Both the position numbers and the translations under genes were made by a program. Positions 1 through 64,000 of a stretch of 64,000 nucleotides of DNA are shown here, in pieces. Position 1 is the first letter of the stretch, and every line of letters starts with the position of its first letter. Source of the stretch: a bacterium. Lineage in GTDB: Bacteria; Patescibacteriota; Minisyncoccia; Phycocordibacterales; Phycocordibacteraceae. The stretch lies in contig JAJZTG010000001.1 of NCBI GenBank assembly GCA_021849125.1, positions 96,422 through 160,421 of the forward strand. Reading direction: 5' to 3'. The notes below the pieces were generated by a model. That model did no database searches, was not told the origin of the DNA, and saw only the letters and a list, made by a program, of their open reading frames with translations.

Positions 1-1
1 C

Positions 2-1330
2 GTTCAGAACGGAGTGTGCGAAAACGACGCCGATGACTTGCTTGACGTGTGGCTCATTCGTGGCGACTTTCTTCTCACGCTTTTCGACAGCCATACCTTT
101 ACACACATCGTCGGTAATCCGCCTTACATTCGACAGGAGATGGTGCCGAATGCGCTCATGGCGGAATACCGCCGTCGATTTGAGACGATCTATGACCGCG
201 CAGACATCTATGTGCCGTTTATCGAGTACTCACTCAAGCTGCTCGACGAAGGAGGAGCGCTCGGTTTCATCTGCGCCGATCGCTGGATGAAAAACCGCTA
301 TGGAGGTCCGCTCCGCGATCTCGTGGCGAGAGAGTACCACCTACGTACCTACGTCGATATGATCAATACGGACGCCTTCCACTCGGAGGTGATCGCGTAC
401 CCGGCCATTACGGTGATTGCTCGCGAACCATCCGGTCCGACGCGCATCGCCAAACAGCCGAAAATAGACGTAAAGACTCTCGCACAATTGTCACGAGCGC
501 TCACGCAGGACGAACTGCATGACAAAATTCTCGAGACGACTGTATCTGCTGGCGGGCCATGGACGCTCGACGAGTCGGATGCGCTTACGCTGATACGCCG
601 TCTCGAATCGGAACTCCCCGCACTCGAAGATGCGGGCTGCCGGGTGGGTATTGGTGTCGCTACTGGTGCGGACAGTGTCTTTATTGCACCGTTCGACACA
701 CTCAACGTCGAGTCGGACCGAAAACTTCCACTCGCCATGACCAAAGATATCCAAAGTGGAGAGATAGAGTGGAGGGGTCTCGGCGTGATAAATCCTTTCG
801 ATGAAAGCGGCAAGCTCGTGTCGCTCTCAGACTATCCGAAGTTGCGCGATTATCTCGAGCTTCACAGCGATACAATCAGAAAACGTCATGTATCAAAGAA
901 GAATCCGAATGGTTGGTACAGGACCATCGACCGCATTTATCCAGAGCTCGTTGCAAGACCAAAGCTCCTTATTCCGGACATCAAAGGTGATGCTCATATA
1001 GTGTATGAAGAGGGTCGGTTCTACCCACACCACAATCTTTATCACATTACCTCGGAGAGTTGGGACCTCCGTGCACTCAAATCTGTGCTTTCCTCAGGTA
1101 TCGCACGTCTTTTCATCGAAGCGTACTCAACACGTATGCACGGCAACTGTCTTCGTTTCCAGGCACAGTATCTGCGACGCATCCGCATCCCCCGATGGAC
1201 TGACGTGCCGAAGGACCTTCGACACCAATTGCGTGACGCGGCTGAAAAGAATGATACGGCCTCGCGCGAAGACGCTGTCTCTCGGCTCTACTCCCTAAGC
1301 ACCAAAGAGCGTGATATCATCAGGTCGTAA
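2..1330 (+). CDS. N6-adenine DNA methyltransferase, gamma-class (TaqI/Eco57I-like), 5'-truncated by window edge
   Basis: The frame is open from base 2, and the listed ORF begins at a GTG. It carries the motif IV NPPY ([11 protein letters not shown]) preceded by a GDFLL motif, followed by a long C-terminal region consistent with a target-recognition domain. Its stop codon overlaps the start of the next gene (TAATG). Confidence 0.8.
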
Positions 1331-2067
1331 TGGCCCTGAATTTAGCGAAATACGAAGAGCGTGCAAAGCGTGCAGTTAAGCTCTTTTGGGGCAATCGTGC
1401 GGCCGCTGCGCGCCAGCAGAAAGCAAACGGGGTTGTCGATCAAGGTACACGCGGAGCAGTCACGGCAGGCAAAAACATGGACGGCTTTGCCGAACTAATG
1501 GCCCAGGTGGTAAGAGCCAACGGACTTGAGCATGCGACCATAATTCACGGTGGACGTCTCGTTACTCTGCCTGGCTATTTCCGTCCTACTAAGCAATGGG
1601 ATTTCCTCGTAATCAATGAGGGACGGCTCGTTGCGGCGATTGAGTTCAAGTCGCAAGTAGGGTCTTTCGGCAACAATTTCAATAATCGCACTGAAGAAGC
1701 TATTGGTACGGCCCATGATTTATGGACGGCGTACCGTGAAGGCGCATTCGGAGAACATCCAAAGCCGTTTGTCGGATGGCTAATGCTTCTTGAGGATGCC
1801 GCCGGTTCTCGGCGCCCAGTTAACGATAATTCGCCGCACTTCCCTCTGGCTAATGACTTTGAAAATTCCTCTTATGCCGATCGATATAACGTGCTGTGTA
1901 AAAAGCTTGTGCAAGAAGGACTTTACACGTCAGCTTCAATTATGCTCTCGCCGAAATCTGCCAAACGGACAGGAGAGTATTCAAATCTGAGCGACCTAAC
2001 GAGCATAGACACTTTCGTCGCCACACTAGCAAGTCACATCGCAGGCGAAGCTGCGCGATCAAAGTGA
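1330..2067 (+). CDS. putative type II restriction endonuclease, partner of the upstream methyltransferase; possibly XhoI/PaeR7I-like
   Basis: This 245-aa ORF is translationally coupled to the methyltransferase through the TAATG overlap. Its size and the M-then-R gene order match the PaeR7I/XhoI systems as I remember them. The family assignment is inferred from context, not from recognised catalytic motifs. Confidence 0.5.
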
Positions 2068-2177
2068 AGCTGGGATTGTTCTGCACCCCTCCTTCTGAGC
2101 ATACGGCTCTTGACGACTTCGCGTCAGGTGGTAGCAACTCTCGTCCAAAGCATCCACAGATTGGACCACTAGACATC

Positions 2178-2756
2178 CTATTGGGTGATCTTGGTTGGTT
2201 TCAAAAACCGCTCAGCAATGTATTCAAGGTAATTGCGAACAAGATAGAAATCCTGCATTGGGTTAAGTTCAAGTTTTGTCGCATCGCCTGCATCCGACCA
2301 GATCACAATATCAATTTCACCGTTGAGACTTAGTGCCTGAGGTTCACATGCATTTGAGGGCCTGTCGTGTTTGAAGGTTGGATGTTTTACAATGTCGTTT
2401 GCAATGTCAACGACCCGCTTAATGTTTTCAGCGTAATAAGCGTCCACTGCTTTGGCGTCGCTCAGCATCTTGCGTAAGATACTTAACGCCTCAAGCATAG
2501 TACGCAACAATGCATACATAGCGAATGCGTATGACCATGATTTGCGCATGTAATACATCACCTCGCTGTTAGTCGGGTTTTCTTTTTTAAAAAACTCGGT
2601 GTAGCTGTCGCTAAGCGACATCATCTGGTGATACGCGTAGAGGTAGTACGAAAGTGCCACATCGGCCGTATGTTTTGATTTTTGGTCTGGGAATTTGTAT
2701 CCAGCGTAAAACTCTAGAAATTGCGGGACGCTATATTTTTGGACGAGATCTTCCAT
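2178..2756 (-). CDS. hypothetical protein; second gene of the AT-rich two-gene operon
   Basis: 192-aa ORF tightly coupled to 2759..3265, with low GC and no motif I can recognise. It is divergently oriented to the KAP NTPase, with 77 bp between the two start codons. Confidence 0.5.
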   Translation of the reverse strand: MEDLVQKYSVPQFLEFYAGYKFPDQKSKHTADVALSYYLYAYHQMMSLSDSYTEFFKKENPTNSEVMYYMRKSWSYAFAMYALLRTMLEALSILRKMLSDAKAVDAYYAENIKRVVDIANDIVKHPTFKHDRPSNACEPQALSLNGEIDIVIWSDAGDATKLELNPMQDFYLVRNYLEYIAERFLKPTKITQ

Positions 2757-2758
2757 AT

Positions 2759-3265
2759 CTATCGCACCCCAATCACTTTCCTAAATTCGTTTGCCACGTG
2801 TTCTCGTTTTGGAGGAAAATCGTTTTTGTATCTCGTCACCAATTCACTCCATTTCTTTGTATCGGGACGCTCGCCGTCCAATCGTGCCTCGTACGCAAAC
2901 TCGTGGAACATAGTTTTATATTCCTCGGCGAGCTTGGCCATATCATCAGACAAACTTTTGGAGAGATAATGCCGGTTCCGTAGATAGTGGCCAATAAAAT
3001 AGTTGAAGGCCTCACTTGCTTTTACACGCCGTCGCATTTCCGCCTCTTTTGAGGCATCATCCTGGATCGGCGAAACAAGTTCACCCACGATCCGATCCAA
3101 ACGCTCCATTCTTTTCATCATTTCGTCGAGTACTTCAGCACGTTTTGCGTACAATCCAGATTCTTTGATTGATCGAACTTGCGTACGATAGTTCATCAAG
3201 CCATTTATTAGAGCGGCAGCTGCGCCAGACCCGAGCACAGATATTGAGAATGTGACCCAGTCCAT
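2759..3265 (-). CDS. hypothetical membrane-anchored protein; first gene of an AT-rich two-gene operon
   Basis: 168 aa with an N-terminal hydrophobic helix (WVTFSISVLGSGAAAALINGLM) followed by a charged, helical soluble part. GC is visibly lower than in the neighbouring genes. It lies 2 nt upstream of the next minus-strand ORF. Confidence 0.5.
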   Translation of the reverse strand: MDWVTFSISVLGSGAAAALINGLMNYRTQVRSIKESGLYAKRAEVLDEMMKRMERLDRIVGELVSPIQDDASKEAEMRRRVKASEAFNYFIGHYLRNRHYLSKSLSDDMAKLAEEYKTMFHEFAYEARLDGERPDTKKWSELVTRYKNDFPPKREHVANEFRKVIGVR

Positions 3266-3342
3266 GGGTGATATTTTACCTCATTCTAAAGCGACTCCCC
3301 CACGGGCTGTCATTCAAGTGAACAAAGGTCTAAAATACAGTT

Positions 3343-6300
3343 GTGGAATCACCACTGCACATCCAGAAGTATCATGCCCGCCTCAAGGAAGTGTTTACTG
3401 ATTTGAGAGTGATTACTGCGAATCTTTCGGTGCTAATCAAAGCGGTTTTTCTTGGCATTCTGGTCGCTGAGATTTGGCGTCTCTCGCTCGTTGCCGCAGG
3501 AAAGGCTAATGGATGGATATTTTCAAACAACTATGAGTCCTGGGCTATTGGCATTTGCATAGCGGGAATCGCGATACTAGTCTCGTATCTTATAGCAAGA
3601 GACGTTCCTGCAGATTTCAAGAAGATTGTCGCGAGCGGCCGTATAGACGTATTTATTGCGATAAGTCTTGGTGCGTGGCTGAGCGTCGCGTGGAGCGGCT
3701 TCTTTTCAGATTGGTATACGGCTTTTGTGGCGTCGTCGAGCATTCCCCAGCTACTGACGATAATCTCCGGGCCGTTCATTCTGGCCGTTCTTATTGTGGC
3801 GAGATCTGTCGTTCGGAGGGAGAAGAAGGTTGACTCATCCTTTATAGTTGATCTCGAGCTAAACGACAAAGAGAAAGACTTGCTTGGTTTTGGCGATAAG
3901 GCGAGCAATTTCGCAGAGCGTGTCTTCAACGGCGGTTCGCCAGACAGCTTCGTATTCGGTGTCGATGCTCCATGGGGGATCGGTAAGTCGACCTTCATAA
4001 ACTTTTGCCAACAGTACTGGAGGGAGAAACATGGACACGAGATTGTAGTCTACAAATTCAGCCCGCTCCAGCACTCCGGAACAAACGACCTGCTCGACGT
4101 GTTTATTGATGGGCTCATTCAGGCAATCCAAAAGGATTCTTTTGTACCCGAGATTAAACCGCTCATCTCAAGCTACTCTCGCCTACTGAAAGAGGTCAGT
4201 CGATTTTCAATATTCGGCCTTGCTTTGCCCAGTTTCTCTACCAACTACACCGCCAAGGATGCATGCGATGATCTGACTGTTGTCCTTCGAAATTTCCATA
4301 AGAAAATAATAATCGTCGTCGACGATTTAGATCGAATCAGTTTCGATGAAATGAAGAGTATTCTCTTCGTGATCAGGAAAAGCTTCATGTTTCCGAACAT
4401 CTCATATGTCATCTGTTATGACACCGACAACATCAGCGCTCTCGAAGCAGAGACCCAGGACACGGAAAAAATAAGCGAGTTCCTAGAGAAATTCGTCAAT
4501 ATAAAAATCAGCCTCTATCTTGATCGGAAGGACTTGGTTAAGTACATCTCAGAAAATATCAGTGAGGCTCTTTCTGCGAGCACAGTGGATCCTATCTTGG
4601 TAGGACAAGCAATCGGAGGATTGAAGGATATATATAACTCGTCGATCTATCACAAGTACCTTCCATTCATCGGTGACGTCAGGAAGCTCAAGCGTCTCAT
4701 CAATACAGTGACGTTGTTCGAGCTCCAAACAACTGATTTCAAGAACACGGATTTCGACAAACGTGACTTGATCAACCTGTTGCTTATCTATATCCATTAT
4801 CCCAATGTCTTTCGAAAAATATACGACACCGAAACCGATGGAGGACGCGGATTCTTCTCTCTGGTAATTCCACACGAGGATGGATATCCAGACGAAGAGC
4901 CGGGTGCCCCTCGAAGAAACTCCCTTAGCGATTCGGAGTATAAAAATTCAAAATACTATCACGAGTATCTCAAAGAGCTCCCTGAAGGCGGTAGGCAACG
5001 CTTCCTATTGGACCAAGTGTTCAATGTAGACGTTAGATTGAAAGGCACTGGCGATAATCATTTCGCTACCCGAGACAGGTACGCTCAGATCGACAATGTA
5101 CCCGAGGACGTGCGGACATCTCTGGCCTGTTTCAATGGGGGCTGGACGAATGGCAGGAATCTAGAGACTTATCTTGACCTGATTGTTAAGCTCGCGAAAC
5201 CCGAAGAGAGTGGGCAGCATCGCTTCTACACTCGCTGGAAGGACGAGATCATTTCCGGCTCGAAAACCCTTAAAGAGGTATTTACTGACGCCAGATTTGC
5301 ATATGATAAGAGTGAAGCGCCGCGCGAGAAGCTTTGGAGAATCTTCGTCAATAATGCTAGAGACCTTAAAAAGGCGACGGCCGCATCCGTGATTTCGCAT
5401 CTGATTGAAAGTATGCCCGATTACTCGTTGCTTGAGATAAAGGAGATTGGTCTGGGTCTACGCCATAGCTTGGATTACTTTCTAACCCGTCTACTGAACG
5501 ACGCGGGCTGGACTGATCCGGCCGGTAAGCATTCCAATAACACGGAGAAACACATAAAAGAGATCGCCGAATGGGTGTTTGGTGAGAGCGCGCATTCAGA
5601 CAAAAGCATTCTCGACAGACTCTCTGCGCCCGAGCGTGGTGTATTAGGCCTATACGATTTGATGGTATTTCGACTTTCGTGCAGCGCGGATCGTGGAGGC
5701 GATATCTTTGATCTTACTCGGGCGGTCGCTCAGCACGCCAACCCCAACGCGCCCATTCAAGGCGATACACGCGACATTGCTCGTGAGGAAATGCGAGAGA
5801 TGTCTCAGAAAGTCTTCCAGATATTTAAGACACAGTACATTGATCCTAAAATAAATATCTTTGATAAAGTTGCAGCGCTGCAGATTTCTGATTTCGCCGG
5901 GAAGTACGCTACTTATCTGGCACAGAAAGTCACCGACGGAATTGTCCAACAATCTGACATAGACAAGAAAGTTGTTGAAATGAAGACTCGCATCACGAGC
6001 TTCATTCTCTACCAACTTGGGAATAACGAGATCAGTCATGGGGTTGGGTGCGGGTATTACGATCCATCTGGAACGAAGGATGGGCACGGAATCAGGAAGC
6101 TCATGAATGAATATCTCTTTGGGCTATGCTTTGACCCGTCGAAACCAGAGAACGCACAGTATTTGGTGGACTATCTGTTTAGGAATTTCGCTAATGCAAT
6201 CGCATCAGCGCGCGAGGATGGTCGAAAATACATACCGAGCATCAACGAGTTTACGAAAGTCCTCGACAAGGTTGGTCTCGCTGGCTATTGGCAGAACCAC

Positions 6301-6465
6301 GGGGCAACTATCAAGGCCCTGAAACTAGAGGATCTTGAAAAGATCGTCTTTGTCGGGAATGACGAAGCTTCGTATCGGGAATATGTGCCCTTGGTTTTTA
6401 AGGTGCTAGATGACAATCTGGCTGAGGTGCAAGCGGCGGCGGCAAAGGTTCTTGCGGCACAGTAA
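3343..6465 (+). CDS. KAP-family P-loop NTPase with four N-terminal transmembrane helices and a ~500-aa C-terminal extension
   Basis: Walker A FGVDAPWGIGKSTFIN and the KAP-type Walker B IIIVVDDLDRISF. Four hydrophobic segments fall in the first ~165 aa. The C-terminus is alpha-helical and ends in an alanine-rich stretch that looks HEAT-like. Confidence 0.8.
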   Translation: MESPLHIQKYHARLKEVFTDLRVITANLSVLIKAVFLGILVAEIWRLSLVAAGKANGWIFSNNYESWAIGICIAGIAILVSYLIARDVPADFKKIVASGRIDVFIAISLGAWLSVAWSGFFSDWYTAFVASSSIPQLLTIISGPFILAVLIVARSVVRREKKVDSSFIVDLELNDKEKDLLGFGDKASNFAERVFNGGSPDSFVFGVDAPWGIGKSTFINFCQQYWREKHGHEIVVYKFSPLQHSGTNDLLDVFIDGLIQAIQKDSFVPEIKPLISSYSRLLKEVSRFSIFGLALPSFSTNYTAKDACDDLTVVLRNFHKKIIIVVDDLDRISFDEMKSILFVIRKSFMFPNISYVICYDTDNISALEAETQDTEKISEFLEKFVNIKISLYLDRKDLVKYISENISEALSASTVDPILVGQAIGGLKDIYNSSIYHKYLPFIGDVRKLKRLINTVTLFELQTTDFKNTDFDKRDLINLLLIYIHYPNVFRKIYDTETDGGRGFFSLVIPHEDGYPDEEPGAPRRNSLSDSEYKNSKYYHEYLKELPEGGRQRFLLDQVFNVDVRLKGTGDNHFATRDRYAQIDNVPEDVRTSLACFNGGWTNGRNLETYLDLIVKLAKPEESGQHRFYTRWKDEIISGSKTLKEVFTDARFAYDKSEAPREKLWRIFVNNARDLKKATAASVISHLIESMPDYSLLEIKEIGLGLRHSLDYFLTRLLNDAGWTDPAGKHSNNTEKHIKEIAEWVFGESAHSDKSILDRLSAPERGVLGLYDLMVFRLSCSADRGGDIFDLTRAVAQHANPNAPIQGDTRDIAREEMREMSQKVFQIFKTQYIDPKINIFDKVAALQISDFAGKYATYLAQKVTDGIVQQSDIDKKVVEMKTRITSFILYQLGNNEISHGVGCGYYDPSGTKDGHGIRKLMNEYLFGLCFDPSKPENAQYLVDYLFRNFANAIASAREDGRKYIPSINEFTKVLDKVGLAGYWQNHGATIKALKLEDLEKIVFVGNDEASYREYVPLVFKVLDDNLAEVQAAAAKVLAAQ

Positions 6466-6477
6466 AGAGATTTCCCA

Positions 6478-6500
6478 AGTCATAAGAAATTTACTGCACT
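6478..6500. repeat. perfect 10-bp inverted repeat (tttactgcac tag gtgcagtaaa) just after the KAP gene stop
   Basis: Read directly from the sequence. There is no downstream T-run, so it is either a terminator-like hairpin or a protein-binding or recombination site. Confidence 0.4.
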
Positions 6501-6664
6501 AGGTGCAGTAAACTCTCTCTATGCATAAAACTCACGGTCGAAAAGCTAGCAAATAAGCCATTGCGCAAAAGTTTTAGGGCAAAATCATAATTCCGTCGTA
6601 CACGTATCGTACTTTTGCCAAGATTGTGGAATACATTTGCTCGCTTCTGTGCGATTGTCTATAC

Positions 6665-7297
6665 ATGAGCGCAAAAGATAAACGAGAGCTGGATCGGATG
6701 CTTCGAGGTGTTGGCAGAGCCATGGATCAGGCGAGAATCGACGGTCCGTTTATTAAGGCAGAAGAGAACAAGGCACTCGGTATTGCGTATACGATCAAGG
6801 ATGTGTATGTCGGAGAGGTCGCCATCAGACGTAGTGCGAACGCATGGTGGATGAATGATCAAAAAGTCGCCTTGATCATAGAGGCCATGAAAGAGGGCCA
6901 TACTGTCAACACGGCGTGTCTGTATGCTGAAATCTCCCGTGCTCAATGGGAGTACTTCAATAAAATCCATCCAGAATTTGAGGCGGTCATCGAGATGTGC
7001 GAGCAATATCAGCTCGTACGTGCTATGGACACGGTGAACCGCAACCTTAACGATCCCAAGATGGCCAGGTGGCTTCTTGAGCGACGGCACCCTAAATTCA
7101 AAACACGGCTCACGCTCGACGACGTCCTCGGTCGACAGATCCCGAGTTTGATTACGAATCTCGCGTTTCAGGACGAAAACGAAACCCCAGAGGCGATTGC
7201 AGCAAAGCTTACACAACTCGCAGAAACGATTCTTTCGGAAAACGAGGCGCGCAAGCGTGGGCTTGTAGTGCCGAATTCAAAAGCACTTTCCGATTAG
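6665..7297 (+). CDS. phage terminase small subunit-like HTH protein (Terminase_2-like)
   Basis: The C-terminal region contains MARWLLERRHPKFKTR, which resembles the W-L-L-E-R-R motif of phage TerS (P27-family) proteins as I remember it. No large terminase is nearby. The start is placed at the internal ATG at 6665. Confidence 0.45.
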   Translation: MSAKDKRELDRMLRGVGRAMDQARIDGPFIKAEENKALGIAYTIKDVYVGEVAIRRSANAWWMNDQKVALIIEAMKEGHTVNTACLYAEISRAQWEYFNKIHPEFEAVIEMCEQYQLVRAMDTVNRNLNDPKMARWLLERRHPKFKTRLTLDDVLGRQIPSLITNLAFQDENETPEAIAAKLTQLAETILSENEARKRGLVVPNSKALSD

Positions 7298-7309
7298 AAG
7301 TAACTTTTC

Positions 7310-7870
7310 TTACTTAACTACCACCCATTCGCTCGCGGACCAGCCAGCTTCCCCGACCTTGTCTGAGTCGGCTTCGGCCGCCCCCTTGGTGACGCGCACT
7401 TTCGTCAGAGTCATGCTTGTGTCGATGACCCTTACCTCCGAGCCGTTATGGACACAGAACAGCCCTTCTTTGGTCAGGTCTAGAATGCCCAGGTAGTCCT
7501 TGGCAAGAAGCGCCTTTGTGTATTCGTCGTACACGGCCTTCGTAGGCGCGAGGCAAAGCGCTTGGGTTGGGTCATCATTGCCTGGAAGTCGAAGATACGC
7601 ATCTTGCCCGAGCGTCCGCGCTTCGCTTGGTCCAGCGTTTCTTTGTGTCGTAGCTGTAGCGTTCTCGGTGGCGCTGTTGATGGAACTGAGTACTGCTCCG
7701 AACAAGAAGAGGCCGACAAAGAGGCTGAAAACAGGATGGCGATGTGGCCAGCTTCGCAAATCAGATTGGCAATAAGGGCACTTCTTTGCAGCGGAGGGAA
7801 TATCCTTACTGCAATGTGGGCACGATTTTGTCTCTGCAGAGTTCTGAGTCATGGGAATTATGCGATCCAA
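7310..7870 (-). CDS. membrane protein with an N-terminal zinc ribbon (CPHC...CPYC) and a single TM helix
   Basis: Two CxxC pairs near the N-terminus, then the hydrophobic stretch VFSLFVGLFLFGAVL, then a soluble C-terminal domain. Confidence 0.5.
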   Translation of the reverse strand: MDRIIPMTQNSAETKSCPHCSKDIPSAAKKCPYCQSDLRSWPHRHPVFSLFVGLFLFGAVLSSINSATENATATTQRNAGPSEARTLGQDAYLRLPGNDDPTQALCLAPTKAVYDEYTKALLAKDYLGILDLTKEGLFCVHNGSEVRVIDTSMTLTKVRVTKGAAEADSDKVGEAGWSASEWVVVK

Positions 7871-7883
7871 TAATTCCCGTGCA

Positions 7884-8078
7884 GGACGCAGAAACCCGCC
7901 ACGGGCAATGAGGTTTCCCCCAAGGGCGGATCACGCCGAACCCCGTGACGGGTTTCTGCGCGTGATCCGACTTGAAGACCATGCCGCGGCCGGAGCCTTC
8001 GGTTTAGGTCCCGCCCCTCACGGGGCGCATATTCGTGTGTAGCACATGTTCATGATAGCCCAGAGCGGCTATCATCGG
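7884..8078 (+). ncRNA. structured RNA / regulatory leader with mutually exclusive hairpins
   Basis: Bases 7887-7905 are complementary to 7942-7960 (19 bp, one mismatch). Bases 7927-7936 are complementary to 7960-7969 (10 bp), and that second 3' arm abuts the 3' arm of the first hairpin. Further GC hairpins follow (cgcccctcacggggcg and tgatagcc..ggctatca). All of this sits upstream of the gene starting at 8129. Confidence 0.35.
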
Positions 8079-8128
8079 AACCCCTATCACTGACTTGCAG
8101 AAAAGCCAAGGAGGCATAGCATTTTGGT

Positions 8129-8899
8129 ATGAACGCTCACGAGGCTAGCACCTCGGTTTTTACAAGTGACCGTGATGTCATTGCGGAGATTGAGCGCATT
8201 TTGCCGCAGCCACTGGTCGATTCTCTGAAGGAGCGCATTTTACAGGACAGGGTGTACGATCCTGCCCATGCCGAAGCGTTCAGTCTCCTAAAGGAGGCAT
8301 TTCGTAAGATTGGTTTTCGAGTAAATAGAAAAACACTCGCCACAAAGCTAAGAGATTTTCAACGCGCCCTCGAGAGATTCGACGACGAGCTCATTTCAAA
8401 CTTTGCGTACGAACCACACCAAAAGCTATATGCTGTCCATCCAAGTCGTCGAAATGGCGTGGCTTTAATGCGTGAGCTTCGGCAGTCTTACGATCTGTTT
8501 GCAAAAACATACCGTCTTCTACTGAGCGAGGCTACAACTGCGTTCCATTCGTCAGTTGTGGAAGAGTCCGTCGAGCTCCAGAATCTCACAATCAGATTCT
8601 CGAATGAAGAGGGTGCAATCTATGTTGGTGAGAGTCGTTGCCAACTCCCGCCGTTCAAAAATGGCCACTATCTTTGCAGAGTCATGTTTACTAAACCGCC
8701 CAAAGTGCCAGTCGACTGGTCAGACGTGGCCAACGAAATGTTCGGCAAGGATCCCATAAGACGGGCAGAACGTCTTCGGTTAGAAAGAAAAGTTAGAGAT
8801 GCAATGTATGCAGTAAATCGAATCGTTGGGAAATTGAATACCCCCGATAAGTTATTTACCTGGAAAGACAAGACAATTATTCGAAACTATGGCCGATAA
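8129..8899 (+). CDS. hypothetical protein
   Basis: 256-aa ORF inside the low-GC mobile region with no motif I can recognise. Confidence 0.5.
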   Translation: MNAHEASTSVFTSDRDVIAEIERILPQPLVDSLKERILQDRVYDPAHAEAFSLLKEAFRKIGFRVNRKTLATKLRDFQRALERFDDELISNFAYEPHQKLYAVHPSRRNGVALMRELRQSYDLFAKTYRLLLSEATTAFHSSVVEESVELQNLTIRFSNEEGAIYVGESRCQLPPFKNGHYLCRVMFTKPPKVPVDWSDVANEMFGKDPIRRAERLRLERKVRDAMYAVNRIVGKLNTPDKLFTWKDKTIIRNYGR

Positions 8900-9049
8900 C
8901 TCTCAGGTGATTCACCTCTGAATTCTTTAGGCTGTCGCCAGCTCGTTTCTTTTTGAAGGAGTCATGAACGCTCCTGGTAAAACCCTCTGCTTTCTTGGCA
9001 GGTGCTCTTAGAGCGTTCATCCCTGTCAAGAAAGGAGCGGGCTTTACTC

Positions 9050-9229
9050 ATGGCAAGCCAGCAACTAGCACAGAAATTCAAAGATGCGATTGCAGAAGAT
9101 TTCGACAAAGAAGTCTCTCTCGACGACGCTAGCCGGATGCTCTCAGATCTGGTTGGTTATTTTGACCTGCTTGCGAAGTTGCGGCACCAAATAACGGATC
9201 AAAATCATGGATCAAAGAAATCAAATTGA
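9050..9229 (+). CDS. small hypothetical protein
   Basis: Internal ATG within ORF 9002..9229 (MASQQLAQKF...), lying in the mobile-element context. Confidence 0.3.
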   Translation: MASQQLAQKFKDAIAEDFDKEVSLDDASRMLSDLVGYFDLLAKLRHQITDQNHGSKKSN

Positions 9230-9964
9230 GGCAGTATTGAGGCTACATCTTAACGAAAGAGTTATCGCATTCCACCCAATATACGCAAAAATCTTGGGAG
9301 GAATTGAGGAGGCCATATTCTTTCAGCAGATTTGTTTTTGGAGCGATAAAGGTAAACGTGATGATGGTGCTATATACAAAACGTCTAAGGATATCGAGGA
9401 GGAGACAACGCTTAGCGATCGGGTACAGCGCCGCGTGAAGAAAAAATTCAGGAGCTCGGACTGCTTGAGATTTGGCTTGAGAAGGTCGGAGGCGGTCCTG
9501 TATGCCACTACCGCGTGCACTGGGATGTCCTGCGAAAATGCCTAAAGGATTTCTACCAACTGTCGGAATCCTCTATATATTCAGAAACTACTCCAAGAAA
9601 AAAGAATGCGGTTTCTTCAAAGCAAGAAACCGCAACCACCTCCTCCCGGGGGAAATTCAATGCCACGAACGTAAGGATGACCAGATATAAAAATCCTGCC
9701 GTGCAAGAAATCGTTGAGACGTTCGTGAGACAGTGCGAGAAAAATATGGGCATTGCCCCAGTAATCGGTGCAGACGACTTCCGCATGGCTTCTTATGCTC
9801 TCAACCGCGGAGGGCTTTCAAAGGAAATGGTGTTTGAGATGATTGATGATTGGTTCGCGCAGCCGACAAAGGATGGCGACATATTGCATCTCACCAGAGC
9901 CATCTCAAAGAGCAGAATCAATACCTATCGAGGAGAGAACGTTAACAGGTTCAAGAGATCTTAA
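9207..9964 (+). pseudogene. winged-HTH (replication-initiator-like?) gene split by a -1 frameshift at an A6 tract; pseudogene, homopolymer error or recoding
   Basis: ORF 9207..9545 reads ...LSDRVQRRVKKK across aag aaa aaa at 9438-9446. The -1 frame continues without a stop from 9416 as IQELGLLEIWLEKVGGGPVCHYRVHWDVL..., and runs into ORF 9515..9964. One extra A would fuse the two into a protein of roughly 250 aa. Confidence 0.4.
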
Positions 9965-10161
9965 TTAACTTTATGGAAACAAAAAACGAAAAAGGACGGG
10001 TGCTATCAGCAAGTGAACGACTGCGAGAAGACTTGGAGTATGCAATCGGCAGATTCGTCGAAAAACTAAAGAGAGAGATTGGAGTTCGTTAAGACTTGCA
10101 TTCCCGTCCCACGAAGGTACTATCCCGACCCCCGGGGATTACGGGACATAAAAACGGACCT

Positions 10162-11733
10162 ATGGAAAAAGCCATCATCTACACACGCGTTTCGTCGAAA
10201 GAGCAGGAAGAAACCGGCTACTCGCTCGATGCGCAGGAGCAGTTCCTAAAGGAATACGCTCAAAAGCTTGGGCTCCCGGTTGCCAAAATCTACAAGGTCA
10301 CCGAGTCCGCGAGTAAATGGCAACTGCGCAAGACGCTCGACGCCATGCTCGAATACGCTGTTGAGCACGATGTGAAAGTTATCCTTGGTGAGAAGATCGA
10401 TCGACTGACCCGCAGTCTCAAGGACGCCGCAATCATCGATGACTGGGTGCACGACGAGGACGGGCGTCAGGTGCACTTCGTCAAAGAACACTTCATCGTC
10501 AGCAAGGAAACGCGTGCGCACGATAACTTCGTGTGGGACATGAAGGTCGCTGTGGCGCGCTTCTACACAAACAATCTCTCGGAGGAAGTTAAGAAGGGTC
10601 AGAAGCAGAAGATTGCCGAGGGATGGTTGCCGACCAAGCCACCACTCGGTTACAAGACCGTCGGCGAAAAAGGAAAGAAGATCCACATGATCGATGACGA
10701 CAAGGCTCCGTTCGTGCGACGTATGTTCGAGATGTATTCGAGCGGTAACTACTCTGTCATCTCTCTTGCGGATGCAATGTATCGCGACGGGCTTCGGAAT
10801 CGCGCCAACAAGAAGGTTGGCAAGAGCCGCATGTACGACATGCTGCGCGATCCGTTCTACTACGGCGCGATGCAATGGAAGGGTCAGGTGTTTGCAGCCA
10901 AGCACGAGCCACTCATTTCCAAAGAACTCTTCGACCGCGTACAGGCGCTCTTAGCGCGACCGTTCAATCAACTCCAAATGCAGAAACACCTACCGGTGTT
11001 CAAGGCGAAGATGCGCTGTGGCGCGTGCGGCGGCTCGGTAACGTGGGAGACGCACAAGGGCTACTGGTACGGCCACTGCAACGGTTACAAGCGCAAGGAC
11101 ATGAAGGCAAAATGCGAAAGCCGCCACATCTTCCTGCGTCAGGACAGGATCGAGGAACTCATGTTCCCGTTGTTCGAAAAAGCTACACCCAAAGGCGCAC
11201 ATGTGATCGAAGTGCTGAAGGAGGCATTGAAGGAAAGCCACGCGGAAGAAGTCGACCGATTCGATGCGCAGCTCACAAGTCTCAACCTGACGATCGACCG
11301 ATCTCAACGACGACTCGAAACGATCTACGAGGACAAGCTAGATGGCAAGATTTCGGCGGAAATGTATGAAAGCTTGGCCAAGCGCTATTCCAGCGAGAAA
11401 GAGGCTGCTACGGGCGAAATTTCGCGCCTGAACCGGGGTAACAAGCGCTACTACGAGGCTGGGTATGCCATTCACGAGCTCGCTCTCCAGGCAGCGGCCA
11501 TTTACAGCGACGAAAAGACGACGAACGAGGATCGTCGGATGCTCCTGAGCTATGTTTTTTCGAACATCGAGCTAAACGGCGAAGAACCTAAGTTTTTCTA
11601 CACGCCAGCGTTCGATTTCGTGGTGAATTGGGTACCCAAGCTAAATTTGATTTTAGAACTCGAAAATAGCTTGGAAACTAAAAGACGAAATGGCGCTTTC
11701 GCGCCATCTCATCCTGTTCTGCTCCGCGGGTAG
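10162..11733 (+). CDS. large serine recombinase (integrase)
   Basis: N-terminal resolvase catalytic domain with IIYTRVSSKEQ (catalytic Ser). A recombinase domain follows, then a zinc ribbon CGACGG...HCNGYKRK and a coiled-coil C-terminus. The stop codon at 11731-11733 overlaps the tRNA 3' end. Confidence 0.9.
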   Translation: MEKAIIYTRVSSKEQEETGYSLDAQEQFLKEYAQKLGLPVAKIYKVTESASKWQLRKTLDAMLEYAVEHDVKVILGEKIDRLTRSLKDAAIIDDWVHDEDGRQVHFVKEHFIVSKETRAHDNFVWDMKVAVARFYTNNLSEEVKKGQKQKIAEGWLPTKPPLGYKTVGEKGKKIHMIDDDKAPFVRRMFEMYSSGNYSVISLADAMYRDGLRNRANKKVGKSRMYDMLRDPFYYGAMQWKGQVFAAKHEPLISKELFDRVQALLARPFNQLQMQKHLPVFKAKMRCGACGGSVTWETHKGYWYGHCNGYKRKDMKAKCESRHIFLRQDRIEELMFPLFEKATPKGAHVIEVLKEALKESHAEEVDRFDAQLTSLNLTIDRSQRRLETIYEDKLDGKISAEMYESLAKRYSSEKEAATGEISRLNRGNKRYYEAGYAIHELALQAAAIYSDEKTTNEDRRMLLSYVFSNIELNGEEPKFFYTPAFDFVVNWVPKLNLILELENSLETKRRNGAFAPSHPVLLRG

Positions 11734-11759
11734 GATTCGAACCTACGACCAACTCGTTA

Positions 11760-12363
11760 CACGTTCTCTCTTGTTACCAAGAGCGTGGACTATATCATCA
11801 CCCGTATCTGCGTCATGCAGATCGAGGGTGCGAGGCGCTTCCCCAGCCCCAGTTTTGGACTCAAAACTCGTTTGAATTCAAAACTGGAGCTGGGTACTCC
11901 CTTGCGGGATAGTCTCTAGACCTTCTCATCTTCCGATGAGCTTGGCTCGGGATTGCCCACAGCATTTCCTCTGTTAGGGGTTCCCCGAATTCACCTCGTG
12001 TTCGACCTAAATCTCTTTAGGAAGCTGCGTAATGCCTGCGTGCAATTCGCGGTGACAGTTCGCACAAACAAGAACGCATTTATCGATTTCTTCTTTGATC
12101 TTTTCCCAAGATCTCGTGAGACCTTTCGTCGAGAGACCGAAGTCTTTCTGGCTCGGATCTTTGTGATGAAAATCGAGTGCTCCTGAATAACGACTGTATC
12201 CGCACATAACGCACTTCCCGCCCTTGTATTCGCGCGCCATTTCTCGAAGCTTCTTTCGACGCTCCGAAACGGCTTTACGCAAGTACTCGGCACGGTCGGC
12301 ATAAGTCCTTTTCTCTTTTGGCATACTCATTTAAGTATACCACTCGGGTTTTGGACTTGAACC
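11760..12363 (-). mobile_element. group I self-splicing intron carrying an HNH homing endonuclease ORF
   Basis: R element AGAGACUA (plus-strand 11910-11919), S element GAUAUAGUCC (11788-11797), and a P9 hairpin CUCUUG-GUAA-CAAGAG just before the 3' splice site. The 5' exon ends in U and the intron ends in G. The HNH ORF lies in the same orientation, about 35 nt inside the intron. Confidence 0.65.
12007..12330 (-). CDS. HNH homing endonuclease (intron-encoded)
   Basis: 107 aa with CVMCGY ... DFHHKD ... LVCANCHRELH, the classic HNH Cys/His arrangement. Confidence 0.8.
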   Translation of the reverse strand: MSMPKEKRTYADRAEYLRKAVSERRKKLREMAREYKGGKCVMCGYSRYSGALDFHHKDPSQKDFGLSTKGLTRSWEKIKEEIDKCVLVCANCHRELHAGITQLPKEI

Positions 12364-12387
12364 ACAGCGAGCCGCTCTACCACTGAG

Positions 12388-12543
12388 CTACCGCGGAATG
12401 TATTTTCCTTCCGCGGCAGCTCAGGTCTGAGCTACCACCGAAGGGGCCGAGCGAAATATGAAAGTATTCTTTGCATATTTCCGAGGCCCCGAACGGGAGC
12501 AAGCAGTTGCGAAGCAATCTGCTTACCGCGGAATGTATTTTGT
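12388..12543. repeat. 18-bp direct repeat (taccgcggaatgtatttt) at 12388-12406 and 12526-12543, bracketing a GC-rich hairpin cluster
   Basis: The first copy covers the tRNA 5' end plus its immediate upstream sequence. The segment between the copies contains a long near-perfect hairpin (12447-12495). Confidence 0.5.
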
Positions 12544-12877
12544 TTTCAATACTTCTGCCCCGAAGGGCAGGTATTCGCATTCTAACCGAAAATCAGGATG
12601 CCGCAACGGTATGAAAACAGCCGCCCGGATGGGCGGCTGGCGATGAGGTGCTGTTTTAGCTCGATAGCGGCAGGTCTAGAAAATACGATGCCGATACCAT
12701 GAACAGCCCGGGGAATTGCTCAACTACTTCCGGTGGAAGTTTTTGAAGCTCCTCCCAGACCGAGGCCTGGGTAACTCCTCCTGCAGATGCTTCGCAAGCT
12801 TGTGTGATTTCGTTTTTCTCAACAGACATTGCAAACCTTTCTTCAATCAGTTAAAGAACATTCTCAAATGCAAAACC

Positions 12878-12916
12878 GGTGCGGAGACCGCATCGGTTCT
12901 ACTTTTTTATTATAGC
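12878..12916. terminator. bidirectional rho-independent terminator
   Basis: Hairpin ccggtgcgg-aga-ccgcatcgg flanked by an A-run on one side and a T-run on the other, lying 3' of the SET-domain gene. Confidence 0.5.
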
Positions 12917-12936
12917 ACGGAAAAGAATCCGCGCAA

Positions 12937-13347
12937 TCAGGCCTTCTGATGCTTCGCACAACGACAACCGAAAGGCTTGATGTGCTCGTCGAAATATTCT
13001 TCCCCGTAATCGTAGGTAAGCTCTTCGCCCGGCTTGATGCCCTTGATCGCATCGATCCAGACGCGGCCCTTTACGATATTCGGTTCGCAGTTGGGCTTGC
13101 AAGAATGATTGATGTAGCGAGCAAAGTTGTCGCGCTGGGTGCCGTCGATCGTCTTCCGGCTGTTTACCTCGAAGAGGTACTTGCTCTTGCTCGTGTATTC
13201 CTCTTCCTTGGAAATCTCGCGGCCGAAGTACTCGATGATCCGCTCCCCTTTCTTGAATGCGCGCGTCGCGAAAAGACCCAAACCTGCGCTTGAGCGCCCC
13301 ACGCGAAGCCCCTCCGGACACACCGGTTTCTTTTTCGTATCTGCCAT
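12937..13347 (-). CDS. SET-domain protein (putative protein-lysine methyltransferase)
   Basis: RYINHSCKPNC and GEELTYDYG motifs, plus a C-terminal Cys cluster (post-SET-like). Confidence 0.8.
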   Translation of the reverse strand: MADTKKKPVCPEGLRVGRSSAGLGLFATRAFKKGERIIEYFGREISKEEEYTSKSKYLFEVNSRKTIDGTQRDNFARYINHSCKPNCEPNIVKGRVWIDAIKGIKPGEELTYDYGEEYFDEHIKPFGCRCAKHQKA

Positions 13348-13356
13348 ATATCTTGC

Positions 13357-13746
13357 TTAGCTTTCAGTAGTAATGCCGTCGAAGTGCTCTTCGCGCTCGT
13401 CATCCTTGGTCGGCTGCACGGTGCCGTCCTTGTGCTCAGGCGGCGAGTAGAGCGTGTAGAGCTTCAGGTCCTCCTCGCCGGTATTGATGACGTTGTGGTG
13501 CGTCCCTTCCGGGATAACGACCGCGTCATCGGCTTTGACCGCATGCTCGATACCGTCGAGGATGACCGTCGCCGTACCAGCTTCGAAGCGGATGAACTGG
13601 TCAAGGTGGTGCACTTCCTCGCCGATCTCCTCGCCGGGCTTAAGTGCCATGAGAACGAGCTGGCTGTGTTTAGACGTGTAAAGGACGCGACGATAATCCG
13701 TGTTTTCGAGCGTCGCTTGCTCGATGTTGGTGAGATAGCCTTTCAT
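13357..13746 (-). CDS. cupin-domain protein
   Basis: Two His-containing cupin motifs (GEEIGEEVHHLDQF and IPEGTHHNVIN). Confidence 0.65.
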   Translation of the reverse strand: MKGYLTNIEQATLENTDYRRVLYTSKHSQLVLMALKPGEEIGEEVHHLDQFIRFEAGTATVILDGIEHAVKADDAVVIPEGTHHNVINTGEEDLKLYTLYSPPEHKDGTVQPTKDDEREEHFDGITTES

Positions 13747-13760
13747 ATACGGAAACTATA

Positions 13761-14423
13761 TCACGTACCCGGATGCGATCGTGGCCACTCGGCAAAGGAG
13801 CCCGCCTTCCGCTCCATGGAGTCAGCCGAGCGTACGTGCCGCCAGTTCCCTTTCGGTACGAGGTCGTAGTGCGGCGCAACGCTGATCGCATCGACGATGT
13901 CGTACAGATCCCGTTCGGCGGTGATCCACTCGGTACCGAAACGGCTCATGCGCATCGGCCGGCTGTAACACTCAAGCGTCTTCTCGCCCGAGGGCAAGAA
14001 CCACTCGTTGAAATACGAAAGCGCAAGCTCACGCGGCGTGCGGTAGATCGGGTCGCGAAAACGTAGGACCGCATGATTGGTCTTGCTTACCGCACCCCAG
14101 GCACCCCCACGCTTGTAGAGCGCGATCACGTGGTCGGTATCGCCCTTCCCCATCCTCGCGGAGAGGTCCATGATCAAGGGTGGTTCGCCGTGTATCCAAA
14201 GCGCCGTCGCAGCGAGGAGCGCTCCTTCGATGCAGTGCGCCTTCTGTTCACGCAAAACGCCGCGCGGACTCCGATAGGTCGGTCCTTCCTTTTCCCAGTT
14301 CATCGGGAGCGCATCGAGAAAATCCTGTATCGCGCTCGGTGTCGAAAGCCGAGAGAGCAGCTCATACTCCTCTTCGGAGAGGCCGGACCTCGCGCGAGTG
14401 AGACGGTCCATACGTATCAGCAT
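13761..14423 (-). CDS. hypothetical protein, possibly of the transglutaminase-like cysteine peptidase fold
   Basis: AHCIEGALLAATAL followed by DTDHVIALY gives a Cys/His/Asp spacing reminiscent of the transglutaminase core. This is weak evidence. Confidence 0.35.
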   Translation of the reverse strand: MLIRMDRLTRARSGLSEEEYELLSRLSTPSAIQDFLDALPMNWEKEGPTYRSPRGVLREQKAHCIEGALLAATALWIHGEPPLIMDLSARMGKGDTDHVIALYKRGGAWGAVSKTNHAVLRFRDPIYRTPRELALSYFNEWFLPSGEKTLECYSRPMRMSRFGTEWITAERDLYDIVDAISVAPHYDLVPKGNWRHVRSADSMERKAGSFAEWPRSHPGT

Positions 14424-14495
14424 ACCCCACGAAACACCACGCGCCCGGCTAAAGCCGGGCGCGTGGTGTTTAAACTGATTCGGTATTCCGTAGGA

Positions 14496-15053
14496 TTACC
14501 TGAGCGCAAGACGACCGCTCTGCTTCGCGACGATCGCAGCGAGTTCCGCTTGGGTCTTCGGCATGTGGTTTATATCCACATGACCGACGACGCGGAAGGT
14601 CACCCCATTGCAGACGCCGAGTACGGTAGCTGCGTCGACTTTCTTACCATCGTAACGACGGTAGGTCGGCGTAGCGTCGAGAAGGACGTCGACACGGTCG
14701 GTAAAGCGGGAGTGCATGGTATCCGCGATGACGCGATAACCGATGTGCTCCTCCACTACGCCGAAACCGCAGCTGCCATCCGACGATACACCGGAGCCAT
14801 CAAGCTCGATGATCGTACCGAACGGGAGCGTATCGGCAAGGTCGCGCGACCGAGCAGCGACGATTTCCGGGTTCGAGTACGCACCGGAGGCGGTCTCAAA
14901 CGGATTTTCGTCGGTCTGTTCCGGAACAGCGCTATAGGCGGTAACGGTCACCGCGTGTCCGAGGCGCTCCAGAGCCGGTGCAGCTTCTGCTACCGAGGCC
15001 GATGCGCCCGTGGACAAAAGGAAAAGGCCCATAAGGGCTCCTAACATAGACAT
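14496..15053 (-). CDS. secreted 3D-domain (MltA/YuiC-like) protein
   Basis: Signal peptide MSMLGALMGLFLLSTGASA, then VTVTAYS...TASG motifs with conserved Asp residues. The start is trimmed to the internal Met to avoid overlap with uppP. Confidence 0.55.
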   Translation of the reverse strand: MSMLGALMGLFLLSTGASASVAEAAPALERLGHAVTVTAYSAVPEQTDENPFETASGAYSNPEIVAARSRDLADTLPFGTIIELDGSGVSSDGSCGFGVVEEHIGYRVIADTMHSRFTDRVDVLLDATPTYRRYDGKKVDAATVLGVCNGVTFRVVGHVDINHMPKTQAELAAIVAKQSGRLALR

Positions 15054-15136
15054 TGGTGTTTTATTACCGAAACAGTCAATAACTGCCTCGTTGTTTACAA
15101 CCCTAACATATTGACAATATTCTGTCAATAGGTCCA

Positions 15137-15934
15137 ATGGGCACGTGCTATCATTCCTTTGTGACCATTCTCGACAGCATTTTGCTCGGTATCGTCGAAG
15201 GAGCCACGGAATTCCTACCTGTTTCGTCGACCGGCCACCTGATTCTCGCCTCTTCCCTCCTCGGGATAGCCCAAACCGACTTCACCAAGACCTTCGAGAT
15301 CGCTATCCAGCTCGGGGCGATCCTCGCCGTGGTCGTGCTCTACTGGCGCACCATCTTCGATTTCGAGCTTATTAAGAAACTTATTGCCGCCTTTCTCCCG
15401 ACAGCCGTTATCGGCCTCACCCTCTACCACCTCGTGAAGACCTATCTCCTCGGGAACGTGCTCGTGGTCATCGCATCGCTTTTCGTGGGTGGCGTCATCT
15501 TCATCTTCTTCGAACGCTGGTACGGTACCAAAGAAAACACAGCCCTTCCTGATACTCCGATAACCTACCGTCAGGCTTTCTTGATCGGCCTTTTCCAATC
15601 GATCGCGGTCATCCCGGGGGTTTCTCGGAGCGGCGCCACGATCCTGGGCGGCCTCGCCCTCGGCATCGCGCGTCCCGCGATCGTTGAGTTCTCGTTCCTC
15701 CTTGCCGTACCGACCATGGCAGCTGCGACCGGTCTCGACCTCCTCAAGACCGGCATGGCCTTTACCGCGCATGAGTGGCTCCTCCTTTCGGTCGGCTTCG
15801 TCGTCTCTTTCGCGGTAGCGATACCGGTCATCCGCTGGCTCCTCGCTTATGTGCGTAATCACAGCTTCACGAGTTTCGGTGTCTACCGTATCGTCATCGC
15901 GCTCGTCTTCGCAGCCTTCCTGTTCCACATCTGA
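15137..15934 (+). CDS. uppP: undecaprenyl-diphosphatase
   Basis: GIVEGATEFLPVSSTGH and the second conserved PGVSRSGATI motif, in a multi-TM protein. Confidence 0.9.
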   Translation: MGTCYHSFVTILDSILLGIVEGATEFLPVSSTGHLILASSLLGIAQTDFTKTFEIAIQLGAILAVVVLYWRTIFDFELIKKLIAAFLPTAVIGLTLYHLVKTYLLGNVLVVIASLFVGGVIFIFFERWYGTKENTALPDTPITYRQAFLIGLFQSIAVIPGVSRSGATILGGLALGIARPAIVEFSFLLAVPTMAAATGLDLLKTGMAFTAHEWLLLSVGFVVSFAVAIPVIRWLLAYVRNHSFTSFGVYRIVIALVFAAFLFHI

Positions 15935-15939
15935 CGTCC

Positions 15940-17721
15940 ATGCGTTTCCTTGAATACACGACGCTCTTCCCTCCCGCCACAGTCGCACTTCTTCTTGCGG
16001 GCGGGCTCTTCTCGACCTCATCCGTCCCTTACCTTGTCGCGATCGGTATCGGCATCCTCGGCGTCCTCGTCTCGGCGCTGCGCGACCTTCGTGAGCACAG
16101 CTGGGCGCTCGACTATATCGCGCTCCTTGCGATGGTGGTCGCGGTCTTTTCCGATGAGTGGCTCGCGGGGGCGGTTATCGCGCTCATGTACACGGGCGGC
16201 GAGGCGCTCGAAGCCTACGCCTCGCACCGCGCAGAAGCATCGCTCGCCGCGCTTCTTGCGCGCATCCCGAAAACCGCGCTCGTGAAGCATGGTGACACGA
16301 CCGAGGAAGTACCGCTTGCCGAGGTGCCAAACAAAGCGACCATCGTGATACGCGGCGGCGAGCTGGTACCGCTCGACGGCTATCTCGCTTCTCCGGAGGC
16401 CACTCTTAATCTCGCGAACCTCACGGGTGAACCGCTTCCTGAAACGGTCACCGAGGGCGCCGTGGTGAAGAGCGGTAGCGTGAACGCCGGTCCAGCGTTT
16501 GAGCTCCGCGTTTCCGGCACGCTTGCGACCTCTACCTACGCGAAGATCGTGGACCTCGTGAAGGACGCCGCGCGCGACCAGTCGCCGTTCGTCCGCCTTG
16601 CCGCAAAAGCAAACCTTCCCTTCACCCTGCTCACCCTTCTCATATCGGGCGCTGTGTACCTCATGACCGGCGACATCACGCGCGTACTCGCCGTGCTTGT
16701 CATCGCGACACCCTGCCCGCTTCTTATCGCTGCTCCCGTCGCCTTCATCGGCGGCCTTTCGCGCGCTGCGGGGAAAAACATCATCGTAAAGACGCCCGCC
16801 GCACTTGAGACCGTTTCCGGCACGACGACCATCTTTTTTGATAAAACCGGCACGCTGACGCTCGGCGAGCCACAACTCACCGAGATCGTACCGCTCACTG
16901 CAAACCTCACCGAATCTCAAGCGCTCTCGCTCGCTGCTGCGCTTGAATTCCACTCCATCCATCCGCTCGCGCGCGCGATCGTCGCTACCGCACGCGAGCG
17001 CCATTTCACGCCTGCTCCGGCGCACGAATCAGAGGAAACGCTCGGTACCGGCATCGCCGGCACGATCGCCGGAGAACGCTACTCGATCGGTCAGGCACCC
17101 AACCAGCATCGGAAAGAAAGCGGTATCTCGCTCTTGCTTGTGCGTGGCGATGAACCGATCGCTCTCTTCCATTTTTCAGATGTCCTCAAAGAGCACGCGA
17201 AGGCCCTGCTCACTGATCTCGCACACGCGGGCTACAAGGTCGCGGTACTGACCGGCGACAGCCAGGCACATGCCGAAGAAATTTTCACTGGCCTCGACAT
17301 CACTATTCATGCAGACTGCACACCCGAGGAGAAATTCGACATCGTTGCCAGGGCGCGCAAAGAGGGTGAGATCGTCGCGATGGTCGGCGACGGCTTGAAT
17401 GACGCCCCGGCTTTGGCAAAAGCCGACATCGGCATCGTCTTCTCCGGTACGGAAAACAGCGCCTCGATCGAAGCTGCCGATGTCGCCATCTTGGGACATG
17501 ACGTCAAACTCATCCGTGAGCTTTTCGCGCTTTCGCACCGTTCGGTGAAGATCGCTGGCGAGAGCGTCTATACCGGTATCGCGCTCTCGGTCGTCGGCAT
17601 GCTCGCTGCCGCGTTCGGCTTCATTGCCCCGGTCGAAGGTGCGATCCTGCAGGAAGGCATCGACGTGACCGTCATCGTGAACGCGCTCAGGAGCGCACTG
17701 CGTCCGCGGAGCGAGGCGTAG
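15940..17721 (+). CDS. P-type cation-transporting ATPase (P1B-like, compact, no N-terminal metal-binding domain)
   Basis: DKTGTLT phosphorylation motif, VGDGLNDAPAL hinge motif and TPCPL in a TM helix. Only 593 aa. Confidence 0.75.
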   Translation: MRFLEYTTLFPPATVALLLAGGLFSTSSVPYLVAIGIGILGVLVSALRDLREHSWALDYIALLAMVVAVFSDEWLAGAVIALMYTGGEALEAYASHRAEASLAALLARIPKTALVKHGDTTEEVPLAEVPNKATIVIRGGELVPLDGYLASPEATLNLANLTGEPLPETVTEGAVVKSGSVNAGPAFELRVSGTLATSTYAKIVDLVKDAARDQSPFVRLAAKANLPFTLLTLLISGAVYLMTGDITRVLAVLVIATPCPLLIAAPVAFIGGLSRAAGKNIIVKTPAALETVSGTTTIFFDKTGTLTLGEPQLTEIVPLTANLTESQALSLAAALEFHSIHPLARAIVATARERHFTPAPAHESEETLGTGIAGTIAGERYSIGQAPNQHRKESGISLLLVRGDEPIALFHFSDVLKEHAKALLTDLAHAGYKVAVLTGDSQAHAEEIFTGLDITIHADCTPEEKFDIVARARKEGEIVAMVGDGLNDAPALAKADIGIVFSGTENSASIEAADVAILGHDVKLIRELFALSHRSVKIAGESVYTGIALSVVGMLAAAFGFIAPVEGAILQEGIDVTVIVNALRSALRPRSEA

Positions 17722-17740
17722 GCGTGGTATCGTACTAAAA

Positions 17741-17857
17741 ATGGACCCTGTTTTTCTTATCACGATCATCGCTTTCCTCGTCTCCGTATTCGTCGGTGGC
17801 GCGCTAGTCGGCGCACTTGCAGCCCATTTCTACGAAAAGAAGCACCTTAATCGCTAA
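17741..17857 (+). CDS. possible 38-aa single-TM peptide downstream of the P-type ATPase
   Basis: MDPVFLITIIAFLVSVFVGGALVGALAAHFYEKKHLNR. There is no clear Shine-Dalgarno sequence, and it overlaps the helicase stop on the other strand. Confidence 0.25.
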   Translation: MDPVFLITIIAFLVSVFVGGALVGALAAHFYEKKHLNR

Positions 17858-19509
17858 CGCGGAAGCCGCGCGAGACGGATCTGCTCGAATGAATACTTTC
17901 CGCCGAGCGCGCGGAAGACCGGCGTGAGGCGATCATTCGTGTCAGCGGCGAGCGCTTCGCGGATCTCATCCGCTGCATCGCGCGGAAGGAGATGAGCGTA
18001 GTCGGCATTTGCGAGCTTCCCTATCTCGGCGAGCTCCTCAAGATGCTTCACGATCGTCGAGGGCGTAAGGCCGCGCGCTTTCGCTGCCGCTTCGAGCGTC
18101 TTTGCGTCGCGCACGGCCTGCAGCGTTTCTGCGAGGCGTCCCGGCATCCCGGTCTCGCGCTTGTCCGGTGACGCCACCTCGCTCTCCTTCACCCAGGCAC
18201 CGCCCATCGCTTTTACGAACTTCTTTTGGAGCGCTTCGCGCTCCTCATCCTGCATGTCGGCAAACGTTTCCTGCACGGCGTCGCTTGCCGAACGGAAGTC
18301 GCGATCTTTCTTCAGGATCTCCGGGTGCACTTCGAGCGCTCGCTCGTTTAGCCCGAGGAGGTGCAGCCCCGAGAGCCGACGCACGCGACTGAGCGCCACG
18401 TACCCCTGCCCGTACTCGAACGCACGCGAGAGGTCGATGACCGCCGCGTCCATGCTCATGCCCTGGCTCTTGTGTACGGTCATCGCATAGGCGAGCCGAA
18501 GCGGCACCTGCGAGATGCTCGCCTTCACCTTTCCCTGCTCCTCAAGCTGCCACTCCATGGGCTCAGCCGTGACGCGGAATCCTTCCTTGGTCTCGACGAT
18601 GGGCAGCCCTTCGCTATCAAAGGCGATCACCGTACCGAGCGTACCGTTCACAAACTTCGCTTGCGGCGAATTCTTCGTGAACATCACACGCGCACCTTCT
18701 TTAAGCTCAAGTGACTCCGGCGAGAGACAGCCACGCTTCAATCCTTCGACGAGCGTATCCTTGCCTTTAGAATTCATGCGGAAAAGCATCGCCTTGCCGG
18801 GAAGCTTTTCGAGCGCGTCAGCATTGATACGATCGACGTCGGCATTGTGCGAGTAAAGCTTCGGCGCGTCTTCGGGCGGCGCTTCGGTTTTTACCCGGCG
18901 GAACGCGAGATGCTCCTCGTGCACGGCACCGACCGTACCCGTGCGGATTGCTGAGAGGACCTCGAGGAAATCCATGTCGTCCTGGCGATGCTGCTCGGTC
19001 AGGTAGCAGATGAGCGGGTTCAACTCGCGCCAGACGAGCGAAGCGTACGCGAACACGGCCTCTCCTTCACGCGAGATTGGCGGCAGCTGGAAGAAATCAC
19101 CCACGAGGATGACGGTGAGACCGCCGAACGGCCGCTCGCTCCGGCGCACTTCGCGACAAACCGCGTCAGCCATCTCAAGGGTCGCCGCCGAGAGCATCGA
19201 CACCTCTTCGATGATGAGCACTTTCGCCTTGTTGATGCGACGTGCAACGTGCTCTTTGGTGGCGATGCGGTCGATGTCGGCCGGAGAAAGTGACGAACTC
19301 ACGCCGATACCGCTCCAGGAGTGAAGCGTCATCCCGCCCACATGCGTCGCCGCGATGCCGGTCGCCGCGGTGATCGACGGCTCGATACCGGAAGCGCGCA
19401 ACCAATCGACGAAGGCGTTTACCGTATGCGTCTTGCCGCTTCCCGGCTCTCCGGTGAGAAAGACGTTCGCGCCGGTCTTGAGGACCGTGAGAGCTTCTCC
19501 TTGAGTCAT
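17854..19509 (-). CDS. SF1B ATP-dependent DNA helicase (RecD/Pif1-like) with a C-terminal helical extension
   Basis: Walker A LTGEPGSGKTH, Walker B LIIEEVSM and motif V TVHKSQGMS. The start is taken at MTQGEALTVL, which abuts the upstream ORF. Confidence 0.7.
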   Translation of the reverse strand: MTQGEALTVLKTGANVFLTGEPGSGKTHTVNAFVDWLRASGIEPSITAATGIAATHVGGMTLHSWSGIGVSSSLSPADIDRIATKEHVARRINKAKVLIIEEVSMLSAATLEMADAVCREVRRSERPFGGLTVILVGDFFQLPPISREGEAVFAYASLVWRELNPLICYLTEQHRQDDMDFLEVLSAIRTGTVGAVHEEHLAFRRVKTEAPPEDAPKLYSHNADVDRINADALEKLPGKAMLFRMNSKGKDTLVEGLKRGCLSPESLELKEGARVMFTKNSPQAKFVNGTLGTVIAFDSEGLPIVETKEGFRVTAEPMEWQLEEQGKVKASISQVPLRLAYAMTVHKSQGMSMDAAVIDLSRAFEYGQGYVALSRVRRLSGLHLLGLNERALEVHPEILKKDRDFRSASDAVQETFADMQDEEREALQKKFVKAMGGAWVKESEVASPDKRETGMPGRLAETLQAVRDAKTLEAAAKARGLTPSTIVKHLEELAEIGKLANADYAHLLPRDAADEIREALAADTNDRLTPVFRALGGKYSFEQIRLARLPR

Positions 19510-19994
19510 CCCCCGATTGTAGCAGCTCTCGAAAGCAGACGGACAGCAATGGCCGAAACGATGAACGCGAAGAGGAAGACGAGCATGCCGGTAAAGCAGG
19601 GGGTGGTCCATGGAGCTGCTCCGGGAGTGCAGCTCACCGAGGCACCGCCGATGAGCTTGTAGTACTGCATCGTCTCAAGCGTGACGACTGAAAGCGCGAA
19701 TACCGAACAGCCAGCGAGGAAATTGCGCAGATACCGCTCGCTGCGCGTGCTTGCGCTCTGCCAAAGCCGTACCGACCAGAAGACCGCGGCAACAAAGCCG
19801 AGTGAGCCGAAGAAACACGGCGTGAGAAACGGGTTCGGTACCGTACAACCCTCGATACGAAAGATGGTTCCATAGAGCGCGTTGAAATTCGCGAATTGCG
19901 AAAAGAGGTTCGTCCACGCGAACACCATCCCTCCGAAAAGAAGAGCTACCTGTAAGAAAAGAAGTGAGCGTATACGTGTGGTCATATCATTCAT
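19506..19994 (-). CDS. polytopic membrane protein with two conserved Cys pairs (DsbB/VKOR-like?)
   Basis: Four hydrophobic segments. C-x9-C and C-x10-C pairs sit in predicted loops (CTVPNPFLTPC and CTPGAAPWTTPC). Confidence 0.45.
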   Translation of the reverse strand: MNDMTTRIRSLLFLQVALLFGGMVFAWTNLFSQFANFNALYGTIFRIEGCTVPNPFLTPCFFGSLGFVAAVFWSVRLWQSASTRSERYLRNFLAGCSVFALSVVTLETMQYYKLIGGASVSCTPGAAPWTTPCFTGMLVFLFAFIVSAIAVRLLSRAATIGG

Positions 19995-21189
19995 ACCGCA
20001 ACGCGACCGCCGGCTCCTTACGGCTCGCCGCGCGTGCCGGTAGGAAGCCTGCCACGATGCCCGTGACGAAGGTGATGGTAAGGATCACGAAAAGCTGGAA
20101 GTAGTCGACGGTCGCAAAGCTGAAGAGACCCGGGAAACCAGAGCGTGCCGCCCCGAGACCGATAAGGAAACTGAGCCCGAGTCCGAAGAAGATGCCGAGC
20201 AGGCCTCCAAAGATCCCGATGATGCCTGACTCGATCAGGAAGAGCGAGAGGATCGCGTCCTCTGATGCGCCGACGGCCTTCATGATGCCGATCTGCTTGG
20301 TCCGCTCGAGTACCGACGTGTACATGGTGTTCATGATGCCGACCGCGCCGACCAGAAGCGAGACGAGCGCGATGATGACGAGCACGAGCTCGACGCCTTG
20401 TACGATATTGCCGACGATCTCGGTCGTCCGGCTCGGCGTAAGGATCGTGAACTCGGTGACCTCTTTCTGTTTCTCAAGCTCGAAACGGATCTGCCGCGCG
20501 ACGAGCTCGACGTTCTCTCCGGGAGCAACCTTCACGATAGCCGAGAGCACGCCGGGCGTCGTGCCAGAGATGAGGTGGAATACGTTCCAAGACATATAGA
20601 ATGAATTGTCGTCCGTCTGCTCGCCCATGCGCTCGAGGATACCCACGACACGGAACCGTTTCGACTGCAGGATGACCTCATCGCCGACCCGCACCCGATT
20701 CTTAAAGAGCTCATGGGCCGCCAAGTAGCCAAGCACTACTTCGTTCGCATCCCCGTCGACCGGCCAGCTGCCGTTCTCAAGTTTCGCGCCACGCGACTCC
20801 TCGAAGATCTTCTGCAGCCGATCGATACGGGAAGCATGGACGAAGACGCTCTTCTTCTCCCCTTTGAACTCGGCGTTCAAGGCCCCCGCATCGACCGGCA
20901 TCGACATCGCGACCCCTGGTATGCGCTCAAGGTCCATGATGTCGGCATAGGCGAACTTCTTCCCGCCGAAGAGGTCGGTCACGATGCTCGTTTCTTTGCC
21001 GGGTATCACGACGAGCAGATCGCTCCCGAACATCTGCAGCTGACGATTGATGACGTTCTGTATCCCACCCGAAAGTGCCAAGATCACGACCACGAGCATG
21101 ATGCCGAAGACGATGCCGACGATCGTGAGCCAGCTTCGAAGCGGGCGATAGCGGATCCCTTTGAACGTGAGGAGGAGGAAGTCTTTCAT
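19987..21189 (-). CDS. ABC transporter permease, MacB/FtsX family
   Basis: N-terminal TM helix, a large periplasmic domain and a C-terminal FtsX four-helix region. The start is at MKDFLLLTFKGIRY. Confidence 0.85.
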   Translation of the reverse strand: MKDFLLLTFKGIRYRPLRSWLTIVGIVFGIMLVVVILALSGGIQNVINRQLQMFGSDLLVVIPGKETSIVTDLFGGKKFAYADIMDLERIPGVAMSMPVDAGALNAEFKGEKKSVFVHASRIDRLQKIFEESRGAKLENGSWPVDGDANEVVLGYLAAHELFKNRVRVGDEVILQSKRFRVVGILERMGEQTDDNSFYMSWNVFHLISGTTPGVLSAIVKVAPGENVELVARQIRFELEKQKEVTEFTILTPSRTTEIVGNIVQGVELVLVIIALVSLLVGAVGIMNTMYTSVLERTKQIGIMKAVGASEDAILSLFLIESGIIGIFGGLLGIFFGLGLSFLIGLGAARSGFPGLFSFATVDYFQLFVILTITFVTGIVAGFLPARAASRKEPAVALRYE

Positions 21190-21190
21190 A

Positions 21191-22063
21191 TCATTCGGTA
21201 TAGGTCTCGACGTGTTCGAGGTACCCAGGGATCGTCTTCCCGTCCTTGAGCGTGATGACCTGGTCGGCGCGCTTCGCGATGTCAGCATCATGCGTCACGA
21301 TGATGAGCGTCCTCCCCTCCTCCCGATTGAGCTTGATGAGCATGTCGAGGATCTTGTCACCCGTGACCGAATCGAGGTTGCCGGTCGGCTCGTCGCCGAT
21401 GAGGATCTCCGGGTTGTTCGCGAGCGCACGCAAGAGCGCGACACGCTGCTGTTCACCACCCGAAAGCTCGGTGGGCCGGTGATCCATGCGCTTCCCGAGG
21501 CCGATATCGCCGAAGTGCTTCACGATACGCTCGCGCTTCATCCCGTTCTTCGTCATCGAGAAGATGAGCGGCAGGAGCACGTTGTCATAGGCCGTGAGCC
21601 ACGGGATGAGGTTGTACTGTTGGAAGACGAAGCCGAACTTCTTCGAACGCAGGAGCGCACGCTCGTCTTCCGAGAGCGCTGATACGTCCTTCCCCTCGAG
21701 CCGGATGAGGCCTTTCGTCGGCCGGTCGAGAAATCCGATCATGTTAAGGAGCGTGCTCTTACCCGAGCCGCTCGCGCCGATGATCACGGTAAAATCCCCG
21801 GGCCAGATATGGATATTGATCCCGCGCAAGACCTCGGTCGTCACGTCACCGTCATGGAAGACTTTCCAGACGTCATGGAGGTGGATCATCGGCTCCCCTT
21901 GGAACTTCTCGGGGTCGGTCTTGAAACGTGCCGCGCAGGTCTTGCTACAGAAAAAGAAGTTCTTCTTGGCGACGTGCTCTTCAAAGACCTTCGGGAGGTC
22001 CGTGAGATCCATTCCACATACCGGGTCGCGACGCTCTTGAGGTGTCTCGACCATAGGCATCAC
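21191..22063 (-). CDS. ABC transporter ATP-binding protein (MacB/LolD-like) with an N-terminal YHS/TRASH metal-binding domain
   Basis: GASGSGKST Walker A, LSGGEQQRVALLRAL signature and LIIVTHD motif. The N-terminal ~50 aa contain PVCGMDL...FFCSKTCAARFKTDPEKF, a YHS-type motif. Confidence 0.85.
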   Translation of the reverse strand: MMPMVETPQERRDPVCGMDLTDLPKVFEEHVAKKNFFFCSKTCAARFKTDPEKFQGEPMIHLHDVWKVFHDGDVTTEVLRGINIHIWPGDFTVIIGASGSGKSTLLNMIGFLDRPTKGLIRLEGKDVSALSEDERALLRSKKFGFVFQQYNLIPWLTAYDNVLLPLIFSMTKNGMKRERIVKHFGDIGLGKRMDHRPTELSGGEQQRVALLRALANNPEILIGDEPTGNLDSVTGDKILDMLIKLNREEGRTLIIVTHDADIAKRADQVITLKDGKTIPGYLEHVETYTE

Positions 22064-23631
22064 TCCGCCGAAACCACGACCGTTTGCCCTTCCGAAAGTC
22101 CGCTTGTCACTTCCGTGTAATCGCCATCGGTAATGCCGGTCGTGATATCGACCTTCTGTAGCGAGTCGTCCGAAACCGCTTTCGTAAGACCCGGAGAAAG
22201 CACCTTTACGTAGGTTATCTTACCGTCGGTGTAGAGTGCGAGATTCGGTACGCGCAACACGTCGTTTTTCTTCGTAGAGAGGATCGTGGCATCAGCGCTC
22301 ATGCCTGGACGGACGGGAGCGCCAGCAGGATCAAAGAAGATATTCACGCGGTAGTACTTATCCTCGGTCTTAAGGATCTCCTCTGTATCGACCGATACCA
22401 CTGTCCCCGAGAACTCGCGGTCCGGAAACGCGTCAAGCGTGACCCGTACAACATTGCCATCCGTCTCGCGCACCTTGCCGATCTCGAGTTCCGATACGTC
22501 GGCCTGGAGCTTGAAGCCGGTCGTGATGAGCGAGACCGCCGAGCTCCCCGGACGGAAGATCTCGCCGACTTCATATAAAATCTTGGAAATCTTCCCCGCC
22601 GAGGGCGCATAGAGTGTCGATTTCTCTATCTTCTCTTCCACGGCAGCAAGCTGCCCTTGCGCTTCTTGCACGCGTGCTTCGGCGATCGCGATGTCCTCAG
22701 GACGCGCCGGGGCACGCTCTGCCGCAAGCTCGTTCTCATAGAGCGTCACGTTCGCGACGGCGAGCTTGTATTTCTCCTCTGCCGTAAGAAGGTTCGCCGT
22801 CGCCGTGCTTATGTTCGTCCGCGCGGTCGAGAGATCCGTCTTGTACGCATCGATCGTGGCCTGCGAGATGCTCGCGTTTGCCGTGAGCGTATTGATGACG
22901 GGCGAAAGCGTATTCAGGAACGTCGAAACCTGCGCGGTGTTCGCTTTGGCTGCCCGCACGTAAAGCGCAAGATCGCTCGTCGGCACGAGCGAGAGAAGCG
23001 AGTCGCTCCAGGTAACGAGTACCGATTCGAGAGCGAGACGCTCTGCATTGAGGTCGGCCCGGACGCTGCTCCCTGCAGCGATGTCGCTACTCAGCATCGG
23101 GCTGCTCGTCCGGGGATTATCGAAATATTGATCCGTCTTCGCGCGTATCGCGTCGTCGGACTTGGTATAGGCATCCTTGATCTTATCGATGAGACCCCCT
23201 TTCGCCTCGCTCAGGCTCACCTGCGCCGAAGCGAGCTTCGACTCCGAGATGCTGATGTCTTCGGCCGTTGCTCCTGCTCGCAGTTTCGCGAGATCGCCTT
23301 CGCGCTGGGCGACGACAGCCTTAAGCTGCTTCGCTTCGATATCGAGATCGCGCGTCTCGAGCTTCATGAGACGTTGCCCGCTCCCGACCAGTTCGCCGTC
23401 GCGCGCGTAGACCGCCTGTACCGTGCCCGAAAATGGGAACTCGAGCGAGAATTCCTTTTGAGCGACCACTTCGCTTCGCACCTTTATCGCCTCCTGTATG
23501 TCTCCGCGTTCGACCGCGAAATAGAGAAACGGCTGCGGTGGCGCTTTCAGGTAGCGTTCATAGACCCAAAACGCAGTGAGTGCGACTCCGGCGACCACGA
23601 GCGCGAGGATGTAGTATGAAATTTTTCGCAT
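22060..23631 (-). CDS. HlyD-family periplasmic adaptor (membrane fusion protein)
   Basis: N-terminal TM anchor, a long coiled coil and beta-barrel/lipoyl-like segments. Its stop overlaps the ABC ATPase start. Confidence 0.8.
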   Translation of the reverse strand: MRKISYYILALVVAGVALTAFWVYERYLKAPPQPFLYFAVERGDIQEAIKVRSEVVAQKEFSLEFPFSGTVQAVYARDGELVGSGQRLMKLETRDLDIEAKQLKAVVAQREGDLAKLRAGATAEDISISESKLASAQVSLSEAKGGLIDKIKDAYTKSDDAIRAKTDQYFDNPRTSSPMLSSDIAAGSSVRADLNAERLALESVLVTWSDSLLSLVPTSDLALYVRAAKANTAQVSTFLNTLSPVINTLTANASISQATIDAYKTDLSTARTNISTATANLLTAEEKYKLAVANVTLYENELAAERAPARPEDIAIAEARVQEAQGQLAAVEEKIEKSTLYAPSAGKISKILYEVGEIFRPGSSAVSLITTGFKLQADVSELEIGKVRETDGNVVRVTLDAFPDREFSGTVVSVDTEEILKTEDKYYRVNIFFDPAGAPVRPGMSADATILSTKKNDVLRVPNLALYTDGKITYVKVLSPGLTKAVSDDSLQKVDITTGITDGDYTEVTSGLSEGQTVVVSAE

Positions 23632-23818
23632 AGGCTACTCACTTCATTGTAACGCTTCTGCGCCTCGAAAAAGCGCTTAATGAACAGGCTCCTATTTCTT
23701 TTTGTCCTTCTTCGGTTTCTTGACCTCCTTCTTGTCCCGATGATTTCCTTTCGCCATATAGGCAAAGTATACCAGCCGCTTAGCGTGCACGGCGACCGGA
23801 GCAGGTATACTGGAAGCC

Positions 23819-25480
23819 ATGACTATCGACGAACTGCAGAAAACGCTCGCGAACGCGATCAAGGGCGACGTGACTAGCAATACAGGAGACCGCACGAAAG
23901 CATCGCGCGACACCTCCCTCTTCACGCGCATGCCAGAGCTCGTCGCCTATCCTAAAGACCAGGACGACGTACGCACGCTCGTCGCCACGGTCGCACATGC
24001 AAAAGCGGACGGTATGCCCATCTCGCTTGCCGCACGCGCAGCCGGTACCGACATGTCTGGCGGACCGCTTACGACCGGTGTCGTCATCTCGTTCACCAAA
24101 TATATGAATCACATGGGCGAGGTGGGCGATGGACACGCAGTGACCGAACCGGGCGTCTACTATCGCGACTTCGAGAAAGCGACCCTGAAGGAAGGACTTA
24201 TCCTCCCTTCCTATCCCGCAAGCCGTGAGCTCGCGGCCATGGGCGGCATCGTCGCGAACAACTCGGGCGGCGAACGCACGCTCGAGTACGGCAAGACCGA
24301 GCGCTATGTCGAAGAGCTCGAGGTCGTGCTTGCGGACGGCTCGGGGGCGACGTTCGGCGCGCTCTCGCGATCCGAGCTCGAAGAGAAGAAGAAGCTCGAC
24401 ACTACCGAAGGACGCATCTACCGCGAGATGGACGCGCTCCTTGCCGAGAACGCGGAGCTCATCGAGGCTCATCGCCCGCAAGTCTCGAAGAATTCGGCCG
24501 GGTACGCGCTCTGGAGCGTTCGCGACAAGGCGACCGGCGTCTTCAATCTCGCGAAGCTCATCTGCGGCAGCCAAGGCACGCTTGCGCTCTGGACCAAAGC
24601 AAAGCTTGCGCTCGTCGCGCCCAAGCCTCGCCGCGCGATGCTCGTCATCTTCCTCTCCGATCTCGACGTCCTCCCTGAGATCGTCCGACGTGTCTTGCCG
24701 CACACACCGGAATCTTTCGAAAGTTATGACGACCACACCTTCTCGCTCGCGATCAAGTTCTTGCCAGAGATGCTCGGCCAGATGGGATTCTTCCGCGCGG
24801 TACGGCTCGGCCTGAGCTTCATCCCTGAAGTGTTCATGGCTGCGACTGGCGGCGTCCCGAAGATGATCCTCATGGCAGAATTTTCGGCAGACACGCTCGA
24901 CGAGGCTGATCGACGAGCGCGCGAAGCGAAACAAGCGCTCGCTGACCTGAACGTCCGTTCTAAGATCGAACGTGACGAGAAAGCATCGGAAAAATTCTGG
25001 ATCGTGCGCCGTGAAAGCTTTGCGCTTCTCCGTAAGAATCTCCACGGCATGTATGCCTCACCTTTTATCGATGACTTCGTCGTTCCGCCCGAGAGTTACC
25101 CCGAGTTCCTGCCGAAATTAAACGCGCTCCTTGCCGAGTACTCTTCGCACTTCATCTACACGATCGCGGGCCATATCGGAAATGGCAACTTCCACATCAT
25201 CCCGCTCATGGACCTATCGAAACCGGAAAGTCGTCAGGTCATCCTTGATCTCGCACCGAAGGTGTATGAACTCGTCATACAAGAAGGCGGGACGACGACC
25301 GGCGAACATAACGACGGCATCATCCGGACGCCGTACCTCCCGATGCTCTTCGGAGACGAGATGATGGCACTCTTTGCGAAGACCAAGATGATCTTCGATC
25401 CCGAGAATATCCTCAATCCGGGCAAGAAAGTCGGCGGCACCTTCGACGACATCAAGCGCGACATGATCACCTCGATCTGA
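23819..25480 (+). CDS. FAD-linked oxidase (GlcD / D-lactate dehydrogenase family)
   Basis: PCMH-type FAD-binding region (LAAMGGIVANNSGGERTLEYGKT) and a C-terminal FAD-oxidase domain. Confidence 0.85.
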   Translation: MTIDELQKTLANAIKGDVTSNTGDRTKASRDTSLFTRMPELVAYPKDQDDVRTLVATVAHAKADGMPISLAARAAGTDMSGGPLTTGVVISFTKYMNHMGEVGDGHAVTEPGVYYRDFEKATLKEGLILPSYPASRELAAMGGIVANNSGGERTLEYGKTERYVEELEVVLADGSGATFGALSRSELEEKKKLDTTEGRIYREMDALLAENAELIEAHRPQVSKNSAGYALWSVRDKATGVFNLAKLICGSQGTLALWTKAKLALVAPKPRRAMLVIFLSDLDVLPEIVRRVLPHTPESFESYDDHTFSLAIKFLPEMLGQMGFFRAVRLGLSFIPEVFMAATGGVPKMILMAEFSADTLDEADRRAREAKQALADLNVRSKIERDEKASEKFWIVRRESFALLRKNLHGMYASPFIDDFVVPPESYPEFLPKLNALLAEYSSHFIYTIAGHIGNGNFHIIPLMDLSKPESRQVILDLAPKVYELVIQEGGTTTGEHNDGIIRTPYLPMLFGDEMMALFAKTKMIFDPENILNPGKKVGGTFDDIKRDMITSI

Positions 25481-25631
25481 TAATTCTGTCGTACGCGCGG
25501 TTATCCCCAGACCTCTTGCGATAATTCATATTTTCTGGCATACTGCAATTACTCGCAGTATCCGAGCTCCGCTCCGCTCCAAAAGACGGCACGTGCTAAG
25601 TTTCGGCGAGATTAACCGGTTAGATCTACAC

Positions 25632-25973
25632 ATGGATTCACAGCAAGCATCAGTTCAGGGAAACAAGCTTTACGTAGGCGGTATTCCCTATCGCTCGACA
25701 GAAGACGATCTCAAGAAGGCCTTTAGCGAGGCTGGTAATGTCGTTTCTGCAAGCATCATCAGCGACCGTATGACGGGCCGCTCGCGCGGCTTCGGCTTCG
25801 TCGAGATGGCTACCGAGGCGGAAGCTCAGGCAGCTATCGACCGCTGGGACGGCAAGGATCTCGATGGACGCACGCTCTCGGTCTCCTTCGCACGCCCGCA
25901 GGGTGATCGTCCTCCGCGCCGCGAAGGCGGTTTCGGCGGCGGCGATCGCGGCGGCTTCAGCCGCGGCTACTAA
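25632..25973 (+). CDS. RRM-type RNA-binding protein with an RGG tail
   Basis: RNP-2 KLYVGGIPY and RNP-1 RGFGFVEM, with a C-terminal GGFGGGDRGGFSRGY tail. Confidence 0.85.
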   Translation: MDSQQASVQGNKLYVGGIPYRSTEDDLKKAFSEAGNVVSASIISDRMTGRSRGFGFVEMATEAEAQAAIDRWDGKDLDGRTLSVSFARPQGDRPPRREGGFGGGDRGGFSRGY

Positions 25974-25983
25974 GCCGAACGAG

Positions 25984-26020
25984 AAAATCGCCCGCGCTTT
26001 TGCGCGGGCGATTTTCTTTT
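25984..26020 (+). terminator. rho-independent terminator
   Basis: aaaatcgcccgcgc-tttt-gcgcgggcgatttt followed by cttttat. Confidence 0.7.
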
Positions 26021-26036
26021 ATGCTAGCTTCTACTC

Positions 26037-26840
26037 ATGACCCGAGACGAGACTTGGCTCCTCGACGAGAAATACGAAGGCGATGCTTCCGCACCAGGCT
26101 TCGCCGCTGACTGCGCACGCCTCGCAAAAGGCGAGCCTCTGGCCTATGTGATCGGTTCACAACCGTTCCTCGGTCTCACCATCCATCTCGACTCGCACCC
26201 CTTGATCCCACGCGTAGAAACCGAGTGGTGGGTGGAACAACTTCTCGAAAAAGCGAGTGACACGATTTCGGAGACTTTGCGCAGTGCGACGACGCGAGCA
26301 GGAGGAAATTCCGTGCTCCGAAATCGTGTCACTCGCGAACCTCTTGGTTTTCTCGACCTCTGTGCCGGCTCGGGCGCCATCGGCTGCGCGCTCCTCGCGC
26401 GACTGTCCGAGGCGCATGTCTCCTTCGGCGAGATCGACCCGTCCCACGAAGCGACTATTTTGAAAAACATCCGCGAGAACGGCCTCGACGAATCCCGCGC
26501 CGCCGTGCGCATCGGCGATCTCTTCGCACCCTTTGCCGGCCTGCGCTTCGATGTCATCGCGGCGAACCCGCCCTATATCCCGAGCGGCCGCGCGCTCGAT
26601 GCGAGCGTCGCTGAGCACGAGCCGGGCCTCGCCCTCTTTGCCGAAGAAGACGGCCTCGCACTCATCCGCCGGCTCGCCGCAAAGCTCGCCGACCACCTCG
26701 CTCCGGGCGGAGAGGCCTGGGTCGAGGTCGACAGCGAGCACGCGCAAGCAGCCGCCGACCTTTTCAAGGCACGCGGACTCTCAGTCGGGATACACACTGA
26801 CCAATACGGTCGCCCCCGTGTATTGCTAATCACTTCTTAG
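26037..26840 (+). CDS. prmC: release-factor glutamine N5-methyltransferase
   Basis: NPPYIPSG motif and SAM-binding DLCAGSGAIG, in the HemK-family arrangement. Confidence 0.85.
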   Translation: MTRDETWLLDEKYEGDASAPGFAADCARLAKGEPLAYVIGSQPFLGLTIHLDSHPLIPRVETEWWVEQLLEKASDTISETLRSATTRAGGNSVLRNRVTREPLGFLDLCAGSGAIGCALLARLSEAHVSFGEIDPSHEATILKNIRENGLDESRAAVRIGDLFAPFAGLRFDVIAANPPYIPSGRALDASVAEHEPGLALFAEEDGLALIRRLAAKLADHLAPGGEAWVEVDSEHAQAAADLFKARGLSVGIHTDQYGRPRVLLITS

Positions 26841-26843
26841 CAA

Positions 26844-27362
26844 TCAGGAGGGTTCCGGCTCGTCGTAAGTACAGAGGAAATCTGTCGCGACCATTGGCTG
26901 GAATTTTCCGCTTATCGTATCTATCTTCCATACTCTGGTTGGCACAATGTTCACAGAAGTGGTGTTGTAATACTCTTCGGTATTTACAAGCGCCACGACA
27001 GAAGACTCCGGGGGCCCGTCGTAGGTATTCTTTTCTTTATACCTGCATTTATACCAAATGAGCGTCAAGCCACTATTAGCGGGAGGTTCGCTGACGGTGT
27101 CAATTATTGTCCTTATGATATTTCCATCATTACTCACAGATGAGCGCACGGACCAAGCTTCTTGTATGTTATTTTCCCGAACAATAAATAAATCATAATT
27201 TTCATTTGCGCGTGTACTCCCAATATTCGTCACGCCTTTTAATTCTTCAGTAAACGTAAAGGTCGTTCCAATCCATTTTGACCGCGGCGTAGCCGTATGC
27301 CAATACATTGCTGCTCCAATCAACACGATCGCGATAAACGCAAAAAGGAGTGTTTTATTCAT
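26844..27362 (-). CDS. hypothetical secreted protein (lower GC)
   Basis: N-terminal signal/TM sequence MNKTLLFAFIAIVLIGAAM, with no motifs I can recognise. Confidence 0.45.
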   Translation of the reverse strand: MNKTLLFAFIAIVLIGAAMYWHTATPRSKWIGTTFTFTEELKGVTNIGSTRANENYDLFIVRENNIQEAWSVRSSVSNDGNIIRTIIDTVSEPPANSGLTLIWYKCRYKEKNTYDGPPESSVVALVNTEEYYNTTSVNIVPTRVWKIDTISGKFQPMVATDFLCTYDEPEPS

Positions 27363-27451
27363 GGTTCGAATTATATTTTATATTAAATAATTATACACTA
27401 TTCGTCATTCGTCGATACGACCACGCGTAAATTTACTGTATCCTATAGAGA

Positions 27452-27736
27452 ATGACCGACCAGCCGCTCCGCCCCTTCTCGCCGCCGAGCGAGGTCTTCG
27501 CGCAGCTGCACCTGCCGGGTGCTATCTCGGCGGGTGCCGTGACGACTTGGGCGCTCTACGCCGTCTTTGCCTTCTGGGCGATCTATACGCTCGTCGCGAT
27601 CTACCATTGGCTCAAATATTCCCACGCCTCGTGGGTCGCGTTCCCCGCTATCGCCCTGCATCTTTTCATATCGATAGCGCTCATGTCCTACACGCTCTCC
27701 GGCAACGCGTTCTTCCTCACTGCCTATCTGCCATGA
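27452..27736 (+). CDS. small membrane protein
   Basis: 94 aa with two or three hydrophobic helices. Its stop overlaps the next start (ATGA). Confidence 0.45.
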   Translation: MTDQPLRPFSPPSEVFAQLHLPGAISAGAVTTWALYAVFAFWAIYTLVAIYHWLKYSHASWVAFPAIALHLFISIALMSYTLSGNAFFLTAYLP

Positions 27737-28269
27737 AAGAATTCGAACTAGAGCCGGGCGAAGAAGTCGTCCTCCAGACGCGGAAGCACTGGCTCCTCTT
27801 CGTGGCCGAGCTCCTCCCCTACGCGATCCTCATCGTCATCCCCTTCGCCCTCCCCAAGCTGCTCGCGCTCGCGCCGCCGATCGCCCCCTACGCGACCCTC
27901 ATCGACTACCACGCGACGATCGGCCGGGTCCTGCTCGGCGTCTGGCTGCTCATCATGTGGACCGGCGCATGGAACGCGTTCACTCGCTATTTCCTGAACG
28001 CATGGATACTCACCAACAAGCGCATCGTCGATATCAAGCAGCGCGGCTATTTCAACCGTGAGGTGTCGAGCCTGTTCCTCTCGCGCGTCCAGGACGTGAC
28101 GACCGACGTCACTGGCGTCGTGTCCTCCCTCCTGAACATCGGCACTATCCAGGTGCAGACGGCCAGCGAAGACGTCGAATTCGTCATGCATGGCATCCCC
28201 CGTCCTGAGCAGATGCGCAATGTCATCCTCCGTTACGCTCAACTCGAATCAAAGGGAACCGGCGTATAG
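27733..28269 (+). CDS. membrane protein with a bacterial PH domain (YdbT/YdbS-like)
   Basis: Two TM helices followed by a bPH_2-like soluble domain. It is translationally coupled to the upstream small membrane protein. Confidence 0.55.
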   Translation: MKEFELEPGEEVVLQTRKHWLLFVAELLPYAILIVIPFALPKLLALAPPIAPYATLIDYHATIGRVLLGVWLLIMWTGAWNAFTRYFLNAWILTNKRIVDIKQRGYFNREVSSLFLSRVQDVTTDVTGVVSSLLNIGTIQVQTASEDVEFVMHGIPRPEQMRNVILRYAQLESKGTGV

Positions 28270-28419
28270 ATAAAAAAGAGGAGCCCCGAAGGACTCCGTG
28301 AAAGAGCGGCTGCGACCCGCTAAAGGGAGAAACAATGAACTCGCCCATGTATGGTGCTCCCCGGCGGTGTTTTTGTCAATCCCGTGCGCACAACAGTTCG
28401 CGCATGATACCATCACACT

Positions 28420-29688
28420 ATGTCTGAACCGCTCTCGACCGAACCGTACAAAGGCGTGCGCGATTTCTTCCCCGCCGATTGGGCGAGGATGACCGCGATA
28501 TTCGACACGCTCCGGCAGACGCTCGCCACCTGGGGCTATGAAGAGTACAACGCCTCGCCGCTTGAGCGCGCCGAGCTCTACGAAGCGAAGACCTCAGAAG
28601 AGATCGTCGGCGAGCAGACCTACACCTTCACCGACCGCGGCGACCGGAGAGTGACGCTCCGCCCCGAGATGACGCCGACCCTTGCCCGCATGGTCGCGGC
28701 GAAGCGCCGCGAGCTCCCCTTCCCGCTCCGCTGGTTCTCGATCCCGAACGTGTTCCGCTATGAGCGCCCGCAGCGCGGACGCTTGCGCGAGCACTACCAG
28801 CTCAACGTCGACCTGGTCGGCGTCGCCTCAGGCGAGGCCGACCTCGAGGCTATCATGCTCGCCTCGGCGCTCCTCGAAGCCTTCGGTGCGAAGGAGAGCG
28901 ATTTCCGCATCCGCATAAATTCCCGCGCGCTCCTTACCGCCGCATGCGCTGCAGCGGGTCTTACGGGAGAATCTACACGTGCCTACCTGCGCCTCCTCGA
29001 CAAGAAGGCGAAGATGCCACCCGAGGAATTCGCTGCTGCACAGACGGCAATCTGCGTAAAAGATCTGCTCACGATCATCGAAGACGCCGGTTCGGCTCCG
29101 GAGGTCGCGCGCGAGAAGAAGGCGGTCCTGGATATCCTCGAAGCGCTTACGAAACGCGGCGTCGCGAACGCCGTTTTCGATCCGACGCTTACGCGCGGCT
29201 TCGACTACTACACCGGTCTCGTCTTCGAGATCTATGACACGAACCCGGCGAACCCGCGTTCCCTCTTCGGCGGCGGACGCTTCGATCGCTTGGTCGCGCT
29301 CTTCGGCGGCGATCCCATTCCAGCCATAGGTTTCGGGATGGGCGATGTGACGCTTGCGGACTTCCTCGAGACCCATAACCTCACCCCGAAGAGCGATACG
29401 GGCCGGCCTCAACTTTATCTCGGCACGCCTACGCCAGGCGACATCCCGGGCGCGCAAACGTTCGCTGCAGAACTTCGAAAGCAAGGCGGCCGCGTCTTCG
29501 TAAACCTCTCCGAAAAGTCGCTTGGTGACCAGATCAAGGACGCAGTGAAGCGCTCCATCCCTCTTTTCATAGCCTACGGCGCAAACGAAGCGACGAGCCA
29601 GACCGTCCGCATGAAAGTATTGGCGACCGGCGAAGAAGTCGGGTTGCCGGTATCCGAACTGCCCGTGCATCTTAAAGCAGGAAGCTAG
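28420..29688 (+). CDS. hisS: histidyl-tRNA synthetase
   Basis: Class II aminoacyl-tRNA synthetase motifs, including VRDFFPADWARMTAIFDTLRQTLATWGYEEY at the HisRS N-terminus, motif 2 FRYERPQRGRLREHYQ, and a C-terminal anticodon-binding domain. Confidence 0.9.
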   Translation: MSEPLSTEPYKGVRDFFPADWARMTAIFDTLRQTLATWGYEEYNASPLERAELYEAKTSEEIVGEQTYTFTDRGDRRVTLRPEMTPTLARMVAAKRRELPFPLRWFSIPNVFRYERPQRGRLREHYQLNVDLVGVASGEADLEAIMLASALLEAFGAKESDFRIRINSRALLTAACAAAGLTGESTRAYLRLLDKKAKMPPEEFAAAQTAICVKDLLTIIEDAGSAPEVAREKKAVLDILEALTKRGVANAVFDPTLTRGFDYYTGLVFEIYDTNPANPRSLFGGGRFDRLVALFGGDPIPAIGFGMGDVTLADFLETHNLTPKSDTGRPQLYLGTPTPGDIPGAQTFAAELRKQGGRVFVNLSEKSLGDQIKDAVKRSIPLFIAYGANEATSQTVRMKVLATGEEVGLPVSELPVHLKAGS

Positions 29689-29690
29689 CC

Positions 29691-30272
29691 ATGCGTGCGA
29701 TCACTTTCGACATCGAATCGATCTCGGACTCCGTCGTACGCGGGCACATCGACGTGAACGAACAAGAGCTCATCGTCGTCGCGATCCATGACTCCCTTAC
29801 CGGCGAGTACACTTCTTATGCCAAAGAAGAGCTTCATCATCTCTGGCACGTCCTCGAACACGCCGATCTTCTCATCGGCTACAATTCCGATTCGTTCGAT
29901 ATTCCGCTCTTGAACCGGTACTATCCGGGCGACCTTACCCAGATACCATCGCTCGATCTGCTTGTAGAAGTACAGAAAGCACTCGGGCGTCGCTTGCGTC
30001 TCCAGGCGCTCGCTGAAGCGACCTTAGGCAAAGGCAAATCCGGTGATGGCCTCAAGGCCGGCGAGTGGTGGCGCGAAGGTAAGCACGACCTTGTTCGCAA
30101 ATACTGCGTCGACGACGTGCGTATCACTCGCGAACTCTACGAATACGCCGTCACACATGGCAAGCTCAAGTACAAGGACCTCCGCGACATCCGCGACGTG
30201 AAGATCGATACCTCTGACTGGCACGATCGCCATCACGAACTCCCTTCCCTCACCCACGCCTTGCCGCTTTGA
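29691..30272 (+). CDS. DEDD-family 3'-5' exonuclease (DnaQ/RNase H-like fold)
   Basis: Exo I FDIES, Exo II GYNSDSFDIPLL and Exo III YCVDDV. It starts 3 nt after the hisS stop. Confidence 0.65.
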   Translation: MRAITFDIESISDSVVRGHIDVNEQELIVVAIHDSLTGEYTSYAKEELHHLWHVLEHADLLIGYNSDSFDIPLLNRYYPGDLTQIPSLDLLVEVQKALGRRLRLQALAEATLGKGKSGDGLKAGEWWREGKHDLVRKYCVDDVRITRELYEYAVTHGKLKYKDLRDIRDVKIDTSDWHDRHHELPSLTHALPL

Positions 30273-30347
30273 GTATTTCCTCTTCATTGAGAGACATGCG
30301 CAGGACTCACCCTCCTGCGCATTCTTGTTTTTGCTACAATAGGAGAT

Positions 30348-31025
30348 ATGAAATCTTCGTACACCATTCCGATCGCAATCGTGCTCGGCGGCGTTATCGT
30401 CGCGCTTGCAGTTTACTTCTCTGTCTCCCGCCCGCCCTCTACCCCTTCGGGAAAAGGAAATCCGGCCGCTGTCCGCCCCATCGGCGTCAATGACCACATT
30501 CTCGGCAACCCGGCCGCGAAAGTAGTGATCATCGAGTATGCCGACTTCGACTGCACCTACTGCAAGGGCTTTTCCGATACCTTGCACCAGATTGTGGCAG
30601 ATGAAGGATTGGATGGTGAAATTGCCTGGGCCTTCCGCCATTTCCCTCTAATCGAGATCCATGAAAACGCGCTCCGCCATGCAGAAGCCGCTGAATGCGC
30701 CGCACAAGCGGGAGGCAATGACGCGTTCTGGAAGTTTAGCGATGCGCTGTTCGCCGCTCAGCCAGCCGACCCTACGAAGTACGGCGTATACGCGGAAAAG
30801 GCCGGGGTACCCGGAGAAGCGTTCGCGTCGTGCTACGCAAACGCTTCGACTACCGTCTATGCACGAGTGATGGCCGATCGGCAGAACGCGCTCGATGCAG
30901 GCGCGATCGGCACCCCGTACACGCTTATCGTCGTACCAGGTAAAGCGCCGACTATCATTAGCGGCACCTACCCGTATGAAGCGATACAGTCGATGATCAG
31001 CGACGCGCTCAAGGAAGCGCGGTAA
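30348..31025 (+). CDS. DsbA-like thiol:disulfide oxidoreductase, membrane-anchored
   Basis: N-terminal TM helix and a thioredoxin-fold active site EYADFDCTYCKGF. Confidence 0.75.
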   Translation: MKSSYTIPIAIVLGGVIVALAVYFSVSRPPSTPSGKGNPAAVRPIGVNDHILGNPAAKVVIIEYADFDCTYCKGFSDTLHQIVADEGLDGEIAWAFRHFPLIEIHENALRHAEAAECAAQAGGNDAFWKFSDALFAAQPADPTKYGVYAEKAGVPGEAFASCYANASTTVYARVMADRQNALDAGAIGTPYTLIVVPGKAPTIISGTYPYEAIQSMISDALKEAR

Positions 31026-31027
31026 TG

Positions 31028-33838
31028 CTACTGCTCATCAAAAAGAGCGAGAAGCGCATCGTACTCAGAAGGTGCTCCGCGGCGCCACTGCCCCGAGAGA
31101 AGTTCGCGTACGACCGCGTCCATATCCGCGAGCGCTATCTCTTGCTCTTCCTTCCCGGTGATGACCGGCACGCGCTTCATGCCGTTTGTCGATATGCCGA
31201 GAAGGACCGCCTCGCTTGCTGGCTCGCCGTTCTCCTTAAGCATCCCTGCATAAAGCGCCAATTGACGCGCGTAACCTTCGTCTTTGGCTGAAATATTCGA
31301 CCCGGTCTTGAAGTCGGCGACCACCGTCTTGCCGCCATCCGAAAAGACAGCGTCTATCTTCCCCGCAAGCATGACCGGCGTGCCATCCACTTCCCGCACG
31401 AGCGAGAAGCTCTTTTCGATATGGAGCGGCGTTCCGAGCCCGGCGATCTGCGGTAAGACGGCACTGAGTGCCTCGCGCGCCTCCTTGCGAAGCTTCTCGA
31501 AAGTCGCATCGCGCGGAAGAAGCGACCGCGTGAAGACCCGTTCAAGCGCAGCATACGCCTCGTCTTCCGAGAGGCCGGAGAGTGCCGCGGCAAGCGCTGC
31601 ATGGATCGCATTGCCGTAGACCAAAGGCGGCACCGGCGGTTCCTTGATCCGGAGCACCCGTCGCGCAAAGAAGGTCGAGGGCGATTCGAGATATTCGTTT
31701 ATAGCCGAGGGCGACAAGCCTTCGGTCTTGAGGTAGTACTCGACGAGCGAGCGGATCTTTTCGGGTGCTGTCACGCGTGTGTGCGGTATCGGAAGCGTGT
31801 CGCTTTCTACCTCGGTCTCGGAAAGGTTCGTCGGTAGCAGGCTCGTAAGGAGACGGTCGCGGCCTTCGGCGCTCGCGCGCGCGTACGAGAGATACGCGTG
31901 ATCCTTTGCACGGGTAAGTGCCACATAGAAAAGGCGTCGTGCGTCATCAAGCGTCTGAGCCTCTGCAAACGGCGAGGGGATGAGTGCGGTGCGTCCGCCC
32001 TTCTCCCACGCATTCTCAGTACAGTCGGGGATGATGACATGACGGAACTCCATGCCTTTCGCCTTGTGTACGGTGATGACCGTAAGGAACCCTTCCCGCT
32101 CGGTCACCGAGACTTTTACGGGAGAGAGCCCATGCTCGCGAGCGCGCTCGAGCGCTGCGAACGCCTCTCTGAACGTCACTGCCTCGCTTGCGAGCGCCGC
32201 GGACTCGAGATGCATCATGAGCGCGCGCACGAGCGTGATGTCGTCGAGATGTTCGGCATGCGAGAGGAGATAGTCGCGTGCGCCGCTTTCGGTAAAAGCG
32301 TATGAAAAACAGGCGATCGGCGTTGTCGTGCGGCTCTCTTCGATAAGCCGTGCAAGCGTCTGAGCTGTTGCCGGATAGGCCTCAGCGAGACGCCCGAGAA
32401 GTTCCCTGTCACTTGCGGTGCGCAACAGCATGAGGATGTCAGGGAGCGGGATTCCCCACCACGGCGCAAGGAGCGCTTCGCGGAGACTCCCGAGCGCGGT
32501 CGGGTCGGCGATATAGCGCATGAGCGCCACGATCATGCGCATAACCGGGCGGTCGGTAAGCGAGAGGTCGCCGGCACGCAGGACCGGAAGTCCGCGCGCG
32601 GAAAGCGCCTGGGCGAAGAGGTCGCCTGTGTCATTAGTGCGCGTAATGACGGCGATCTCATGCGGCAATGCGCCTTCCTTGAGAAGCGACTCGATCAAAA
32701 TCGCGACTTTCGCGCGTTCATCAAGCGGATCGAGAGCCACGACGAGCGAGACTTTCTCGCCTTCCCCGCTGCGCGAAGCGGCAAGCGGCGCATGCTCTCC
32801 TGTTGAGGCGACCACCTCGTGTGCCGTGTCGAGAATGTGCTGATACGAGCGGAAGGAGGACGTCAGGCTGATCGTGACCGCGCGCGGGAAAAGCTCGGTA
32901 AAGGTCTTGAATGCGCCGAGATCAGCGCCCTGGAAACGGTAGATCGCCTGCTTCTCATCGCCCACGACAAAGAGGTTCGGATGATCGTCGTACGCGAAGA
33001 GCTCGAGCAGGCGATGCTGAAGCGCGTTTGCGTCCTGGTGCTCATCAGCCAGGAGATACTGGTAGCGCTCCTGCAGGTCGCTCCGGAGCCCCTCGTCAGC
33101 GGCAATACGCGCGATCACGCCGCCGAGTATGTCAGCGAAATCGGCAAGACCTCGTTCGCTTTTGAGCGCCTCATACCGTTCGAAAACGCGTGCCGCTTCT
33201 TCGACCCGGTCGAACCTGGCGACTTTTCCCTGCCCTGCTTTGGTGAGTTCGCCTTTGTGCTCGCCGCTCTTGTACTGAAGCGACTCGTCAGCCGCAAGCG
33301 TCTGAGCTGCTTCTTTGCCCCACGCACGGTACGCGTCGATCGAGACATCTTCGCGCTTAAGCGTATCGTAAAGGGCACCGAGATCGCGCAGATAGGTGTA
33401 TGGGGCCTTTGCTGGTCGGAGCAGATCGAGATCCGTCGTATCGATCGCTTCGCGCAAAAGAAGCGTTTTCTCCACGTCGCCCATGAGACGACGATCGGCA
33501 TCTTCGACGAACGCCTCCGGATACTCCGCGCGCACGAGCTCCGCGAAACCATGGAAGGTGGTAATGGTGACCTTGCGTGCCGTCTCTTCGCCAATCAGGC
33601 TGCTGAGCCGGCGACGCATCGTGCGAGCCGCCGAGTCGGTAAAGGTGAGTGCGAGGATCGCGTCGGGACGCGCCTGAGTAGCGCGCAAGATGTTCGCGAT
33701 ACGGAGCGTGAGGATATGCGTCTTCCCGGTGCCCGGACCTGCAAGCACCATCACCGGCCCTTCGACCGTATCGACTGCCTGCTTCTGCTCCTTGGTGAGC
33801 TTCGCGTATGCTTCGTCGAATGCAGAGGTAGTTGCCAC
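31028..33838 (-). CDS. UvrD/PcrA-family helicase fused to a C-terminal RecB-type PD-(D/E)xK nuclease (AddA/AdnB-like)
   Basis: Motif I LAGPGTGKTH plus UvrD motifs II-VI. The C-terminus carries GKIDAVFSDGGKTVVADFKTGSN, which matches the RecB nuclease GxIDxxF...DYK motif. Confidence 0.85.
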   Translation of the reverse strand: MATTSAFDEAYAKLTKEQKQAVDTVEGPVMVLAGPGTGKTHILTLRIANILRATQARPDAILALTFTDSAARTMRRRLSSLIGEETARKVTITTFHGFAELVRAEYPEAFVEDADRRLMGDVEKTLLLREAIDTTDLDLLRPAKAPYTYLRDLGALYDTLKREDVSIDAYRAWGKEAAQTLAADESLQYKSGEHKGELTKAGQGKVARFDRVEEAARVFERYEALKSERGLADFADILGGVIARIAADEGLRSDLQERYQYLLADEHQDANALQHRLLELFAYDDHPNLFVVGDEKQAIYRFQGADLGAFKTFTELFPRAVTISLTSSFRSYQHILDTAHEVVASTGEHAPLAASRSGEGEKVSLVVALDPLDERAKVAILIESLLKEGALPHEIAVITRTNDTGDLFAQALSARGLPVLRAGDLSLTDRPVMRMIVALMRYIADPTALGSLREALLAPWWGIPLPDILMLLRTASDRELLGRLAEAYPATAQTLARLIEESRTTTPIACFSYAFTESGARDYLLSHAEHLDDITLVRALMMHLESAALASEAVTFREAFAALERAREHGLSPVKVSVTEREGFLTVITVHKAKGMEFRHVIIPDCTENAWEKGGRTALIPSPFAEAQTLDDARRLFYVALTRAKDHAYLSYARASAEGRDRLLTSLLPTNLSETEVESDTLPIPHTRVTAPEKIRSLVEYYLKTEGLSPSAINEYLESPSTFFARRVLRIKEPPVPPLVYGNAIHAALAAALSGLSEDEAYAALERVFTRSLLPRDATFEKLRKEAREALSAVLPQIAGLGTPLHIEKSFSLVREVDGTPVMLAGKIDAVFSDGGKTVVADFKTGSNISAKDEGYARQLALYAGMLKENGEPASEAVLLGISTNGMKRVPVITGKEEQEIALADMDAVVRELLSGQWRRGAPSEYDALLALFDEQ

Positions 33839-34011
33839 AGTACCGTCAAGTGTAACGTACCCCTATGGGTTATGCACTTATGACATCTTGCACGGATCGT
33901 CGTACAGGCGTACGATGCATCAGTCCTCAAGCATTCCCGTCATTTGCGTGCGGCTCTGCCGCCAGCGGCTGACGCGAGCGCTCGAGGCCTTTATTCATTT
34001 CAGACGTATCC

Positions 34012-36102
34012 ATGGAGCTTTCACTCGTTCCCGTACTTACCGTTTTCATCCTGCTTGCCCTTTCTGGCGCAGCCTATTTCGCGGCCAACAAGACCGGCAT
34101 CCCGCATACGGTCATCTTGGTCGTACTCGGCGTCTTCCTCATACCGCTTTCCCATGTCTCCGGATTCGGCTACCTCGATACGTTCCGTCTCACTCCCGAA
34201 CTCCTCTTCTACATATTCCTGCCGACCCTGATCTTCGAATCAGCGTTCAACATGAACATCCGGCGCCTTTCTGCCGACGCCGTACCGGTGGCGATCCTTT
34301 CGATCGTAAGCTTGCTGGTCTCCGCGTTTGTCGTGGCGGGCGCTATCTGGCTCATCCTGCCCTTGGTCGGTCTACCGCTCTCTTTCCCGATCGCCTTCGT
34401 CTTCGGCGCGCTCATCTCCGCTACCGACCCGGTGGCCGTGCTCGCGCTCTTCAAGGAATATGGAGCGCCGCGCCGACTCGCGATGATCTTCGAGGGCGAG
34501 AGTCTTTTCAACGACGGCACGTCCTTCGCGCTCTTCCTTATCGCCATCGAGATCGCGGTCAAAGGCACCTTCAGCACCGGTACGCTCCTCGAAGGTACGC
34601 TCTCATTCGTCCTCATGATCGTCGGCGGCGCCCTGTTCGGACTTATCCTTGGCGGACTCTTTTCGAAGGCGATCGGCTATGCGAAAAGCAACGAGTCGGT
34701 CGCGATCACGCTCATGCTGGTGCTTGCGCACACTACCTTCCTTCTCTCGGAATTCGTCTCGGAGCATGTGGTCATCGCCGGTTTCCCGGTCCACCTCTCT
34801 TCGATCATCGCGACCACCATCGCCGCGATGGTGGTCGGCAATTACGGCCGCGCGAAACTCCCACAGCATGCAGAAGCGTTTATCGAGCACTTCTGGGGTC
34901 AGATCGCCTTCTTCGCGAACTCGTTGGTCTTTATCCTGATCGGCACTCTCGCGGTTTCCTTGCCGCTCAACTCTCACGGCCTCATCTTGCCGATCCTTCT
35001 CGTGATCCTCATCGTGGTCGTGGCGCGAGCGCTTTCGATCTATCCGGTCGTCGGGGCTTGGAACCGCCTCGCTGAGCCTTTCGGCGCTATCCCGCTTGCC
35101 TGGCAGCACCTGCTTGCTTGGGGGAGCCTCCGAGGCGCGCTCGCGGTCACGATGGCCCTTCTCATCCCTACCGATTGGATGATCTCGACCCCGGTGTACA
35201 CGGGCTCAGTGCACGACGTGCTTCTTGCCTTCACGACTGGCTGTATCTTCGCCACGCTTTTCGTGAAAGCGACCACGATCGGCCCCATGATGCGCCACCT
35301 CAAGGTAGACCGCCTCAACCCGCTCGAGCAAGCAGAGCACGATGTCGCAAGAGCGCACATCTATGCGAACGTCACCGCGCACATCGACTCATTCGGCACG
35401 AAAGGATATCTGCCTAAGGCAGTCGCCAAGAACCTCCATGATCGCTACGCGGAACGTTTTGCCGAGTCGAAGACCGCGTGCGACGAAGCATGCCTTCAAA
35501 CCGGGCTCGGTAACGCTGCGCTTCGCATCTGGGCGATCGGTGTCGAGAAGCAGGCCCTCTCGACGCTCTACCGCTATGGCGAGATCGATGAGCCGGTGTA
35601 CAAGCGCATCCTCGATAAGCTCACCATCCGTCTGGAGCACGCAGAGGCCGGCTACTCGTCTTCGGAGATCCATCTGGCATTCGATCGGGATATTTTCGAA
35701 TGGTTCGCCCTCCAGGCGCGCCGCGTGCTCCGCACAAAGATGAATCCGTCTGAACCGCGCACGTCCTACATGTACTACCGCGCTCTCTCGATCCTTGCGA
35801 GCAAGGCTATCAAGGAACTCCAAACGCTCAAGAAGATGCACGATCCGGTCTTCCCGGCAGCGCTTATCGAGGAGACGATCGCGGTCTACGAAACCTTCCG
35901 CGGACATACGCTTGAGACCCTCCGCGCAGTCGAAAAAACAAACGCCGAGCTCGCAAGCGAGCTCTCCAGAGATCTTGCCGGACGCGCCGTCCTCAAGGTC
36001 GAAGAGCGCATCCTCGACGAATTCTACGATCGTGAAGCCGTCACCCCGAAAGTCTATCTCGGATTGCGTACCGAACTCGCTGAGGAAGCCACGCGGGCAT
36101 AA
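34012..36102 (+). CDS. Na+/H+ antiporter, CPA1 (NhaP) family, with a C-terminal cytoplasmic domain
   Basis: Twelve or more TM segments, the CPA1 signature SATDPVAVLALF, and a long hydrophilic C-terminal tail. Confidence 0.85.
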   Translation: MELSLVPVLTVFILLALSGAAYFAANKTGIPHTVILVVLGVFLIPLSHVSGFGYLDTFRLTPELLFYIFLPTLIFESAFNMNIRRLSADAVPVAILSIVSLLVSAFVVAGAIWLILPLVGLPLSFPIAFVFGALISATDPVAVLALFKEYGAPRRLAMIFEGESLFNDGTSFALFLIAIEIAVKGTFSTGTLLEGTLSFVLMIVGGALFGLILGGLFSKAIGYAKSNESVAITLMLVLAHTTFLLSEFVSEHVVIAGFPVHLSSIIATTIAAMVVGNYGRAKLPQHAEAFIEHFWGQIAFFANSLVFILIGTLAVSLPLNSHGLILPILLVILIVVVARALSIYPVVGAWNRLAEPFGAIPLAWQHLLAWGSLRGALAVTMALLIPTDWMISTPVYTGSVHDVLLAFTTGCIFATLFVKATTIGPMMRHLKVDRLNPLEQAEHDVARAHIYANVTAHIDSFGTKGYLPKAVAKNLHDRYAERFAESKTACDEACLQTGLGNAALRIWAIGVEKQALSTLYRYGEIDEPVYKRILDKLTIRLEHAEAGYSSSEIHLAFDRDIFEWFALQARRVLRTKMNPSEPRTSYMYYRALSILASKAIKELQTLKKMHDPVFPAALIEETIAVYETFRGHTLETLRAVEKTNAELASELSRDLAGRAVLKVEERILDEFYDREAVTPKVYLGLRTELAEEATRA

Positions 36103-36114
36103 AGCGCCGAAAAA

Positions 36115-36150
36115 AGAAAAAGGACGCGAAATGCGTCCTTTTTCTTTTTT
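36115..36150. terminator. bidirectional rho-independent terminator between nhaP and rpoD
   Basis: aaaaaggacgcgaaatgcgtccttttt followed by cttttttt. Confidence 0.7.
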
Positions 36151-36250
36151 CGAGTGATTAGTATGACTTCAGGTGGCGTGCCTTGTCGTGCGCAACATTG
36201 TTTACTTATGAACGAAGTGAATTAGTAAACAAGAAGTTCACATGATAAGG

Positions 36251-37540
36251 CTAATAGCTCTTCAAATGCCGTGCCTTATCATGAGTGCGGATCTTCTCCA
36301 AGGCTTTCGCTTCGATCTGGCGGATACGCTCGCGCGTGACGCCGAACTCCTTCCCTACCTCCTCGAGCGTATGATAGACGCCGTCCATGAGGCCATGACG
36401 CATCTCGAGGATCTTGCGCTCCTTCGGCGAGAGGTCGTTCAGAATCTCGCGTACCTGCTCGGAAAGGATACGCTCCGACGACTCCTGTACCGGGGATGGG
36501 ATCTTCTCGTCCGGGATGAAGTCCCCGAGCGTCGATTTTTCGTCGTCATCCGAACCGATCGGGTTCTCAAGCGAGAGCGTGTCCTGATTGATCTTCTCGA
36601 TCTGATAGATCTTCTCGGGTTCGACACCCATCTCTACCGCGATCTCTTCCGGCTGCGGGTCGCGGCCCAAGGCCTGAGCGAGACGGCGCGAGACCTGCTT
36701 GTACTTGGCGATGGTCTCCACCATGTGGACCGGGATGCGGATCGTGCGTGACTGGTCTGCAAGCGCACGCGTGATCGCCTGGCGGATCCACCAGGTCGCG
36801 TACGTCGAGAACTTGTAGCCTTTCTTCCAGTCGAACTTATCGACTGCGCGGAAAAGACCCAGGTTCCCTTCCTGGATGAGGTCGAGAAGCGTGAGATCAG
36901 GTGAACGGCCCACGTACTTCTTCGCGATCGAGACCACGAGGCGGAGGTTGCTCCTGGCGAGGATGTTACGCGCTTCGGCGTCGCCCTTCTCGATACGCTT
37001 CGCCAGCTCGCGCTCTTCCGCAGCGGTCAGAAGCGGATACTGACCGATCTCGCGGAGGTAGATCTGGATCGAGTCGTAGTTCGTCGAGTGCCGATCCTTG
37101 ATGTTGCGGGTCGCGAGGTATTCATCGGCACCGTCTTCGAGCATGCCACCCTCGAGAACATCGACACCGGCGGTCGCGAGACGCTCATAGAGCGACTCGA
37201 GGAAGCTCACGTCCTCCTCGATATGAGGGAACGACTTCAGGATCTCGTTGTACGTGACATAACCGCGCTCCTTACCTTTCTCGATCAGCTGTTCGGCTGA
37301 CATCGCTTTCTGCGAAAGCGCTTTCGCTTTTGCTCCCTTCTTCGCAGGGGCGCGCTTCACGACCTTCTTCTTCGGTGCGGCTTTCTTCGCGGTCGTACGC
37401 TTTACCGGTTTCTTCACCGGCTTCTTTATCGGCTTCTTCTTGGGTACAGCCTTCTTCACCGGCTTCTTTGCCGGCTTCGCTTTTTTGGTCGCGCTCGTAC
37501 GCGAAACGTTCTTCTTCTTTTTAGAAACGGTTTTTGCCAT
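36251..37540 (-). CDS. rpoD: RNA polymerase sigma-70 factor RpoD with a lysine-rich N-terminal extension
   Basis: Region 1.2/2 [24 protein letters not shown] and the region 4 HTH ([24 protein letters not shown]). The N-terminal ~70 aa are K/A/P-rich. Confidence 0.9.
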
Positions 37541-37576
37541 ACATGGAAATAAGTAAAAGTATGAAGTTGGTAGCCT

Positions 37577-39262
37577 CTACTTTCCAAGCACAGCAAGACG
37601 CAAGGAAAGCTTCGCACAGACTGTCTGTTCCCGTTCTATCGCGGCTGAGTCCCCTGTCATCTCAGCTCTCCGTAAATTCGTTACTGCTTCTTGGTACGCC
37701 TCGCGGATAACCGCTTCTTCAAAGGCGAGAAGAAGCTCGTCTGCAGCGCTTTCCGCGGGTTCCGTGCCTAACATCTTTTCCATCTGGAACAAGACCGGCT
37801 CCGGAGGCACCTCGCTTGGCAGCTCGGCGGCTTCAGTAACCCTACAGTACCCCGATTTGACACGCTCCGCAAGCGGGGTTCCGGGATAGACGTGGAGAAT
37901 GGCTAGGACTTGTTCGCCGCGCACATCGCTCAGTTTCCGCCGCTCAACAGCTGTTGGCGGGAGCATCTTCTCGTTCCGCGGCGCGGTCTCTTGAGTCCTG
38001 GCTACCGACTTAAGCGATTCCCGGACCGCCTCACTGCTTAGATTGAGCGCGCGCGCAGTCGCCTGTATGAAATGGTCTCGTTCCATCGCGCTCGGTACGG
38101 AAGCCAAAAGCGGCAGAACGATTGCTTCAGCCGCACGAAGAAGCCGGTGCGGATCGGCATGCTCTCCCGAGAGCTGTGCGAGGAAAAAATCGACGATAGG
38201 TCGCGCATCCTTCACGCGCCGGATGAATTCAGCCGCATCCTCGTTCACGAGATCGGCTGGGTCCTTGCCTTTCGGGAGTTCGGCCGCTTTCACGCGGAGA
38301 CCTTGTCGAAGCGCGAGCTCCGCAGAACGTGCGGTCGCCTTGAGTCCTGCCGGGTCGGCGTCGAGGACAAGCATAAGGTTCTCGCTGTAGCGCTTCATGA
38401 GCGAAAGATGCTTTTCGGAAAGTGCGGTACCCGAGAGCGCGATCGCGTTCGTGAATCCCGCCTGATGCGAGAGAAGCACATCGAGCTGCCCTTCGACCAG
38501 CATCGCGAAACGTCGTACACGGATCGCGTCCTTCGCGCGGTCCATGCCGAAAAGGACTTCTGATTTGTAGAAAAGCTCCGTCTCGGGCGAGTTCAGATAC
38601 TTCGCCTGCTCGTCGGCAGCGAGCGTGCGGCCAGTGAAGGCGACGACCCGGCCAGCCGTATCGCGTATCGGGAACATGAGCCGGTTCCGGAAACGGTCGT
38701 AGTAGGTGCCGGGCTTCCCGTCGGCTTCTTTCACGAGACCCGCCGCAAGAAGCTCGGGGACGGTAAACCCTTCGGCCGTAAGCGCTTCAAGAAGCGCTCG
38801 CCAGGAGTCAGGTGCGTACCCGAGTCCCCACTCCTTGATCGACTCTTTCGAGAGTCCACGCTTAAGAGCATACGCCTCGGCCGGACTTCCCGGGAGTTGG
38901 GTCGCATACCACGCGCTTGCGCGCGCCATCGCGTCACGCAAACGATCGCGCTTCTCGTTCGCTTCCCTATTGCCATGATATTCCTCGATGGGCACGCCTG
39001 CTTTCTCAGCGAGCAGCTTCAACGCGCCTTTGAAATCGACCCCTTCGACCTTCTCGATGAACGAGAAGCCGTCTCCGCCCTCGCCGCACCCGAAGCAGTG
39101 CCAGCTCCCGCGCTCGGGCGACACATGGAAACTCGAGGTCTTCTCCTTGTGGAACGGGCAGAGACCGACCATCGACTTCCCCGCGCGCGTAAGCTTCACG
39201 TACGGACCCACTATGTCCGTAATCGAGAGTTTGTTCTTTATCTCCTGTACCGTGTCGACTGC
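37577..39262 (-). CDS. dnaG: DNA primase
   Basis: Zinc-binding CPFHKEKTSSFHVSPERGSWHCFGCG followed by a Toprim domain. It sits immediately upstream of rpoD in the same orientation. The start is trimmed to MAVDTVQEI. Confidence 0.9.
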   Translation of the reverse strand, partial: AVDTVQEIKNKLSITDIVGPYVKLTRAGKSMVGLCPFHKEKTSSFHVSPERGSWHCFGCGEGGDGFSFIEKVEGVDFKGALKLLAEKAGVPIEEYHGNREANEKRDRLRDAMARASAWYATQLPGSPAEAYALKRGLSKESIKEWGLGYAPDSWRALLEALTAEGFTVPELLAAGLVKEADGKPGTYYDRFRNRLMFPIRDTAGRVVAFTGRTLAADEQAKYLNSPETELFYKSEVLFGMDRAKDAIRVRRFAMLVEGQLDVLLSHQAGFTNAIALSGTALSEKHLSLMKRYSENLMLVLDADPAGLKATARSAELALRQGLRVKAAELPKGKDPADLVNEDAAEFIRRVKDARPIVDFFLAQLSGEHADPHRLLRAAEAIVLPLLASVPSAMERDHFIQATARALNLSSEAVRESLKSVARTQETAPRNEKMLPPTAVERRKLSDVRGEQVLAILHVYPGTPLAERVKSGYCRVTEAAELPSEVPPEPVLFQMEKMLGTEPAESAADELLLAFEEAVIREAYQEAVTNLRRAEMTGDSAAIEREQTVCAKLSLRLAVLGK

Positions 39263-39355
39263 CATTTGCTTCCATTCTACCCTGCCGCAAAATATTTTGA
39301 CAAAATAAATTACCATGTTACTATAGCCATAGATTCCACTGCGGGAGATTGCAAA

Positions 39356-39601
39356 ATGATAGAAGATTTCGAGATTGGCGAACCTGTTGAGGTCGCGATT
39401 ACCGACACAGTATGGGTTAAAGCATTCGTAGACGACTACAGCGAGACAAGGATTTTTGTCCGTCTTGAAACCCCGACGATACTGGTCGAACGGACTATCC
39501 TAAAGAGAATGTTCCGTAAGGACACTGTTACGGAGAAATCGACTCTGATTACTAAGATGAGCTTTGGCCTTGGAAACGGTTTAGTTCGTCATCGAACGTA
39601 A
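39356..39601 (+). CDS. small hypothetical protein (81 aa)
   Basis: GGGAG lies 8 nt upstream of the ATG, and a terminator hairpin follows the stop. The region is lower in GC. Confidence 0.35.
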   Translation: MIEDFEIGEPVEVAITDTVWVKAFVDDYSETRIFVRLETPTILVERTILKRMFRKDTVTEKSTLITKMSFGLGNGLVRHRT

Positions 39602-39799
39602 TCGAAGTATACGGCGCGGAGGAATCCGCGTCTTTTCTTTTTATATTCCCTCCCCCAAGCGAGCAGGTATCAGAATCGGACAGTTGCGGAGGCGTTCATG
39701 CATGGTCTTTTGGTATTGCCGGAGACGCAGCGTGTGTAAGTCCGACTTACACACGCTAGACTTGCACACGCTGCGATGCCAAAAGATGAACGCTGGAGC

Positions 39800-39832
39800 A
39801 TAAGAAAACGGCCCGCTGGGGCCGTTTTCTGC
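39800..39832 (-). terminator. rho-independent terminator of rpoC (bidirectional hairpin)
   Basis: aaaacggccc-gctg-gggccgtttt, with A and T runs on both sides. Confidence 0.7.
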
Positions 39833-39861
39833 TGTCCGATTTCGATACCTGCGAGTGCCCC

Positions 39862-42800
39862 TTAGAGCGCGCGCGGCGTACGCGGCGCAAACGAGGTCGT
39901 CTCGGTCGGTTCCGGCACCGGGCGTTCCGCTTGCAGCTTCTCGATCGACGAGAACTTCTTGCTGCCAGCAAAACCGGTACCTGCCGGGATGAGGCGGCCG
40001 AGGATGACGTTCTCCTTGAGACCGCGGAGACGATCCATCGATCCACGCAAGGATGCGTTGATGAGGATCTTCGTGGTCTGCTCGAAGGATGCGGCCGAGA
40101 GGAACGAGCGGCGCGAGAGCGCGCTCTCCTTGATACCGAGCACGATCTCCTTGGCATGCGGCGGCATCTTGCCTGCGTCTTCCGCTTCCTTCACTGCCTT
40201 CGCGAACTCCCAATCCTCGACGACGTCGCCCACCGAGTATTCGGTGTCGCCCGTCTCAGTGATCTTCACGCGCGAGAACATCTGCTTCACGACCACTTCG
40301 AGGTGCTTGCGCGAGACCGGCGCACCCTGAAGCTCGTAGATCTTCGATGCTTCGGTAATGATGTACTCCTGCGTCGCAGCGCGACCGGCGTACTCGAAGA
40401 GATCGTCGAGATCGGCCGAACCATCCGTGAGGATCTGGCCCTTCACCACCGTGTCGCCCGCCTTTACCAAAGGTACGCGCGGGTACGGGGCGAGGTATTC
40501 GTAAGCCGAACCGTCCTTCTTACCCTGCCCTGCTTCCGGAGCGACGACGAGCACCTTCTCGCGGCCTTCATCCTTGATCTCGACGACGACGCCGTCTGAC
40601 TTGGAGATGACCGCCGGGTTCTTCGGCGAGCGCTTTTCGAAGACTTCTTCCACGCGCGGGAGACCGCTCGTGATATCGCCGCCGACCGATGCCACGCCGC
40701 CGGCATGGAACGTACGCATGGTGAGCTGGGTACCCGGCTCGCCGATAGCCTGTGCGGCGACCGTACCGACTGCTTCGCCGAGGTCCACGAGCTCGCGCGA
40801 GGTGAGGTCCATACCGTAGCAGGTCTGGCAGATACCGTAGCGCGTCTCGCATGACATCGGGGAACGTGCGACCACCGAGGTGACCGACTCCGTCGCATCG
40901 AGCGCTTCAGCGTCTGCGATCGAGAGGTAGTGCCCCTTCTTGAAGAGCGTCACGCTGTCCTTGTCTTTCACGTCTTCCGCGAGCACGCGGCCGCGGAGCG
41001 CTTCGGCGTAGTTTACCTGGACGCCGGACGCCGAGATGCGGTTGATCTTCACGCCGCGGGAGGTACCGCAGTCCTTCTCCGTGATGATGGAGTCCTGCGC
41101 GACGTCGAAGAGGCGGCGCGTGAGGTAGCCGGCCTTCGCGGTACCGAGCGCGGTATCAGCGAGACCTTTGCGCGAACCGTGGGTGGACATGAAGTACTCG
41201 ATCGGATTCAAACCCTCGGCCATCGAGGAGATGATCGGCACCTCGATCGTCTGACCGGACGTGTCCTGGATGAGACCTTTCATGCCGACCATCTGCGAGA
41301 GGTTACCCATCGAACCGCGAGCGCCGGACTTGATGATGTCGTAGACCGGACTCATCGAGTCGAGGGTCGCTTCGATCACCTTTTCCACATCCTGCTTAGC
41401 GCCCTGCCAGGTCTCGATCGCCATGCGGCGCTTCTCTTCCGCAGAGAGGAGCCCTTCGCGGAAATCGCCTTCGATCTTCGCGACTTTCTCCTGTGCGTCG
41501 GCAATGATGCGCTTCTTGTCCTCAGAGACCTCGATGTCGCCGATCGACCAAGTGATGCCGGAGCGGGTCGCATACGTAAAGCCGAAGTGCTTCACGCGGT
41601 TGATGATGCCCGGGACCGCGTCGATACCATAGCGGCTGATGCTGTCGTTCACGATGCGGCCGAGCGCCTTCTTGGTGACCGCTTCGTTCATGAACGGATA
41701 ATCCGTCGGGAGCACCGTATTGAAGAGAAGGCGGCCGACCGTAGTCTCGAAGGTCTTGCCTTCGAACTGCTCGTACTTGACCTTCTCCGCAACCGGAAGC
41801 ACGTGGATCTTCGCGCGCATGTCGATCGCGCCGTAGTCGAACGCGAGGATCGCGGCGTTCGGGGATGCGAAGTACTCGCCTTCACCCTTAGCGCCCGGGA
41901 TGTCGCGCGTGAGCCAGTAGATACCGAGCGCGATGTCGTGGCTGGTCGCGACGACCGGCGCGCCGGAACCCGGCTTAAGGACGTTCTTGTTGGCGCTCAT
42001 GATGTTTGCCGCCTCCCACTGTGCCTCTTCCGAGAGCGGGACGTGCACGGCCATCTGGTCGCCGTCGAAGTCCGCGTTGAAGGCCGGGCAGACGAGCGGG
42101 TGGAGCTGGATCGCGTCGCCTTCGATGAGCTGCGGGCGGAATGCCTGGATACCCTGGCGGTGAAGCGTCGGGGCGCGGTTCAAGAGGACGTACTTGCCCT
42201 GGATCGCTTCTTCGAGGATCTCCCACACCTCCGGTACGCCATCTTCGATGAGACGTCCGGCACCGCGGATGTTGAACGCGAGCTCGCGCTCGAGGAGTCC
42301 GGCGATGACGAACGGACGGAAGAGCTCGAGGGCCATATGCTTCGGCAGACCGCACTCGTCGAGCTCGAGGTCCGGACCGACGACGATTACGGAACGTCCC
42401 GAGTAGTCGACGCGCTTACCGAGAAGGTTCTGGCGGAAGTAGCCCTGCTTACCCTTGAGGTAATCAGCGAGCGACTTCAAGGGGCGACGCTGTGCGGCCG
42501 TCATAGCACCTGCCGAAGCGCCGCTCTTACGGATTGAGTTGTCGAGCAAAGCATCGACGGCTTCCTGAAGGATGCGCTTCTCGTTACGAAGGATGACCTC
42601 TGGCGCGTGGATGTCGATGAGCTTCTTCAAGCGGTTGTTGCGGTTGATGACGCGACGATAGAGGTCGTTCACGTCGGAGGTCGCATGGCGACCGCCTTCA
42701 AGCGCGACCATCGGGCGGAGTGCCGGCGGGATGACCGGGATACGCGTGAGGAACATCCATTCCGGACGGACCTCCGAGCCGATCATGGCTGCGATGAGCG

Positions 42801-43575
42801 AGAGGCGCTTCGCGAGCTTCTCGCGCTCAGCGGCACCGGCCGTCTGATAGCGCTCTTCAAGCGACTTCTCGAGCGCCTTCAAGTCGAGCGCACGGAAGAG
42901 GTCGTAAATGGCCTCGGCGCCGATCTTCGCTTCGAAGAGACCGCCGTACTTCACCGAGAAGCGGTGGTACTCGAGCTCGTCGAGGATACGGCCGATGACG
43001 AGACCTTCGATCTCGTTCTTCGTGGTGGTCATCTTCTCCTTCAAGGCGTCGCGTTCCTTGTCGGAATTGAGCGACTTGTACTTGCTCTTGTACTCGCTAT
43101 CGAGCTCGGCAAGAAGACGCTTCTTCTCGTCTTCCGCGATCTTGGTCACGATGTAGCCGGCGAAGTAGACGACCTTCTCGAGTTCGGCTGCGGACACGCC
43201 GAGGAGGAGTGCCATGCGGCTCGGGACCGAGCGGAGGAACCAGATGTGCGCGACCGGAGTGCAGAGCTCGATGTGGCCCATGCGCTCGCGGCGGACGATC
43301 GAGCGCGTGATCTCGACGCCACACTTGTCACAGACGATGCCCTTGTAGCGGATGCCCTTGTACTTGCCACAGTAACACTCGTAGTCCTTTTCCGGACCGA
43401 AGATCTTCTCGTCGAAAAGACCGTGCTTCTCCGAGCGCTGGGTGCGGTAGTTGATCGTCTCCGGCTTCGTGACCTCTCCTGAAGACCAGGCGAGGATGCG
43501 CTCCGGCGAAGCGAGCGTCAGGCGTAGCGCGTTCCAGGTGTCGCGCGAAGGAAGTTTGCGGGGGGTGAATGCCAT
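39862..43575 (-). CDS. rpoC: DNA-directed RNA polymerase subunit beta'
   Basis: NADFDGDQMAVH catalytic motif, an N-terminal zinc-binding Cys cluster, and a full-length 1237-aa protein. Confidence 0.97.
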   Translation of the reverse strand: MAFTPRKLPSRDTWNALRLTLASPERILAWSSGEVTKPETINYRTQRSEKHGLFDEKIFGPEKDYECYCGKYKGIRYKGIVCDKCGVEITRSIVRRERMGHIELCTPVAHIWFLRSVPSRMALLLGVSAAELEKVVYFAGYIVTKIAEDEKKRLLAELDSEYKSKYKSLNSDKERDALKEKMTTTKNEIEGLVIGRILDELEYHRFSVKYGGLFEAKIGAEAIYDLFRALDLKALEKSLEERYQTAGAAEREKLAKRLSLIAAMIGSEVRPEWMFLTRIPVIPPALRPMVALEGGRHATSDVNDLYRRVINRNNRLKKLIDIHAPEVILRNEKRILQEAVDALLDNSIRKSGASAGAMTAAQRRPLKSLADYLKGKQGYFRQNLLGKRVDYSGRSVIVVGPDLELDECGLPKHMALELFRPFVIAGLLERELAFNIRGAGRLIEDGVPEVWEILEEAIQGKYVLLNRAPTLHRQGIQAFRPQLIEGDAIQLHPLVCPAFNADFDGDQMAVHVPLSEEAQWEAANIMSANKNVLKPGSGAPVVATSHDIALGIYWLTRDIPGAKGEGEYFASPNAAILAFDYGAIDMRAKIHVLPVAEKVKYEQFEGKTFETTVGRLLFNTVLPTDYPFMNEAVTKKALGRIVNDSISRYGIDAVPGIINRVKHFGFTYATRSGITWSIGDIEVSEDKKRIIADAQEKVAKIEGDFREGLLSAEEKRRMAIETWQGAKQDVEKVIEATLDSMSPVYDIIKSGARGSMGNLSQMVGMKGLIQDTSGQTIEVPIISSMAEGLNPIEYFMSTHGSRKGLADTALGTAKAGYLTRRLFDVAQDSIITEKDCGTSRGVKINRISASGVQVNYAEALRGRVLAEDVKDKDSVTLFKKGHYLSIADAEALDATESVTSVVARSPMSCETRYGICQTCYGMDLTSRELVDLGEAVGTVAAQAIGEPGTQLTMRTFHAGGVASVGGDITSGLPRVEEVFEKRSPKNPAVISKSDGVVVEIKDEGREKVLVVAPEAGQGKKDGSAYEYLAPYPRVPLVKAGDTVVKGQILTDGSADLDDLFEYAGRAATQEYIITEASKIYELQGAPVSRKHLEVVVKQMFSRVKITETGDTEYSVGDVVEDWEFAKAVKEAEDAGKMPPHAKEIVLGIKESALSRRSFLSAASFEQTTKILINASLRGSMDRLRGLKENVILGRLIPAGTGFAGSKKFSSIEKLQAERPVPEPTETTSFAPRTPRAL

Positions 43576-43601
43576 AGTGATTTTAGAAAATGAATAATGC
43601 G

Positions 43602-46784
<3,183 letters not shown>

Positions 46785-46930
46785 GTGGTGTCGCTTCTTA
46801 AGTTATATAAATGCAGACGAACGGACACAGTCCGCTTTCGCTACGTGCGTTTTCGTATTTGCTCCCTATGTGAGTGCCCCGCGCCCTCCGTTACTCACTC
46901 GTATCTGATGTAGCCCTAGTGTACCAGAAG

Positions 46931-46962
46931 CCCCGGTCCGGGCGCAAGCGCCCGGACCGGGG
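46931..46962 (-). terminator. perfect GC-rich hairpin between trmD and rpoB (terminator or attenuator)
   Basis: ccccggtccgggcgc-aag-cgcccggaccgggg. Confidence 0.5.
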
Positions 46963-47006
46963 CTGGGGACAAGATAAAACGACCCTCACTTCCCTGTATA
47001 AGGAAA

Positions 47007-47663
47007 TTATTTAGAGCTACGCCATGCGTCGATCTTCGCGTGATGCCCGGTCTGGAGCACTTTCGGCACGCGGTACTTCTTGCTTTTGTGTTCGATGGTT
47101 TCGGGTCGGGTGTACACCGCACTACTTGCGATGCGGCGCTCCTCGACCGATGCGTCTTTCCCGAGAACGCCAGGCAAGCGGCGCGTGACCGCATCGACGA
47201 TCGCCATCGCGGGCACCTCAGCGCCCGTGTAGGTCGCCTCCCCTACCGCGTACTCTTTCACTGGAGCGATCGTCTTCAGCATCTTCTTCGCGCGCTCGTC
47301 GATACCTTCGTAGCGGCCGCACACGAGCACGATGTCGTCATACTTCGCGAGCTTGTCGGCTTCTTTGTTATCAAATGCTTTGCCTGAGGGTGAAAACCAG
47401 ATGATGATGGGCTTCCTCGGTTTCTTGCTCCTGGTCTTCAAAGACTTCTCTACCGCGCGTACTACCGGGAGTGCGGTCATAACCATCCCCGGGCCGCCGC
47501 CGTACGGACGCTCGTCTATCTTGCCCCACTTGTTGTCGACGAAATCGCGTGGCGTCTCATACGTGATCTTGATCTTCTTCTCCTTGCGGGCACGACCGAT
47601 GATCGACGCCGAAAGGTACGCGTCGCACGCTTCTTCGAAGAGGGTGACGAGGTGGAAGGTCAC
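47007..47663 (-). CDS. trmD: tRNA (guanine37-N1)-methyltransferase
   Basis: YGGGPGMVM motif and the SPOUT-fold arrangement. Confidence 0.9.
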   Translation of the reverse strand: MTFHLVTLFEEACDAYLSASIIGRARKEKKIKITYETPRDFVDNKWGKIDERPYGGGPGMVMTALPVVRAVEKSLKTRSKKPRKPIIIWFSPSGKAFDNKEADKLAKYDDIVLVCGRYEGIDERAKKMLKTIAPVKEYAVGEATYTGAEVPAMAIVDAVTRRLPGVLGKDASVEERRIASSAVYTRPETIEHKSKKYRVPKVLQTGHHAKIDAWRSSK

Positions 47664-47665
47664 GT

Positions 47666-47944
47666 TTACTCAGCGACTGGCTCGGGCGCACGTAAGCCAC
47701 CCATCGGCTCATTGATCTTCAGGTTCACGCGGGCGTTCCCCTTCATGCCGATGACGCGCAGGAGGATGCGGAGTGCCTCGGCGGTCTTGCCGCTCTTGCC
47801 GATAATCTTGCCCATATCGTCCGGATGGACGGTGAGCGTGAGGAGAACGCCCATCGGGTCGATGGTGCGGGTCGTCTCGACTGCCTCCGGATGATCGACG
47901 AGCGCCTTCACGGCGTCTTCAAGAAATATCTGATCTGGTTCCAT
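47666..47944 (-). CDS. KH-domain RNA-binding protein (KhpA/YlqC-like)
   Basis: GKIIGKSGKTAEALR KH motif, with classic placement between rpsP and trmD. Confidence 0.8.
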   Translation of the reverse strand: MEPDQIFLEDAVKALVDHPEAVETTRTIDPMGVLLTLTVHPDDMGKIIGKSGKTAEALRILLRVIGMKGNARVNLKINEPMGGLRAPEPVAE

Positions 47945-47994
47945 ATGAAAAAGAGTAGCATAAACCCCGCGCTCGGCGGGGTTTATGGTGTTGG

Positions 47995-48483
47995 TTATGC
48001 TGCGGCCGATGCCTCTTCTGCAGGAGCTTCTTCAGCGTTCTCGGCCGGAGCCTCCGCTGCAGGTTCCTCTGCCGGAACCGCTTCTGCTTCAACCTCTGCT
48101 TCGGTCGGTGCTTCTACCGGGGTTTCTTCCGGAGCCGGAGCTGCTGCTGCAGCTGCCTCAGCCGCTGCGGCTTCAGCAGCCGCCTTTTCTGCGGCGATAG
48201 CTGCCTCGCTCTTGATCGGCGACTTCTTCGGAAGGACGTTCACCTTCTTGCCGGCAATGATGCCCTTCGAGATAAGGAGGTTACGGATCGAGTCGGTCGG
48301 CTGTGCGCCCTTCTCTATCCATGCCTTTACGCTCTCCTCGTTCAAGATGAGTGCCTTAGTCTTCGGGTTGTAGGTGCCGAGACGCTCGACGACATTGCCT
48401 GCCTGTGCGGCACGTGCCTTCTCGAGGACGGAAATGCGAAAAGCCGGATCACCCGTGCGGCCAATGCGCTGGAATCGAATCAT
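47995..48483 (-). CDS. rpsP: 30S ribosomal protein S16 with a ~70-aa Ala/Glu/Pro-rich C-terminal tail
   Basis: The N-terminus MIRFQRIGRTGDPAFRISV matches S16. The C-terminal half is low-complexity (AAEAAAAEAAAAAAPAPEE...). Confidence 0.85.
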   Translation of the reverse strand: MIRFQRIGRTGDPAFRISVLEKARAAQAGNVVERLGTYNPKTKALILNEESVKAWIEKGAQPTDSIRNLLISKGIIAGKKVNVLPKKSPIKSEAAIAAEKAAAEAAAAEAAAAAAPAPEETPVEAPTEAEVEAEAVPAEEPAAEAPAENAEEAPAEEASAAA

Positions 48484-48570
48484 CAACATGTAGGCGAAGA
48501 TTACCAGACTCGCCCTAAAACCGCAAATAAACGGCATAGCACGCTGGGAAGAATCTGCTACAGTAGCGAT

Positions 48571-50517
48571 ATGTCACCAGAAACGCTCCACGAGGGGCCC
48601 ATCACCATAACGCGCAAAGGCATGGGCTTCTTCTCAGTCGAGGGCACCGAGGAAGACCTCCTCATCCCCGTTGACCACACGAACCACGCCCTCTCGGGCG
48701 ACATCGTGAAAGTCGCCTCGACCGGCATGTATCGCGACCCTATGGGCCGCATGCCGCCGCGCGCCTCGGGTAAGGTCGTCGGGATCGTCTCACGCGCTCG
48801 CGAGACGTTCGTCGGCACCATCTACGAGGAGGGCGGCAAAGTGATGCTCTCGCCTGACTACAAGAAAATGCACGTACCCGTCGAGGTCCGGGATGCAGCG
48901 GGCGCGACACAGGGCGACAAGGTCGTCGTACGGATGCGCGGTTGGGAGGAGACCTCGCCGTACCCGTGGGGCACGGTCGATGAGATCATCGGCCGCTCCG
49001 GCGAGCACGATGTCGAGATGCGCGCGCTTGCGCTCGGCCAAGGATTCTCGCCGGTCTTCCCTCCTGCCGTCCTTGCCGAAGTGAAACGACTCGAGACCGA
49101 GGGCAGGCGTATGCTCGCCGAAGAAGCAGAAAAAGAGGGTCGGCGTGATTTCCGAAAAGTCACTACCTGTACCATCGACCCATTCGACGCGAAGGATTTC
49201 GACGACGCTCTTTCGGTGCGCGAATTGCCCGATGGCAACGTCGAGGTCGGCATCCATATCGCCGACGTCTCGTTCTTCGTGAAGCCCGGCAACGCGCTTG
49301 ATACCGAGGCGCGCGAACGCGCGACCTCGGTCTACCTCGTTGACCGCACGATCCCGATGCTTCCCGAGATCCTTTCGACCGACCTCTGTTCCCTGAATCC
49401 GAACCAGGACCGTCTTGCCGTCTCGGCCGTTTTCACACTCGATCGCGAGGCGAACATCATTGATGAATGGTTCGGCGAGACGGTGATCCACTCCGACAAG
49501 CGCTTCACCTACGAAGAGGCCCAGGGCGTACTCGACGCGGGTGAAGGCGTGCTTCATCAAGAGCTTGCTACCCTGCTCGCGCTCTCGCAGAAGATCCGCG
49601 CGCGCCGCAAGGCAAAGGGTGCCGTCGATTTCGATACGCCTGAAGTGAAGATCGAGCTCGACGCGAGCGGTAAGCCGGTCGCGATCCGCTTGAAGGAACG
49701 CAAAGCGACGAACCTCATGATCGAGGACTTCATGCTCCTTGCAAACGAAGCGGTGGCGAAGCATCTCTCAGAGCTCACGAAAAACGGTGGGGCGCACTTC
49801 GCGTCGCTCTACCGCATCCACGACGAGCCGGACACGGACCGCATCGGCAACCTCGCAAACCTCCTGCGCGTCTTGGGCTACCACCTGAAGACCTCGCCGA
49901 CCGGTAAGGTTTCCGGCACCGAGCTCAATCGTCTCCTTGCAGAGGTGGCCGGTACGCCCGAGGAATACCTGGTGAAGACCGCAACCCTGCGCTCGATGAG
50001 CAAAGCCGTCTACGCGACTCGCAATATCGGCCACTACGGGCTCGCCTTCGATTTCTATACGCACTTCACTTCCCCGATCCGCCGCTATCCTGACCTCGTG
50101 ATCCACCGCCTCGTGAAGGCACATGCTGGCGGCGATCCGATCACGCCCGCAGAGATGCAGGCCTTCGACCGGCTCGCCGCGCACGCCTCTGAGCGCGAAG
50201 TCGCGGCAGCCGATGCCGAGCGCTCCTCAGTCAAGATGAAGCAGGTAGAGTTCCTCGCTGATCGCATCGGCGAAGAGTTCGACGCGGTCATCTCTGGTGT
50301 CACCGATCGCGGCGTCTATGTCGAGGAACAGACGACGCATGCTGACGGCATGATTCTCATCAGGAACCTAGGCGACGATTATTTCGAATACGACGAGAAG
50401 CGCTACCAGGTCATCGGCCGTCGCACCAAGAAGGCCTACCGCCTGGGTGACCCCATCCGAGTCAAATTGATGGCAGCTCGTGTTGCAGAAAAAGAGTTAG
50501 ATTTTGTGCCTGCTTAA
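48571..50517 (+). CDS. rnr: ribonuclease R (RNB-family 3'-5' exoribonuclease)
   Basis: N-terminal cold-shock-like domains, an RNB catalytic domain (CTIDPFDAKDFDDALS) and a C-terminal S1 domain. Confidence 0.9.
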   Translation: MSPETLHEGPITITRKGMGFFSVEGTEEDLLIPVDHTNHALSGDIVKVASTGMYRDPMGRMPPRASGKVVGIVSRARETFVGTIYEEGGKVMLSPDYKKMHVPVEVRDAAGATQGDKVVVRMRGWEETSPYPWGTVDEIIGRSGEHDVEMRALALGQGFSPVFPPAVLAEVKRLETEGRRMLAEEAEKEGRRDFRKVTTCTIDPFDAKDFDDALSVRELPDGNVEVGIHIADVSFFVKPGNALDTEARERATSVYLVDRTIPMLPEILSTDLCSLNPNQDRLAVSAVFTLDREANIIDEWFGETVIHSDKRFTYEEAQGVLDAGEGVLHQELATLLALSQKIRARRKAKGAVDFDTPEVKIELDASGKPVAIRLKERKATNLMIEDFMLLANEAVAKHLSELTKNGGAHFASLYRIHDEPDTDRIGNLANLLRVLGYHLKTSPTGKVSGTELNRLLAEVAGTPEEYLVKTATLRSMSKAVYATRNIGHYGLAFDFYTHFTSPIRRYPDLVIHRLVKAHAGGDPITPAEMQAFDRLAAHASEREVAAADAERSSVKMKQVEFLADRIGEEFDAVISGVTDRGVYVEEQTTHADGMILIRNLGDDYFEYDEKRYQVIGRRTKKAYRLGDPIRVKLMAARVAEKELDFVPA

Positions 50518-50595
50518 GCCGCCCGCCACCACACCAACCAGGTTGGTGTGGTGGCGGGCGTCGCCGAGAAGGAGCTCGATTTCGTCCCGGCATAA
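50518..50595 (+). repeat. 39-bp perfect palindrome followed by an in-frame, synonymously recoded duplicate of the last 11 rnr codons plus a second stop
   Basis: The palindrome is 50521-50559. Bases 50560-50595 encode VAEKELDFVPA*, identical to the rnr C-terminus, but 9 of 11 codons differ. The whole 26-codon extension is in frame with rnr. Confidence 0.6.
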
Positions 50596-50602
50596 AATAA
50601 AA

Positions 50603-50650
50603 CAGCAAGGCGTGACCTTGCTGTCGCATACGTTTGATACGGTTTTGTTG
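50603..50650. terminator. bidirectional terminator hairpin
   Basis: cagcaagg-cgtga-ccttgctg, with T-rich sequence on the plus strand and an A-rich run on the other side. Confidence 0.55.
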
Positions 50651-50651
50651 T

Positions 50652-50939
50652 TTACTGTGGCCGGTAAGCTTTGAGCGCATCCCTTTCAGTGCGCGTGTTC
50701 AATGACTTGAGGAATGTCATCACATCGTTCGTCTGGTCCTCTGGGACTTGCCGCGAGGCAGAAGCCATGTTGGAGCCGAATATAGTAACAACGACTCCTT
50801 CATAGACCTCTTGACCGCCGTCCTCGCCACCGGAAACTTTCTCTACCGTCATAAAACAGGTCGATACTGTAGCTCCCACGGGACTCCTAGCGGTTACGCC
50901 TACACAAAAACTGCCTTCTAAAGAACTCTTTCCGCTCAT
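50652..50939 (-). CDS. hypothetical small protein
   Basis: 95-aa ORF downstream of smc with its own terminator and no recognisable motif. Confidence 0.3.
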   Translation of the reverse strand: MSGKSSLEGSFCVGVTARSPVGATVSTCFMTVEKVSGGEDGGQEVYEGVVVTIFGSNMASASRQVPEDQTNDVMTFLKSLNTRTERDALKAYRPQ

Positions 50940-50994
50940 CTCCTTCTCCTTCCTTTTTCAGTTGTTGGAGTGTGGGGACTATATCACAAGCCTT

Positions 50995-53202
50995 TTATTT
51001 CGCTACCTGCACCGCTTCGTCGAACTTTACGGAAAGGAGTTTCGAGACGCCGTCATTACCCATCGTGACGCCATAGAGGATGGAGGCGCGGCTCATGGTC
51101 TCGCGGTTGTGCGTGATGACGATGAGCTGCGAGCGCTTCGCGAGGTTGTCGATCATGTCGCCATAGCGGCGGCTGTTCGCTTCGTCGAGTGCCGCATCGG
51201 TCTCGTCGAGGATGAGGAACGGCGGCGGGTTCACCTGGCTCATCGCGAAGATAAGCGCGATCGAGGTAAGCGCGCGCTCGCCGCCTGAAAGCTGCATGAG
51301 AGAGCGGACCTTCTTCTTCGGAAGATTCACGGCGATCTCGATACCCGGACGTGCCTTTTCTTTCGGCTCACCGAGCATCTCTTCTTCATCCTCTTCAGGT
51401 TCTTCCTCCGCTTCAAGCGCGAGTCGCGCGCCGCCGCCGCCGAACATGAGCGCGAAGTACTCGCTGAAGGATGCGTTCACTTTCGCGAGTCCATCGGAGA
51501 AATGCTTCGCCAGCTCCTCATCGAGGTCGTCGATGAGCGTTCTGAGGCTCGCTGCAGATTTCGCGAGGTCTTCGAGCTCGTTTGCAAGGAACGCTTCGCG
51601 CTGTTTCGTCTCGACGTACTCCTGACGCACATCCTCGCCGGTGCCGCCCGCTTCCTCGAGACGGATCTCGATACGATCGAGCGCGCGCTTGCGCTCCTCC
51701 TGCACGTGCCGATCTTCTTCGGGGAGTGCCGTGAGCGGCTCGTAGGTGACCGCTGCCATGCCGGCCAAGGTTGCCGCTTCAGCCTTCGCGCGATCAAGCT
51801 CGCCCGCGAGAAGCTCGAGCTCGCGTTCCTTTGCCGAGCATGCGGCAAGCACGCCTTCTTCATGCGCTTTCGTCTGTGCGAGCTCAAGAATACGACGGCG
51901 CATCTCACGGCCGGTCTCGTCGTGGGCAGTGAGCGCCTCGCGCGCACGCGAAAGCGCCGAACGAGCCTCTTCAAGCTCACCTGCGAGCGCCTTCTCTTTC
52001 GCGAGAAGTTCCGTGTGCTGGTTCCCGAGCGCATACGCTTCTCGTTCCTCTTCGGCAAGGAGGTCATCCGTCGGGGCGACGAAGCGCGAGACGAAAAGCT
52101 TGATAAGGTCGCCTACAGCGGAGAGCGTCGCACGGATCGCCTCGGGTGTCGTCGCTTCCGCGATCTGCTTCTCGACTTCTTTCGCAAGCGTCGCGAGGTC
52201 TTCGCGCGGCACTTTGGCGTACGGTTCACGCGCAACCTTCTGACTACGTTCCTTTGCGGCAGCAAGCGCACCTTCGACGCGACCGATCTCACGTGCAAGC
52301 TGTTCACGCTCGCCATTCAGCCGTTCGACTTCCCGCTCGGCCTTACGCACGTGATCAAGACGTTTGATACCTTCCGCATCGGTCGTAACGCGCTCTTCGA
52401 TGCTCGCGAGCTCGGCGGAAGCGACTGCAAGACGTTCGGTCGCCGCGTGCTTCGCCGCGGCGTTCGTCTCTTTCGTATGTGCGAGGTAGCAGTCCTCGAT
52501 CGCGAAGTACGTCTGTGCGAGACTCGTGAGCTCGACGCGCAAACCGTCGGCACGCTCAAGCTTCTCGACCTGCTTCTCGAGGAAACGCAGGTGCGGTGAG
52601 ATCTCGCGACGAAGCGCATTTACCTCCGTGATATTCTCATCCGTCTTCTCAAGCTTCCGGATCGCTTCCTGTTTCTTGAACTCGAAGAGCTTGAGTCCGA
52701 GCGCGTCCTCAAGCATCGCTCTGCGGTCCCGCGGCGAAGCGAGGAGAATGCGGTCCGCCTCGCCTTGAGAGATGATATGGTGCCCGGTCTCGCCGATGTT
52801 CGCCCCGGCAAGAAGCTCCTCGATGTCGCGCAAGCGGACACGCGAACCGTTGATCGAGTATTCGCTCGTGCCATCGCGGAAGACGGCGCGTTCGATCGCA
52901 ACCTCGTCGAAGTCGATCTTGAACGGGCGATTGCCGCCTACGGGCGTATTGCTGAACACGATCGTCACGGCTGCACGGTTTGCCCGCGGTACCATGTGCG
53001 ATCCGCCCCAGATGAGGTCCTCCGCGCGCTTCCCGCGCATGCTCTTCATCGACTGCTCGCCGAGCGCGAAACGGAACGCCTCGGCGACATTCGACTTACC
53101 GGAGCCATTGGGGCCGACGATAGCGGTCGTCGCGCTCCCGAACTCGAGCGCGGTCTTCTTGGCAAACGATTTGAACCCGACGATCTCCAGTCGCTTCAAC
53201 AT
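50995..53202 (-). CDS. smc: SMC-family chromosome partition ATPase (short, apparently hinge-less)
   Basis: N-terminal head FKSFAKKT...GPNGSGKSN, C-terminal LSGGERALTSIALIFA signature and D-loop LILDETDAALD. Only 735 aa, with an alanine-rich coiled coil and no obvious hinge. Confidence 0.75.
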   Translation of the reverse strand: MLKRLEIVGFKSFAKKTALEFGSATTAIVGPNGSGKSNVAEAFRFALGEQSMKSMRGKRAEDLIWGGSHMVPRANRAAVTIVFSNTPVGGNRPFKIDFDEVAIERAVFRDGTSEYSINGSRVRLRDIEELLAGANIGETGHHIISQGEADRILLASPRDRRAMLEDALGLKLFEFKKQEAIRKLEKTDENITEVNALRREISPHLRFLEKQVEKLERADGLRVELTSLAQTYFAIEDCYLAHTKETNAAAKHAATERLAVASAELASIEERVTTDAEGIKRLDHVRKAEREVERLNGEREQLAREIGRVEGALAAAKERSQKVAREPYAKVPREDLATLAKEVEKQIAEATTPEAIRATLSAVGDLIKLFVSRFVAPTDDLLAEEEREAYALGNQHTELLAKEKALAGELEEARSALSRAREALTAHDETGREMRRRILELAQTKAHEEGVLAACSAKERELELLAGELDRAKAEAATLAGMAAVTYEPLTALPEEDRHVQEERKRALDRIEIRLEEAGGTGEDVRQEYVETKQREAFLANELEDLAKSAASLRTLIDDLDEELAKHFSDGLAKVNASFSEYFALMFGGGGARLALEAEEEPEEDEEEMLGEPKEKARPGIEIAVNLPKKKVRSLMQLSGGERALTSIALIFAMSQVNPPPFLILDETDAALDEANSRRYGDMIDNLAKRSQLIVITHNRETMSRASILYGVTMGNDGVSKLLSVKFDEAVQVAK

Positions 53203-53269
53203 TATCTTTCAGTATAACGTATGAAAGCCCGCATATGCGGGCTTTTGCGTATCTGGAGGCCTCATCCTC

Positions 53270-53959
53270 TCACCAGCCGGACTTTTCAAGCGCTGCCGTA
53301 GCGGCTGCCTGCTCCGCTTCCTGTTTGCTCTTCCCTTCTCCACGCGCGACTTCTTTCTCACCGAGGAAGACGCCGACCGTGAAGCGCTTGTCGTGATCCG
53401 GCCCGATTTCGCCCAAGGTCTCGTACGAAGGGGTAATGCCGCGTTTCTCTTGTGCAGCTTCCTGGAAACGACTCTTCGCATCCTGGTACGCGCGTCGCGC
53501 TATGACATCGTCTATCTTGTTGAAAATGTTTTTGGCGATGAATGCTTCAGCGGCAGCGTAACCCGCATCAAGATAGATGGCGCCAATGATCGCTTCGAAT
53601 GCGTCTGCGAGGATCACCTCACGCGCGCGGCCCGTATCTTTCGCCTCACCCTTCGAAAGAAGGAGGAAGTCTCCGACACCGAGCGCCTGCGAGCTTTCCG
53701 AAAGCGAGATGGTATTCACGAGCGCAGCCCGGTAGCTCGTAAGCTCGCCTTCGGGCTTTGCTGGAAACTTATTGAAAAGGAAATCCGTGACCGCGAGCTC
53801 GAGGACCGCATCGCCCAAGAACTCGAGACGTTCGTTGTGACGCCCTGCGTATTCGCGGTGCTCGTTCAGGTACGAACGATGCGTCAGAGCCTCAGTGATA
53901 AGGCTCTTATCGGAAAAGACGTGACCGAGAGTATGTTCGAGTGGTGAGAAATCAGGCAT
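53270..53959 (-). CDS. rnc: ribonuclease III
   Basis: ERLEFLGDAVLE catalytic signature and a C-terminal dsRBD. The start is trimmed to MPDFSPLEH. Confidence 0.9.
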   Translation of the reverse strand: MPDFSPLEHTLGHVFSDKSLITEALTHRSYLNEHREYAGRHNERLEFLGDAVLELAVTDFLFNKFPAKPEGELTSYRAALVNTISLSESSQALGVGDFLLLSKGEAKDTGRAREVILADAFEAIIGAIYLDAGYAAAEAFIAKNIFNKIDDVIARRAYQDAKSRFQEAAQEKRGITPSYETLGEIGPDHDKRFTVGVFLGEKEVARGEGKSKQEAEQAAATAALEKSGW

Positions 53960-54851
53960 GCTTGCTCGCGTCGTCGAGGAGCTTTTGGACTGCCGCGGTG
54001 ACGATGGGGAGCATATCATCATAGAAATTCAGGTCAATGATGTCCTGGAGACGGAACCATTTCGCATCGTCGAGACCGCCGCTCTTCTTGAGCGTGAGCG
54101 GTTCGAAGGAGCTCGAGGCAAGGAAGAACCAGACATGCTTCCTGACCTTCCCTTTTTCAGGATGTGAGGCGACGTACTCGTTCTCGCCGACCTGATCCTC
54201 GACCTTCGCATCAAGCCCGAGCTCTTCCTTGATGACCCGCGTAACGCCCGCTTGCGGCGTCGGATCCTCTTCGATATGCCCCTTTGAGAGAGTCCACCGT
54301 CCGAAGACATCGTGCACGAGCGCGAGATAGTACTGACCGTCGTGTTTGGCATAGACGATCGCGCCGCCCATCTTCTCAAGCGGAAGTTCTTCGCGCTTCA
54401 CCTTCTTCTTGCCCTGCTCATCCTTGCCTGGCTCGCCGAGCTCCTTGTAGACGGCACCGAGGACGCCGTTTACGAACCGGCCGGAGGAGTCGCCCCCGAA
54501 GGTCTTCGCGAGCTCGATCGCTTCATTGATGGCGACTTTGGCGGGCACTTGCGTACGATCGGCGAAGAGAAGCTCGTACAAGCCGATGCGCAATATGTTG
54601 CGATCGACGGGCGCGATGCGATCGAGCGGCCACTCAGGCGCAGCTTTCTCGATGACGAGGTCGACATCGGCTTTTTTGGCAAGTACGCCATCGAGGAGTT
54701 GTTCCATGAACGTGCGATCGACATCGTCCCCGCCGAACTCAGCAACGTTGCGTGCGAGGATGTCCTTCACTTGCTCTACGGGTGCGCCCGTAGAGTCCCA
54801 TTCGAAGAGGGTCTGTAGCGTGATAGAACGTGCGAGATGTCGATTAGCCAT
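53952..54851 (-). CDS. nusB: NusB antitermination factor fused to a C-terminal Nudix hydrolase domain
   Basis: The NusB core KVAINEAIELAKTFGGDSSGRFVNGVLG is followed by a Nudix box GHIEEDPTPQAGVTRVIKEELGL. Confidence 0.75.
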   Translation of the reverse strand: MANRHLARSITLQTLFEWDSTGAPVEQVKDILARNVAEFGGDDVDRTFMEQLLDGVLAKKADVDLVIEKAAPEWPLDRIAPVDRNILRIGLYELLFADRTQVPAKVAINEAIELAKTFGGDSSGRFVNGVLGAVYKELGEPGKDEQGKKKVKREELPLEKMGGAIVYAKHDGQYYLALVHDVFGRWTLSKGHIEEDPTPQAGVTRVIKEELGLDAKVEDQVGENEYVASHPEKGKVRKHVWFFLASSSFEPLTLKKSGGLDDAKWFRLQDIIDLNFYDDMLPIVTAAVQKLLDDASKHA

Positions 54852-54936
54852 GGAAAGATCTTTTATGTACCTGCGTAGTATAGCAAACAACACGGCCGCG
54901 CAAAGCGCGGCCGTGTTGTTTCTGTGTGTAAAAAGG

Positions 54937-55278
54937 TTATTCGCCCTTCGCTTCCTTCTTCGCTTCGCTGTGCTGCGGCTTCTCGAGCGCAGCAGCTGCT
55001 TTTACTTCTGCGTTCGCATGCGTTTCGTGTGCATGCTCGTGCGCGTGTTCGTGGGTATGCTCGTGGATATGAGCGGCCTTCACCTTCGGTAGAGCGACGC
55101 GAACCTCGCGTGCCGGAGCGATCTGCTTGCCGCGGTACATGCCGGTCGCCTCATCGAGACGGTGCGGAAGACGGACATTGCCGCTCTCCTTGTCGACGAC
55201 GGTCGTCGTCGCCTTGAGCGCGTGGTGCGACCGGCGGTTGCCGGTGTGTCCTCGGGTATGGCGCATTCGTACTGACAT
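54937..55278 (-). CDS. rpmF: 50S ribosomal protein L32 with a His-rich C-terminal extension
   Basis: [33 protein letters not shown]...GMYRGKQI aligns with bL32 (E. coli [33 protein letters not shown]...GYYRGRKV). The tail is [19 protein letters not shown]. Confidence 0.75.
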
Positions 55279-55372
55279 GCCCACTACCCTATCACGAGGA
55301 GTATAAAAGGTAAAGCGCCGCTCCCGGCGGCGCTTCTCGACGAGGCTTATCATAAAGCCTCTATGGTTTCAT

Positions 55373-55660
55373 TCAGTGTAGTTCTGGCCCTGGACAATGC
55401 ATGGCTTGCTCGGTCAATATTTCACCGAGAAACCTGCGACACTTCAGGGTGTAATACCCGTTATAAAAACTCAGCCTGCCCGCATTCGGACAAGCGCGCT
55501 CATCCTTAATGCAGCAACTGAAGTCAGCGTTGCCGAGCGCCTTGACCGTAGGAGTCAAACCGCCGTCTATCGTCATTTCAGCGACAGCACGCTGTCCGAT
55601 GGCACCAACTCCTGTTACTACAGGCGTATTAGCCGGAAGACTACATCCACCTTTTTTCAT
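55373..55660 (-). CDS. small Cys-rich hypothetical protein (95 aa)
   Basis: AGGAG lies 9 nt upstream of the ATG, and a hairpin terminator follows the stop. Six Cys residues (C6, C49, C50, C57, C74, C89). Confidence 0.45.
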   Translation of the reverse strand: MKKGGCSLPANTPVVTGVGAIGQRAVAEMTIDGGLTPTVKALGNADFSCCIKDERACPNAGRLSFYNGYYTLKCRRFLGEILTEQAMHCPGPELH

Positions 55661-55751
55661 TTTCTGGATCTCCTAAATTACCAGATGGTTCGTTTGCACC
55701 CTCCCCAGCAAAGCCCCTCTTCACTGGGCGGCACAAGCTGCCTTTATACCA

Positions 55752-56345
55752 CTATTCATTCTCTGCGGCAATATGTGTGAACGACCGGCGGTGGACAGCG
55801 CAAAGGCCATGTTCTGCGAGCGCTTCGTAATGCGCTTTGGTTCCATATCCTTTATGAGCGTCAAAACCATACTCAGGAAAGTCTTTGGCGAGCTCAAGCA
55901 TGAGCCGATCGCGGGTTACTTTCGCAGCAACTGAAGCAAGCGAGATGATCGGCACGAGTGCATCGCCGTGAATGATGGTTTCCTGCGCATATACAGCAGG
56001 GGCACGGAGCGAGCCGTCGAGCTTGATGAGTACGTTTGCCGGATCCGGTGCGAGCTTCCCCACTACCCGATCAAGCGCACGCTGTACGGCCGTAACGATC
56101 CCCGCTTCGTCGATCACGGAAGCATCTTCATATTCGACCGCGAAGCGCATGTCGCCCTGCTCCACACGTCTTTCAAGAAGCACAAAAAGTTCCTCGCGTT
56201 TCTTCTCGGTAAGCTTCTTCGAGTCGCGCACGCCGGGAAACTCGAGCTCCACGTCGAACCCCTCCGGCACCAAGATGGCACCCACTGCGACCGGCCCTGC
56301 CAGGGGTCCTCGCCCTGCTTCGTCTACCCCCAATAGGAAGCTCAT
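55752..56345 (-). CDS. rnhB: ribonuclease HII
   Basis: LGVDEAGRGPLAGPV N-terminal motif and RNase HII length. Confidence 0.85.
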   Translation of the reverse strand: MSFLLGVDEAGRGPLAGPVAVGAILVPEGFDVELEFPGVRDSKKLTEKKREELFVLLERRVEQGDMRFAVEYEDASVIDEAGIVTAVQRALDRVVGKLAPDPANVLIKLDGSLRAPAVYAQETIIHGDALVPIISLASVAAKVTRDRLMLELAKDFPEYGFDAHKGYGTKAHYEALAEHGLCAVHRRSFTHIAAENE

Positions 56346-56455
56346 GAGGAAAGTATACCCCCACACCAATCGTCGTCATGTTCCTGACAAAGCATTTTCT
56401 CTTGGGAACGGCGTGTTTTATGCGGCGATTGGTGTGGGGGTATATACTGAGACCC

Positions 56456-59400
56456 ATGGCGAGCCGTTTCGTACACCTTCATACCCACTCTCACTACAGC
56501 TTCCTCCAGGCGCTTCCGAAAGTGAAAGAGCTCGTTGAGAAAGCAAAAGCGGCAGGCTTGGATACGATCGCGCTTACTGACGCTGGCAACATGCATGGTG
56601 CGATCGACTTCTATAAGAGCGCCACGAAAGCGGGCGTAAAGCCTATCCTTGGCGTCGATGCCTACCTTGCGCCGCGTTCGCGCTTCGAAAAGGACCCGGC
56701 TCTCGACGCAAAACGTTCACGTATCGTCCTCCTTGCAGAAAATTTCGAAGGCTACCAGAATCTTCTCGCCCTTGTCACCAAATCGTGGACGGAAGGATTC
56801 TTCGAGCGCCCGCGCATCGATAAGGAACTCTTGCAGGTCCACGCGAAGGGACTCATCGCGATCCTCCCCTCTTTCTCGAGCGATACCTCACTTCTCCTAC
56901 GCGCTGGGAATCGCGAAGGGGCGCATGCGGCGCTCGCTGAGTTCAAGTCGATCTTCGGCGACGGCAATCTCTTCCTCGAAATCACGCATCACCCGCACGT
57001 CGAGGGTCACGAAGCGCTCATGAAGAAGGTCATCTCCTTTTCGAAGGAGACTAATACTCCGCTTGTCGCGCAGCAGGACGTCTACTACCTCGACCCGGGA
57101 GACCGAGAAGCCACTGAGATCCTGCGGCGCATAGGCCAAGGCGGTCGCGGCAGGAACGAGCAGGAAGACTTCTCGTTCACGACCGAAGCGCAGATGCTCG
57201 AGCTTTTCAAAGACCTTCCCGAGGCGATCGACAATACACGCACGATTGCCGACCGCTGCAACGTCGAGCTCACGATCGGCGAATTCGTCTTCCCGAAATT
57301 CACGCTTCCGGAAGGCGTGACCGCTGACGAGGAGCTCCGCCGCCTCTGTCTCGAAGGCATCGCCGCACGCGGACTTGAGGGCAAACAGGACGTACTCGAC
57401 CGCCTCGAGTACGAGCTTGGCATCATCAAGTTCAAGGGCTACGCCGCCTACTTCCTCGTCGTGTACGATCTCATCCGCTTCGCACGCAAGGAAGGCATCT
57501 ACTTCAACATCCGCGGTTCGGTCGCTGGCAGTATGACGACGTATCTTCTCCAGATCACGAAGATCGATCCGCTCATCTACAAGATCCCGTTTGAACGCTT
57601 CTTGAACCCTGAGCGCCCCTCGGCACCGGATATCGATATGGACTTCGCCGATAATCGCCGCGACGAGGTGATCGATTATGCACGCCGGACCTATGGCGAC
57701 GACCACGTCGCGCAGATCGGTACCTTCGGGACCATGCTCGCGCGTGCGGCGGTGCGAGACGTCGCGCGCGCCTTGGGCCACGCCTACTCGACCGGCGACC
57801 GGATCGCGAAGCTCATCCCGCAGGGCTCGCAAGGCTTCCCGATCGATATCAACAAGGCGCTCGAGCTCGAGGAGGACCTCCAGGCGCTCTACGACGAAGA
57901 CGAGGACGTGCACGAGATCATCGACGTCGCACGCCGTATCGAGGGCTGCGTACGGCACGTCGGCGTGCACGCTGCAGGCGTCGTGATCTCCCCCACCCCG
58001 CTTATCGAATGGGCGCCTCTGCAGCCGGACCCGAAAGGCGGCAAGCTCATCACGCAGTACGACATGTACTCGGTCGGCGAAGATGGCGTCGGTCTTACGA
58101 AGTTCGACTTCCTCGGCATCAAGAACCTTGCGATCCTCGCGGACGCGATCGCGCGCGTGAAAGCGACGTGCGGCATCGACCTCGATATCGAGACCATCCC
58201 GCTCGACGATGAGAAAACCTTCGCGATGCTCGCGAAGGGCGATACGGAAGGCACCTTCCAGCTGAACGGCTCGGGCATGACCCGCTGGCTCAAGGAACTG
58301 AAGCCCACCACCATCCACGACATCAACGCCATGGTCGCGCTCTATCGTCCTGGTCCGATGCAGTTCATCCCCGACTACATCGCCCGCAAACGGAACCCGC
58401 GCCTCATCACCTACCTCGACCCGGCGATGGAACCGATCCTTGCGCAAACTTACGGCATCCTCGTGTACCAGGATGACCTCCTTATCATGGCCAACCAGTT
58501 TGCCGGTTACAGCTGGGGCGAGGTCGACAAGTTCCGCAAGGCCGTCGGTAAGAAGATCCCCGAGGAGATGCAGAAGCAGAAGGACAAGTTCATCAACGGT
58601 TGCGTCGAACACTCCGGCTGGCCGCTTTCGAAAGCGCAGAAAGTCTGGGAATGGATCGAACCGTTTGCAGCGTACGGCTTCAACAAGGCGCACTCTGCTT
58701 CCTATGGCCGCGTCGCCTACCAGACCGCGTACCTCAAAGCGAACTATCCGGTCGAATACCTTGCTGCGCTTTTGACCGCCGATGCGGGCGACACGGAAAA
58801 GATCGCGGTCTTCGTCGCGGAAGCGAAGCGGCTCGGCATCCCGGTCCTCCCGCCGGACGTGAACGAGAGCGGGACAGACTTCACTACCGTGCGTCACGAC
58901 CTGCCCGCGCAAGGTCCGCATGCGTCCGAGCCGGATGTCTCGCAGGCCGACGGGCCGAGAGTAGCGGATTTTTCAGCAGAAAAATACCGCGCTTCCGTCG
59001 AGGACGCTGCGGACCTTACCGCCCCGAACGCGATCCGTTTCGGTCTCTCATCCATCAAGAACTTCGGCGAAGGCATCTCTGCCGCCATCATCGAGGAACG
59101 CGAGACACATGGCCCGTACGTCTCGATTGCCGACTTCCTCTCGCGCGTCGGCTCGAAGAACCTGAACAGGAAGAGTCTCGAGTCCTTGGTGAAGTGCGGC
59201 GCGCTCGACTCGCTTTCGCCTGACGAAGGCGGACGCGGGACGCTCTTCACGAACATCGAAGCCCTGCTCACCTTCCACCGCGAAGCGACCGCCGTCGCGC
59301 CTCAAGATTCACTCTTCGGCGCGCTCATGGCTCCGCCGCCTCTGGTCATCCCGCAAGGAGAGCCGACCTCCCTTCTCGACAAGCTCGCCTGGGAAAAAGA

Positions 59401-59749
59401 GCTCCTCGGTATCTATGTCTCCGGACACCCGCTTGACGCGCATAAGGCGACCACCGAAAAGGCATACCTCACCATAGAAAAAATCAAAGCGGAGCCGCAA
59501 GCGGGGCTGCCGTTCATCTTGCCGGTCCTCATTTCTGTCGTCCGCCCTATCCTTACGAAAAGCGGTGAGAAGATGGCCTTCGTCACCGTCGAAGATACGA
59601 CCGATACGATCGAGACCGTCATCTTCACCAAGCTCTTCAAGGAACACGCGGCACTCCTTACGCCCGGCACCTGCGTCCTTACCAAAGGACATGTTTCCGT
59701 GAGAAATGGCGAGACCTCGCTTGCGATTGACGCGATAAAGGCACTCTGA
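56456..59749 (+). CDS. dnaE: DNA polymerase III alpha subunit
   Basis: PHP domain HLHTHSHYSFLQA, polymerase core motifs and an OB fold near the C-terminus. The start is taken at MASRFVHLHTHS. Confidence 0.95.
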   Translation: MASRFVHLHTHSHYSFLQALPKVKELVEKAKAAGLDTIALTDAGNMHGAIDFYKSATKAGVKPILGVDAYLAPRSRFEKDPALDAKRSRIVLLAENFEGYQNLLALVTKSWTEGFFERPRIDKELLQVHAKGLIAILPSFSSDTSLLLRAGNREGAHAALAEFKSIFGDGNLFLEITHHPHVEGHEALMKKVISFSKETNTPLVAQQDVYYLDPGDREATEILRRIGQGGRGRNEQEDFSFTTEAQMLELFKDLPEAIDNTRTIADRCNVELTIGEFVFPKFTLPEGVTADEELRRLCLEGIAARGLEGKQDVLDRLEYELGIIKFKGYAAYFLVVYDLIRFARKEGIYFNIRGSVAGSMTTYLLQITKIDPLIYKIPFERFLNPERPSAPDIDMDFADNRRDEVIDYARRTYGDDHVAQIGTFGTMLARAAVRDVARALGHAYSTGDRIAKLIPQGSQGFPIDINKALELEEDLQALYDEDEDVHEIIDVARRIEGCVRHVGVHAAGVVISPTPLIEWAPLQPDPKGGKLITQYDMYSVGEDGVGLTKFDFLGIKNLAILADAIARVKATCGIDLDIETIPLDDEKTFAMLAKGDTEGTFQLNGSGMTRWLKELKPTTIHDINAMVALYRPGPMQFIPDYIARKRNPRLITYLDPAMEPILAQTYGILVYQDDLLIMANQFAGYSWGEVDKFRKAVGKKIPEEMQKQKDKFINGCVEHSGWPLSKAQKVWEWIEPFAAYGFNKAHSASYGRVAYQTAYLKANYPVEYLAALLTADAGDTEKIAVFVAEAKRLGIPVLPPDVNESGTDFTTVRHDLPAQGPHASEPDVSQADGPRVADFSAEKYRASVEDAADLTAPNAIRFGLSSIKNFGEGISAAIIEERETHGPYVSIADFLSRVGSKNLNRKSLESLVKCGALDSLSPDEGGRGTLFTNIEALLTFHREATAVAPQDSLFGALMAPPPLVIPQGEPTSLLDKLAWEKELLGIYVSGHPLDAHKATTEKAYLTIEKIKAEPQAGLPFILPVLISVVRPILTKSGEKMAFVTVEDTTDTIETVIFTKLFKEHAALLTPGTCVLTKGHVSVRNGETSLAIDAIKAL

Positions 59750-59774
59750 TTTCCGTACCGTTTGCACGACCTTC

Positions 59775-59992
59775 CGCAGTTGACCATCCTCCTGCGAGTG
59801 CTACCATGAAAATCACGGAGATTGCTTCGGCCACCAACCGGAGGCGAGAGAATCGCGCGGAAGCCTAATCCGAAAATCGAATACAAAGCGCCCGCGGGAA
59901 GCTGCGGGAAGCCGGGTGGAACCGCGGTTTAAGATCGCCCTGGTGAGAACGGAACGGATCGTTCCGCTTTCGCCAGGGCGTTTTTATTTTTT
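59775..59992 (+). promoter_or_regulatory. T-box riboswitch leader of thrS
   Basis: T-box core GGGTGGAACCGCGG at 59914-59927. The terminator hairpin cgccctgg...ccagggcg (59936-59980) is followed by TTTTTATTTTTT. A candidate Thr specifier ACC-A lies at 59833-59836. Confidence 0.7.
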
Positions 59993-60009
59993 AAAAATCA
60001 GTACTCACC

Positions 60010-61749
60010 ATGAATCCTCTTGAAGCAAAACGCCACACGCTCGCTCACCTGCTCGCCCAGGCAGTGCTTGAACACTACCCGAACGCCAAGCTCACGCTCG
60101 GACCTGCGGTCGACAACGGCTTCTACTACGATGTCGACTTCGGCGCTGACAAGGTTTCCGATGCCGACCTTTCGAAGCTTGAGGCGACGATGAAAAAACA
60201 CTTGCCCGAATGGACGGCATTTGCACATAAAGAGGTCTCCGGAGATGAGGCGCGTAGCGCCTTTGGCGACAATCCGTACAAAAGTGAGCTTATCGATGAG
60301 ATTTCAGGACGCGGCGAGCCGATCACCCTGTACACTTGCGGCGGCTTCACCGACCTCTGCCGCGGCGGCCATGCCGAGCATCCGGCTCAAGAGATCGCAC
60401 CGGATTCGTTCACGCTCGACCGTGTCGCGGGTGCGTACTGGCGAGGCGACGAGAAGAACAAGATGCTCGCCCGCATCTACGGCCTCGCTTTCGACACTAA
60501 AGAGGAACTCGGTGCCTACATCACGCAGCGCGAAGAGGCGCGCAAACGCGATCATCGGAAGATCGGTAAGGAACTCGACCTCTTCACCTTCTCAGAGCTC
60601 GTCGGTTCCGGCCTCCCTCTTTGGACCCCTAAAGGGGCCCTCATGCGCCATGAGCTCGATGCGTACGTGTGGGAACTTCGCAGCAAGCACGGATACCAGC
60701 GCGTGACGATCCCTCATATCACGAAGCGCGACCTTTACGAGACTTCCGGCCACTGGCAAAAGTTCGCTGACGAGCTTTTCCGCATCGAGACACGCGAAGG
60801 CAAGGAGTACGCCCTCAAGCCTATGAACTGCCCGCATCACACGCAGATTTTCGCGCGCACGCCGCACTCGTACAAGGAGATGCCGCAACGCTACGCCGAA
60901 ACCACGATGGTCTACCGCGACGAGCAGTCCGGCGAGCTTGGCGGGCTCACCCGCGTGCTCTCTATCACGCAGGACGACAGCCATGTCTTCTGCCGCCATA
61001 ACCAGGTCCGCGATGAATTCTTCAGGATCTGGGACATCATCGATACCTTCTACGGCACGTTCGGCTTCAAACTCCGCGTCCGTCTTTCCTTCCATGATCC
61101 GAAGACGCCGGAGAAATATCTCGGCACGCCGGAGATCTGGCAGAATGCCGAAGATGCGCTTCGCGAGATTGCGAAGGAGCGCAACGCCGATCACTTCGAG
61201 GCGCCGGGCGAGGCGGCGATGTACGGTCCGAAACTCGACTTCATGGCGACCGACTCGCTCGGTCGCGAGCATCAGGTTGCGACCATCCAGCTCGACATGA
61301 ACCTGCCGGAACGCTTCGATCTCTCGTGCATAAACGAGGAAGGCCAGAAGGAGCGCATCGTCATGATCCACTGCGCGGTCATGGGTTCGATCGAACGCTT
61401 CTCTGCCGTGATGCTTGAGCACACCGGCGGCAATCTCCCCGTCTGGCTCGCGCCGGTCCAAGCACGCATCCTGCCGATCTCGGAGAAACACGTCGCGTAT
61501 GCGGGTCAAGTCCGCGAGATGCTCACCGCCGCAGGCGTGCGAGCGGATGTCGATATGACCGATGAATCCCTTGGTAAGAAGATCCGGAACGCGAAGGGCG
61601 AGAAGATCCCGTACCTGCTCGTCGTCGGAGACGCGGAAGCACAAGCTCAGACGGTCGCTGCTGAAAGCCGCGATCATGGCAAGCTTGAGGCGATGAGCGC
61701 GGTCGCCTTCACCGAGCACATCACCAAGGAGATACGCGAACGGGCATAA
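60010..61749 (+). CDS. thrS: threonyl-tRNA synthetase (lacks the N-terminal TGS domain)
   Basis: Begins in the N2 editing domain (HTLAHLL), then a class II catalytic core and a C-terminal anticodon-binding domain. 579 aa. Confidence 0.95.
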   Translation: MNPLEAKRHTLAHLLAQAVLEHYPNAKLTLGPAVDNGFYYDVDFGADKVSDADLSKLEATMKKHLPEWTAFAHKEVSGDEARSAFGDNPYKSELIDEISGRGEPITLYTCGGFTDLCRGGHAEHPAQEIAPDSFTLDRVAGAYWRGDEKNKMLARIYGLAFDTKEELGAYITQREEARKRDHRKIGKELDLFTFSELVGSGLPLWTPKGALMRHELDAYVWELRSKHGYQRVTIPHITKRDLYETSGHWQKFADELFRIETREGKEYALKPMNCPHHTQIFARTPHSYKEMPQRYAETTMVYRDEQSGELGGLTRVLSITQDDSHVFCRHNQVRDEFFRIWDIIDTFYGTFGFKLRVRLSFHDPKTPEKYLGTPEIWQNAEDALREIAKERNADHFEAPGEAAMYGPKLDFMATDSLGREHQVATIQLDMNLPERFDLSCINEEGQKERIVMIHCAVMGSIERFSAVMLEHTGGNLPVWLAPVQARILPISEKHVAYAGQVREMLTAAGVRADVDMTDESLGKKIRNAKGEKIPYLLVVGDAEAQAQTVAAESRDHGKLEAMSAVAFTEHITKEIRERA

Positions 61750-61802
61750 ACGAAAGAAAACGCCGCGGCCTTGAGGCCGCGGCGTTTTCTTTCGTCTGAA
61801 GC

Positions 61803-63335
61803 TTATGCGCCGATTACGCCAAGCGCGCGGGTAAGCGCGAGCTTCGCACCCGTAAGCGTATCCGTATAGCTCGCGTCGATCGCGGTCGCAAGCGAGGTCA
61901 CGAGTTTCTCCAAGGTCGGCGTATCAAAGCGGGCCGAAAGGCGCGAGAGCTTCTCATCGCACATCGAGCCCTCAATACGCGAGCGGTACGTGTCATCGAG
62001 GAGGCACGCCACCGACGACACGAGGTGTTCCGGCTTTCCGCCATTCTTCACATGATCGCGAAGTCCTGCGAAGACGGCCAGGCGATCCCCCGCGATAAGC
62101 GCCGCAGTGAGGTCATGCGTGTTCATGGGCGCGCTTTCGTTCTCTGCCGTAGCAGGTGCGGTGGTCGCTTCTTCGACAGTAGCGAGGAGGGGTCGTGCTG
62201 CCGGTTCGACTCCTTGTTCTTGCGGTACCACCGGTGCCGTAGCAGCTGCGGATACCGCCTGCTCGCGCGAGAGACCCTTGACGATGTCATCGATAGAAAG
62301 GACATCGCCATGCGCGAACGACTTGAAGCCGTCAAACGACGAATAGCTGCGCGGGATCATCTGGTCGATCTCATCATGTGACAAGGCCGGCTGCGGTGCC
62401 GGGATGTACACGGGCTCAGGTACAGGAACCTCAGCAAACGCGGGCTTCGGCAGGATGACTTCGGATCTTATCTCGACCTTCGGGTGCGTATTCAGGAGCG
62501 CCGCAACGCGTGCCCCGAAATCACGCACCGAGCGCTTGAAGAACGGCGTAGCACTGAAACGAAGGAGGTACGCGAGCGCGACCGACCAGCCGATAAGCAT
62601 GATCCAGTAGAGCGTCGTACCGACAGGACCCAAGTCAAGACCGGTGTACGGGATCTGCGAAAGGTAGAGGTAGGCAAGCGGCTGTACCGCGATATGCGGA
62701 AGCCGTGTAAGCGTGATAGATGTTCCGCTCGCGCCACCACCTCCGTATGTAGGAGGAGGACCGCCTGCGCCGCCGCCAGTCGGCGGAGGGCCGCCCGCAC
62801 CGCCCCCGGTCGGAGGTGGTGTCGTTGGGGTGGGCGTAGGGGTCGGAGTCGGGGTCGGGGTTGGTGTAGGAGTCGGCTCCGGCGTAGGCGTTGGGGTCGG
62901 AGTCGGGGTTGGGGTTGGGGTTGGGGTTGGTTCCGGAGTCGGTGTTGGGGTCGGAGTCGGGGTTGGGGTTGGTTCCGGAGTCGGTGTTGGGGTCGGAGTC
63001 GGGGTTGGCGACGTTACAACCGTCGGTGGCGGCAGAACTGCAACTACCGGCGGAGGTATTACCGGGATAGGAAGCGGTGCCAGAGGCGGCGGCAAGACCG
63101 GTGCAGGTGCCGGAGCTGGGGCGATTACTAGGGCTGGCGCCGGAGCAATTACAGGCGCAGGAGCCGGAACGATCGTGCAGCACGGAGCAAATGCTACCTG
63201 CGCGAATACCTGCGAGGGTGTTACGAGACCGGTTACGATTGCCAAAGAAACGCCGATCGCAGCCGTCGCGAGCATGGTCAAAAAGCCGACGAAGACAGGT
63301 CGACGTGCTGCAAGAGTATTCATGCTGCGAATCAT
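61803..63335 (-). CDS. Pro/Thr-repeat cell-surface protein
   Basis: Signal/TM N-terminus, Pro/Ala/Val-rich segment, a long (PT)n/(PTPE) linker, two [10 protein letters not shown] repeats, a second TM helix and a C-terminal domain. Confidence 0.6.
62805..63010. repeat. tandem DNA repeats encoding the PT-rich linker
   Basis: Reiterated ggggtcggagtcggggttggggttgg units. Confidence 0.8.
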
Positions 63336-63431
63336 ATAGTTTTAAGAAAAATGCACGATGCCGCAATGCGGCGTACAAAAAGGAGCGGAAATCGGCAGTC
63401 GTACAAATTTCGCACGACTGCCGGACCGCTC

Positions 63432-63995
63432 TCACTTGGAAGGAGGGTTCCACGTCTCGCGGAAGAACTCTTGCGGGATCGTGTATTCCTGCCGATACCC
63501 GGAACCCGACTTCGTTTCGAGCTTATCCCAAGAATCCGGTCGGATCAGGTACGTGGGTGGCGTTTTCTTGTCCGCCTTTACGCACACTGCGATACCGCCT
63601 TTCGTGGCCGCACGCGGGAAGACAACCGTCACCTTGGTGGCAAGGTACGCCCCCTGTGCATCACGATCGGCATGCAGCCGGTAAAAGGAAGACTCGAAGT
63701 ACGCGAACGGTTTCCCTTCTGGAAAATGTACGTTCATGTACTCGAGAATGTCCTTGTGCCAGGGGTGCCGGCAGCCTGGGCCGCAATAACCGGACCAAGG
63801 CGTCTGCCGCTCCCGCTCGATCACTCCTCGACAGTCGAAACTGTTGATCGGTTTTCCACGGGCCATCACGTATCGTACGGTACGATCCTTGCCTGGCGGC
63901 ACCGTGAGGTGCACAGCTACGCAATCCGTTGACACATTCGAAGCGGTCGGTTGCGGCGACACCGCTGGCACCGGAGCTGCTTTTGCTATCGGCAC
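63432..63995 (-). CDS. hypothetical Cys-containing protein, possibly 5'-truncated at the window edge
   Basis: 187-aa ORF whose first Met lies 5 nt from the window end. No motifs I can recognise. Confidence 0.45.
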   Translation of the reverse strand: MPIAKAAPVPAVSPQPTASNVSTDCVAVHLTVPPGKDRTVRYVMARGKPINSFDCRGVIERERQTPWSGYCGPGCRHPWHKDILEYMNVHFPEGKPFAYFESSFYRLHADRDAQGAYLATKVTVVFPRAATKGGIAVCVKADKKTPPTYLIRPDSWDKLETKSGSGYRQEYTIPQEFFRETWNPPSK

Positions 63996-64000
63996 TGCTG

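What the first reader, a model, noticed from the sequence alone, without database searches (positions are those of the whole stretch)
2178..3265. Low-GC two-gene operon of unknown function between an R-M system and a KAP NTPase
The two tightly coupled genes are a 168-aa TM-anchored helical protein and a 192-aa soluble protein. Their base composition is sharply different from the flanking R-M genes. They are transcribed divergently from the KAP NTPase gene with only 77 bp between start codons, so they probably share a regulatory region. Defence genes cluster in islands, which makes this pair a candidate uncharacterised defence or abortive-infection module, or a toxin-antitoxin pair.
Basis: inference. 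Interest (0 to 1): 0.6.

Follow-up and report, generated by a model that had tools for sequence, protein, structure and literature searches.

The report
Unpaired orphan genes in defence island
The two tightly coupled genes are real and sit in an acquired defence island, but they are not a conserved pair: elsewhere the membrane-anchored one usually sits inside type I restriction-modification operons just before the specificity gene, and the soluble one is a rare stand-alone orphan.

Summary
Gene A (2759-3265, minus strand, 168 aa) has an N-terminal membrane helix and a four-helix bundle. Gene B (2178-2756, minus strand, 192 aa) is soluble. A 2-nt spacer separates them. They lie between an XhoI-type R-M pair and a PifA-like KAP NTPase, 77 bp from the KAP start codon.

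The whole left 12-14 kb of the window is a 46-53% GC island in a ~59% GC chromosome, and it carries a large serine recombinase.

Across 12 other independent A contexts and about 10 B contexts, the two genes co-occur only in a near-identical copy of this same island.

Seven of the 12 A contexts are type I R-M operons. In six of them A sits -1 to 3 nt upstream of hsdS, across three HsdM lineages. The other A contexts are next to an AAA_15 ATPase or toxin-antitoxin genes.

Best reading: this is a lineage-specific operon of two independently mobile accessory genes. A is probably a membrane-acting, R-M-associated defence component. B's function is unresolved. Interest is moderate.

The parts
2759..3265 (-). 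Gene A: 168-aa protein with an N-terminal transmembrane helix and a cytoplasmic four-helix bundle. It belongs to a rare unnamed family that is usually embedded in type I R-M operons directly upstream of hsdS.
   Evidence: ORF. AF2 model has pLDDT 84, pTM 0.77, with helices at 3-36, 40-64, 73-100, 103-127 and 136-165. The family has 41 clusters. No Pfam, NCBIfam or PADLOC match.
3185..3253 (-). Coding region for the predicted transmembrane helix of A (about residues 5-27). It has conserved small and polar residues: S9, G12, S13, G14, N21, N25.
   Evidence: Hydropathy and conservation analysis and alignments A1 and A4. Residues 1-64 are the most conserved part of the protein.
2178..2756 (-). Gene B: 192-aa soluble protein made of a helical bundle, a three-stranded sheet and a C-terminal helix. 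It belongs to a very small orphan family.
2379..2399 (-). Coding region for the most conserved motif of B, N120-D-I-V-K-H125-P126. With invariant R85 (2502-2504) this is a candidate active or ligand-binding site.
   Evidence: Alignments A2 and A3. Y37, R85, H125 and P126 are invariant in 35 sequences down to 16% identity.
3266..3342 (.). 77-bp divergent intergenic region between A and the KAP NTPase gene.
   Evidence: Sequence. Only weak promoter-like matches, at chance level, and weak inverted repeats. Shared regulation is neither shown nor excluded.
3343..6465 (+). KAP-family P-loop NTPase (PifA-like), 1040 aa, with about 4 N-terminal hydrophobic segments. Probably a self-contained defence gene.
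   Evidence: Pfam KAP_NTPase 1e-38 and PADLOC PifA 1e-27. Hydrophobic segments within residues 21-158. The Burkholderia relative stands alone. A KAP gene alone gave strong defence in E. faecalis (PMC12632615).
14..2067 (+). Type II R-M pair: methyltransferase (14-1330, cut by the window edge) and XhoI-family endonuclease (1330-2067). It is convergent with B.
10096..11733 (+). Large serine recombinase near the right end of the low-GC island. It is the likely integrase of the element carrying the defence cargo.
   Evidence: Pfam Resolvase, Recombinase and Zn_ribbon_recom. GC profile.

Best explanation
A and B are two independently mobile, uncharacterised accessory genes. In this lineage only, they have been joined into one translationally coupled operon. 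The operon lies inside a horizontally acquired, serine-recombinase-borne defence island.

Gene A (shown). It encodes an N-terminally membrane-anchored protein with a cytoplasmic four-helix bundle. Its usual home is a type I R-M operon, between hsdM and hsdS, coupled to hsdS by a spacer of -1 to 3 nt. It also occurs after an AAA_15/AAA_21 ATPase and beside toxin-antitoxin genes.

Gene A (inferred). A is a modular membrane-acting defence component. It is co-expressed with a cytoplasmic partner, which is usually the HsdS-containing complex and here is B. My preferred mechanism is a latent membrane-perturbing (abortive-infection type) effector, held in check or triggered by its partner. This is analogous to PrrC being masked by the EcoprrI complex. 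A passive membrane tether for the partner is the next option.

Gene B. It is a soluble protein with a conserved polar cluster (Y37, Q44, Y81, R85, N120, H125, D169, E178) on a helical bundle that most resembles HEPN toxins. It may be a nuclease-like enzyme or a ligand sensor, but this is weakly supported.

KAP NTPase. It is a separate, self-sufficient defence gene.
For: Pairing is not conserved.
- HMM searches of all 39 loci find both genes only in L031, the same island.

A contexts: 7 of 12 independent contexts are type I operons.
- L003: M-A-S-RVT-R.
- L009-13: M-A-x-S-NYN-R.
- L019, L021 and L022.
- L032: M-Fic-A-S-DUF4145-R.
- L035/36: RhuM-M-A-S-Abi_C-R.
- The A-to-hsdS spacer is -1 to 3 nt in 6 of the 7.

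A moves independently of the R-M frame.
- The operons belong to three HsdM lineages that are 31-39% identical, yet A is 42-54% identical across them.
- Within one lineage, L022 versus L035 has M 92% and R 96% identical but A 41% and S 33%.

Non-R-M contexts of A.
- After an AAA_15/AAA_21 ATPase.
- After a Panacea-type TA.
- After HigBA.

The TM helix and first cytoplasmic helix are the most conserved part of A, which argues against a passive anchor.

Literature: genes embedded in type I R-M, BREX and DISARM loci are frequently defence genes (Payne et al., bioRxiv 10.1101/2024.01.29.577857). PrrC is masked by its type IC enzyme (PMC3874165; PMC12707154).

Island nature: GC profile and serine recombinase.

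Against: - No experiment or interaction prediction links A to HsdS, to B or to membranes. The mechanism is inferred from gene order and sequence features only.
- A has only one hydrophobic helix, and in the window copy it is marginal (KD 1.55).
- The A bundle gives only generic four-helix-bundle matches.
- Five of the 12 A contexts lack R-M, and some contain no obvious defence genes (L004 near polysaccharide genes; L038 among hypotheticals).
- B lacks the Rx4-6H motif. It has no Foldseek hit and no profile hit to HEPN, DUF4145 or Abi_C.
- Most B contexts are housekeeping or unannotated.
- The tight A-B coupling (2 nt) could still reflect a real, newly evolved functional pair.
Confidence: 0.55

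Rival explanations
1. A-B is a genuine two-component defence or abortive-infection module. A is the membrane sensor or anchor and B is a HEPN-like nuclease effector (or the roles are reversed). The module is new to this lineage and may cooperate with the divergent KAP NTPase.
For: - 2-nt spacer with the same coupling geometry A shows with hsdS.
- Defence-island setting.
- A pairs with different cytoplasmic partners elsewhere.
Against: - The pair is seen only in one island population.
- No KAP gene occurs in any other A or B locus.
- B has no canonical HEPN motif and no PADLOC hit.
Confidence: 0.2
2. A is a fourth, membrane-anchoring subunit of a subset of type I R-M enzymes. It tethers the HsdS-containing complex at the inner face of the membrane, where foreign DNA enters. 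The window copy is a remnant separated from its R-M operon, and B is unrelated cargo.
For: - A sits directly upstream of hsdS in three type I lineages with a -1 to 3 nt spacer.
- It is swapped together with hsdS between near-identical M/R frames.
- It has no catalytic motif.
- From my own memory, not retrieved here: EcoKI was reported to be membrane-associated (Holubova et al., BBRC 2000 and 2004).
Against: - A occurs without any R-M in 5 of 12 contexts and in the window.
- The TM helix itself is highly conserved, with invariant polar residues, which is more than a passive anchor needs.
- There is no type I gene anywhere in the 64-kb window.
Confidence: 0.15
3. A and/or B are not defence genes. 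They are ordinary variable accessory genes of small-genome (CPR-like) bacteria, such as a membrane or stress protein and a small enzyme. They accumulate in islands and operon gaps by hitch-hiking.
For: - B neighbours are mostly housekeeping or unannotated.
- A in L004 lies beside polysaccharide genes.
- Neither matches any PADLOC model.
Against: - 7 of 12 A contexts are inside R-M operons, alongside Fic, Abi_C, DUF4145, NYN, RT and RhuM genes.
- Other A contexts are next to TA or AAA_15 genes.
- B appears in two serine-recombinase islands with R-M (window and L007) and beside GmrSD/HNH ORFs (L029).
Confidence: 0.1

Closest known systems
PrrC / EcoprrI (anticodon nuclease embedded in a type IC R-M operon)
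   Same: A gene unrelated to restriction is embedded in a type I R-M operon and co-expressed with the Hsd subunits. In the PrrC paradigm the R-M complex masks a latent suicide effector (PMC3874165; PMC12707154). Five of the seven A-bearing operons are type IC-like, with an EcoR124_C domain in HsdR in the four whose hsdR was recovered.
   Different: PrrC is a soluble ABC-ATPase plus HEPN nuclease located between hsdS and hsdR. A is a 168-aa single-pass membrane protein with no ATPase or nuclease motif, located between hsdM and hsdS. No homology. In the window A is not in an R-M operon at all.
Defence candidates found by 'guilt by embedding' (HEC/PDC families; Payne et al. 2024, bioRxiv 10.1101/2024.01.29.577857)
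   Same: The logic is the same: genes nested in type I R-M, BREX, DISARM or Hma operons, in the same orientation, are enriched for defence functions. A fits this pattern in 7 operons.
   Different: A and B match none of the PADLOC-DB v2 models, including the PDC candidates. The family is almost confined to uncultured CPR-type genomes that were outside that RefSeq-based survey.
HEPN toxins (HepT/SO_3166, MNT-HEPN type VII TA; AbiV-like Abi proteins)
PifA-type KAP NTPase defence genes
   Same: The neighbouring gene (3343-6465) is a member. Such genes can act alone (PMC12632615).
   Different: A and B are not part of it. No KAP gene accompanies A or B elsewhere, and the nearest plasmid-borne KAP relative has no A/B-like neighbours.
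Small single-pass membrane Abi/Sie proteins (e.g. lactococcal AbiP, Sie2009; cited from memory, not tested)
   Same: The architecture is similar: an N-terminal TM helix plus a ~130-150 aa soluble domain, with no enzymatic motif, encoded in mobile defence contexts.
   Different: No homology was tested or known. A is absent from both viral collections searched, whereas Sie proteins are typically prophage-encoded.

Membership tests
Toxin-antitoxin pair (A-B) | The two genes are conserved as an adjacent pair across lineages | tested here: not met
   HMMs of both families over 39 loci find co-occurrence only in L031, the same island. tblastn agrees.
HEPN superfamily (B) | Four-helix up-down bundle superposable on HEPN structures | tested here: inconclusive
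HEPN superfamily (B) | Conserved Rx4-6H catalytic motif | tested here: not met
   The conserved motif is N120-D-I-V-K-H125-P126. The invariant Arg (R85) lies on a different helix.
HEPN superfamily (B) | Sequence or profile similarity to a HEPN family | tested here: not met
   No HEPN Pfam hit in 35 members. No PDB sequence hit. hhalign against the DUF4145 and Abi_C neighbours gives probability <=1.2%.
Pfam DUF5677 (B) | Score above the gathering threshold (27.1 bits), shared by family members | tested here: not met
   16.2 bits, E 0.011, found only in the window protein and its 99% twin. Treated as chance.
Type I R-M-embedded accessory gene (A) | Located inside an hsdM-hsdS-hsdR operon on the same strand | tested here: not met
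   Met by homologues in 7 of 12 contexts. The window copy is not in a type I operon, and no hsd genes exist in the 64-kb window.
PrrC-like anticodon nuclease (A) | ABC-type ATPase domain plus C-terminal HEPN nuclease | tested here: not met
   A is 168 aa with one TM helix and a four-helix bundle, and has no P-loop.
KAP NTPase-linked module (A-B with KAP) | Co-occurrence of A or B with a KAP NTPase in other genomes | tested here: not met
   tblastn with the KAP protein finds nothing in the 30 A and B loci held at those calls (L001-L030). The Burkholderia KAP relative has no such neighbours.
Known or candidate defence systems in PADLOC-DB v2 | HMM match to a PADLOC model | tested here: not met
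   No hit for A or B at E<=0.1.
Periplasmic four-helix-bundle sensor domains (4HB_MCP / TorS / NarQ type) (A) | Bundle flanked by two TM helices and facing the periplasm, with sequence match to these families | tested here: not met
Phage-encoded proteins (superinfection exclusion, holin, structural) | Homologues in phage genomes or PHROG families | tested here: not met
   Nothing in IMG/VR or in INPHARED phages. PHROG hits are scattered, each in 1-2 members with E>=0.0016.
Membrane-perturbing Abi effector (A) | Oligomerisation in the membrane and infection-triggered depolarisation or lysis | not testable with these tools
   Only indirect evidence: a conserved TM helix with small and polar residues and a conserved juxtamembrane helix.

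The most novel reading that the evidence does not exclude
Gene A defines an undescribed, modular membrane component of prokaryotic immunity. In a subset of type I R-M systems, mainly in CPR/Patescibacteria, it would act as a fourth, membrane-embedded subunit coupled to HsdS. It would be either a PrrC-like latent membrane effector that fires when restriction is blocked, or a tether placing restriction at the DNA entry site. The same module would have been re-wired to other cytoplasmic partners: an AAA_15 ATPase, and in this window the HEPN-like protein B.
Probability: 0.2. Interest if true: 0.7.

Novelty: new member of a known kind. Interest (0 to 1): 0.4.

Why it matters
As a supposed new two-gene defence system, the finding does not hold up, which saves an experiment built on the wrong unit.

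It does expose an unnamed protein family, A, with a striking and position-specific association with type I R-M operons. A lies directly before hsdS, in three R-M lineages, and is exchanged together with hsdS. The genomes concerned (CPR bacteria) have few recognised defences.

If A acts with the restriction complex, it would add a membrane-level component to type I R-M. That component could be a guard-type effector or a tether. The hypothesis is testable.

B adds a very rare, confidently folded orphan with a conserved polar site.

Both families are small, and the evidence is purely genomic, so the interest is moderate.

Tried and rejected
- **Identifying the source.** Near-identity DNA searches of the island against E. 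coli genomes, plasmids and phages found nothing. Exact-sequence lookup gave only an unnamed 176-kb MAG contig.
- **Family libraries for A and B.** Pfam, NCBIfam, PADLOC and PHROGs gave nothing above threshold.
- **DUF5677 lead for B.** Rejected, because only the window protein and its twin hit it. The one tested DUF5677 gene in PMC12632615 showed no defence.
- **PDB sequence-profile searches for both families.** Only chance hits.
- **Foldseek against PDB for B.** Nothing significant.
- **AFDB50 fold search.** Not available on the machine.
- **A versus B homology.** None.
- **B versus R-M-embedded DUF4145 and Abi_C proteins.** None.
- **Neighbours of A and B compared with each other.** No shared partner family.
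- **Viral collections.** Neither family is present. One scan with the diverse B alignment failed for lack of a conserved stretch.
- **Shared A/KAP regulatory element.** Only chance-level promoter matches and weak inverted repeats.
- **Trace of hsdS at the A-B junction.** None beyond the same spacer geometry.
- **Literature on membrane-located type I enzymes.** Not found in the held library. It is cited from memory only.

Full report
**1. Observation**

A is at 2759-3265 (168 aa) and B at 2178-2756 (192 aa). The TAG stop of A is followed by two bases and then the ATG of B, with no terminator-like site between them.

Upstream and divergent, 77 bp away (3266-3342), a 1040-aa KAP-family NTPase gene starts. 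It matches Pfam KAP_NTPase at 1e-38 and PADLOC PifA at 1e-27. Downstream and convergent lies an XhoI-family endonuclease (Pfam 2e-86) with its methyltransferase.

Both genes have full-length homologues at 22-75% identity in many metagenomes, so they are real genes under selection.

A has one N-terminal hydrophobic helix. The Kyte-Doolittle 19-residue maximum has a family median of 1.93, always at residues ~6-24, and is 1.55 in the window copy. An acidic N-terminus and a basic stretch after the helix predict N-out/C-in. B has no hydrophobic segment.

The composition claim is only partly right. A is 46.5% GC and B 43.7%, below the R-M genes (53.4% and 51.1%), but the same as the KAP gene (47.3%). 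The real discontinuity is between the whole left 12-14 kb (46-53%) and the rest of the window (56-63%).

The rest of the window is core chromosome: rpoB, rpoC, dnaG, dnaE, hisS and thrS. The low-GC block contains a large serine recombinase (10096-11733) and a small-terminase-like ORF (6626-7297). It is therefore an integrated mobile island carrying defence cargo.

**2. Is the pair conserved?**

No. I collected 39 loci around homologues of A and B. I then searched their six-frame ORFs with profile HMMs of both families. Only L031 contains both genes. L031 is the same island, with one SNP in 1380 bp. tblastn gave the same answer and found no KAP NTPase in any of the 30 A and B loci held at those calls (L001-L030). 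The nearest plasmid-borne relative of the KAP protein (Burkholderia glumae, 31% identity over 91%) is a stand-alone gene beside an integrase.

**3. Gene A**

*Family and structure*
- The family is small: 41 clusters at 90% identity among 5.8 billion proteins, and 6 of 185,579 species genomes. It is mostly from CPR lineages: Paceibacterota, Saccharibacteria, Parcubacteria and Magasanikbacteria.
- Distant members occur in a Pseudomonas genome and on Haloferax mediterranei plasmid pHM100.
- It matches no Pfam, NCBIfam, PADLOC or PHROG family, and no PDB sequence.

*Gene contexts (12 independent)*

Seven contexts are type I R-M operons:

| Locus | Gene order |
|---|---|
| L003 | HsdM-A-HsdS-RT-HsdR |
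| L009-13 | HsdM-A-x-HsdS-NYN-HsdR |
| L019 | HsdM-A-HsdS |
| L021 | HsdM...Fic...A-HsdS-x-HsdR |
| L022 | HsdM-A-HsdS-x-x-HsdR |
| L032 | HsdM-Fic-A-HsdS-DUF4145-DUF8370/1-HsdR |
| L035/36 | RhuM-HsdM-A-HsdS-Abi_C-x-HsdR |

In six of the seven, the A-to-hsdS spacer is -1 to 3 nt. This is the same geometry as the A-to-B junction in the window.

The remaining five contexts are:
- after an AAA_15/AAA_21 ATPase;
- after a Panacea-type TA;
- after HigBA;
- before an unrelated 130-aa ORF in a Saccharibacteria genome;
- among hypothetical genes on pHM100.

*A moves independently of the R-M frame*
- The operons fall into three HsdM lineages that are 31-39% identical to each other, while A is 42-54% identical across them.
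- Inside one lineage, L022 and L035 share 92% (HsdM) and 96% (HsdR) identity but only 41% (A) and 33% (HsdS).
- So A is not simply inherited with one operon. It has reached the same junction in different type I families, and it is exchanged together with hsdS.

*Conservation pattern*

Residues 1-64 (the TM helix and first cytoplasmic helix) are the most conserved part of A. They include invariant M1-D2-W3, S13 and N25, and the KRAEVL motif that persists in the most distant members.

**4. Gene B**

*Family and structure*
- The family is tiny: 32 representatives at E<=1e-3 among 1.84 billion 50%-identity cluster representatives. All members are single-domain and about 190 aa.
- The AF2 model is confident (pLDDT 90, pTM 0.86). 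It has three long helices, a three-stranded sheet and a C-terminal helix.
- The invariant residues are Y37, R85, H125 and P126, with N120, Q44, Y81, D169 and E178 nearly so. They suggest a functional site, but there is no Rx4-6H motif.
- The weak DUF5677 hit is not shared by other members and is treated as chance.

*Gene contexts*

B has no constant neighbour:
- an AAA_33 kinase-like gene and housekeeping genes (L001);
- a chromosome/island junction with UDG, a large serine recombinase and a type I R-M (L007);
- a peptidase and a NYN gene (L008/L024);
- a LAGLIDADG ORF (L027);
- for a distant member, EcoRI-like methylase, GmrSD_N and HNH ORFs (L029).

Neither A nor B occurs in IMG/VR or INPHARED phages.

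**5. Mechanism**

*Shown:* gene order, coupling, membrane-anchor propensity, fold models, the island nature of the region, and the lack of conserved A-B pairing.

*Inferred:* A is a modular, membrane-acting component used together with a cytoplasmic partner.
- Embedding in type I R-M operons alongside Fic, Abi_C, DUF4145, NYN, RT and RhuM genes fits the 'guilt by embedding' pattern, in which such genes are often defence genes (Payne et al., bioRxiv 10.1101/2024.01.29.577857).
- It also recalls PrrC, which is masked by its type IC enzyme and released when restriction is inhibited (PMC3874165; PMC12707154).
- I favour a latent membrane-perturbing effector, for three reasons. The TM segment is itself strongly conserved with polar and small residues. 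A also follows an AAA_15 ATPase, a common sensor in two-gene systems. A also exists on its own.
- A passive tether for the HsdS-containing complex is the main alternative.

In the window, A has B instead of hsdS downstream. B may be its local partner, or simply adjacent cargo.

The KAP NTPase is best regarded as an independent single-gene defence. A KAP gene alone protected E. faecalis (PMC12632615).

**6. Comparison and novelty**

Neither protein can be filed under a known family. The HEPN, DUF5677, PrrC, TA, PADLOC and phage-protein membership tests were not met or were inconclusive.

What is new is the A family and its position-specific link to hsdS. The window's A-B operon is a lineage-specific arrangement. 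I rate it a new member of a known kind: defence-island or R-M-embedded accessory genes of unknown mechanism.

**7. Verdict**

- The pair, TA and KAP-module interpretation is not supported.
- The defence association is supported for A only.
- Interest is 0.4.
- The most novel reading still open is that A is a membrane-embedded fourth component or guard effector of type I R-M, re-wired here to B. I give it about 0.2 probability. It would be of high interest if true.

Noticed in passing
window 1-~14000: The whole left end of the window is a 46-53% GC island in a ~59% GC core chromosome. The island holds the R-M pair, A-B and the KAP NTPase. It also holds a small-terminase-like ORF (6626-7297, phrog_4102 9e-11), a zinc-ribbon/TM protein (7310-7870) and a large serine recombinase (10096-11733). 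Its left boundary lies outside the window.
   Followed up: partly
window 12937-13347 (-) and 12007-12330 (-): A 136-aa bacterial SET-domain protein (Pfam SET 2.9e-25) and an HNH-like small ORF (CxxC...HH...CxxCH) lie just right of the serine recombinase, at the GC transition.
   Followed up: partly
L022 vs L035 (type I R-M operons carrying A): HsdM is 92% identical and HsdR 96%, but A is only 41% and HsdS 33%. The A-hsdS segment appears to be exchanged as a cassette inside an otherwise conserved operon.
   Followed up: partly
L003 10007-11353: A reverse transcriptase (RVT_1) gene is embedded between hsdS and hsdR of a type I operon that also carries A. Other A-bearing operons embed Fic, DUF4145, Abi_C, NYN, RhuM and DUF8370/8371 genes.
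   Followed up: no
L038 8956-9543 (Haloferax mediterranei pHM100, WP_004060530.1): This is a distant A-family member in a cultured archaeon (26% identity, E 8e-9). It keeps the KRAEV, W139 and FR motifs and is annotated as hypothetical. It could serve as a tractable model.
   Followed up: partly
L007 336-914 and neighbours: A 70%-identical B homologue sits at a junction. On one side is a trmD-like fragment. On the other is a block with UDG, a large serine recombinase and a type I R-M. This is the same kind of serine-recombinase-borne island as in the window.
   Followed up: partly
window 39862-46784 and 50995-53202: The core genes are compact: RpoB 1060 aa, RpoC 1237 aa, and an SMC-like protein of 735 aa. 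The closest A and B homologues come from CPR genomes. Together this suggests the host is a small-genome (possibly CPR-type) bacterium with unusually high GC. Taxonomy was not established.
   Followed up: no
window 17854-19611 (-): There is a PIF1-like helicase with a C-terminal HTH_40 domain in the core region.
   Followed up: no

What the first reader, a model, noticed from the sequence alone, without database searches (positions are those of the whole stretch)
3343..6465. Unusually large KAP P-loop NTPase with an N-terminal 4-TM module
The KAP Walker A (APWGIGKST) and Walker B (VVDDLDR) are clear. In the canonical KAP architecture the TM helices are inserted inside the NTPase domain. Here four TM helices precede the P-loop instead, and a ~500-aa helical C-terminal region follows it. 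The gene lies in the same low-GC island as the R-M system. KAP NTPases are recurrent but functionally uncharacterised components of defence islands.
Basis: partly seen in the sequence, partly recalled or inferred. Interest (0 to 1): 0.55.

Follow-up and report, generated by a model that had tools for sequence, protein, structure and literature searches.

The report
Membrane-anchored KAP NTPase on a mobile island
This is a real 1,040-residue membrane-anchored KAP-family ATPase/GTPase carried as cargo on a small integrase-bearing mobile island in a Patescibacteria genome; it is most likely a stand-alone anti-phage protein of an uncharacterised but fairly widespread family, and its domain order is not as unusual as first thought.

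Summary
ORF 3343..6465 (+) encodes a 1,040-aa protein with a KAP_NTPase domain (Pfam E=1e-38), intact Walker A and B motifs, four N-terminal TM segments (N-in/C-in) and a ~580-aa helical C-terminal region. It lies in a low-GC island (0.49 versus 0.59).

It is not a one-off. The whole architecture is conserved in about 280 clusters at 50% identity, mostly in Patescibacteria but also in Paenibacillus, Pseudomonas, Burkholderiales and plasmids. The C-terminal region occurs only in this family. It folds as a HEAT/ARM-like alpha-solenoid and matches no known enzyme fold.

The proposed link to the divergent two-gene operon is refuted: 0 of 57 related loci contain it. The recurrent neighbours are large serine integrases and unrelated restriction-modification systems.

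Other bacterial KAP proteins also carry N-terminal TM bundles, and none of those sampled had TM helices inserted in the NTPase domain. The "unusual order" premise is therefore weak. KAP NTPases fused to unknown C-terminal regions were experimentally shown to be antiphage in 2026.

Best reading: a single-gene, membrane-bound, NTP-switched defence protein, and a new member of a known kind. Interest is modest.

The parts
3343..6465 (+). Complete gene for the 1,040-aa TM4-KAP-solenoid protein (GTG start; stop codon included)
   Evidence: ORF list. An identical protein is on record (P0001) and full-length homologues reach 45-86% identity.
3266..3342 (.). 77-nt divergent intergenic region. It holds a sigma-70-like match on the + strand (CTGTCA-18-TAAAAT, 3307-3336) that ends 7 nt before the GTG.
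   Evidence: Promoter-like matches in this region are no more frequent than in shuffled sequence, so this is only a candidate.
3412..3816 (+). N-terminal membrane module, aa 24-158. Four hydrophobic helices at about aa 24-52, 66-85, 101-121 and 134-154. Predicted topology is N-in/C-in.
   Evidence: Hydropathy, AF2 helices at pLDDT about 80-85, positive-inside rule. At least 3 segments precede Walker A in 206 of 219 family members. Conserved polar positions: G38, E43, Y82, R86, S98, R100, D102, Q136, P144.
3901..4719 (+). KAP-family P-loop NTPase domain, aa 187-459
   Evidence: Pfam PF07693, E=1e-38. hhalign to F-plasmid PifA gives probability 97.5% over this module only. 65 of 273 columns are invariant.
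3967..3993 (+). Walker A, APWGIGKST (aa 209-217)
   Evidence: Read from the sequence. GxGK[ST] is present in 219 of 219 full-length members. G212, G214, K215 and S216 are invariant.
4315..4335 (+). Walker B, VVDDLDR (aa 325-331)
   Evidence: Read from the sequence. The motif is present in 211 of 219 members, and the Walker A to Walker B spacing is 108-113 aa (5th-95th percentile). D327, D328, L329, D330 and R331 are invariant.
4720..6462 (+). Family-specific C-terminal region, aa 460-1040: an all-alpha, HEAT/ARM-like solenoid with no Pfam or NCBIfam match
6490..6512 (+). 10-bp hairpin (TTTACTGCAC-TAG-GTGCAGTAAA) 25 nt after the stop codon. It is a terminator candidate but lacks a T-run.
   Evidence: Sequence. 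The RNA fold gives -14.4 kcal/mol, z = -4.0, and 0 of 200 shuffles fold as well.
14..2067 (+). Context: type II R-M pair in the same island, an Eco57I-like N6 methylase (cut by the window start) and an XhoI-family endonuclease
   Evidence: Pfam and PADLOC. The full-length 566-aa methylase is seen in L005.
2178..3265 (-). Context: divergent two-gene operon (168 aa, then 192 aa), not part of the KAP unit
   Evidence: No family hits. Absent from all 57 related KAP loci. Homologues of the 192-aa gene lie elsewhere without a KAP gene.
10096..11733 (+). Context: large serine integrase of the island
   Evidence: Pfam Resolvase + Recombinase + Zn_ribbon_recom. PHROG integrase at E=1.6e-78. Serine recombinases recur near KAP in about 14 of 57 loci.
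11721..12397 (-). Context: right border of the island, a tRNA gene split by an HNH-bearing group I intron. The tRNA 3' end overlaps the integrase stop codon.
   Evidence: Rfam RF00028 at 62.6 bits. Exons read directly from the sequence. In-silico splicing yields a valid tRNA.

Best explanation
The gene encodes a stand-alone, inner-membrane-anchored KAP-family NTPase with three modules. The first is a four-helix N-terminal membrane bundle. The second is a catalytically intact KAP P-loop domain. The third is a 580-residue HEAT/ARM-like alpha-solenoid. Both of the latter face the cytoplasm.

The gene is cargo of a ~12.7-kb low-GC integrative element in a Patescibacteria chromosome. That element carries a large serine integrase, a replication-initiator-like gene, a small-terminase-like gene and an XhoI-type R-M system, and it is inserted beside a tRNA gene.

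The most likely function is anti-phage or anti-mobile-element defence by a single protein. In the inferred mechanism, the solenoid binds an invader-derived (or invader-perturbed) protein. This drives an NTP-dependent conformational change or oligomerisation of the KAP domain at the membrane. The attached TM bundle then causes a membrane lesion or blocks a membrane-associated step of infection, analogous to the permeability lesion triggered by F-plasmid PifA.

Shown here: the architecture, topology, intact motifs, family-wide conservation, mobile/defence context and absence of a partner gene. Inferred: the defence role, the assignment of the solenoid as sensor and the TM bundle as effector, and oligomerisation.
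For: Identity: Pfam KAP_NTPase at E=1e-38. Walker A and B motifs and a GDVRKLKRL motif are invariant in the 32-sequence alignment; the Walker motifs are present in 219 and 211 of 219 full-length members.

Membrane anchoring: four hydrophobic segments, AF2 helices, positive-inside topology N-in/C-in. The arrangement is conserved in 94% of members.

Single-gene module: no neighbour cluster occurs in more than 14 of 57 loci. A strong hairpin follows the stop codon.

Mobile and defence context. In the window: XhoI R-M plus a serine integrase. In the closest relatives: type I R-M (P0002), C5-methylase/HNH plus a tyrosine integrase (P0003), a serine recombinase plus SNF2-PLD and an MmeI-like methylase (P0004), and an Eco57I-like methylase plus a serine recombinase (P0005). 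A type III R-M gene abuts the KAP gene in 5 loci. The top Pfam families among the 149 nearest ORFs are recombinase and R-M components. Relatives on B. glumae plasmids sit beside integrases and an AIPR protein. The IMG/VR contig L073 carries a serine integrase, a cI-like HTH and ImmA/IrrE.

Patchy, cross-phylum distribution: identity falls to 68% or less after the top three relatives, whereas RpoB relatives are 84-92% identical.

Precedent: KAP NTPases fused to unknown C-terminal regions protect against phages and need both Walker B and the C-terminal region (PMC13552941). PifA senses T7 proteins and causes membrane depolarisation and nucleotide leakage. PADLOC's best hit is PifA, E=1.1e-27.

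Against: There is no experimental evidence for this family.

Homology to PifA and to the other sampled KAPs is limited to the NTPase module. The validated EF_KAP proteins could not be compared because their sequences are not held.

The C-terminal region is nearly as conserved as the NTPase and carries invariant Cys and His residues, while the TM module is the least conserved part. This pattern fits 'TM = plain anchor, C-terminal region = effector or enzyme' at least as well as 'sensor plus TM effector'.

EF_KAP was reported not to act by abortive infection.

Defence-neighbour enrichment was judged by counts only, without a genome-wide background. The family is nearly absent from sequenced phages and viral contigs. 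TM prediction rests on hydropathy and AF2, not on a dedicated topology predictor.
Confidence: 0.55

Rival explanations
1. It is a defence protein with the roles reversed and without cell death. The TM bundle only tethers the protein to the membrane. The conserved C-terminal region is the effector, possibly a metal-dependent or otherwise catalytic or inhibitory module. The KAP NTPase licenses that effector to block phage DNA entry or replication directly (superinfection-exclusion-like, non-abortive).
For: The TM module is the least conserved region (column conservation 0.52), whereas the C-terminal region scores 0.63-0.68 and carries invariant C596, C780, C903, C929 and H798 plus the CSADRGGD and GVGCGYYDP motifs. 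EF_KAP protects equally at low and high MOI and needs its C-terminal region. The gene sits next to the integrase in temperate-element-like loci, where exclusion genes typically lie.
Confidence: 0.25
2. It serves the mobile element rather than the host. It would be a membrane-associated NTPase involved in element maintenance, in competition with other elements (for example conjugation or satellite interference), or in post-segregational killing. Any phage exclusion would be a side effect, as has been suggested for PifA.
For: The gene is consistently found on integrase-bearing elements and plasmids. The BASEL paper notes that PifA has a very narrow phage range and may have another primary role. 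The window's island also carries replication-initiator-like and small-terminase-like genes.
Against: The flanking elements differ: serine or tyrosine integrases, plasmids, and loci with no integrase detected within the flanks examined (up to 10 kb where the contig allowed). The gene therefore moves as independent cargo, not as a core element function. Its commonest non-recombinase neighbours are R-M systems.
Confidence: 0.12
3. It is a housekeeping membrane scaffold or signalling NTPase of Patescibacteria, for example in cell-surface or host-attachment biology, and is only incidentally located in an island.
For: The family is most common in Patescibacteria (about 25 of 57 species-level loci) and is well conserved along its whole length. 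Its eukaryotic relative Kidins220 is a membrane scaffold (established knowledge).
Against: Only 57 species representatives out of 185,579 were recovered, which is a lower bound from a pattern-based scan. Distribution is patchy across unrelated phyla. The gene lies in a low-GC island. Close RpoB relatives are abundant while KAP relatives are few and distant. The gene has no fixed chromosomal neighbourhood.
Confidence: 0.05

Closest known systems
[quoted passage not shown]
   Same: Both are single proteins with TM helices, a KAP NTPase and a large C-terminal region with no known domain. Both are found on mobile DNA near serine recombinases. This is the same architectural and functional class, and its members have experimentally shown antiphage activity that depends on Walker B and on the C-terminal region.
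   Different: EF_KAP is modelled with one N-terminal TM helix and one TM helix inside the KAP domain, followed by a 322-aa C-terminal region. This protein has four N-terminal TM helices, none inside the domain, and a 580-aa solenoid. The recombinases linked there are small ones; here they are large serine integrases. Sequence relatedness could not be tested because the sequences are not held.
PifA of the F plasmid (Pif phage-exclusion system)
   Same: PifA is the best PADLOC match (E=1.1e-27). hhalign gives probability 97.5% and 25% identity over the KAP module, including the motif that precedes Walker A. PifA is also carried on a mobile element, and its action is associated with a membrane lesion.
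   Different: PifA (741 aa) has no TM segments, its Walker A to Walker B spacing is 145 aa, and its C-terminal half is unrelated. It is encoded with the repressor PifC, which is absent here.
Other N-terminal-TM KAP proteins on Firmicutes plasmids (B. wiedmannii, L. intestinalis; B. thuringiensis has two N-terminal segments)
   Same: The domain order is the same. The first two have four hydrophobic segments before a Walker A at about residue 212-216; B. thuringiensis has two before a Walker A at residue 174. All are followed by a long C-terminal region. One of them sits next to type I R-M genes.
   Different: For the two proteins tested (B. wiedmannii and L. intestinalis), homology is confined to the NTPase module (family residues ~160-510). 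The TM modules and C-terminal regions are not detectably related.
QatA of the QatABCD system
   Same: QatA is a KAP-family NTPase used in defence. There are weak PADLOC and NCBIfam matches.
   Different: The NCBIfam equivalog score is 27 bits against a cutoff of 600. No QatB, QatC or QatD-like neighbours are present.
[quoted passage not shown]
   Same: These share the same logic: a P-loop switch coupled to a helical-repeat sensor, with a membrane or other effector. Tmn is membrane-embedded and acts at the membrane. Foldseek on the full model gives weak hits to RdrA, Apaf-1, ORC and SAMD9.
   Different: They belong to different NTPase families. Tmn has its TM hairpin inside the P-loop domain. 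No NACHT, NB-ARC or YobI profile matched the window protein.

Membership tests
KAP family of P-loop NTPases (Pfam PF07693) | Match to the family profile above the curated threshold, covering most of the domain | tested here: met
   133.7 bits against a cutoff of 20, E=1e-38, profile positions 5-289 of 293.
KAP family of P-loop NTPases (Pfam PF07693) | Walker A (GxxGxGKS/T) and Walker B (hhhhDDxDR) motifs | tested here: met
   APWGIGKST and IIIVVDDLDR. Walker A is present in 219 of 219 and Walker B in 211 of 219 full-length members, and the core residues are invariant in the 32-sequence alignment.
KAP family of P-loop NTPases (Pfam PF07693) | Two or four TM helices inserted within the NTPase domain. 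From memory of Aravind et al. 2004, this was described for all eukaryotic and certain bacterial members, so it is not universal. | tested here: not met
   No hydrophobic segment lies between Walker A and Walker B. The spacing is only 108-113 aa family-wide. The feature is also absent from PifA and from all eight other sampled KAPs, so it does not decide membership.
KAP family of P-loop NTPases (Pfam PF07693) | Sporadic distribution and location on mobile elements | tested here: met
   The gene lies in a low-GC island with a serine integrase. Relatives occur on plasmids and next to integrases in several phyla.
PifA / Pif system | Full-length similarity to PifA | tested here: not met
   hhalign aligns only family residues 170-490 with PifA residues 14-357.
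PifA / Pif system | Adjacent pifC repressor gene | tested here: not met
   No such neighbour was found in the window or in related loci. pifC is adjacent to pifA in F.
QatABCD (QatA) | NCBIfam equivalog NF041923 above its cutoff, and qatB/C/D neighbours | tested here: not met
   27.2 bits against a cutoff of 600. No QueC-like or TatD-like neighbours.
Validated antiphage 'KAP + C-terminal region of unknown function' proteins (PMC13552941) | KAP NTPase followed by a large C-terminal region with no known domain, in a single ORF | tested here: met
   The 581-aa C-terminal region has no Pfam or NCBIfam hit.
Validated antiphage 'KAP + C-terminal region of unknown function' proteins (PMC13552941) | Protection against phage that depends on Walker B and on the C-terminal region | not testable with these tools
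   This needs plaque assays. Only the intactness of the motifs can be shown here.
Validated antiphage 'KAP + C-terminal region of unknown function' proteins (PMC13552941) | Sequence homology beyond the KAP module to a validated member | not tested
   The sequences of EF_KAP and the three metagenomic proteins are not held.
Tmn / YobI-family NTPases | TM hairpin inserted within the P-loop domain, and YobI-type NTPase | tested here: not met
   No insert. The Pfam assignment is KAP, not YobI.

The most novel reading that the evidence does not exclude
The family is a self-contained, membrane-embedded immune receptor. A conserved HEAT/ARM-like solenoid recognises a widely shared phage or mobile-element component. 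The KAP NTPase then oligomerises, as RdrA and STAND proteins do, and gates the 4-TM bundles into an ion or nucleotide leak. This would be one of the main dedicated non-restriction defences of Patescibacteria, spread among them and into Firmicutes and Proteobacteria by serine-integrase satellite-like islands. A variant of this reading is that the invariant Cys/His cluster in the solenoid is an unrecognised catalytic or metal centre, that is, a new effector domain.
Probability: 0.2. Interest if true: 0.55.

Novelty: new member of a known kind. Interest (0 to 1): 0.33.

Why it matters
Patescibacteria (CPR) have tiny genomes and few recognised immune systems. A 3-kb single-gene defence candidate that recurs across CPR classes on integrase-borne islands is therefore a useful lead for understanding how these episymbionts resist phages. 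It also offers a cleanly delimited KAP subfamily of about 280 clusters with an exclusive 580-aa C-terminal domain. Orthologues in culturable Paenibacillus, Pseudomonas and Burkholderia make it experimentally tractable. That would allow a direct test of how KAP NTPases couple sensing to a membrane output, a question open since PifA. For genome annotation, the result corrects two assumptions. N-terminal TM bundles are a common KAP arrangement. The neighbouring two-gene operon is unrelated cargo.

Tried and rejected
- **Association with the divergent operon.** tblastn of both genes against 57 loci gave 0 hits. De novo clustering of neighbours found no universal partner. A reverse search from the 192-aa gene found 20 clusters, and none of the 3 contexts examined had a KAP gene. 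Rejected.
- **Known domain in the C-terminal region or the TM module.** Pfam at E up to 10 and NCBIfam found nothing. An HMM search of PDB sequences with the full-length family alignment also found nothing.
- **PifA or QatA orthology.** Rejected.
- **Phage-encoded origin.** No match in 50,697 phage genomes, and only one full-length member among 2.9 million IMG/VR contigs.
- **att-type direct repeats delimiting the island.** None of 11 nt or longer was found between the two borders, as expected for a serine integrase. The left border is therefore set only by the GC drop.
- **Reading the original KAP paper (Aravind 2004).** It is not held. Its content is cited from memory and through citing papers.
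- **Literature searches.** One search returned nothing relevant, and one search added nothing beyond papers already found.
- **Walker A pattern.** My first regular expression was too strict and was corrected.
Full report

Yes. ORF 3343..6465 (+) has a GTG start and encodes 1,040 aa, with the next in-frame upstream stop at 3331. It contains APWGIGKST at aa 209-217 and IIIVVDDLDR at aa 322-331.

Pfam assigns a single family, KAP_NTPase PF07693, at E=1e-38 (133.7 bits against a cutoff of 20). The match covers aa 187-459 and nearly the whole profile.

Nineteen-residue Kyte-Doolittle windows of 1.6 or more occur in four segments within aa 21-158. None occurs in the remaining 880 residues; the highest later value is 1.4, at a core beta-strand after Walker B. 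AlphaFold2 run on a 32-sequence alignment places helices over these segments at pLDDT about 80-85.

Lys+Arg counts follow the positive-inside rule across the alignment. The N-tail averages 3.0, loop 1 averages 1.25, loop 2 averages 4.5, loop 3 averages 0.9 and the stretch after TM4 averages 3.9. This gives an N-in/C-in topology, with the NTPase and everything after it in the cytoplasm. The second refutation criterion is therefore not met either.

GC content is 0.473 for the gene, 0.493 for window positions 1-11720 and 0.589 for the rest of the window. The XhoI-family endonuclease and its Eco57I-like methylase (14..2067) lie in the same island.

**2. It is one member of a discrete, conserved family.**

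A search of 5.8 billion proteins returned 332 hits. The best 120 are all 915-1,092 aa long, cover 87-100% of the query and are 45-86% identical.

The C-terminal 581 aa were searched alone against 1.84 billion cluster representatives. This gave only 279 hits. Essentially all are ~950-1,060-aa proteins with the matching region at about residues 450-1000, or fragments of such proteins. This C-terminal region therefore exists only in this architecture.

Among 219 members of 900 aa or more:
- all have GxGK[ST], at a median position of 203;
- 211 have hhDD[L]DR;
- the Walker A to Walker B spacing is 108-113 aa (5th-95th percentile), too short for a TM hairpin;
- 206 have at least three hydrophobic segments before Walker A, and 174 have at least four.

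Column conservation in the 32-sequence alignment is 0.76 for the NTPase, 0.63-0.68 for the C-terminal region and 0.52 for the TM module. Invariant residues include Walker A/B, a GDVRKLKRL motif, and in the C-terminal region C596, C780, C903, C929, H798, CSADRGGD and GVGCGYYDP. The TM module contributes G38, Y82, S98, R100, D102 and P144 as invariant, and E43 and Q136 as nearly invariant.

**3. Who has it.**

The window's host is a Patescibacteria genome of the Paceibacteria/Kaiserbacteria type. RpoB relatives are 84-92% identical, and the rest of the window holds rpoB, rpoC, dnaE, SMC and RNase R.

A pattern-based scan of one genome per species (185,579 species) recovered 57 loci. This is a lower bound. 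The breakdown is:
- about 25 labelled as Patescibacteria lineages;
- 9 Paenibacillus or Cohnella;
- 12 Proteobacteria (Pseudomonas, Massilia, Undibacterium, Roseateles, Methylophilaceae and others);
- 4 Bacteroidota, Ignavibacteria or Rhodothermaceae;
- 3 Clostridia or Negativicutes;
- 4 unclassified.

Four Burkholderia glumae plasmids carry a ~31%-identical relative covering 81-91% of the query. KAP identity falls to 68% or less after the three closest relatives, while close RpoB relatives abound. Together with the low-GC island, this indicates horizontal spread.

**4. Genomic context and the proposed operon link.**

Neither gene of the divergent operon (2759..3265 and 2178..2756, minus strand) has a tblastn match in any of the 57 loci. 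Neither is present in the loci of the closest relatives examined, P0002 to P0005. Both lack any Pfam, PADLOC, NCBIfam or PHROG match.

Searching from the other side, the 192-aa gene has homologues in 20 clusters. Three contexts were inspected and none contained a KAP gene. One of them is another serine-recombinase plus type I R-M island. The proposed association is refuted.

De novo clustering of neighbouring ORFs found no universal partner. The recurrent neighbours are:
- large serine recombinases, in about 14 of 57 loci;
- ParB/N6_N4 methylases, in 11 loci;
- an HTH protein, in 8 loci;
- a type III restriction enzyme directly abutting the KAP gene, in 5 loci;
- a terminase large subunit, in 4 loci.

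Among the 149 nearest ORFs, the commonest Pfam families are Resolvase/Recombinase, N6_N4_Mtase, ResIII, Mrr_cat, C5 methylase and Methylase_S.

The closest relatives each sit beside a different R-M system and an integrase:
- P0002: type I R-M;
- P0003: C5-methylase/HNH plus a tyrosine integrase;
- P0004: a serine recombinase plus SNF2-PLD and an MmeI-like methylase;
- P0005: an Eco57I-like methylase plus a serine recombinase.

The one IMG/VR member lies between a serine integrase and a lysogeny-type regulator set with a cI-like HTH and ImmA/IrrE. A 10-bp hairpin (-14.4 kcal/mol, z = -4.0) follows the stop codon. The gene thus behaves as a monocistronic cargo module of integrative elements and defence islands.

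**5. The window's island.**

Besides the R-M pair and the KAP gene, the island encodes:
- a small-terminase-like protein (6626..7297, PHROG E=9e-11);
- a replication-initiator O/DnaD-like protein (9207..9545, E=1e-17);
- a large serine integrase (10096..11733).

No capsid or tail genes were found. At about 12.7 kb, this looks like a satellite-like element or a cryptic prophage remnant.

The right border abuts a tRNA gene that ARAGORN missed. The tRNA is interrupted by a ~600-nt group I intron (Rfam RF00028, 62.6 bits) that contains an HNH ORF (12007..12330, minus strand). The exons start at 12397 and end at about 11721, and they splice in silico into a valid tRNA, either Thr(UGU) or Asn(GUU) depending on the junction. 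No att repeat of 11 nt or more was found.

**6. What the parts look like.**

The full-length model has pLDDT 76 and pTM 0.53. It gives only weak Foldseek matches to ORC/Cdc6, RADAR RdrA, Apaf-1 and SAMD9, which reflect the AAA+/STAND-like NTPase core.

**7. Relation to known KAP proteins.**

PADLOC's best hit is PifA (E=1.1e-27), with weak QatA and PDC-S20 hits. A direct profile comparison with F-plasmid PifA aligns only the KAP module: family residues 170-490 against PifA 14-357, at 25% identity and probability 97.5%. PifA has no hydrophobic segments, and its C-terminal half is unrelated. The QatA equivalog scores 27 bits against a cutoff of 600.

In a sample of other KAP proteins from plasmids:
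- four are soluble (PifA, Trichormus, Halomicrobium, Corynebacterium);
- two (B. wiedmannii and L. intestinalis) have four hydrophobic segments before a Walker A at about residue 212-216;
- B. thuringiensis has two such segments before a Walker A at residue 174;
- none has TM segments inserted in the NTPase domain.

Homology to the two proteins tested (B. wiedmannii and L. intestinalis) is again restricted to the NTPase module. The order 'N-terminal TM bundle, then KAP, then a long C-terminal region' is therefore a recurrent architectural class. This family is one lineage of that class, with its own TM module and C-terminal domain.

The literature itself disagrees on where KAP TM helices lie. 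The title of Aravind et al. 2004 and the Pfam description, as I recall it, say 'inserted within the NTPase domain'. [quoted passage not shown]

**8. How it most likely works.**

Shown here: a membrane-tethered, cytoplasm-facing KAP NTPase with intact catalytic motifs; a large family-specific solenoid; no partner gene; and a mobile, R-M-rich context.

From the literature:
- KAP NTPases fused to unknown C-terminal regions confer phage resistance that needs both Walker B and the C-terminal region (PMC13552941).
- PifA senses T7 gp1.2 and gp10 and produces membrane depolarisation and nucleotide leakage.
- Tmn, an unrelated TM P-loop NTPase, senses a phage protein through helical regions and acts at the membrane.

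Inference: the solenoid binds an invader protein, the KAP domain switches or oligomerises on NTP, and the TM bundles produce a membrane lesion or block a membrane step of infection.

I put the defence role at about 0.6. I put this particular assignment of sensor and effector at about 0.3. The conservation pattern (C-terminal region strongly conserved with invariant Cys/His, TM module weakest) fits the reverse assignment equally well, and EF_KAP was reported to be non-abortive.

**9. Novelty and score.**

The protein is correctly identified and real, but it is not an architectural oddity, and its general class has been experimentally linked to defence. What is new is a cleanly delimited, unnamed and uncharacterised subfamily. 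It has an exclusive 580-aa solenoid domain, is enriched in Patescibacteria and is borne on serine-integrase islands.

I rate it a new member of a known kind, with interest 0.33.

Noticed in passing
window 11721..12397 (-): A tRNA gene is split by a ~600-nt group I intron. The Rfam RF00028 core lies at 11767..12054 (62.6 bits). An HNH-type ORF (12007..12330, minus strand) lies within the inferred intron, between the 5' exon and the Rfam core. ARAGORN reported no tRNA in the whole window. In-silico splicing gives a valid tRNA, Thr(UGU) or Asn(GUU) depending on the junction. The tRNA 3' end overlaps the stop codon of the serine integrase, so it marks the island's right border and is the likely integration target.
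   Followed up: partly
window 7895..8010 (-): A LOOT RNA (Rfam RF03000, 48.9 bits against a gathering score of 46.4) lies inside the island, immediately 5' of the zinc-ribbon protein gene at 7310..7870 (minus strand). Its function is unknown, and it may be a leader element for that gene.
   Followed up: no
window 1..~11720 (the left end lies ~1 kb before the window start; see L005 ~5.6-6.3 kb): The low-GC island combines a large serine integrase, a replication-initiator O/DnaD-like gene (9207..9545), a small-terminase-like gene (6626..7297), an R-M system and the KAP gene. No capsid or tail genes are present. At about 12.7 kb, this gene set resembles a PICI-type phage satellite or a cryptic prophage remnant, here in a Patescibacteria host.
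   Followed up: partly
window 2178..3265 (-): The divergent pair (168 aa with an N-terminal hydrophobic helix, then 192 aa, 2 nt apart) has no match in Pfam, PADLOC, NCBIfam or PHROGs. The 192-aa protein has homologues in only 20 clusters (37-99% identity). One of these lies next to a UDG gene, a serine recombinase and a type I R-M system (L079). It appears to be another small orphan cargo gene of such islands.
   Followed up: partly
KAP protein aa 278-300 (window ~4174..4242): A short hydrophobic loop with low pLDDT (consensus RFSxFGxxLPxF) lies between Walker A and Walker B, in the stretch where PifA carries extra residues. It could be a membrane-dipping loop, or a vestige of the TM insert described for other KAP proteins.
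   Followed up: no
KAP protein aa 596-929 (window ~5128..6129): Four invariant cysteines (C596, C780, C903, C929) and H798 lie within conserved motifs (ACFNGGW, CSADRGGD, GVGCGYYDP) inside a domain that otherwise looks like a repeat scaffold. This may be a metal site or a catalytic centre.
   Followed up: no
L009, L010, L023, L024, L026 (immediately upstream of the KAP gene): In five Patescibacteria loci, a ~755-aa ResIII + endonuclease protein (type III restriction enzyme by PADLOC) lies at a median distance of 6 nt from the KAP gene. Type III methylase matches occur among the nearest ORFs across the loci. This is the tightest recurrent adjacency seen, but it is confined to a subclade.
   Followed up: partly
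L063 (B. glumae plasmid NZ_CP100261.1, 9776-28520): The plasmid-borne relative (31% identity over 91% of the query) sits between two site-specific integrases and an imuA-imuB-dnaE2 mutagenesis cassette, with an AIPR (abortive-infection) family gene nearby. This offers a culturable host for testing the family.
   Followed up: no
literature (PMC13001434 compared with Aravind et al. 2004 and the Pfam PF07693 description): Published descriptions disagree on whether KAP TM helices lie inside or outside the P-loop domain. In the nine prokaryotic KAPs examined here, none had an insert.
   Followed up: partly

What the first reader, a model, noticed from the sequence alone, without database searches (positions are those of the whole stretch)
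6470..11733. Compact integrative element (PICI-like satellite?) inserted at the tRNA 3' end
The large serine recombinase gene ends 12 nt inside the tRNA 3' end. Upstream of it, in a lower-GC block, sit a TerS-like HTH gene with no large terminase, a Zn-ribbon membrane protein, hypotheticals and a wHTH replication-like gene. An integrase plus terminase small subunit plus replication-like gene, with no structural genes, is the signature of phage-inducible chromosomal islands and satellites. Here the integrase is a serine recombinase, which fits its position directly against the att site.
Basis: inference. Interest (0 to 1): 0.5.

Follow-up and report, generated by a model that had tools for sequence, protein, structure and literature searches.

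The report
Serine-integrase island split at tRNA-Asn
A 12.2-kb mobile island carrying anti-phage defence genes and phage-satellite-like genes is inserted at the end of a tRNA-Asn gene by a large serine integrase whose attachment site lies inside its own gene, so that insertion swaps the enzyme's last 33 amino acids; I found no description of this arrangement for serine integrases.

Summary
The large serine recombinase (LSR) ORF ends exactly 12 nt inside a tRNA 3' end. The tRNA is tRNA-Asn(GUU), split by a 604-nt group I intron, which is why ARAGORN's default run misses it. The 'TerS-like' gene belongs to a rare family, one member of which sits directly upstream of TerL in a phage. The replication-like gene matches phage O/DnaD-like initiators but has a 1-nt frameshift. 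No TerL or structural gene is present.

The proposed left boundary (6470) is wrong. The far end lies 516 nt left of the window start. There, 99 nt encode the conserved C-terminal tail (…LLAW··FRTYDW···LLALV) found in full-length homologs of this LSR. Joining the two ends rebuilds that gene, so attP lies inside the LSR ORF, the crossover core is GCTC (tRNA G71–C74), and the element is 12,237 bp. It includes a type II RM system and a PifA-like KAP NTPase.

The LSR/tRNA-Asn junction recurs in at least 10 other contigs and in 34 of the 120 closest homologs, mostly from Patescibacteria, with varied defence cargo and no phage structural genes. I rate the integrative element as near-certain and the phage-satellite lifestyle as plausible but unproven.

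The parts
1..1330 (+). C-terminal 438 aa of a 566-aa type II N6-adenine DNA methyltransferase (Eco57I/TaqI_C type). The gene starts 370 nt before the window. Further left, off-window, are the 99-nt tail fragment of the recombinase gene (window -515..-417) and the left core GCTC (window -516..-513 = L002 8155-8158).
   Evidence: Pfam PF07669 2e-21. PADLOC MTase_II 7.5e-236 on the full gene L002:8301-10001. Tail fragment: tblastn E 3e-11. Three-context breakpoint.
1330..2067 (+). XhoI-family type II restriction endonuclease (cargo).
   Evidence: Pfam PF04555 2e-86. PADLOC REase_II 1.6e-104.
2178..2756 (-). Hypothetical 192-aa protein (cargo region).
   Evidence: No Pfam, PHROG, NCBIfam or PADLOC match. 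Present with the RM genes in L003-L006.
2759..3265 (-). Hypothetical 168-aa protein (cargo region).
   Evidence: No significant family match.
3343..6465 (+). 1040-aa KAP-family P-loop NTPase, PifA-like (defence-type cargo).
   Evidence: Pfam PF07693 1e-38. PADLOC PifA 1.1e-27, QatA 3e-9.
6698..7297 (+). TerS-like protein (199 aa from the called start; the ORF is open from 6626).
   Evidence: PHROG 4102 terminase small subunit 9e-11. Only 5 relatives among 5.8e9 proteins. Homolog P0005 overlaps the start of TerL in a 40-kb phage contig. Weak viral fold matches including small terminases.
7310..7870 (-). Zn-ribbon protein.
   Evidence: Zn-ribbon Pfam hits below cut-off. It occupies the slot taken by other small, mostly membrane, proteins in related contigs.
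7895..8010 (-). LOOT RNA, immediately 5' of the Zn-ribbon gene.
   Evidence: Rfam RF03000 48.9 bits here. 73-77 bits at the equivalent place in L157, L153, L154, L156 and L065.
8129..8899 (+). Hypothetical 256-aa protein conserved with the closest related element.
   Evidence: 62% identity to the gene in the same position in L157. No family match.
9050..9229 (+). orf59, a small protein conserved upstream of the recombinase in relatives. Candidate directionality factor or regulator (inferred).
   Evidence: tblastn hits upstream of LSR genes in L097, L042, L065 and L157-L160.
9207..9964 (+). Replication-initiator-like wHTH gene, frameshifted by a 1-nt deletion at about 9446.
   Evidence: PHROG 9773 'replication initiation O-like' 1.4e-17 and DnaD-like 5e-10. 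Intact 242-aa allele P0126 at 98% identity. L164 alignment shows one gap at 9446.
10162..11733 (+). Large serine recombinase in its integrated (truncated) form, 523 aa, ending ...HPVLLRG. The last 4 codons and the stop are tRNA sequence.
   Evidence: Pfam PF00239, PF07508, PF13408. PHROG 95 integrase 1.6e-78. At least 1944 homologs.
11682..11715 (-). Hairpin (15-bp stem, GAAA loop) plus T-run, 7 nt downstream of the tRNA and inside the recombinase's C-terminal codons. It is the element-supplied terminator for the tRNA, and its loop is the distal motif of the attP left arm.
   Evidence: Terminator-like site. CTTTCG at -25..-20 from the core in most related junctions.
11721..11724 (.). Right-hand crossover core GCTC (GAGC on the tRNA strand, G71-C74). 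Right boundary of the element.
   Evidence: Only sequence shared by attL and attR here and by the L003/L004 junctions; present in natural attP sites of L158, L161, L162.
11722..12397 (-). tRNA-Asn(GUU), the integration target (attB). Exon 1 is 12397-12364, the group I intron is 12363-11760 (604 nt, position 35/36), and exon 2 is 11759-11722.
   Evidence: Rfam RF00028. ARAGORN on spliced sequences and with introns allowed. Identical intron-less genes. Published phenomenon (PMC13011429).
12007..12330 (-). HNH homing-endonuclease ORF inside the intron. It belongs to the tRNA, not to the element.
   Evidence: Pfam PF01844 8e-5. Homologs of 55-75% identity in other intron-bearing tRNA-Asn loci.

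Best explanation
This is a 12,237-bp integrative mobile island in a probable Patescibacteria chromosome. It was inserted at the 3' end of tRNA-Asn(GUU) by its own large serine recombinase (LSR).

In the free circular form, attP lies inside the 3' end of the LSR gene, around codons 519-521 of a 553-aa protein. Recombination with the tRNA end occurs in a shared GCTC/GAGC core (tRNA G71-C74).

After integration:
- the tRNA is intact up to its discriminator base and acquires a new terminator hairpin supplied by the element;
- the LSR ORF runs 12 nt into the tRNA and stops at a TAG in the T-stem (...LLRG);
- its last 33 codons (AWEAAFRTYDWAKAFPDPEVATRQIQGLLALV) are left at the far end of the island, 12.2 kb away, next to what used to be the tRNA's downstream flank.

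Between the ends lie a recombination module (hyp256, orf59, rep, LSR), a TerS-like gene, a LOOT RNA with a small Zn-ribbon gene, and defence cargo (PifA-like KAP NTPase, type II RM).

Shown from sequence: the ends, the core, the split gene, the family-wide junction and the cargo.

Inferred: orf59 may act as directionality factor or regulator. After excision the O/DnaD-like initiator would replicate the circle and the TerS-like protein would direct it into a helper phage's capsids, as in a PICI. I put that lifestyle at about 0.4-0.5. This particular copy has a frameshifted rep gene and may be crippled.
For: Ends:
- Three different left-hand contexts abut one point (L002 8155): this genome and contigs L003 and L004 from other samples, which are 99.96% identical to the island from there on.
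- The 99 nt that follow encode a peptide 67% identical to the C-terminal tail of full-length LSR homologs (E 3e-11). It is the only such hit in 72.7 kb, and it has the same orientation as the LSR gene.
- Joining the LSR 3' end to it gives an ORF that homologs of 546-594 aa cover at 99-100%.
- The reconstructed attP shares 24 identical nt with the natural site in L158-160, whose LSR is only 54% identical.

Junction:
- LSR homologs end 12 nt inside tRNA-Asn in 10 other contigs. 34 of the 120 closest homologs end LLRG and at least 13 carry the full tail.

att architecture:
- The core is GCTC. TTCGAAC lies at +17..23 in the attP right arm and at +12..18 in the tRNA arm. There are no long direct repeats.

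Foreign origin:
- GC is 0.494 against 0.575 and 0.59 in the flanks. Housekeeping genes lie on both sides.

Satellite-like content:
- TerS-like gene and rep-like gene. No TerL, portal or capsid gene.
- Relatives carry other defence cargo and no structural genes.
Against: - No empty attB site or circular form was found. The only syntenic relative (L110) is rearranged.
- The tail fragment was not found at the far ends of the other integrated loci I hold.
- The flanks of L003 and L004 are only 64 and 21 nt long.
- Some full-length LSR genes lie in chromosome-like contigs with no tRNA nearby, which the simple model does not explain.

Against the satellite reading specifically:
- rep is frameshifted.
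- No repressor or regulator module and no primase/helicase were recognised.
- IMG/VR holds no relative of the TerS-like gene.
- The TerS fold model has low confidence (pLDDT 62), there is no significant PDB match, and viral fold matches are weak.
- TerS-like and rep genes are absent from most related LSR elements.
Confidence: 0.8

Rival explanations
1. Same integrative island and same integration mechanism, but not a phage satellite. It is a cargo-carrying defence island or integrative plasmid-like element that spreads by other routes (vesicles, transformation, or the episymbiotic contact typical of these bacteria). The TerS-like protein would act as an HTH regulator or be a relic.
For: Most related LSR elements at tRNA-Asn carry only defence or anti-restriction cargo and lack TerS-like and rep genes. 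No relative of the TerS-like gene is in IMG/VR. rep is frameshifted here. Tycheposons show that cargo-type and PICI-like elements can share one integration backbone.
Against: The TerS-like family includes a member in the canonical TerS position overlapping TerL and matches a TerS PHROG. The gene is retained at 55-69% identity in three other small, structural-gene-free contexts that also share the LOOT RNA, which argues for selection.
Confidence: 0.4
2. It is a decayed prophage remnant. The LSR, TerS and rep genes are what is left of a full temperate phage that lost its structural genes.
For: The TerS homolog is found in a complete phage. rep carries a frameshift. LSRs are common prophage integrases (own knowledge).
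Against: Both ends are intact and rebuild a complete LSR gene. The left 5.1 kb is 99.96% identical in three flanking contexts, which indicates recent mobility. None of the related LSR elements examined (L065, L066, L111, L142, L157) has structural genes. The space is filled with defence cargo rather than phage pseudogenes.
Confidence: 0.07
3. There is no mobile element. The recombinase/tRNA overlap is a chance or assembly juxtaposition and the region is ordinary chromosome.
For: No empty site was found. Several assemblies break in this region.
Against: The identical junction geometry recurs in many independent contigs and samples. The window and L002 agree base for base over 11.9 kb. See also the GC shift, the defence cargo and the split-gene reconstruction.
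Confidence: 0.01

Closest known systems
Large serine recombinase (serine integrase) elements such as phiC31, Bxb1, A118 and SCCmec Ccr
   Same: Same three-domain enzyme (resolvase, recombinase, zinc ribbon). Short att sites with a tiny common core and no long direct repeats. Arms carry a distal motif that is spaced differently in attP and attB. A small accessory gene lies nearby that could be a directionality factor.
   Different: The target is the 3' end of a tRNA gene. [quoted passage not shown] Also, attP lies inside the integrase's own coding sequence, so the protein's C-terminus differs between the free and integrated states.
SSV-family 'suicidal' tyrosine integrases of archaeal viruses and plasmids (PMC7253208)
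   Same: attP lies within the integrase ORF, the target is a tRNA gene, and integration partitions the integrase gene between the two ends of the element.
   Different: They belong to an unrelated enzyme family (tyrosine recombinases) and occur in archaea. There the split destroys the gene. Here only the last 33 of 553 codons are exchanged and all recognised domains stay intact.
Tycheposons of Prochlorococcus and other marine bacteria (bioRxiv 10.1101/2020.12.28.424599)
   Same: 10-20 kb elements integrated at tRNA genes, with replication genes. They come in PICI-like (terS or MCP) and cargo-carrying versions that share one integration backbone. A minority (27 of 937) carry a large serine recombinase.
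   Different: Tycheposons are defined by a specific clade of tyrosine recombinases and are flanked by partial tRNA repeats. Here the integrase is an LSR, there is no tRNA repeat, the host is a probable Patescibacterium, and the cargo is defence rather than nutrient acquisition.
Phage-inducible chromosomal islands (PICIs / SaPIs) and other phage satellites
   Same: Size about 12 kb. Integrase + replication initiator + small terminase, with no capsid, tail or lysis genes. Site-specific insertion. Carriage of anti-phage defence genes.
   Different: The integrase is serine type. No Stl/AlpA-type regulator and no primase-helicase were recognised. The rep gene is frameshifted. There is no evidence of induction or packaging.
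Integration-dependent immunity of cluster G/N/P mycobacteriophages (own knowledge; Broussard et al. 2013; mentioned in papers listed)
   Same: attP lies inside a phage gene, so integration at a tRNA changes that protein's C-terminus. This acts as a switch between the free and integrated states.
   Different: In those phages the gene crossed by attP is the repressor, the integrase is a tyrosine recombinase, and the removed tail is a known degradation tag. Here the gene is the serine integrase itself and the function of the tail is unknown.

Membership tests
Large serine recombinase integrases | N-terminal resolvase catalytic domain with a serine nucleophile | tested here: met
   PF00239 2.5e-24, residues 26-176 of the 545-aa ORF. 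The motif ...IIYTRVSSKEQ is read from the sequence.
Large serine recombinase integrases | Recombinase domain and zinc-ribbon domain C-terminal to the catalytic domain | tested here: met
   PF07508 3.6e-18 and PF13408 8.3e-7. PHROG 95 'integrase' 1.6e-78.
Large serine recombinase integrases | Short att sites with a few-bp common core and no long direct repeats flanking the element | tested here: met
   No copy of the tRNA 3' end elsewhere. A 4-nt core GCTC is shared by attL and attR.
Large serine recombinase integrases | attP half-sites carry the distal motif about 5 bp further from the centre than attB half-sites (structural model of the A118/LI integrase; own knowledge) | tested here: inconclusive
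   TTCGAAC is at +17..23 in four attP right arms and at +12..18 in the tRNA arm. The host-side attB arm shows no conserved motif. No binding data exist.
Large serine recombinase integrases | Catalyses attP x attB recombination | not testable with these tools
   Needs an in vitro or in vivo assay.
PICI / phage satellite | Site-specific integrase at one end; size about 7-18 kb | tested here: met
   LSR at the right end; 12,237 bp from core to core.
PICI / phage satellite | Packaging-hijack gene (terS, capsid or redirecting protein) | tested here: met
   PHROG 4102 TerS 9e-11. A homolog lies upstream of TerL in a phage. Met at the level of homology only; the function is untested.
PICI / phage satellite | Own replication module (primase/helicase-type rep and ori) | tested here: inconclusive
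   An O-like/DnaD-like initiator is present but frameshifted. No primase or helicase was recognised.
PICI / phage satellite | Master repressor or regulatory module (Stl, AlpA) that senses the helper | tested here: not met
   No such family among the element's proteins in Pfam, PHROGs or NCBIfam. hyp256 and orf59 remain unassigned.
PICI / phage satellite | Absence of capsid, tail, TerL and lysis genes | tested here: met
   Gene tables and Pfam. No match to phage L151 TerL, portal or MCP.
PICI / phage satellite | Induction by, and packaging into particles of, a helper phage | not testable with these tools
   The only indirect test, a search of IMG/VR viral contigs for relatives of the TerS-like gene, found none.
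Tycheposons | Integration at a tRNA 3' end, leaving partial tRNA repeats | tested here: not met
   A tRNA target is present, but there is no partial tRNA copy at the far end.
Tycheposons | Hallmark tRNA-associated tyrosine recombinase clade | tested here: not met
   The integrase is a serine recombinase. Only 27 of 937 tycheposon-like elements have an LSR.
SSV-type integrases | attP inside the integrase ORF; gene partitioned on integration into a tRNA | tested here: met
SSV-type integrases | Tyrosine recombinase catalytic fold | tested here: not met
   Resolvase-type serine recombinase.
Group I intron at position 35/36 of Patescibacteria tRNA-Asn (PMC13011429) | RF00028 intron between U35 and U36 of tRNA-Asn(GUU), optionally with an HNH gene; mis-called by ARAGORN as tRNA-Thr(UGU) with the intron at 33/34 | tested here: met
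   Described.

The most novel reading that the evidence does not exclude
This island may represent a very large, undescribed family of Patescibacteria mobile elements. They would be mobilised by tRNA-Asn-targeting large serine integrases whose attP lies in their own coding end, so that integration and excision toggle a conserved 33-aa C-terminal tail. That tail could be a built-in switch of integrase stability or directionality, by analogy with integration-dependent immunity. The elements would carry exchangeable defence cargo, a LOOT-RNA-controlled membrane effector and, in some members, TerS and Rep genes. That would make these members the first phage satellites of the candidate phyla radiation that I am aware of.
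Probability: 0.3. Interest if true: 0.8.

Novelty: new variant of a known kind. Interest (0 to 1): 0.64.

Why it matters
Serine integrases are the main tools for inserting large DNA, and their natural targets are thought to be protein-coding or intergenic sites. A large family (at least 1944 homologs) that targets a universally conserved tRNA end would extend that picture. So would an attP embedded in the enzyme's own reading frame.

It would also give ready-made attP/attB pairs for Patescibacteria, a major group with almost no genetic tools. It suggests a simple self-regulating switch, because the integrase differs between the free and integrated states.

These elements appear to be a main vehicle for defence genes (RM systems, PifA-like NTPase, helicase/ATPase pairs) in genomes that are otherwise highly reduced. 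If the TerS and Rep members are packaged by phages, they would show that phage satellites exist in this group.

On the practical side, the case shows that tRNA-based island finders miss such elements twice: the tRNA is intron-split, and there is no flanking tRNA repeat.

Tried and rejected
1. Reference-genome scan with the left-flank PolX-like gene. The best hit was a 61%-identical Saccharibacteria MAG with no tRNA and no synteny.

2. L110 as an empty site. It shares SET, hyp220, DAGK and PAP2, but the tRNA is inverted relative to SET and other housekeeping genes intervene. It is not a clean attB.

3. Search for a displaced tRNA 3' fragment as the far boundary, in this island and in 10 related loci. 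None was found.

4. My by-eye impression that the far end resembles the tRNA 3' end. The local-alignment score is 14, against 16-20 for background windows. Dropped.

5. A 14-nt inverted match of the tRNA end inside the XhoI gene (pair I24). I judged it to be chance.

6. Look-ups of identical SET and LSR proteins in other assemblies. These gave the same strain, with contigs breaking in the LSR or the intron.

7. IMG/VR search for relatives of the TerS-like gene. None found.

8. PDB sequence and fold searches for the TerS-like protein. Nothing significant. The AlphaFold model has only pLDDT 62.

9. Search for the tail-coding fragment at the far ends of other integrated elements. Not found.

10. 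My first guess that the rep frameshift lay within the A-run (slippage). Alignment to L164 shows a missing C just after the run. A sequencing error cannot be excluded, although two assemblies agree.

11. Rfam at permissive threshold for the structured segment upstream of the tRNA. Only chance-level hits.

Full report
**1. The observation**

ORF 10096-11733 (probable start ATG 10162, 523 aa) has the three domains of a large serine recombinase (LSR): Resolvase, Recombinase and Zn_ribbon_recom (PHROG 95 'integrase' 1.6e-78).

ARAGORN's default run finds no tRNA anywhere in the window. Rfam finds a group I intron at 11767-12054 on the minus strand, and the flanking sequence reads as two tRNA halves. 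Joined, they fold as a canonical tRNA. With introns allowed, ARAGORN calls the gene with a 604-nt intron.

Intron-less genes in other contigs (L035, L042, L076, L110) are identical to the splice variant with anticodon GUU. So this is tRNA-Asn(GUU) with the intron between positions 35 and 36 and an HNH gene inside it. A 2026 paper on Patescibacteria describes exactly this, including ARAGORN's mis-call as tRNA-Thr with the intron at 33/34 (PMC13011429).

The tRNA's discriminator base is at 11722 and the recombinase stop codon at 11731-11733.

**2. The other genes**

- The 'TerS-like' protein matches PHROG 4102, terminase small subunit (9e-11), and nothing in Pfam or NCBIfam.
- It has only five relatives among 5.8 billion proteins. 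One of them (40% identity) lies immediately upstream of, and overlapping, a TerL gene in a 40-kb phage contig. Portal, minor capsid and major capsid genes follow. The others (55-69% identity) lie in small contigs without structural genes, next to defence-like genes.
- A structure model has modest confidence (pLDDT 62). It gives weak matches to viral proteins, including small terminases, and nothing significant in the PDB.
- The replication-like gene matches phage O-like and DnaD-like initiators. It is in two frames. An intact 242-aa allele exists in another sample (98% identity), and the DNA alignment shows a single missing C at about 9446 in the window.
- The Zn-ribbon protein is confirmed at sub-threshold level.
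- No TerL, portal or capsid gene lies between the host flanks.

**3. The boundaries**

The window starts inside a methylase gene. A second assembly that is identical over 11.9 kb (L002) shows housekeeping genes (MreB, def, fmt, HPF, PAP2, DAGK) up to about 1 kb left of the window. The foreign block follows. GC is 0.494 in the island against 0.575 and 0.59 in the flanks.

There is no second copy of the tRNA end anywhere. That is expected for a serine recombinase.

Two contigs from other samples (L003, L004) match the island at 99.96% from exactly L002 position 8155. Each has a different, unrelated sequence to the left of that point. So three contexts abut one breakpoint.

The decisive evidence came from the recombinase family.
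- Most close homologs are about 520 aa and end ...LLRG.
- A subset of 546-594 aa continues ...LLAW..FRT[YF]DW..A...PE......LLALV.
- The 99 nt that follow the breakpoint encode LAWEAAFRTYDWAKAFPDPEVATRQIQGLLALV-stop. This is 67% identical to the tail of P0033 (E 3e-11), is the only such hit in 72.7 kb, and has the same orientation as the recombinase gene.

Joining the right end of the island to its left end therefore rebuilds a full-length 553-aa gene. The geometry (host flank | tail, methylase ... rep, recombinase body | tRNA) is what a single attP x attB event produces when attP lies inside the gene.

The element is 12,237 bp from core to core: window -516 to 11724. It includes the type II RM pair, two hypothetical genes and a PifA-like KAP NTPase.

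**4. The att sites**

- attL, attR, the L003 and L004 junctions, and the natural attP sites in three full-length genes share only GCTC. On the tRNA strand this is GAGC, G71 to C74.
- The reconstructed attP shares 24 consecutive nt with the site in L158-160, whose recombinase is only 54% identical.
- The right arm of attP carries (T)TTCGAAC at +17..23, which also encodes the conserved FRT of the tail. The tRNA arm carries the same heptamer (its T-loop) at +12..18, exactly 5 nt closer.
- The left arm of attP carries CTTTCG at -25..-20 in most elements.
- A distal motif set further out in attP than in attB is what the structural model of serine integrases predicts (own knowledge). I treat this as consistent with that model, not as proof.
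- The left-arm motif is the GAAA loop of a 15-bp hairpin followed by a T-run, 7 nt after the tRNA. So the element supplies the tRNA with a new terminator from within the recombinase's last codons.
- The host sequence at the far end also contains a hairpin and T-run by eye, as expected for the displaced native terminator. The scan did not call it.

**5. Is it a family?**

Yes. A metagenome scan for the tRNA's 3' 29 nt returned 120 contigs. In 10 of them an LSR homolog (23-54% identity) ends 12 nt inside the tRNA with ...LRG-stop. In two more a more distant LSR reads 59 nt into the tRNA in another frame.

The protein search found at least 1944 homologs at E < 1e-20. The source names I saw were Yonath-, Pace-, Moran- and Ryanbacteria and Parcubacteria. 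Of the best 120, 34 end LLRG and at least 13 have the full tail. Many others end in peptides such as ...LLRRQDSNLRP. That is the translation of a reverse-complemented tRNA T-arm, so these appear to have the same junction with tRNAs whose T-stem lacks the TAG. Which tRNA was not determined; this is an inference.

Cargo differs from element to element:

| Locus | Cargo |
|---|---|
| L065 | HpaII-type RM |
| L111 | Type III RM |
| L142 | LexA-like repressor with SMC-like ATPase and helicase |
| L066 | ArdC-like anti-restriction protein |

None has phage structural genes.

The closest relative (L157, 73% identical LSR) shares hyp256 (62%) and orf59 (58%) and has the same layout. orf59 homologs lie upstream of the LSR in seven loci.

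LOOT RNA (RF03000) scores 73-77 bits in L157, L065, L153, L154 and L156. It is always just 5' of a small, mostly membrane, protein gene. This links the TerS-like contigs to the LSR elements.

**6. How it most likely works**

Shown from sequence:
- the two ends, the core and the split gene;
- the intact tRNA with a replacement terminator;
- the defence cargo;
- the recurrence of the junction in other contigs.

Inferred:
- The 553-aa enzyme made from the circular form integrates the element at tRNA-Asn.
- The 523-aa integrated form keeps all recognised domains. Together with a directionality factor (candidate: orf59), it excises the element and restores the full gene.
- The tail may modulate stability or directionality, by analogy with integration-dependent immunity in mycobacteriophages. 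This is speculative.
- After excision, the initiator would replicate the circle and the TerS-like protein would recruit a helper phage's TerL to package it, as in PICIs.

I put the integrative-element model at about 0.9 and the satellite lifestyle at 0.4-0.5. The main rival is a cargo-type island that does not depend on phages. A prophage remnant is unlikely, given intact ends, near-identical copies in three contexts and no structural genes anywhere in the family.

**7. Comparison with what is known**

- The enzyme is a member of the large serine recombinases (domains met).
- The element works like a PICI or a PICI-like tycheposon, but it fails or cannot be tested on several defining features: no regulator module, no primase/helicase, and no evidence of induction.
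- It is not a tycheposon in the strict sense: no tyrosine recombinase and no tRNA repeat.
- An attP inside the integrase ORF is known for archaeal SSV-type tyrosine integrases (PMC7253208). I found no example among serine integrases.
[quoted passage not shown] The 2022 LSR survey has no mention of tRNA. No paper in the library links Saccharibacteria, mobile elements and serine recombinases.
- The library is incomplete, so prior description elsewhere cannot be excluded. phiRSM, a small resolvase-like recombinase, is cited. From my own knowledge it targets a tRNA gene.

**8. Verdict**

I class it as a new variant of a known kind.

**9. What remains unexplained**

- Full-length LSR genes in chromosome-like contigs with no tRNA nearby.
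- L003 and L004 both end at the same base inside the KAP gene.
- The tail fragment is absent from the far ends of the other integrated loci I hold.
- There is a very stable 125-nt tRNA-like fold just upstream of tRNA-Asn.

Noticed in passing
window 11760-12363 (-), with ORF 12007-12330 (-): A 604-nt group I intron at position 35/36 of tRNA-Asn(GUU), carrying an HNH homing-endonuclease gene. ARAGORN's default run misses the tRNA, and with introns allowed it mis-calls it as tRNA-Thr(UGU). About 15 other fetched contigs have the same intron, 7 of them with an HNH homolog. This is already published for Patescibacteria (PMC13011429).
   Followed up: yes
window 12410-12533 (-); repeats at 12389-12406 and 12524-12541: A 125-nt segment between the SET-gene terminator and tRNA-Asn folds into a very stable three-arm structure (-66.6 kcal/mol, z = -7.2). 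It is closed by the same UCCGCGG/CCGCGGA stem as the tRNA and is preceded by an exact 18-nt copy of the tRNA's leader and 5' end. It matches no Rfam family. It could be a tRNA-derived RNA or a duplication scar; the nature is unknown.
   Followed up: partly
window 7895-8010 (-); also L157 8143-8273, L065 5763-5886, L153 4712-4845, L154 4725-4853, L156 2270-2398: LOOT RNA (RF03000) is a recurrent part of this element family. It always lies immediately 5' of a small gene, usually for a membrane protein (Zn-ribbon, Imm_superinfect/SHOCT, PH_gly_zipper). This suggests a cis-regulator of a membrane effector.
   Followed up: partly
L158 8896-10548, L159 1532-3184, L160 4045-5697: Full-length, unsplit recombinase genes with an intact attP lie in contigs from three samples. 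A type I RM system is on one side. NUDIX, UvrD, UbiA, KsgA and ComM-like genes are on the other. No tRNA is nearby. The simple integrate-at-tRNA model does not explain this.
   Followed up: partly
L003 and L004, last base = window 4595 (inside the KAP NTPase gene): Two independent assemblies of the island's left part end at exactly the same base inside the KAP gene. This suggests a strain-variable junction or an assembly-graph branch there.
   Followed up: no
L002 7702-8070 (-), about 600-970 nt left of the window start: A 122-aa hypothetical gene with low GC (0.45) lies between the island's left end and the DAGK gene, with its own terminator. It may be a remnant of an earlier insertion at the same tRNA, or just an orphan gene.
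   Followed up: no
L110 11199-11271 (+) versus window 11722-12397 (-): In the only syntenic relative (SET 79%, hyp220 76% identity), the identical but intron-less tRNA-Asn points the other way relative to the SET gene. TruB, PAS, AI-2E permease, HAD and Pcp genes separate it from DAGK. So the locus is rearranged between relatives.
   Followed up: partly
L132, directly downstream of its tRNA-Asn: A partial second copy of the tRNA 3' end (GCGAATCCTACCCGCAGAGCA) follows the intact tRNA after 12 nt. This kind of repeat is what tyrosine-integrase elements leave, so both integrase types may use this tRNA.
   Followed up: no
L111 4618-6141 and L131 (LSR ORF ending 59 nt inside the tRNA): A more distant LSR subgroup (about 26% identity) also abuts tRNA-Asn but reads 59 nt into it in another frame (...APRVGFEPTTN...). 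This implies a different crossover point or an independent acquisition of the same target.
   Followed up: no
window 1446-1459 (+) versus 11719-11732: There is a 14-nt inverted match (13 of 14 nt) to the tRNA end/crossover region inside the XhoI endonuclease gene. I judged it to be chance.
   Followed up: partly
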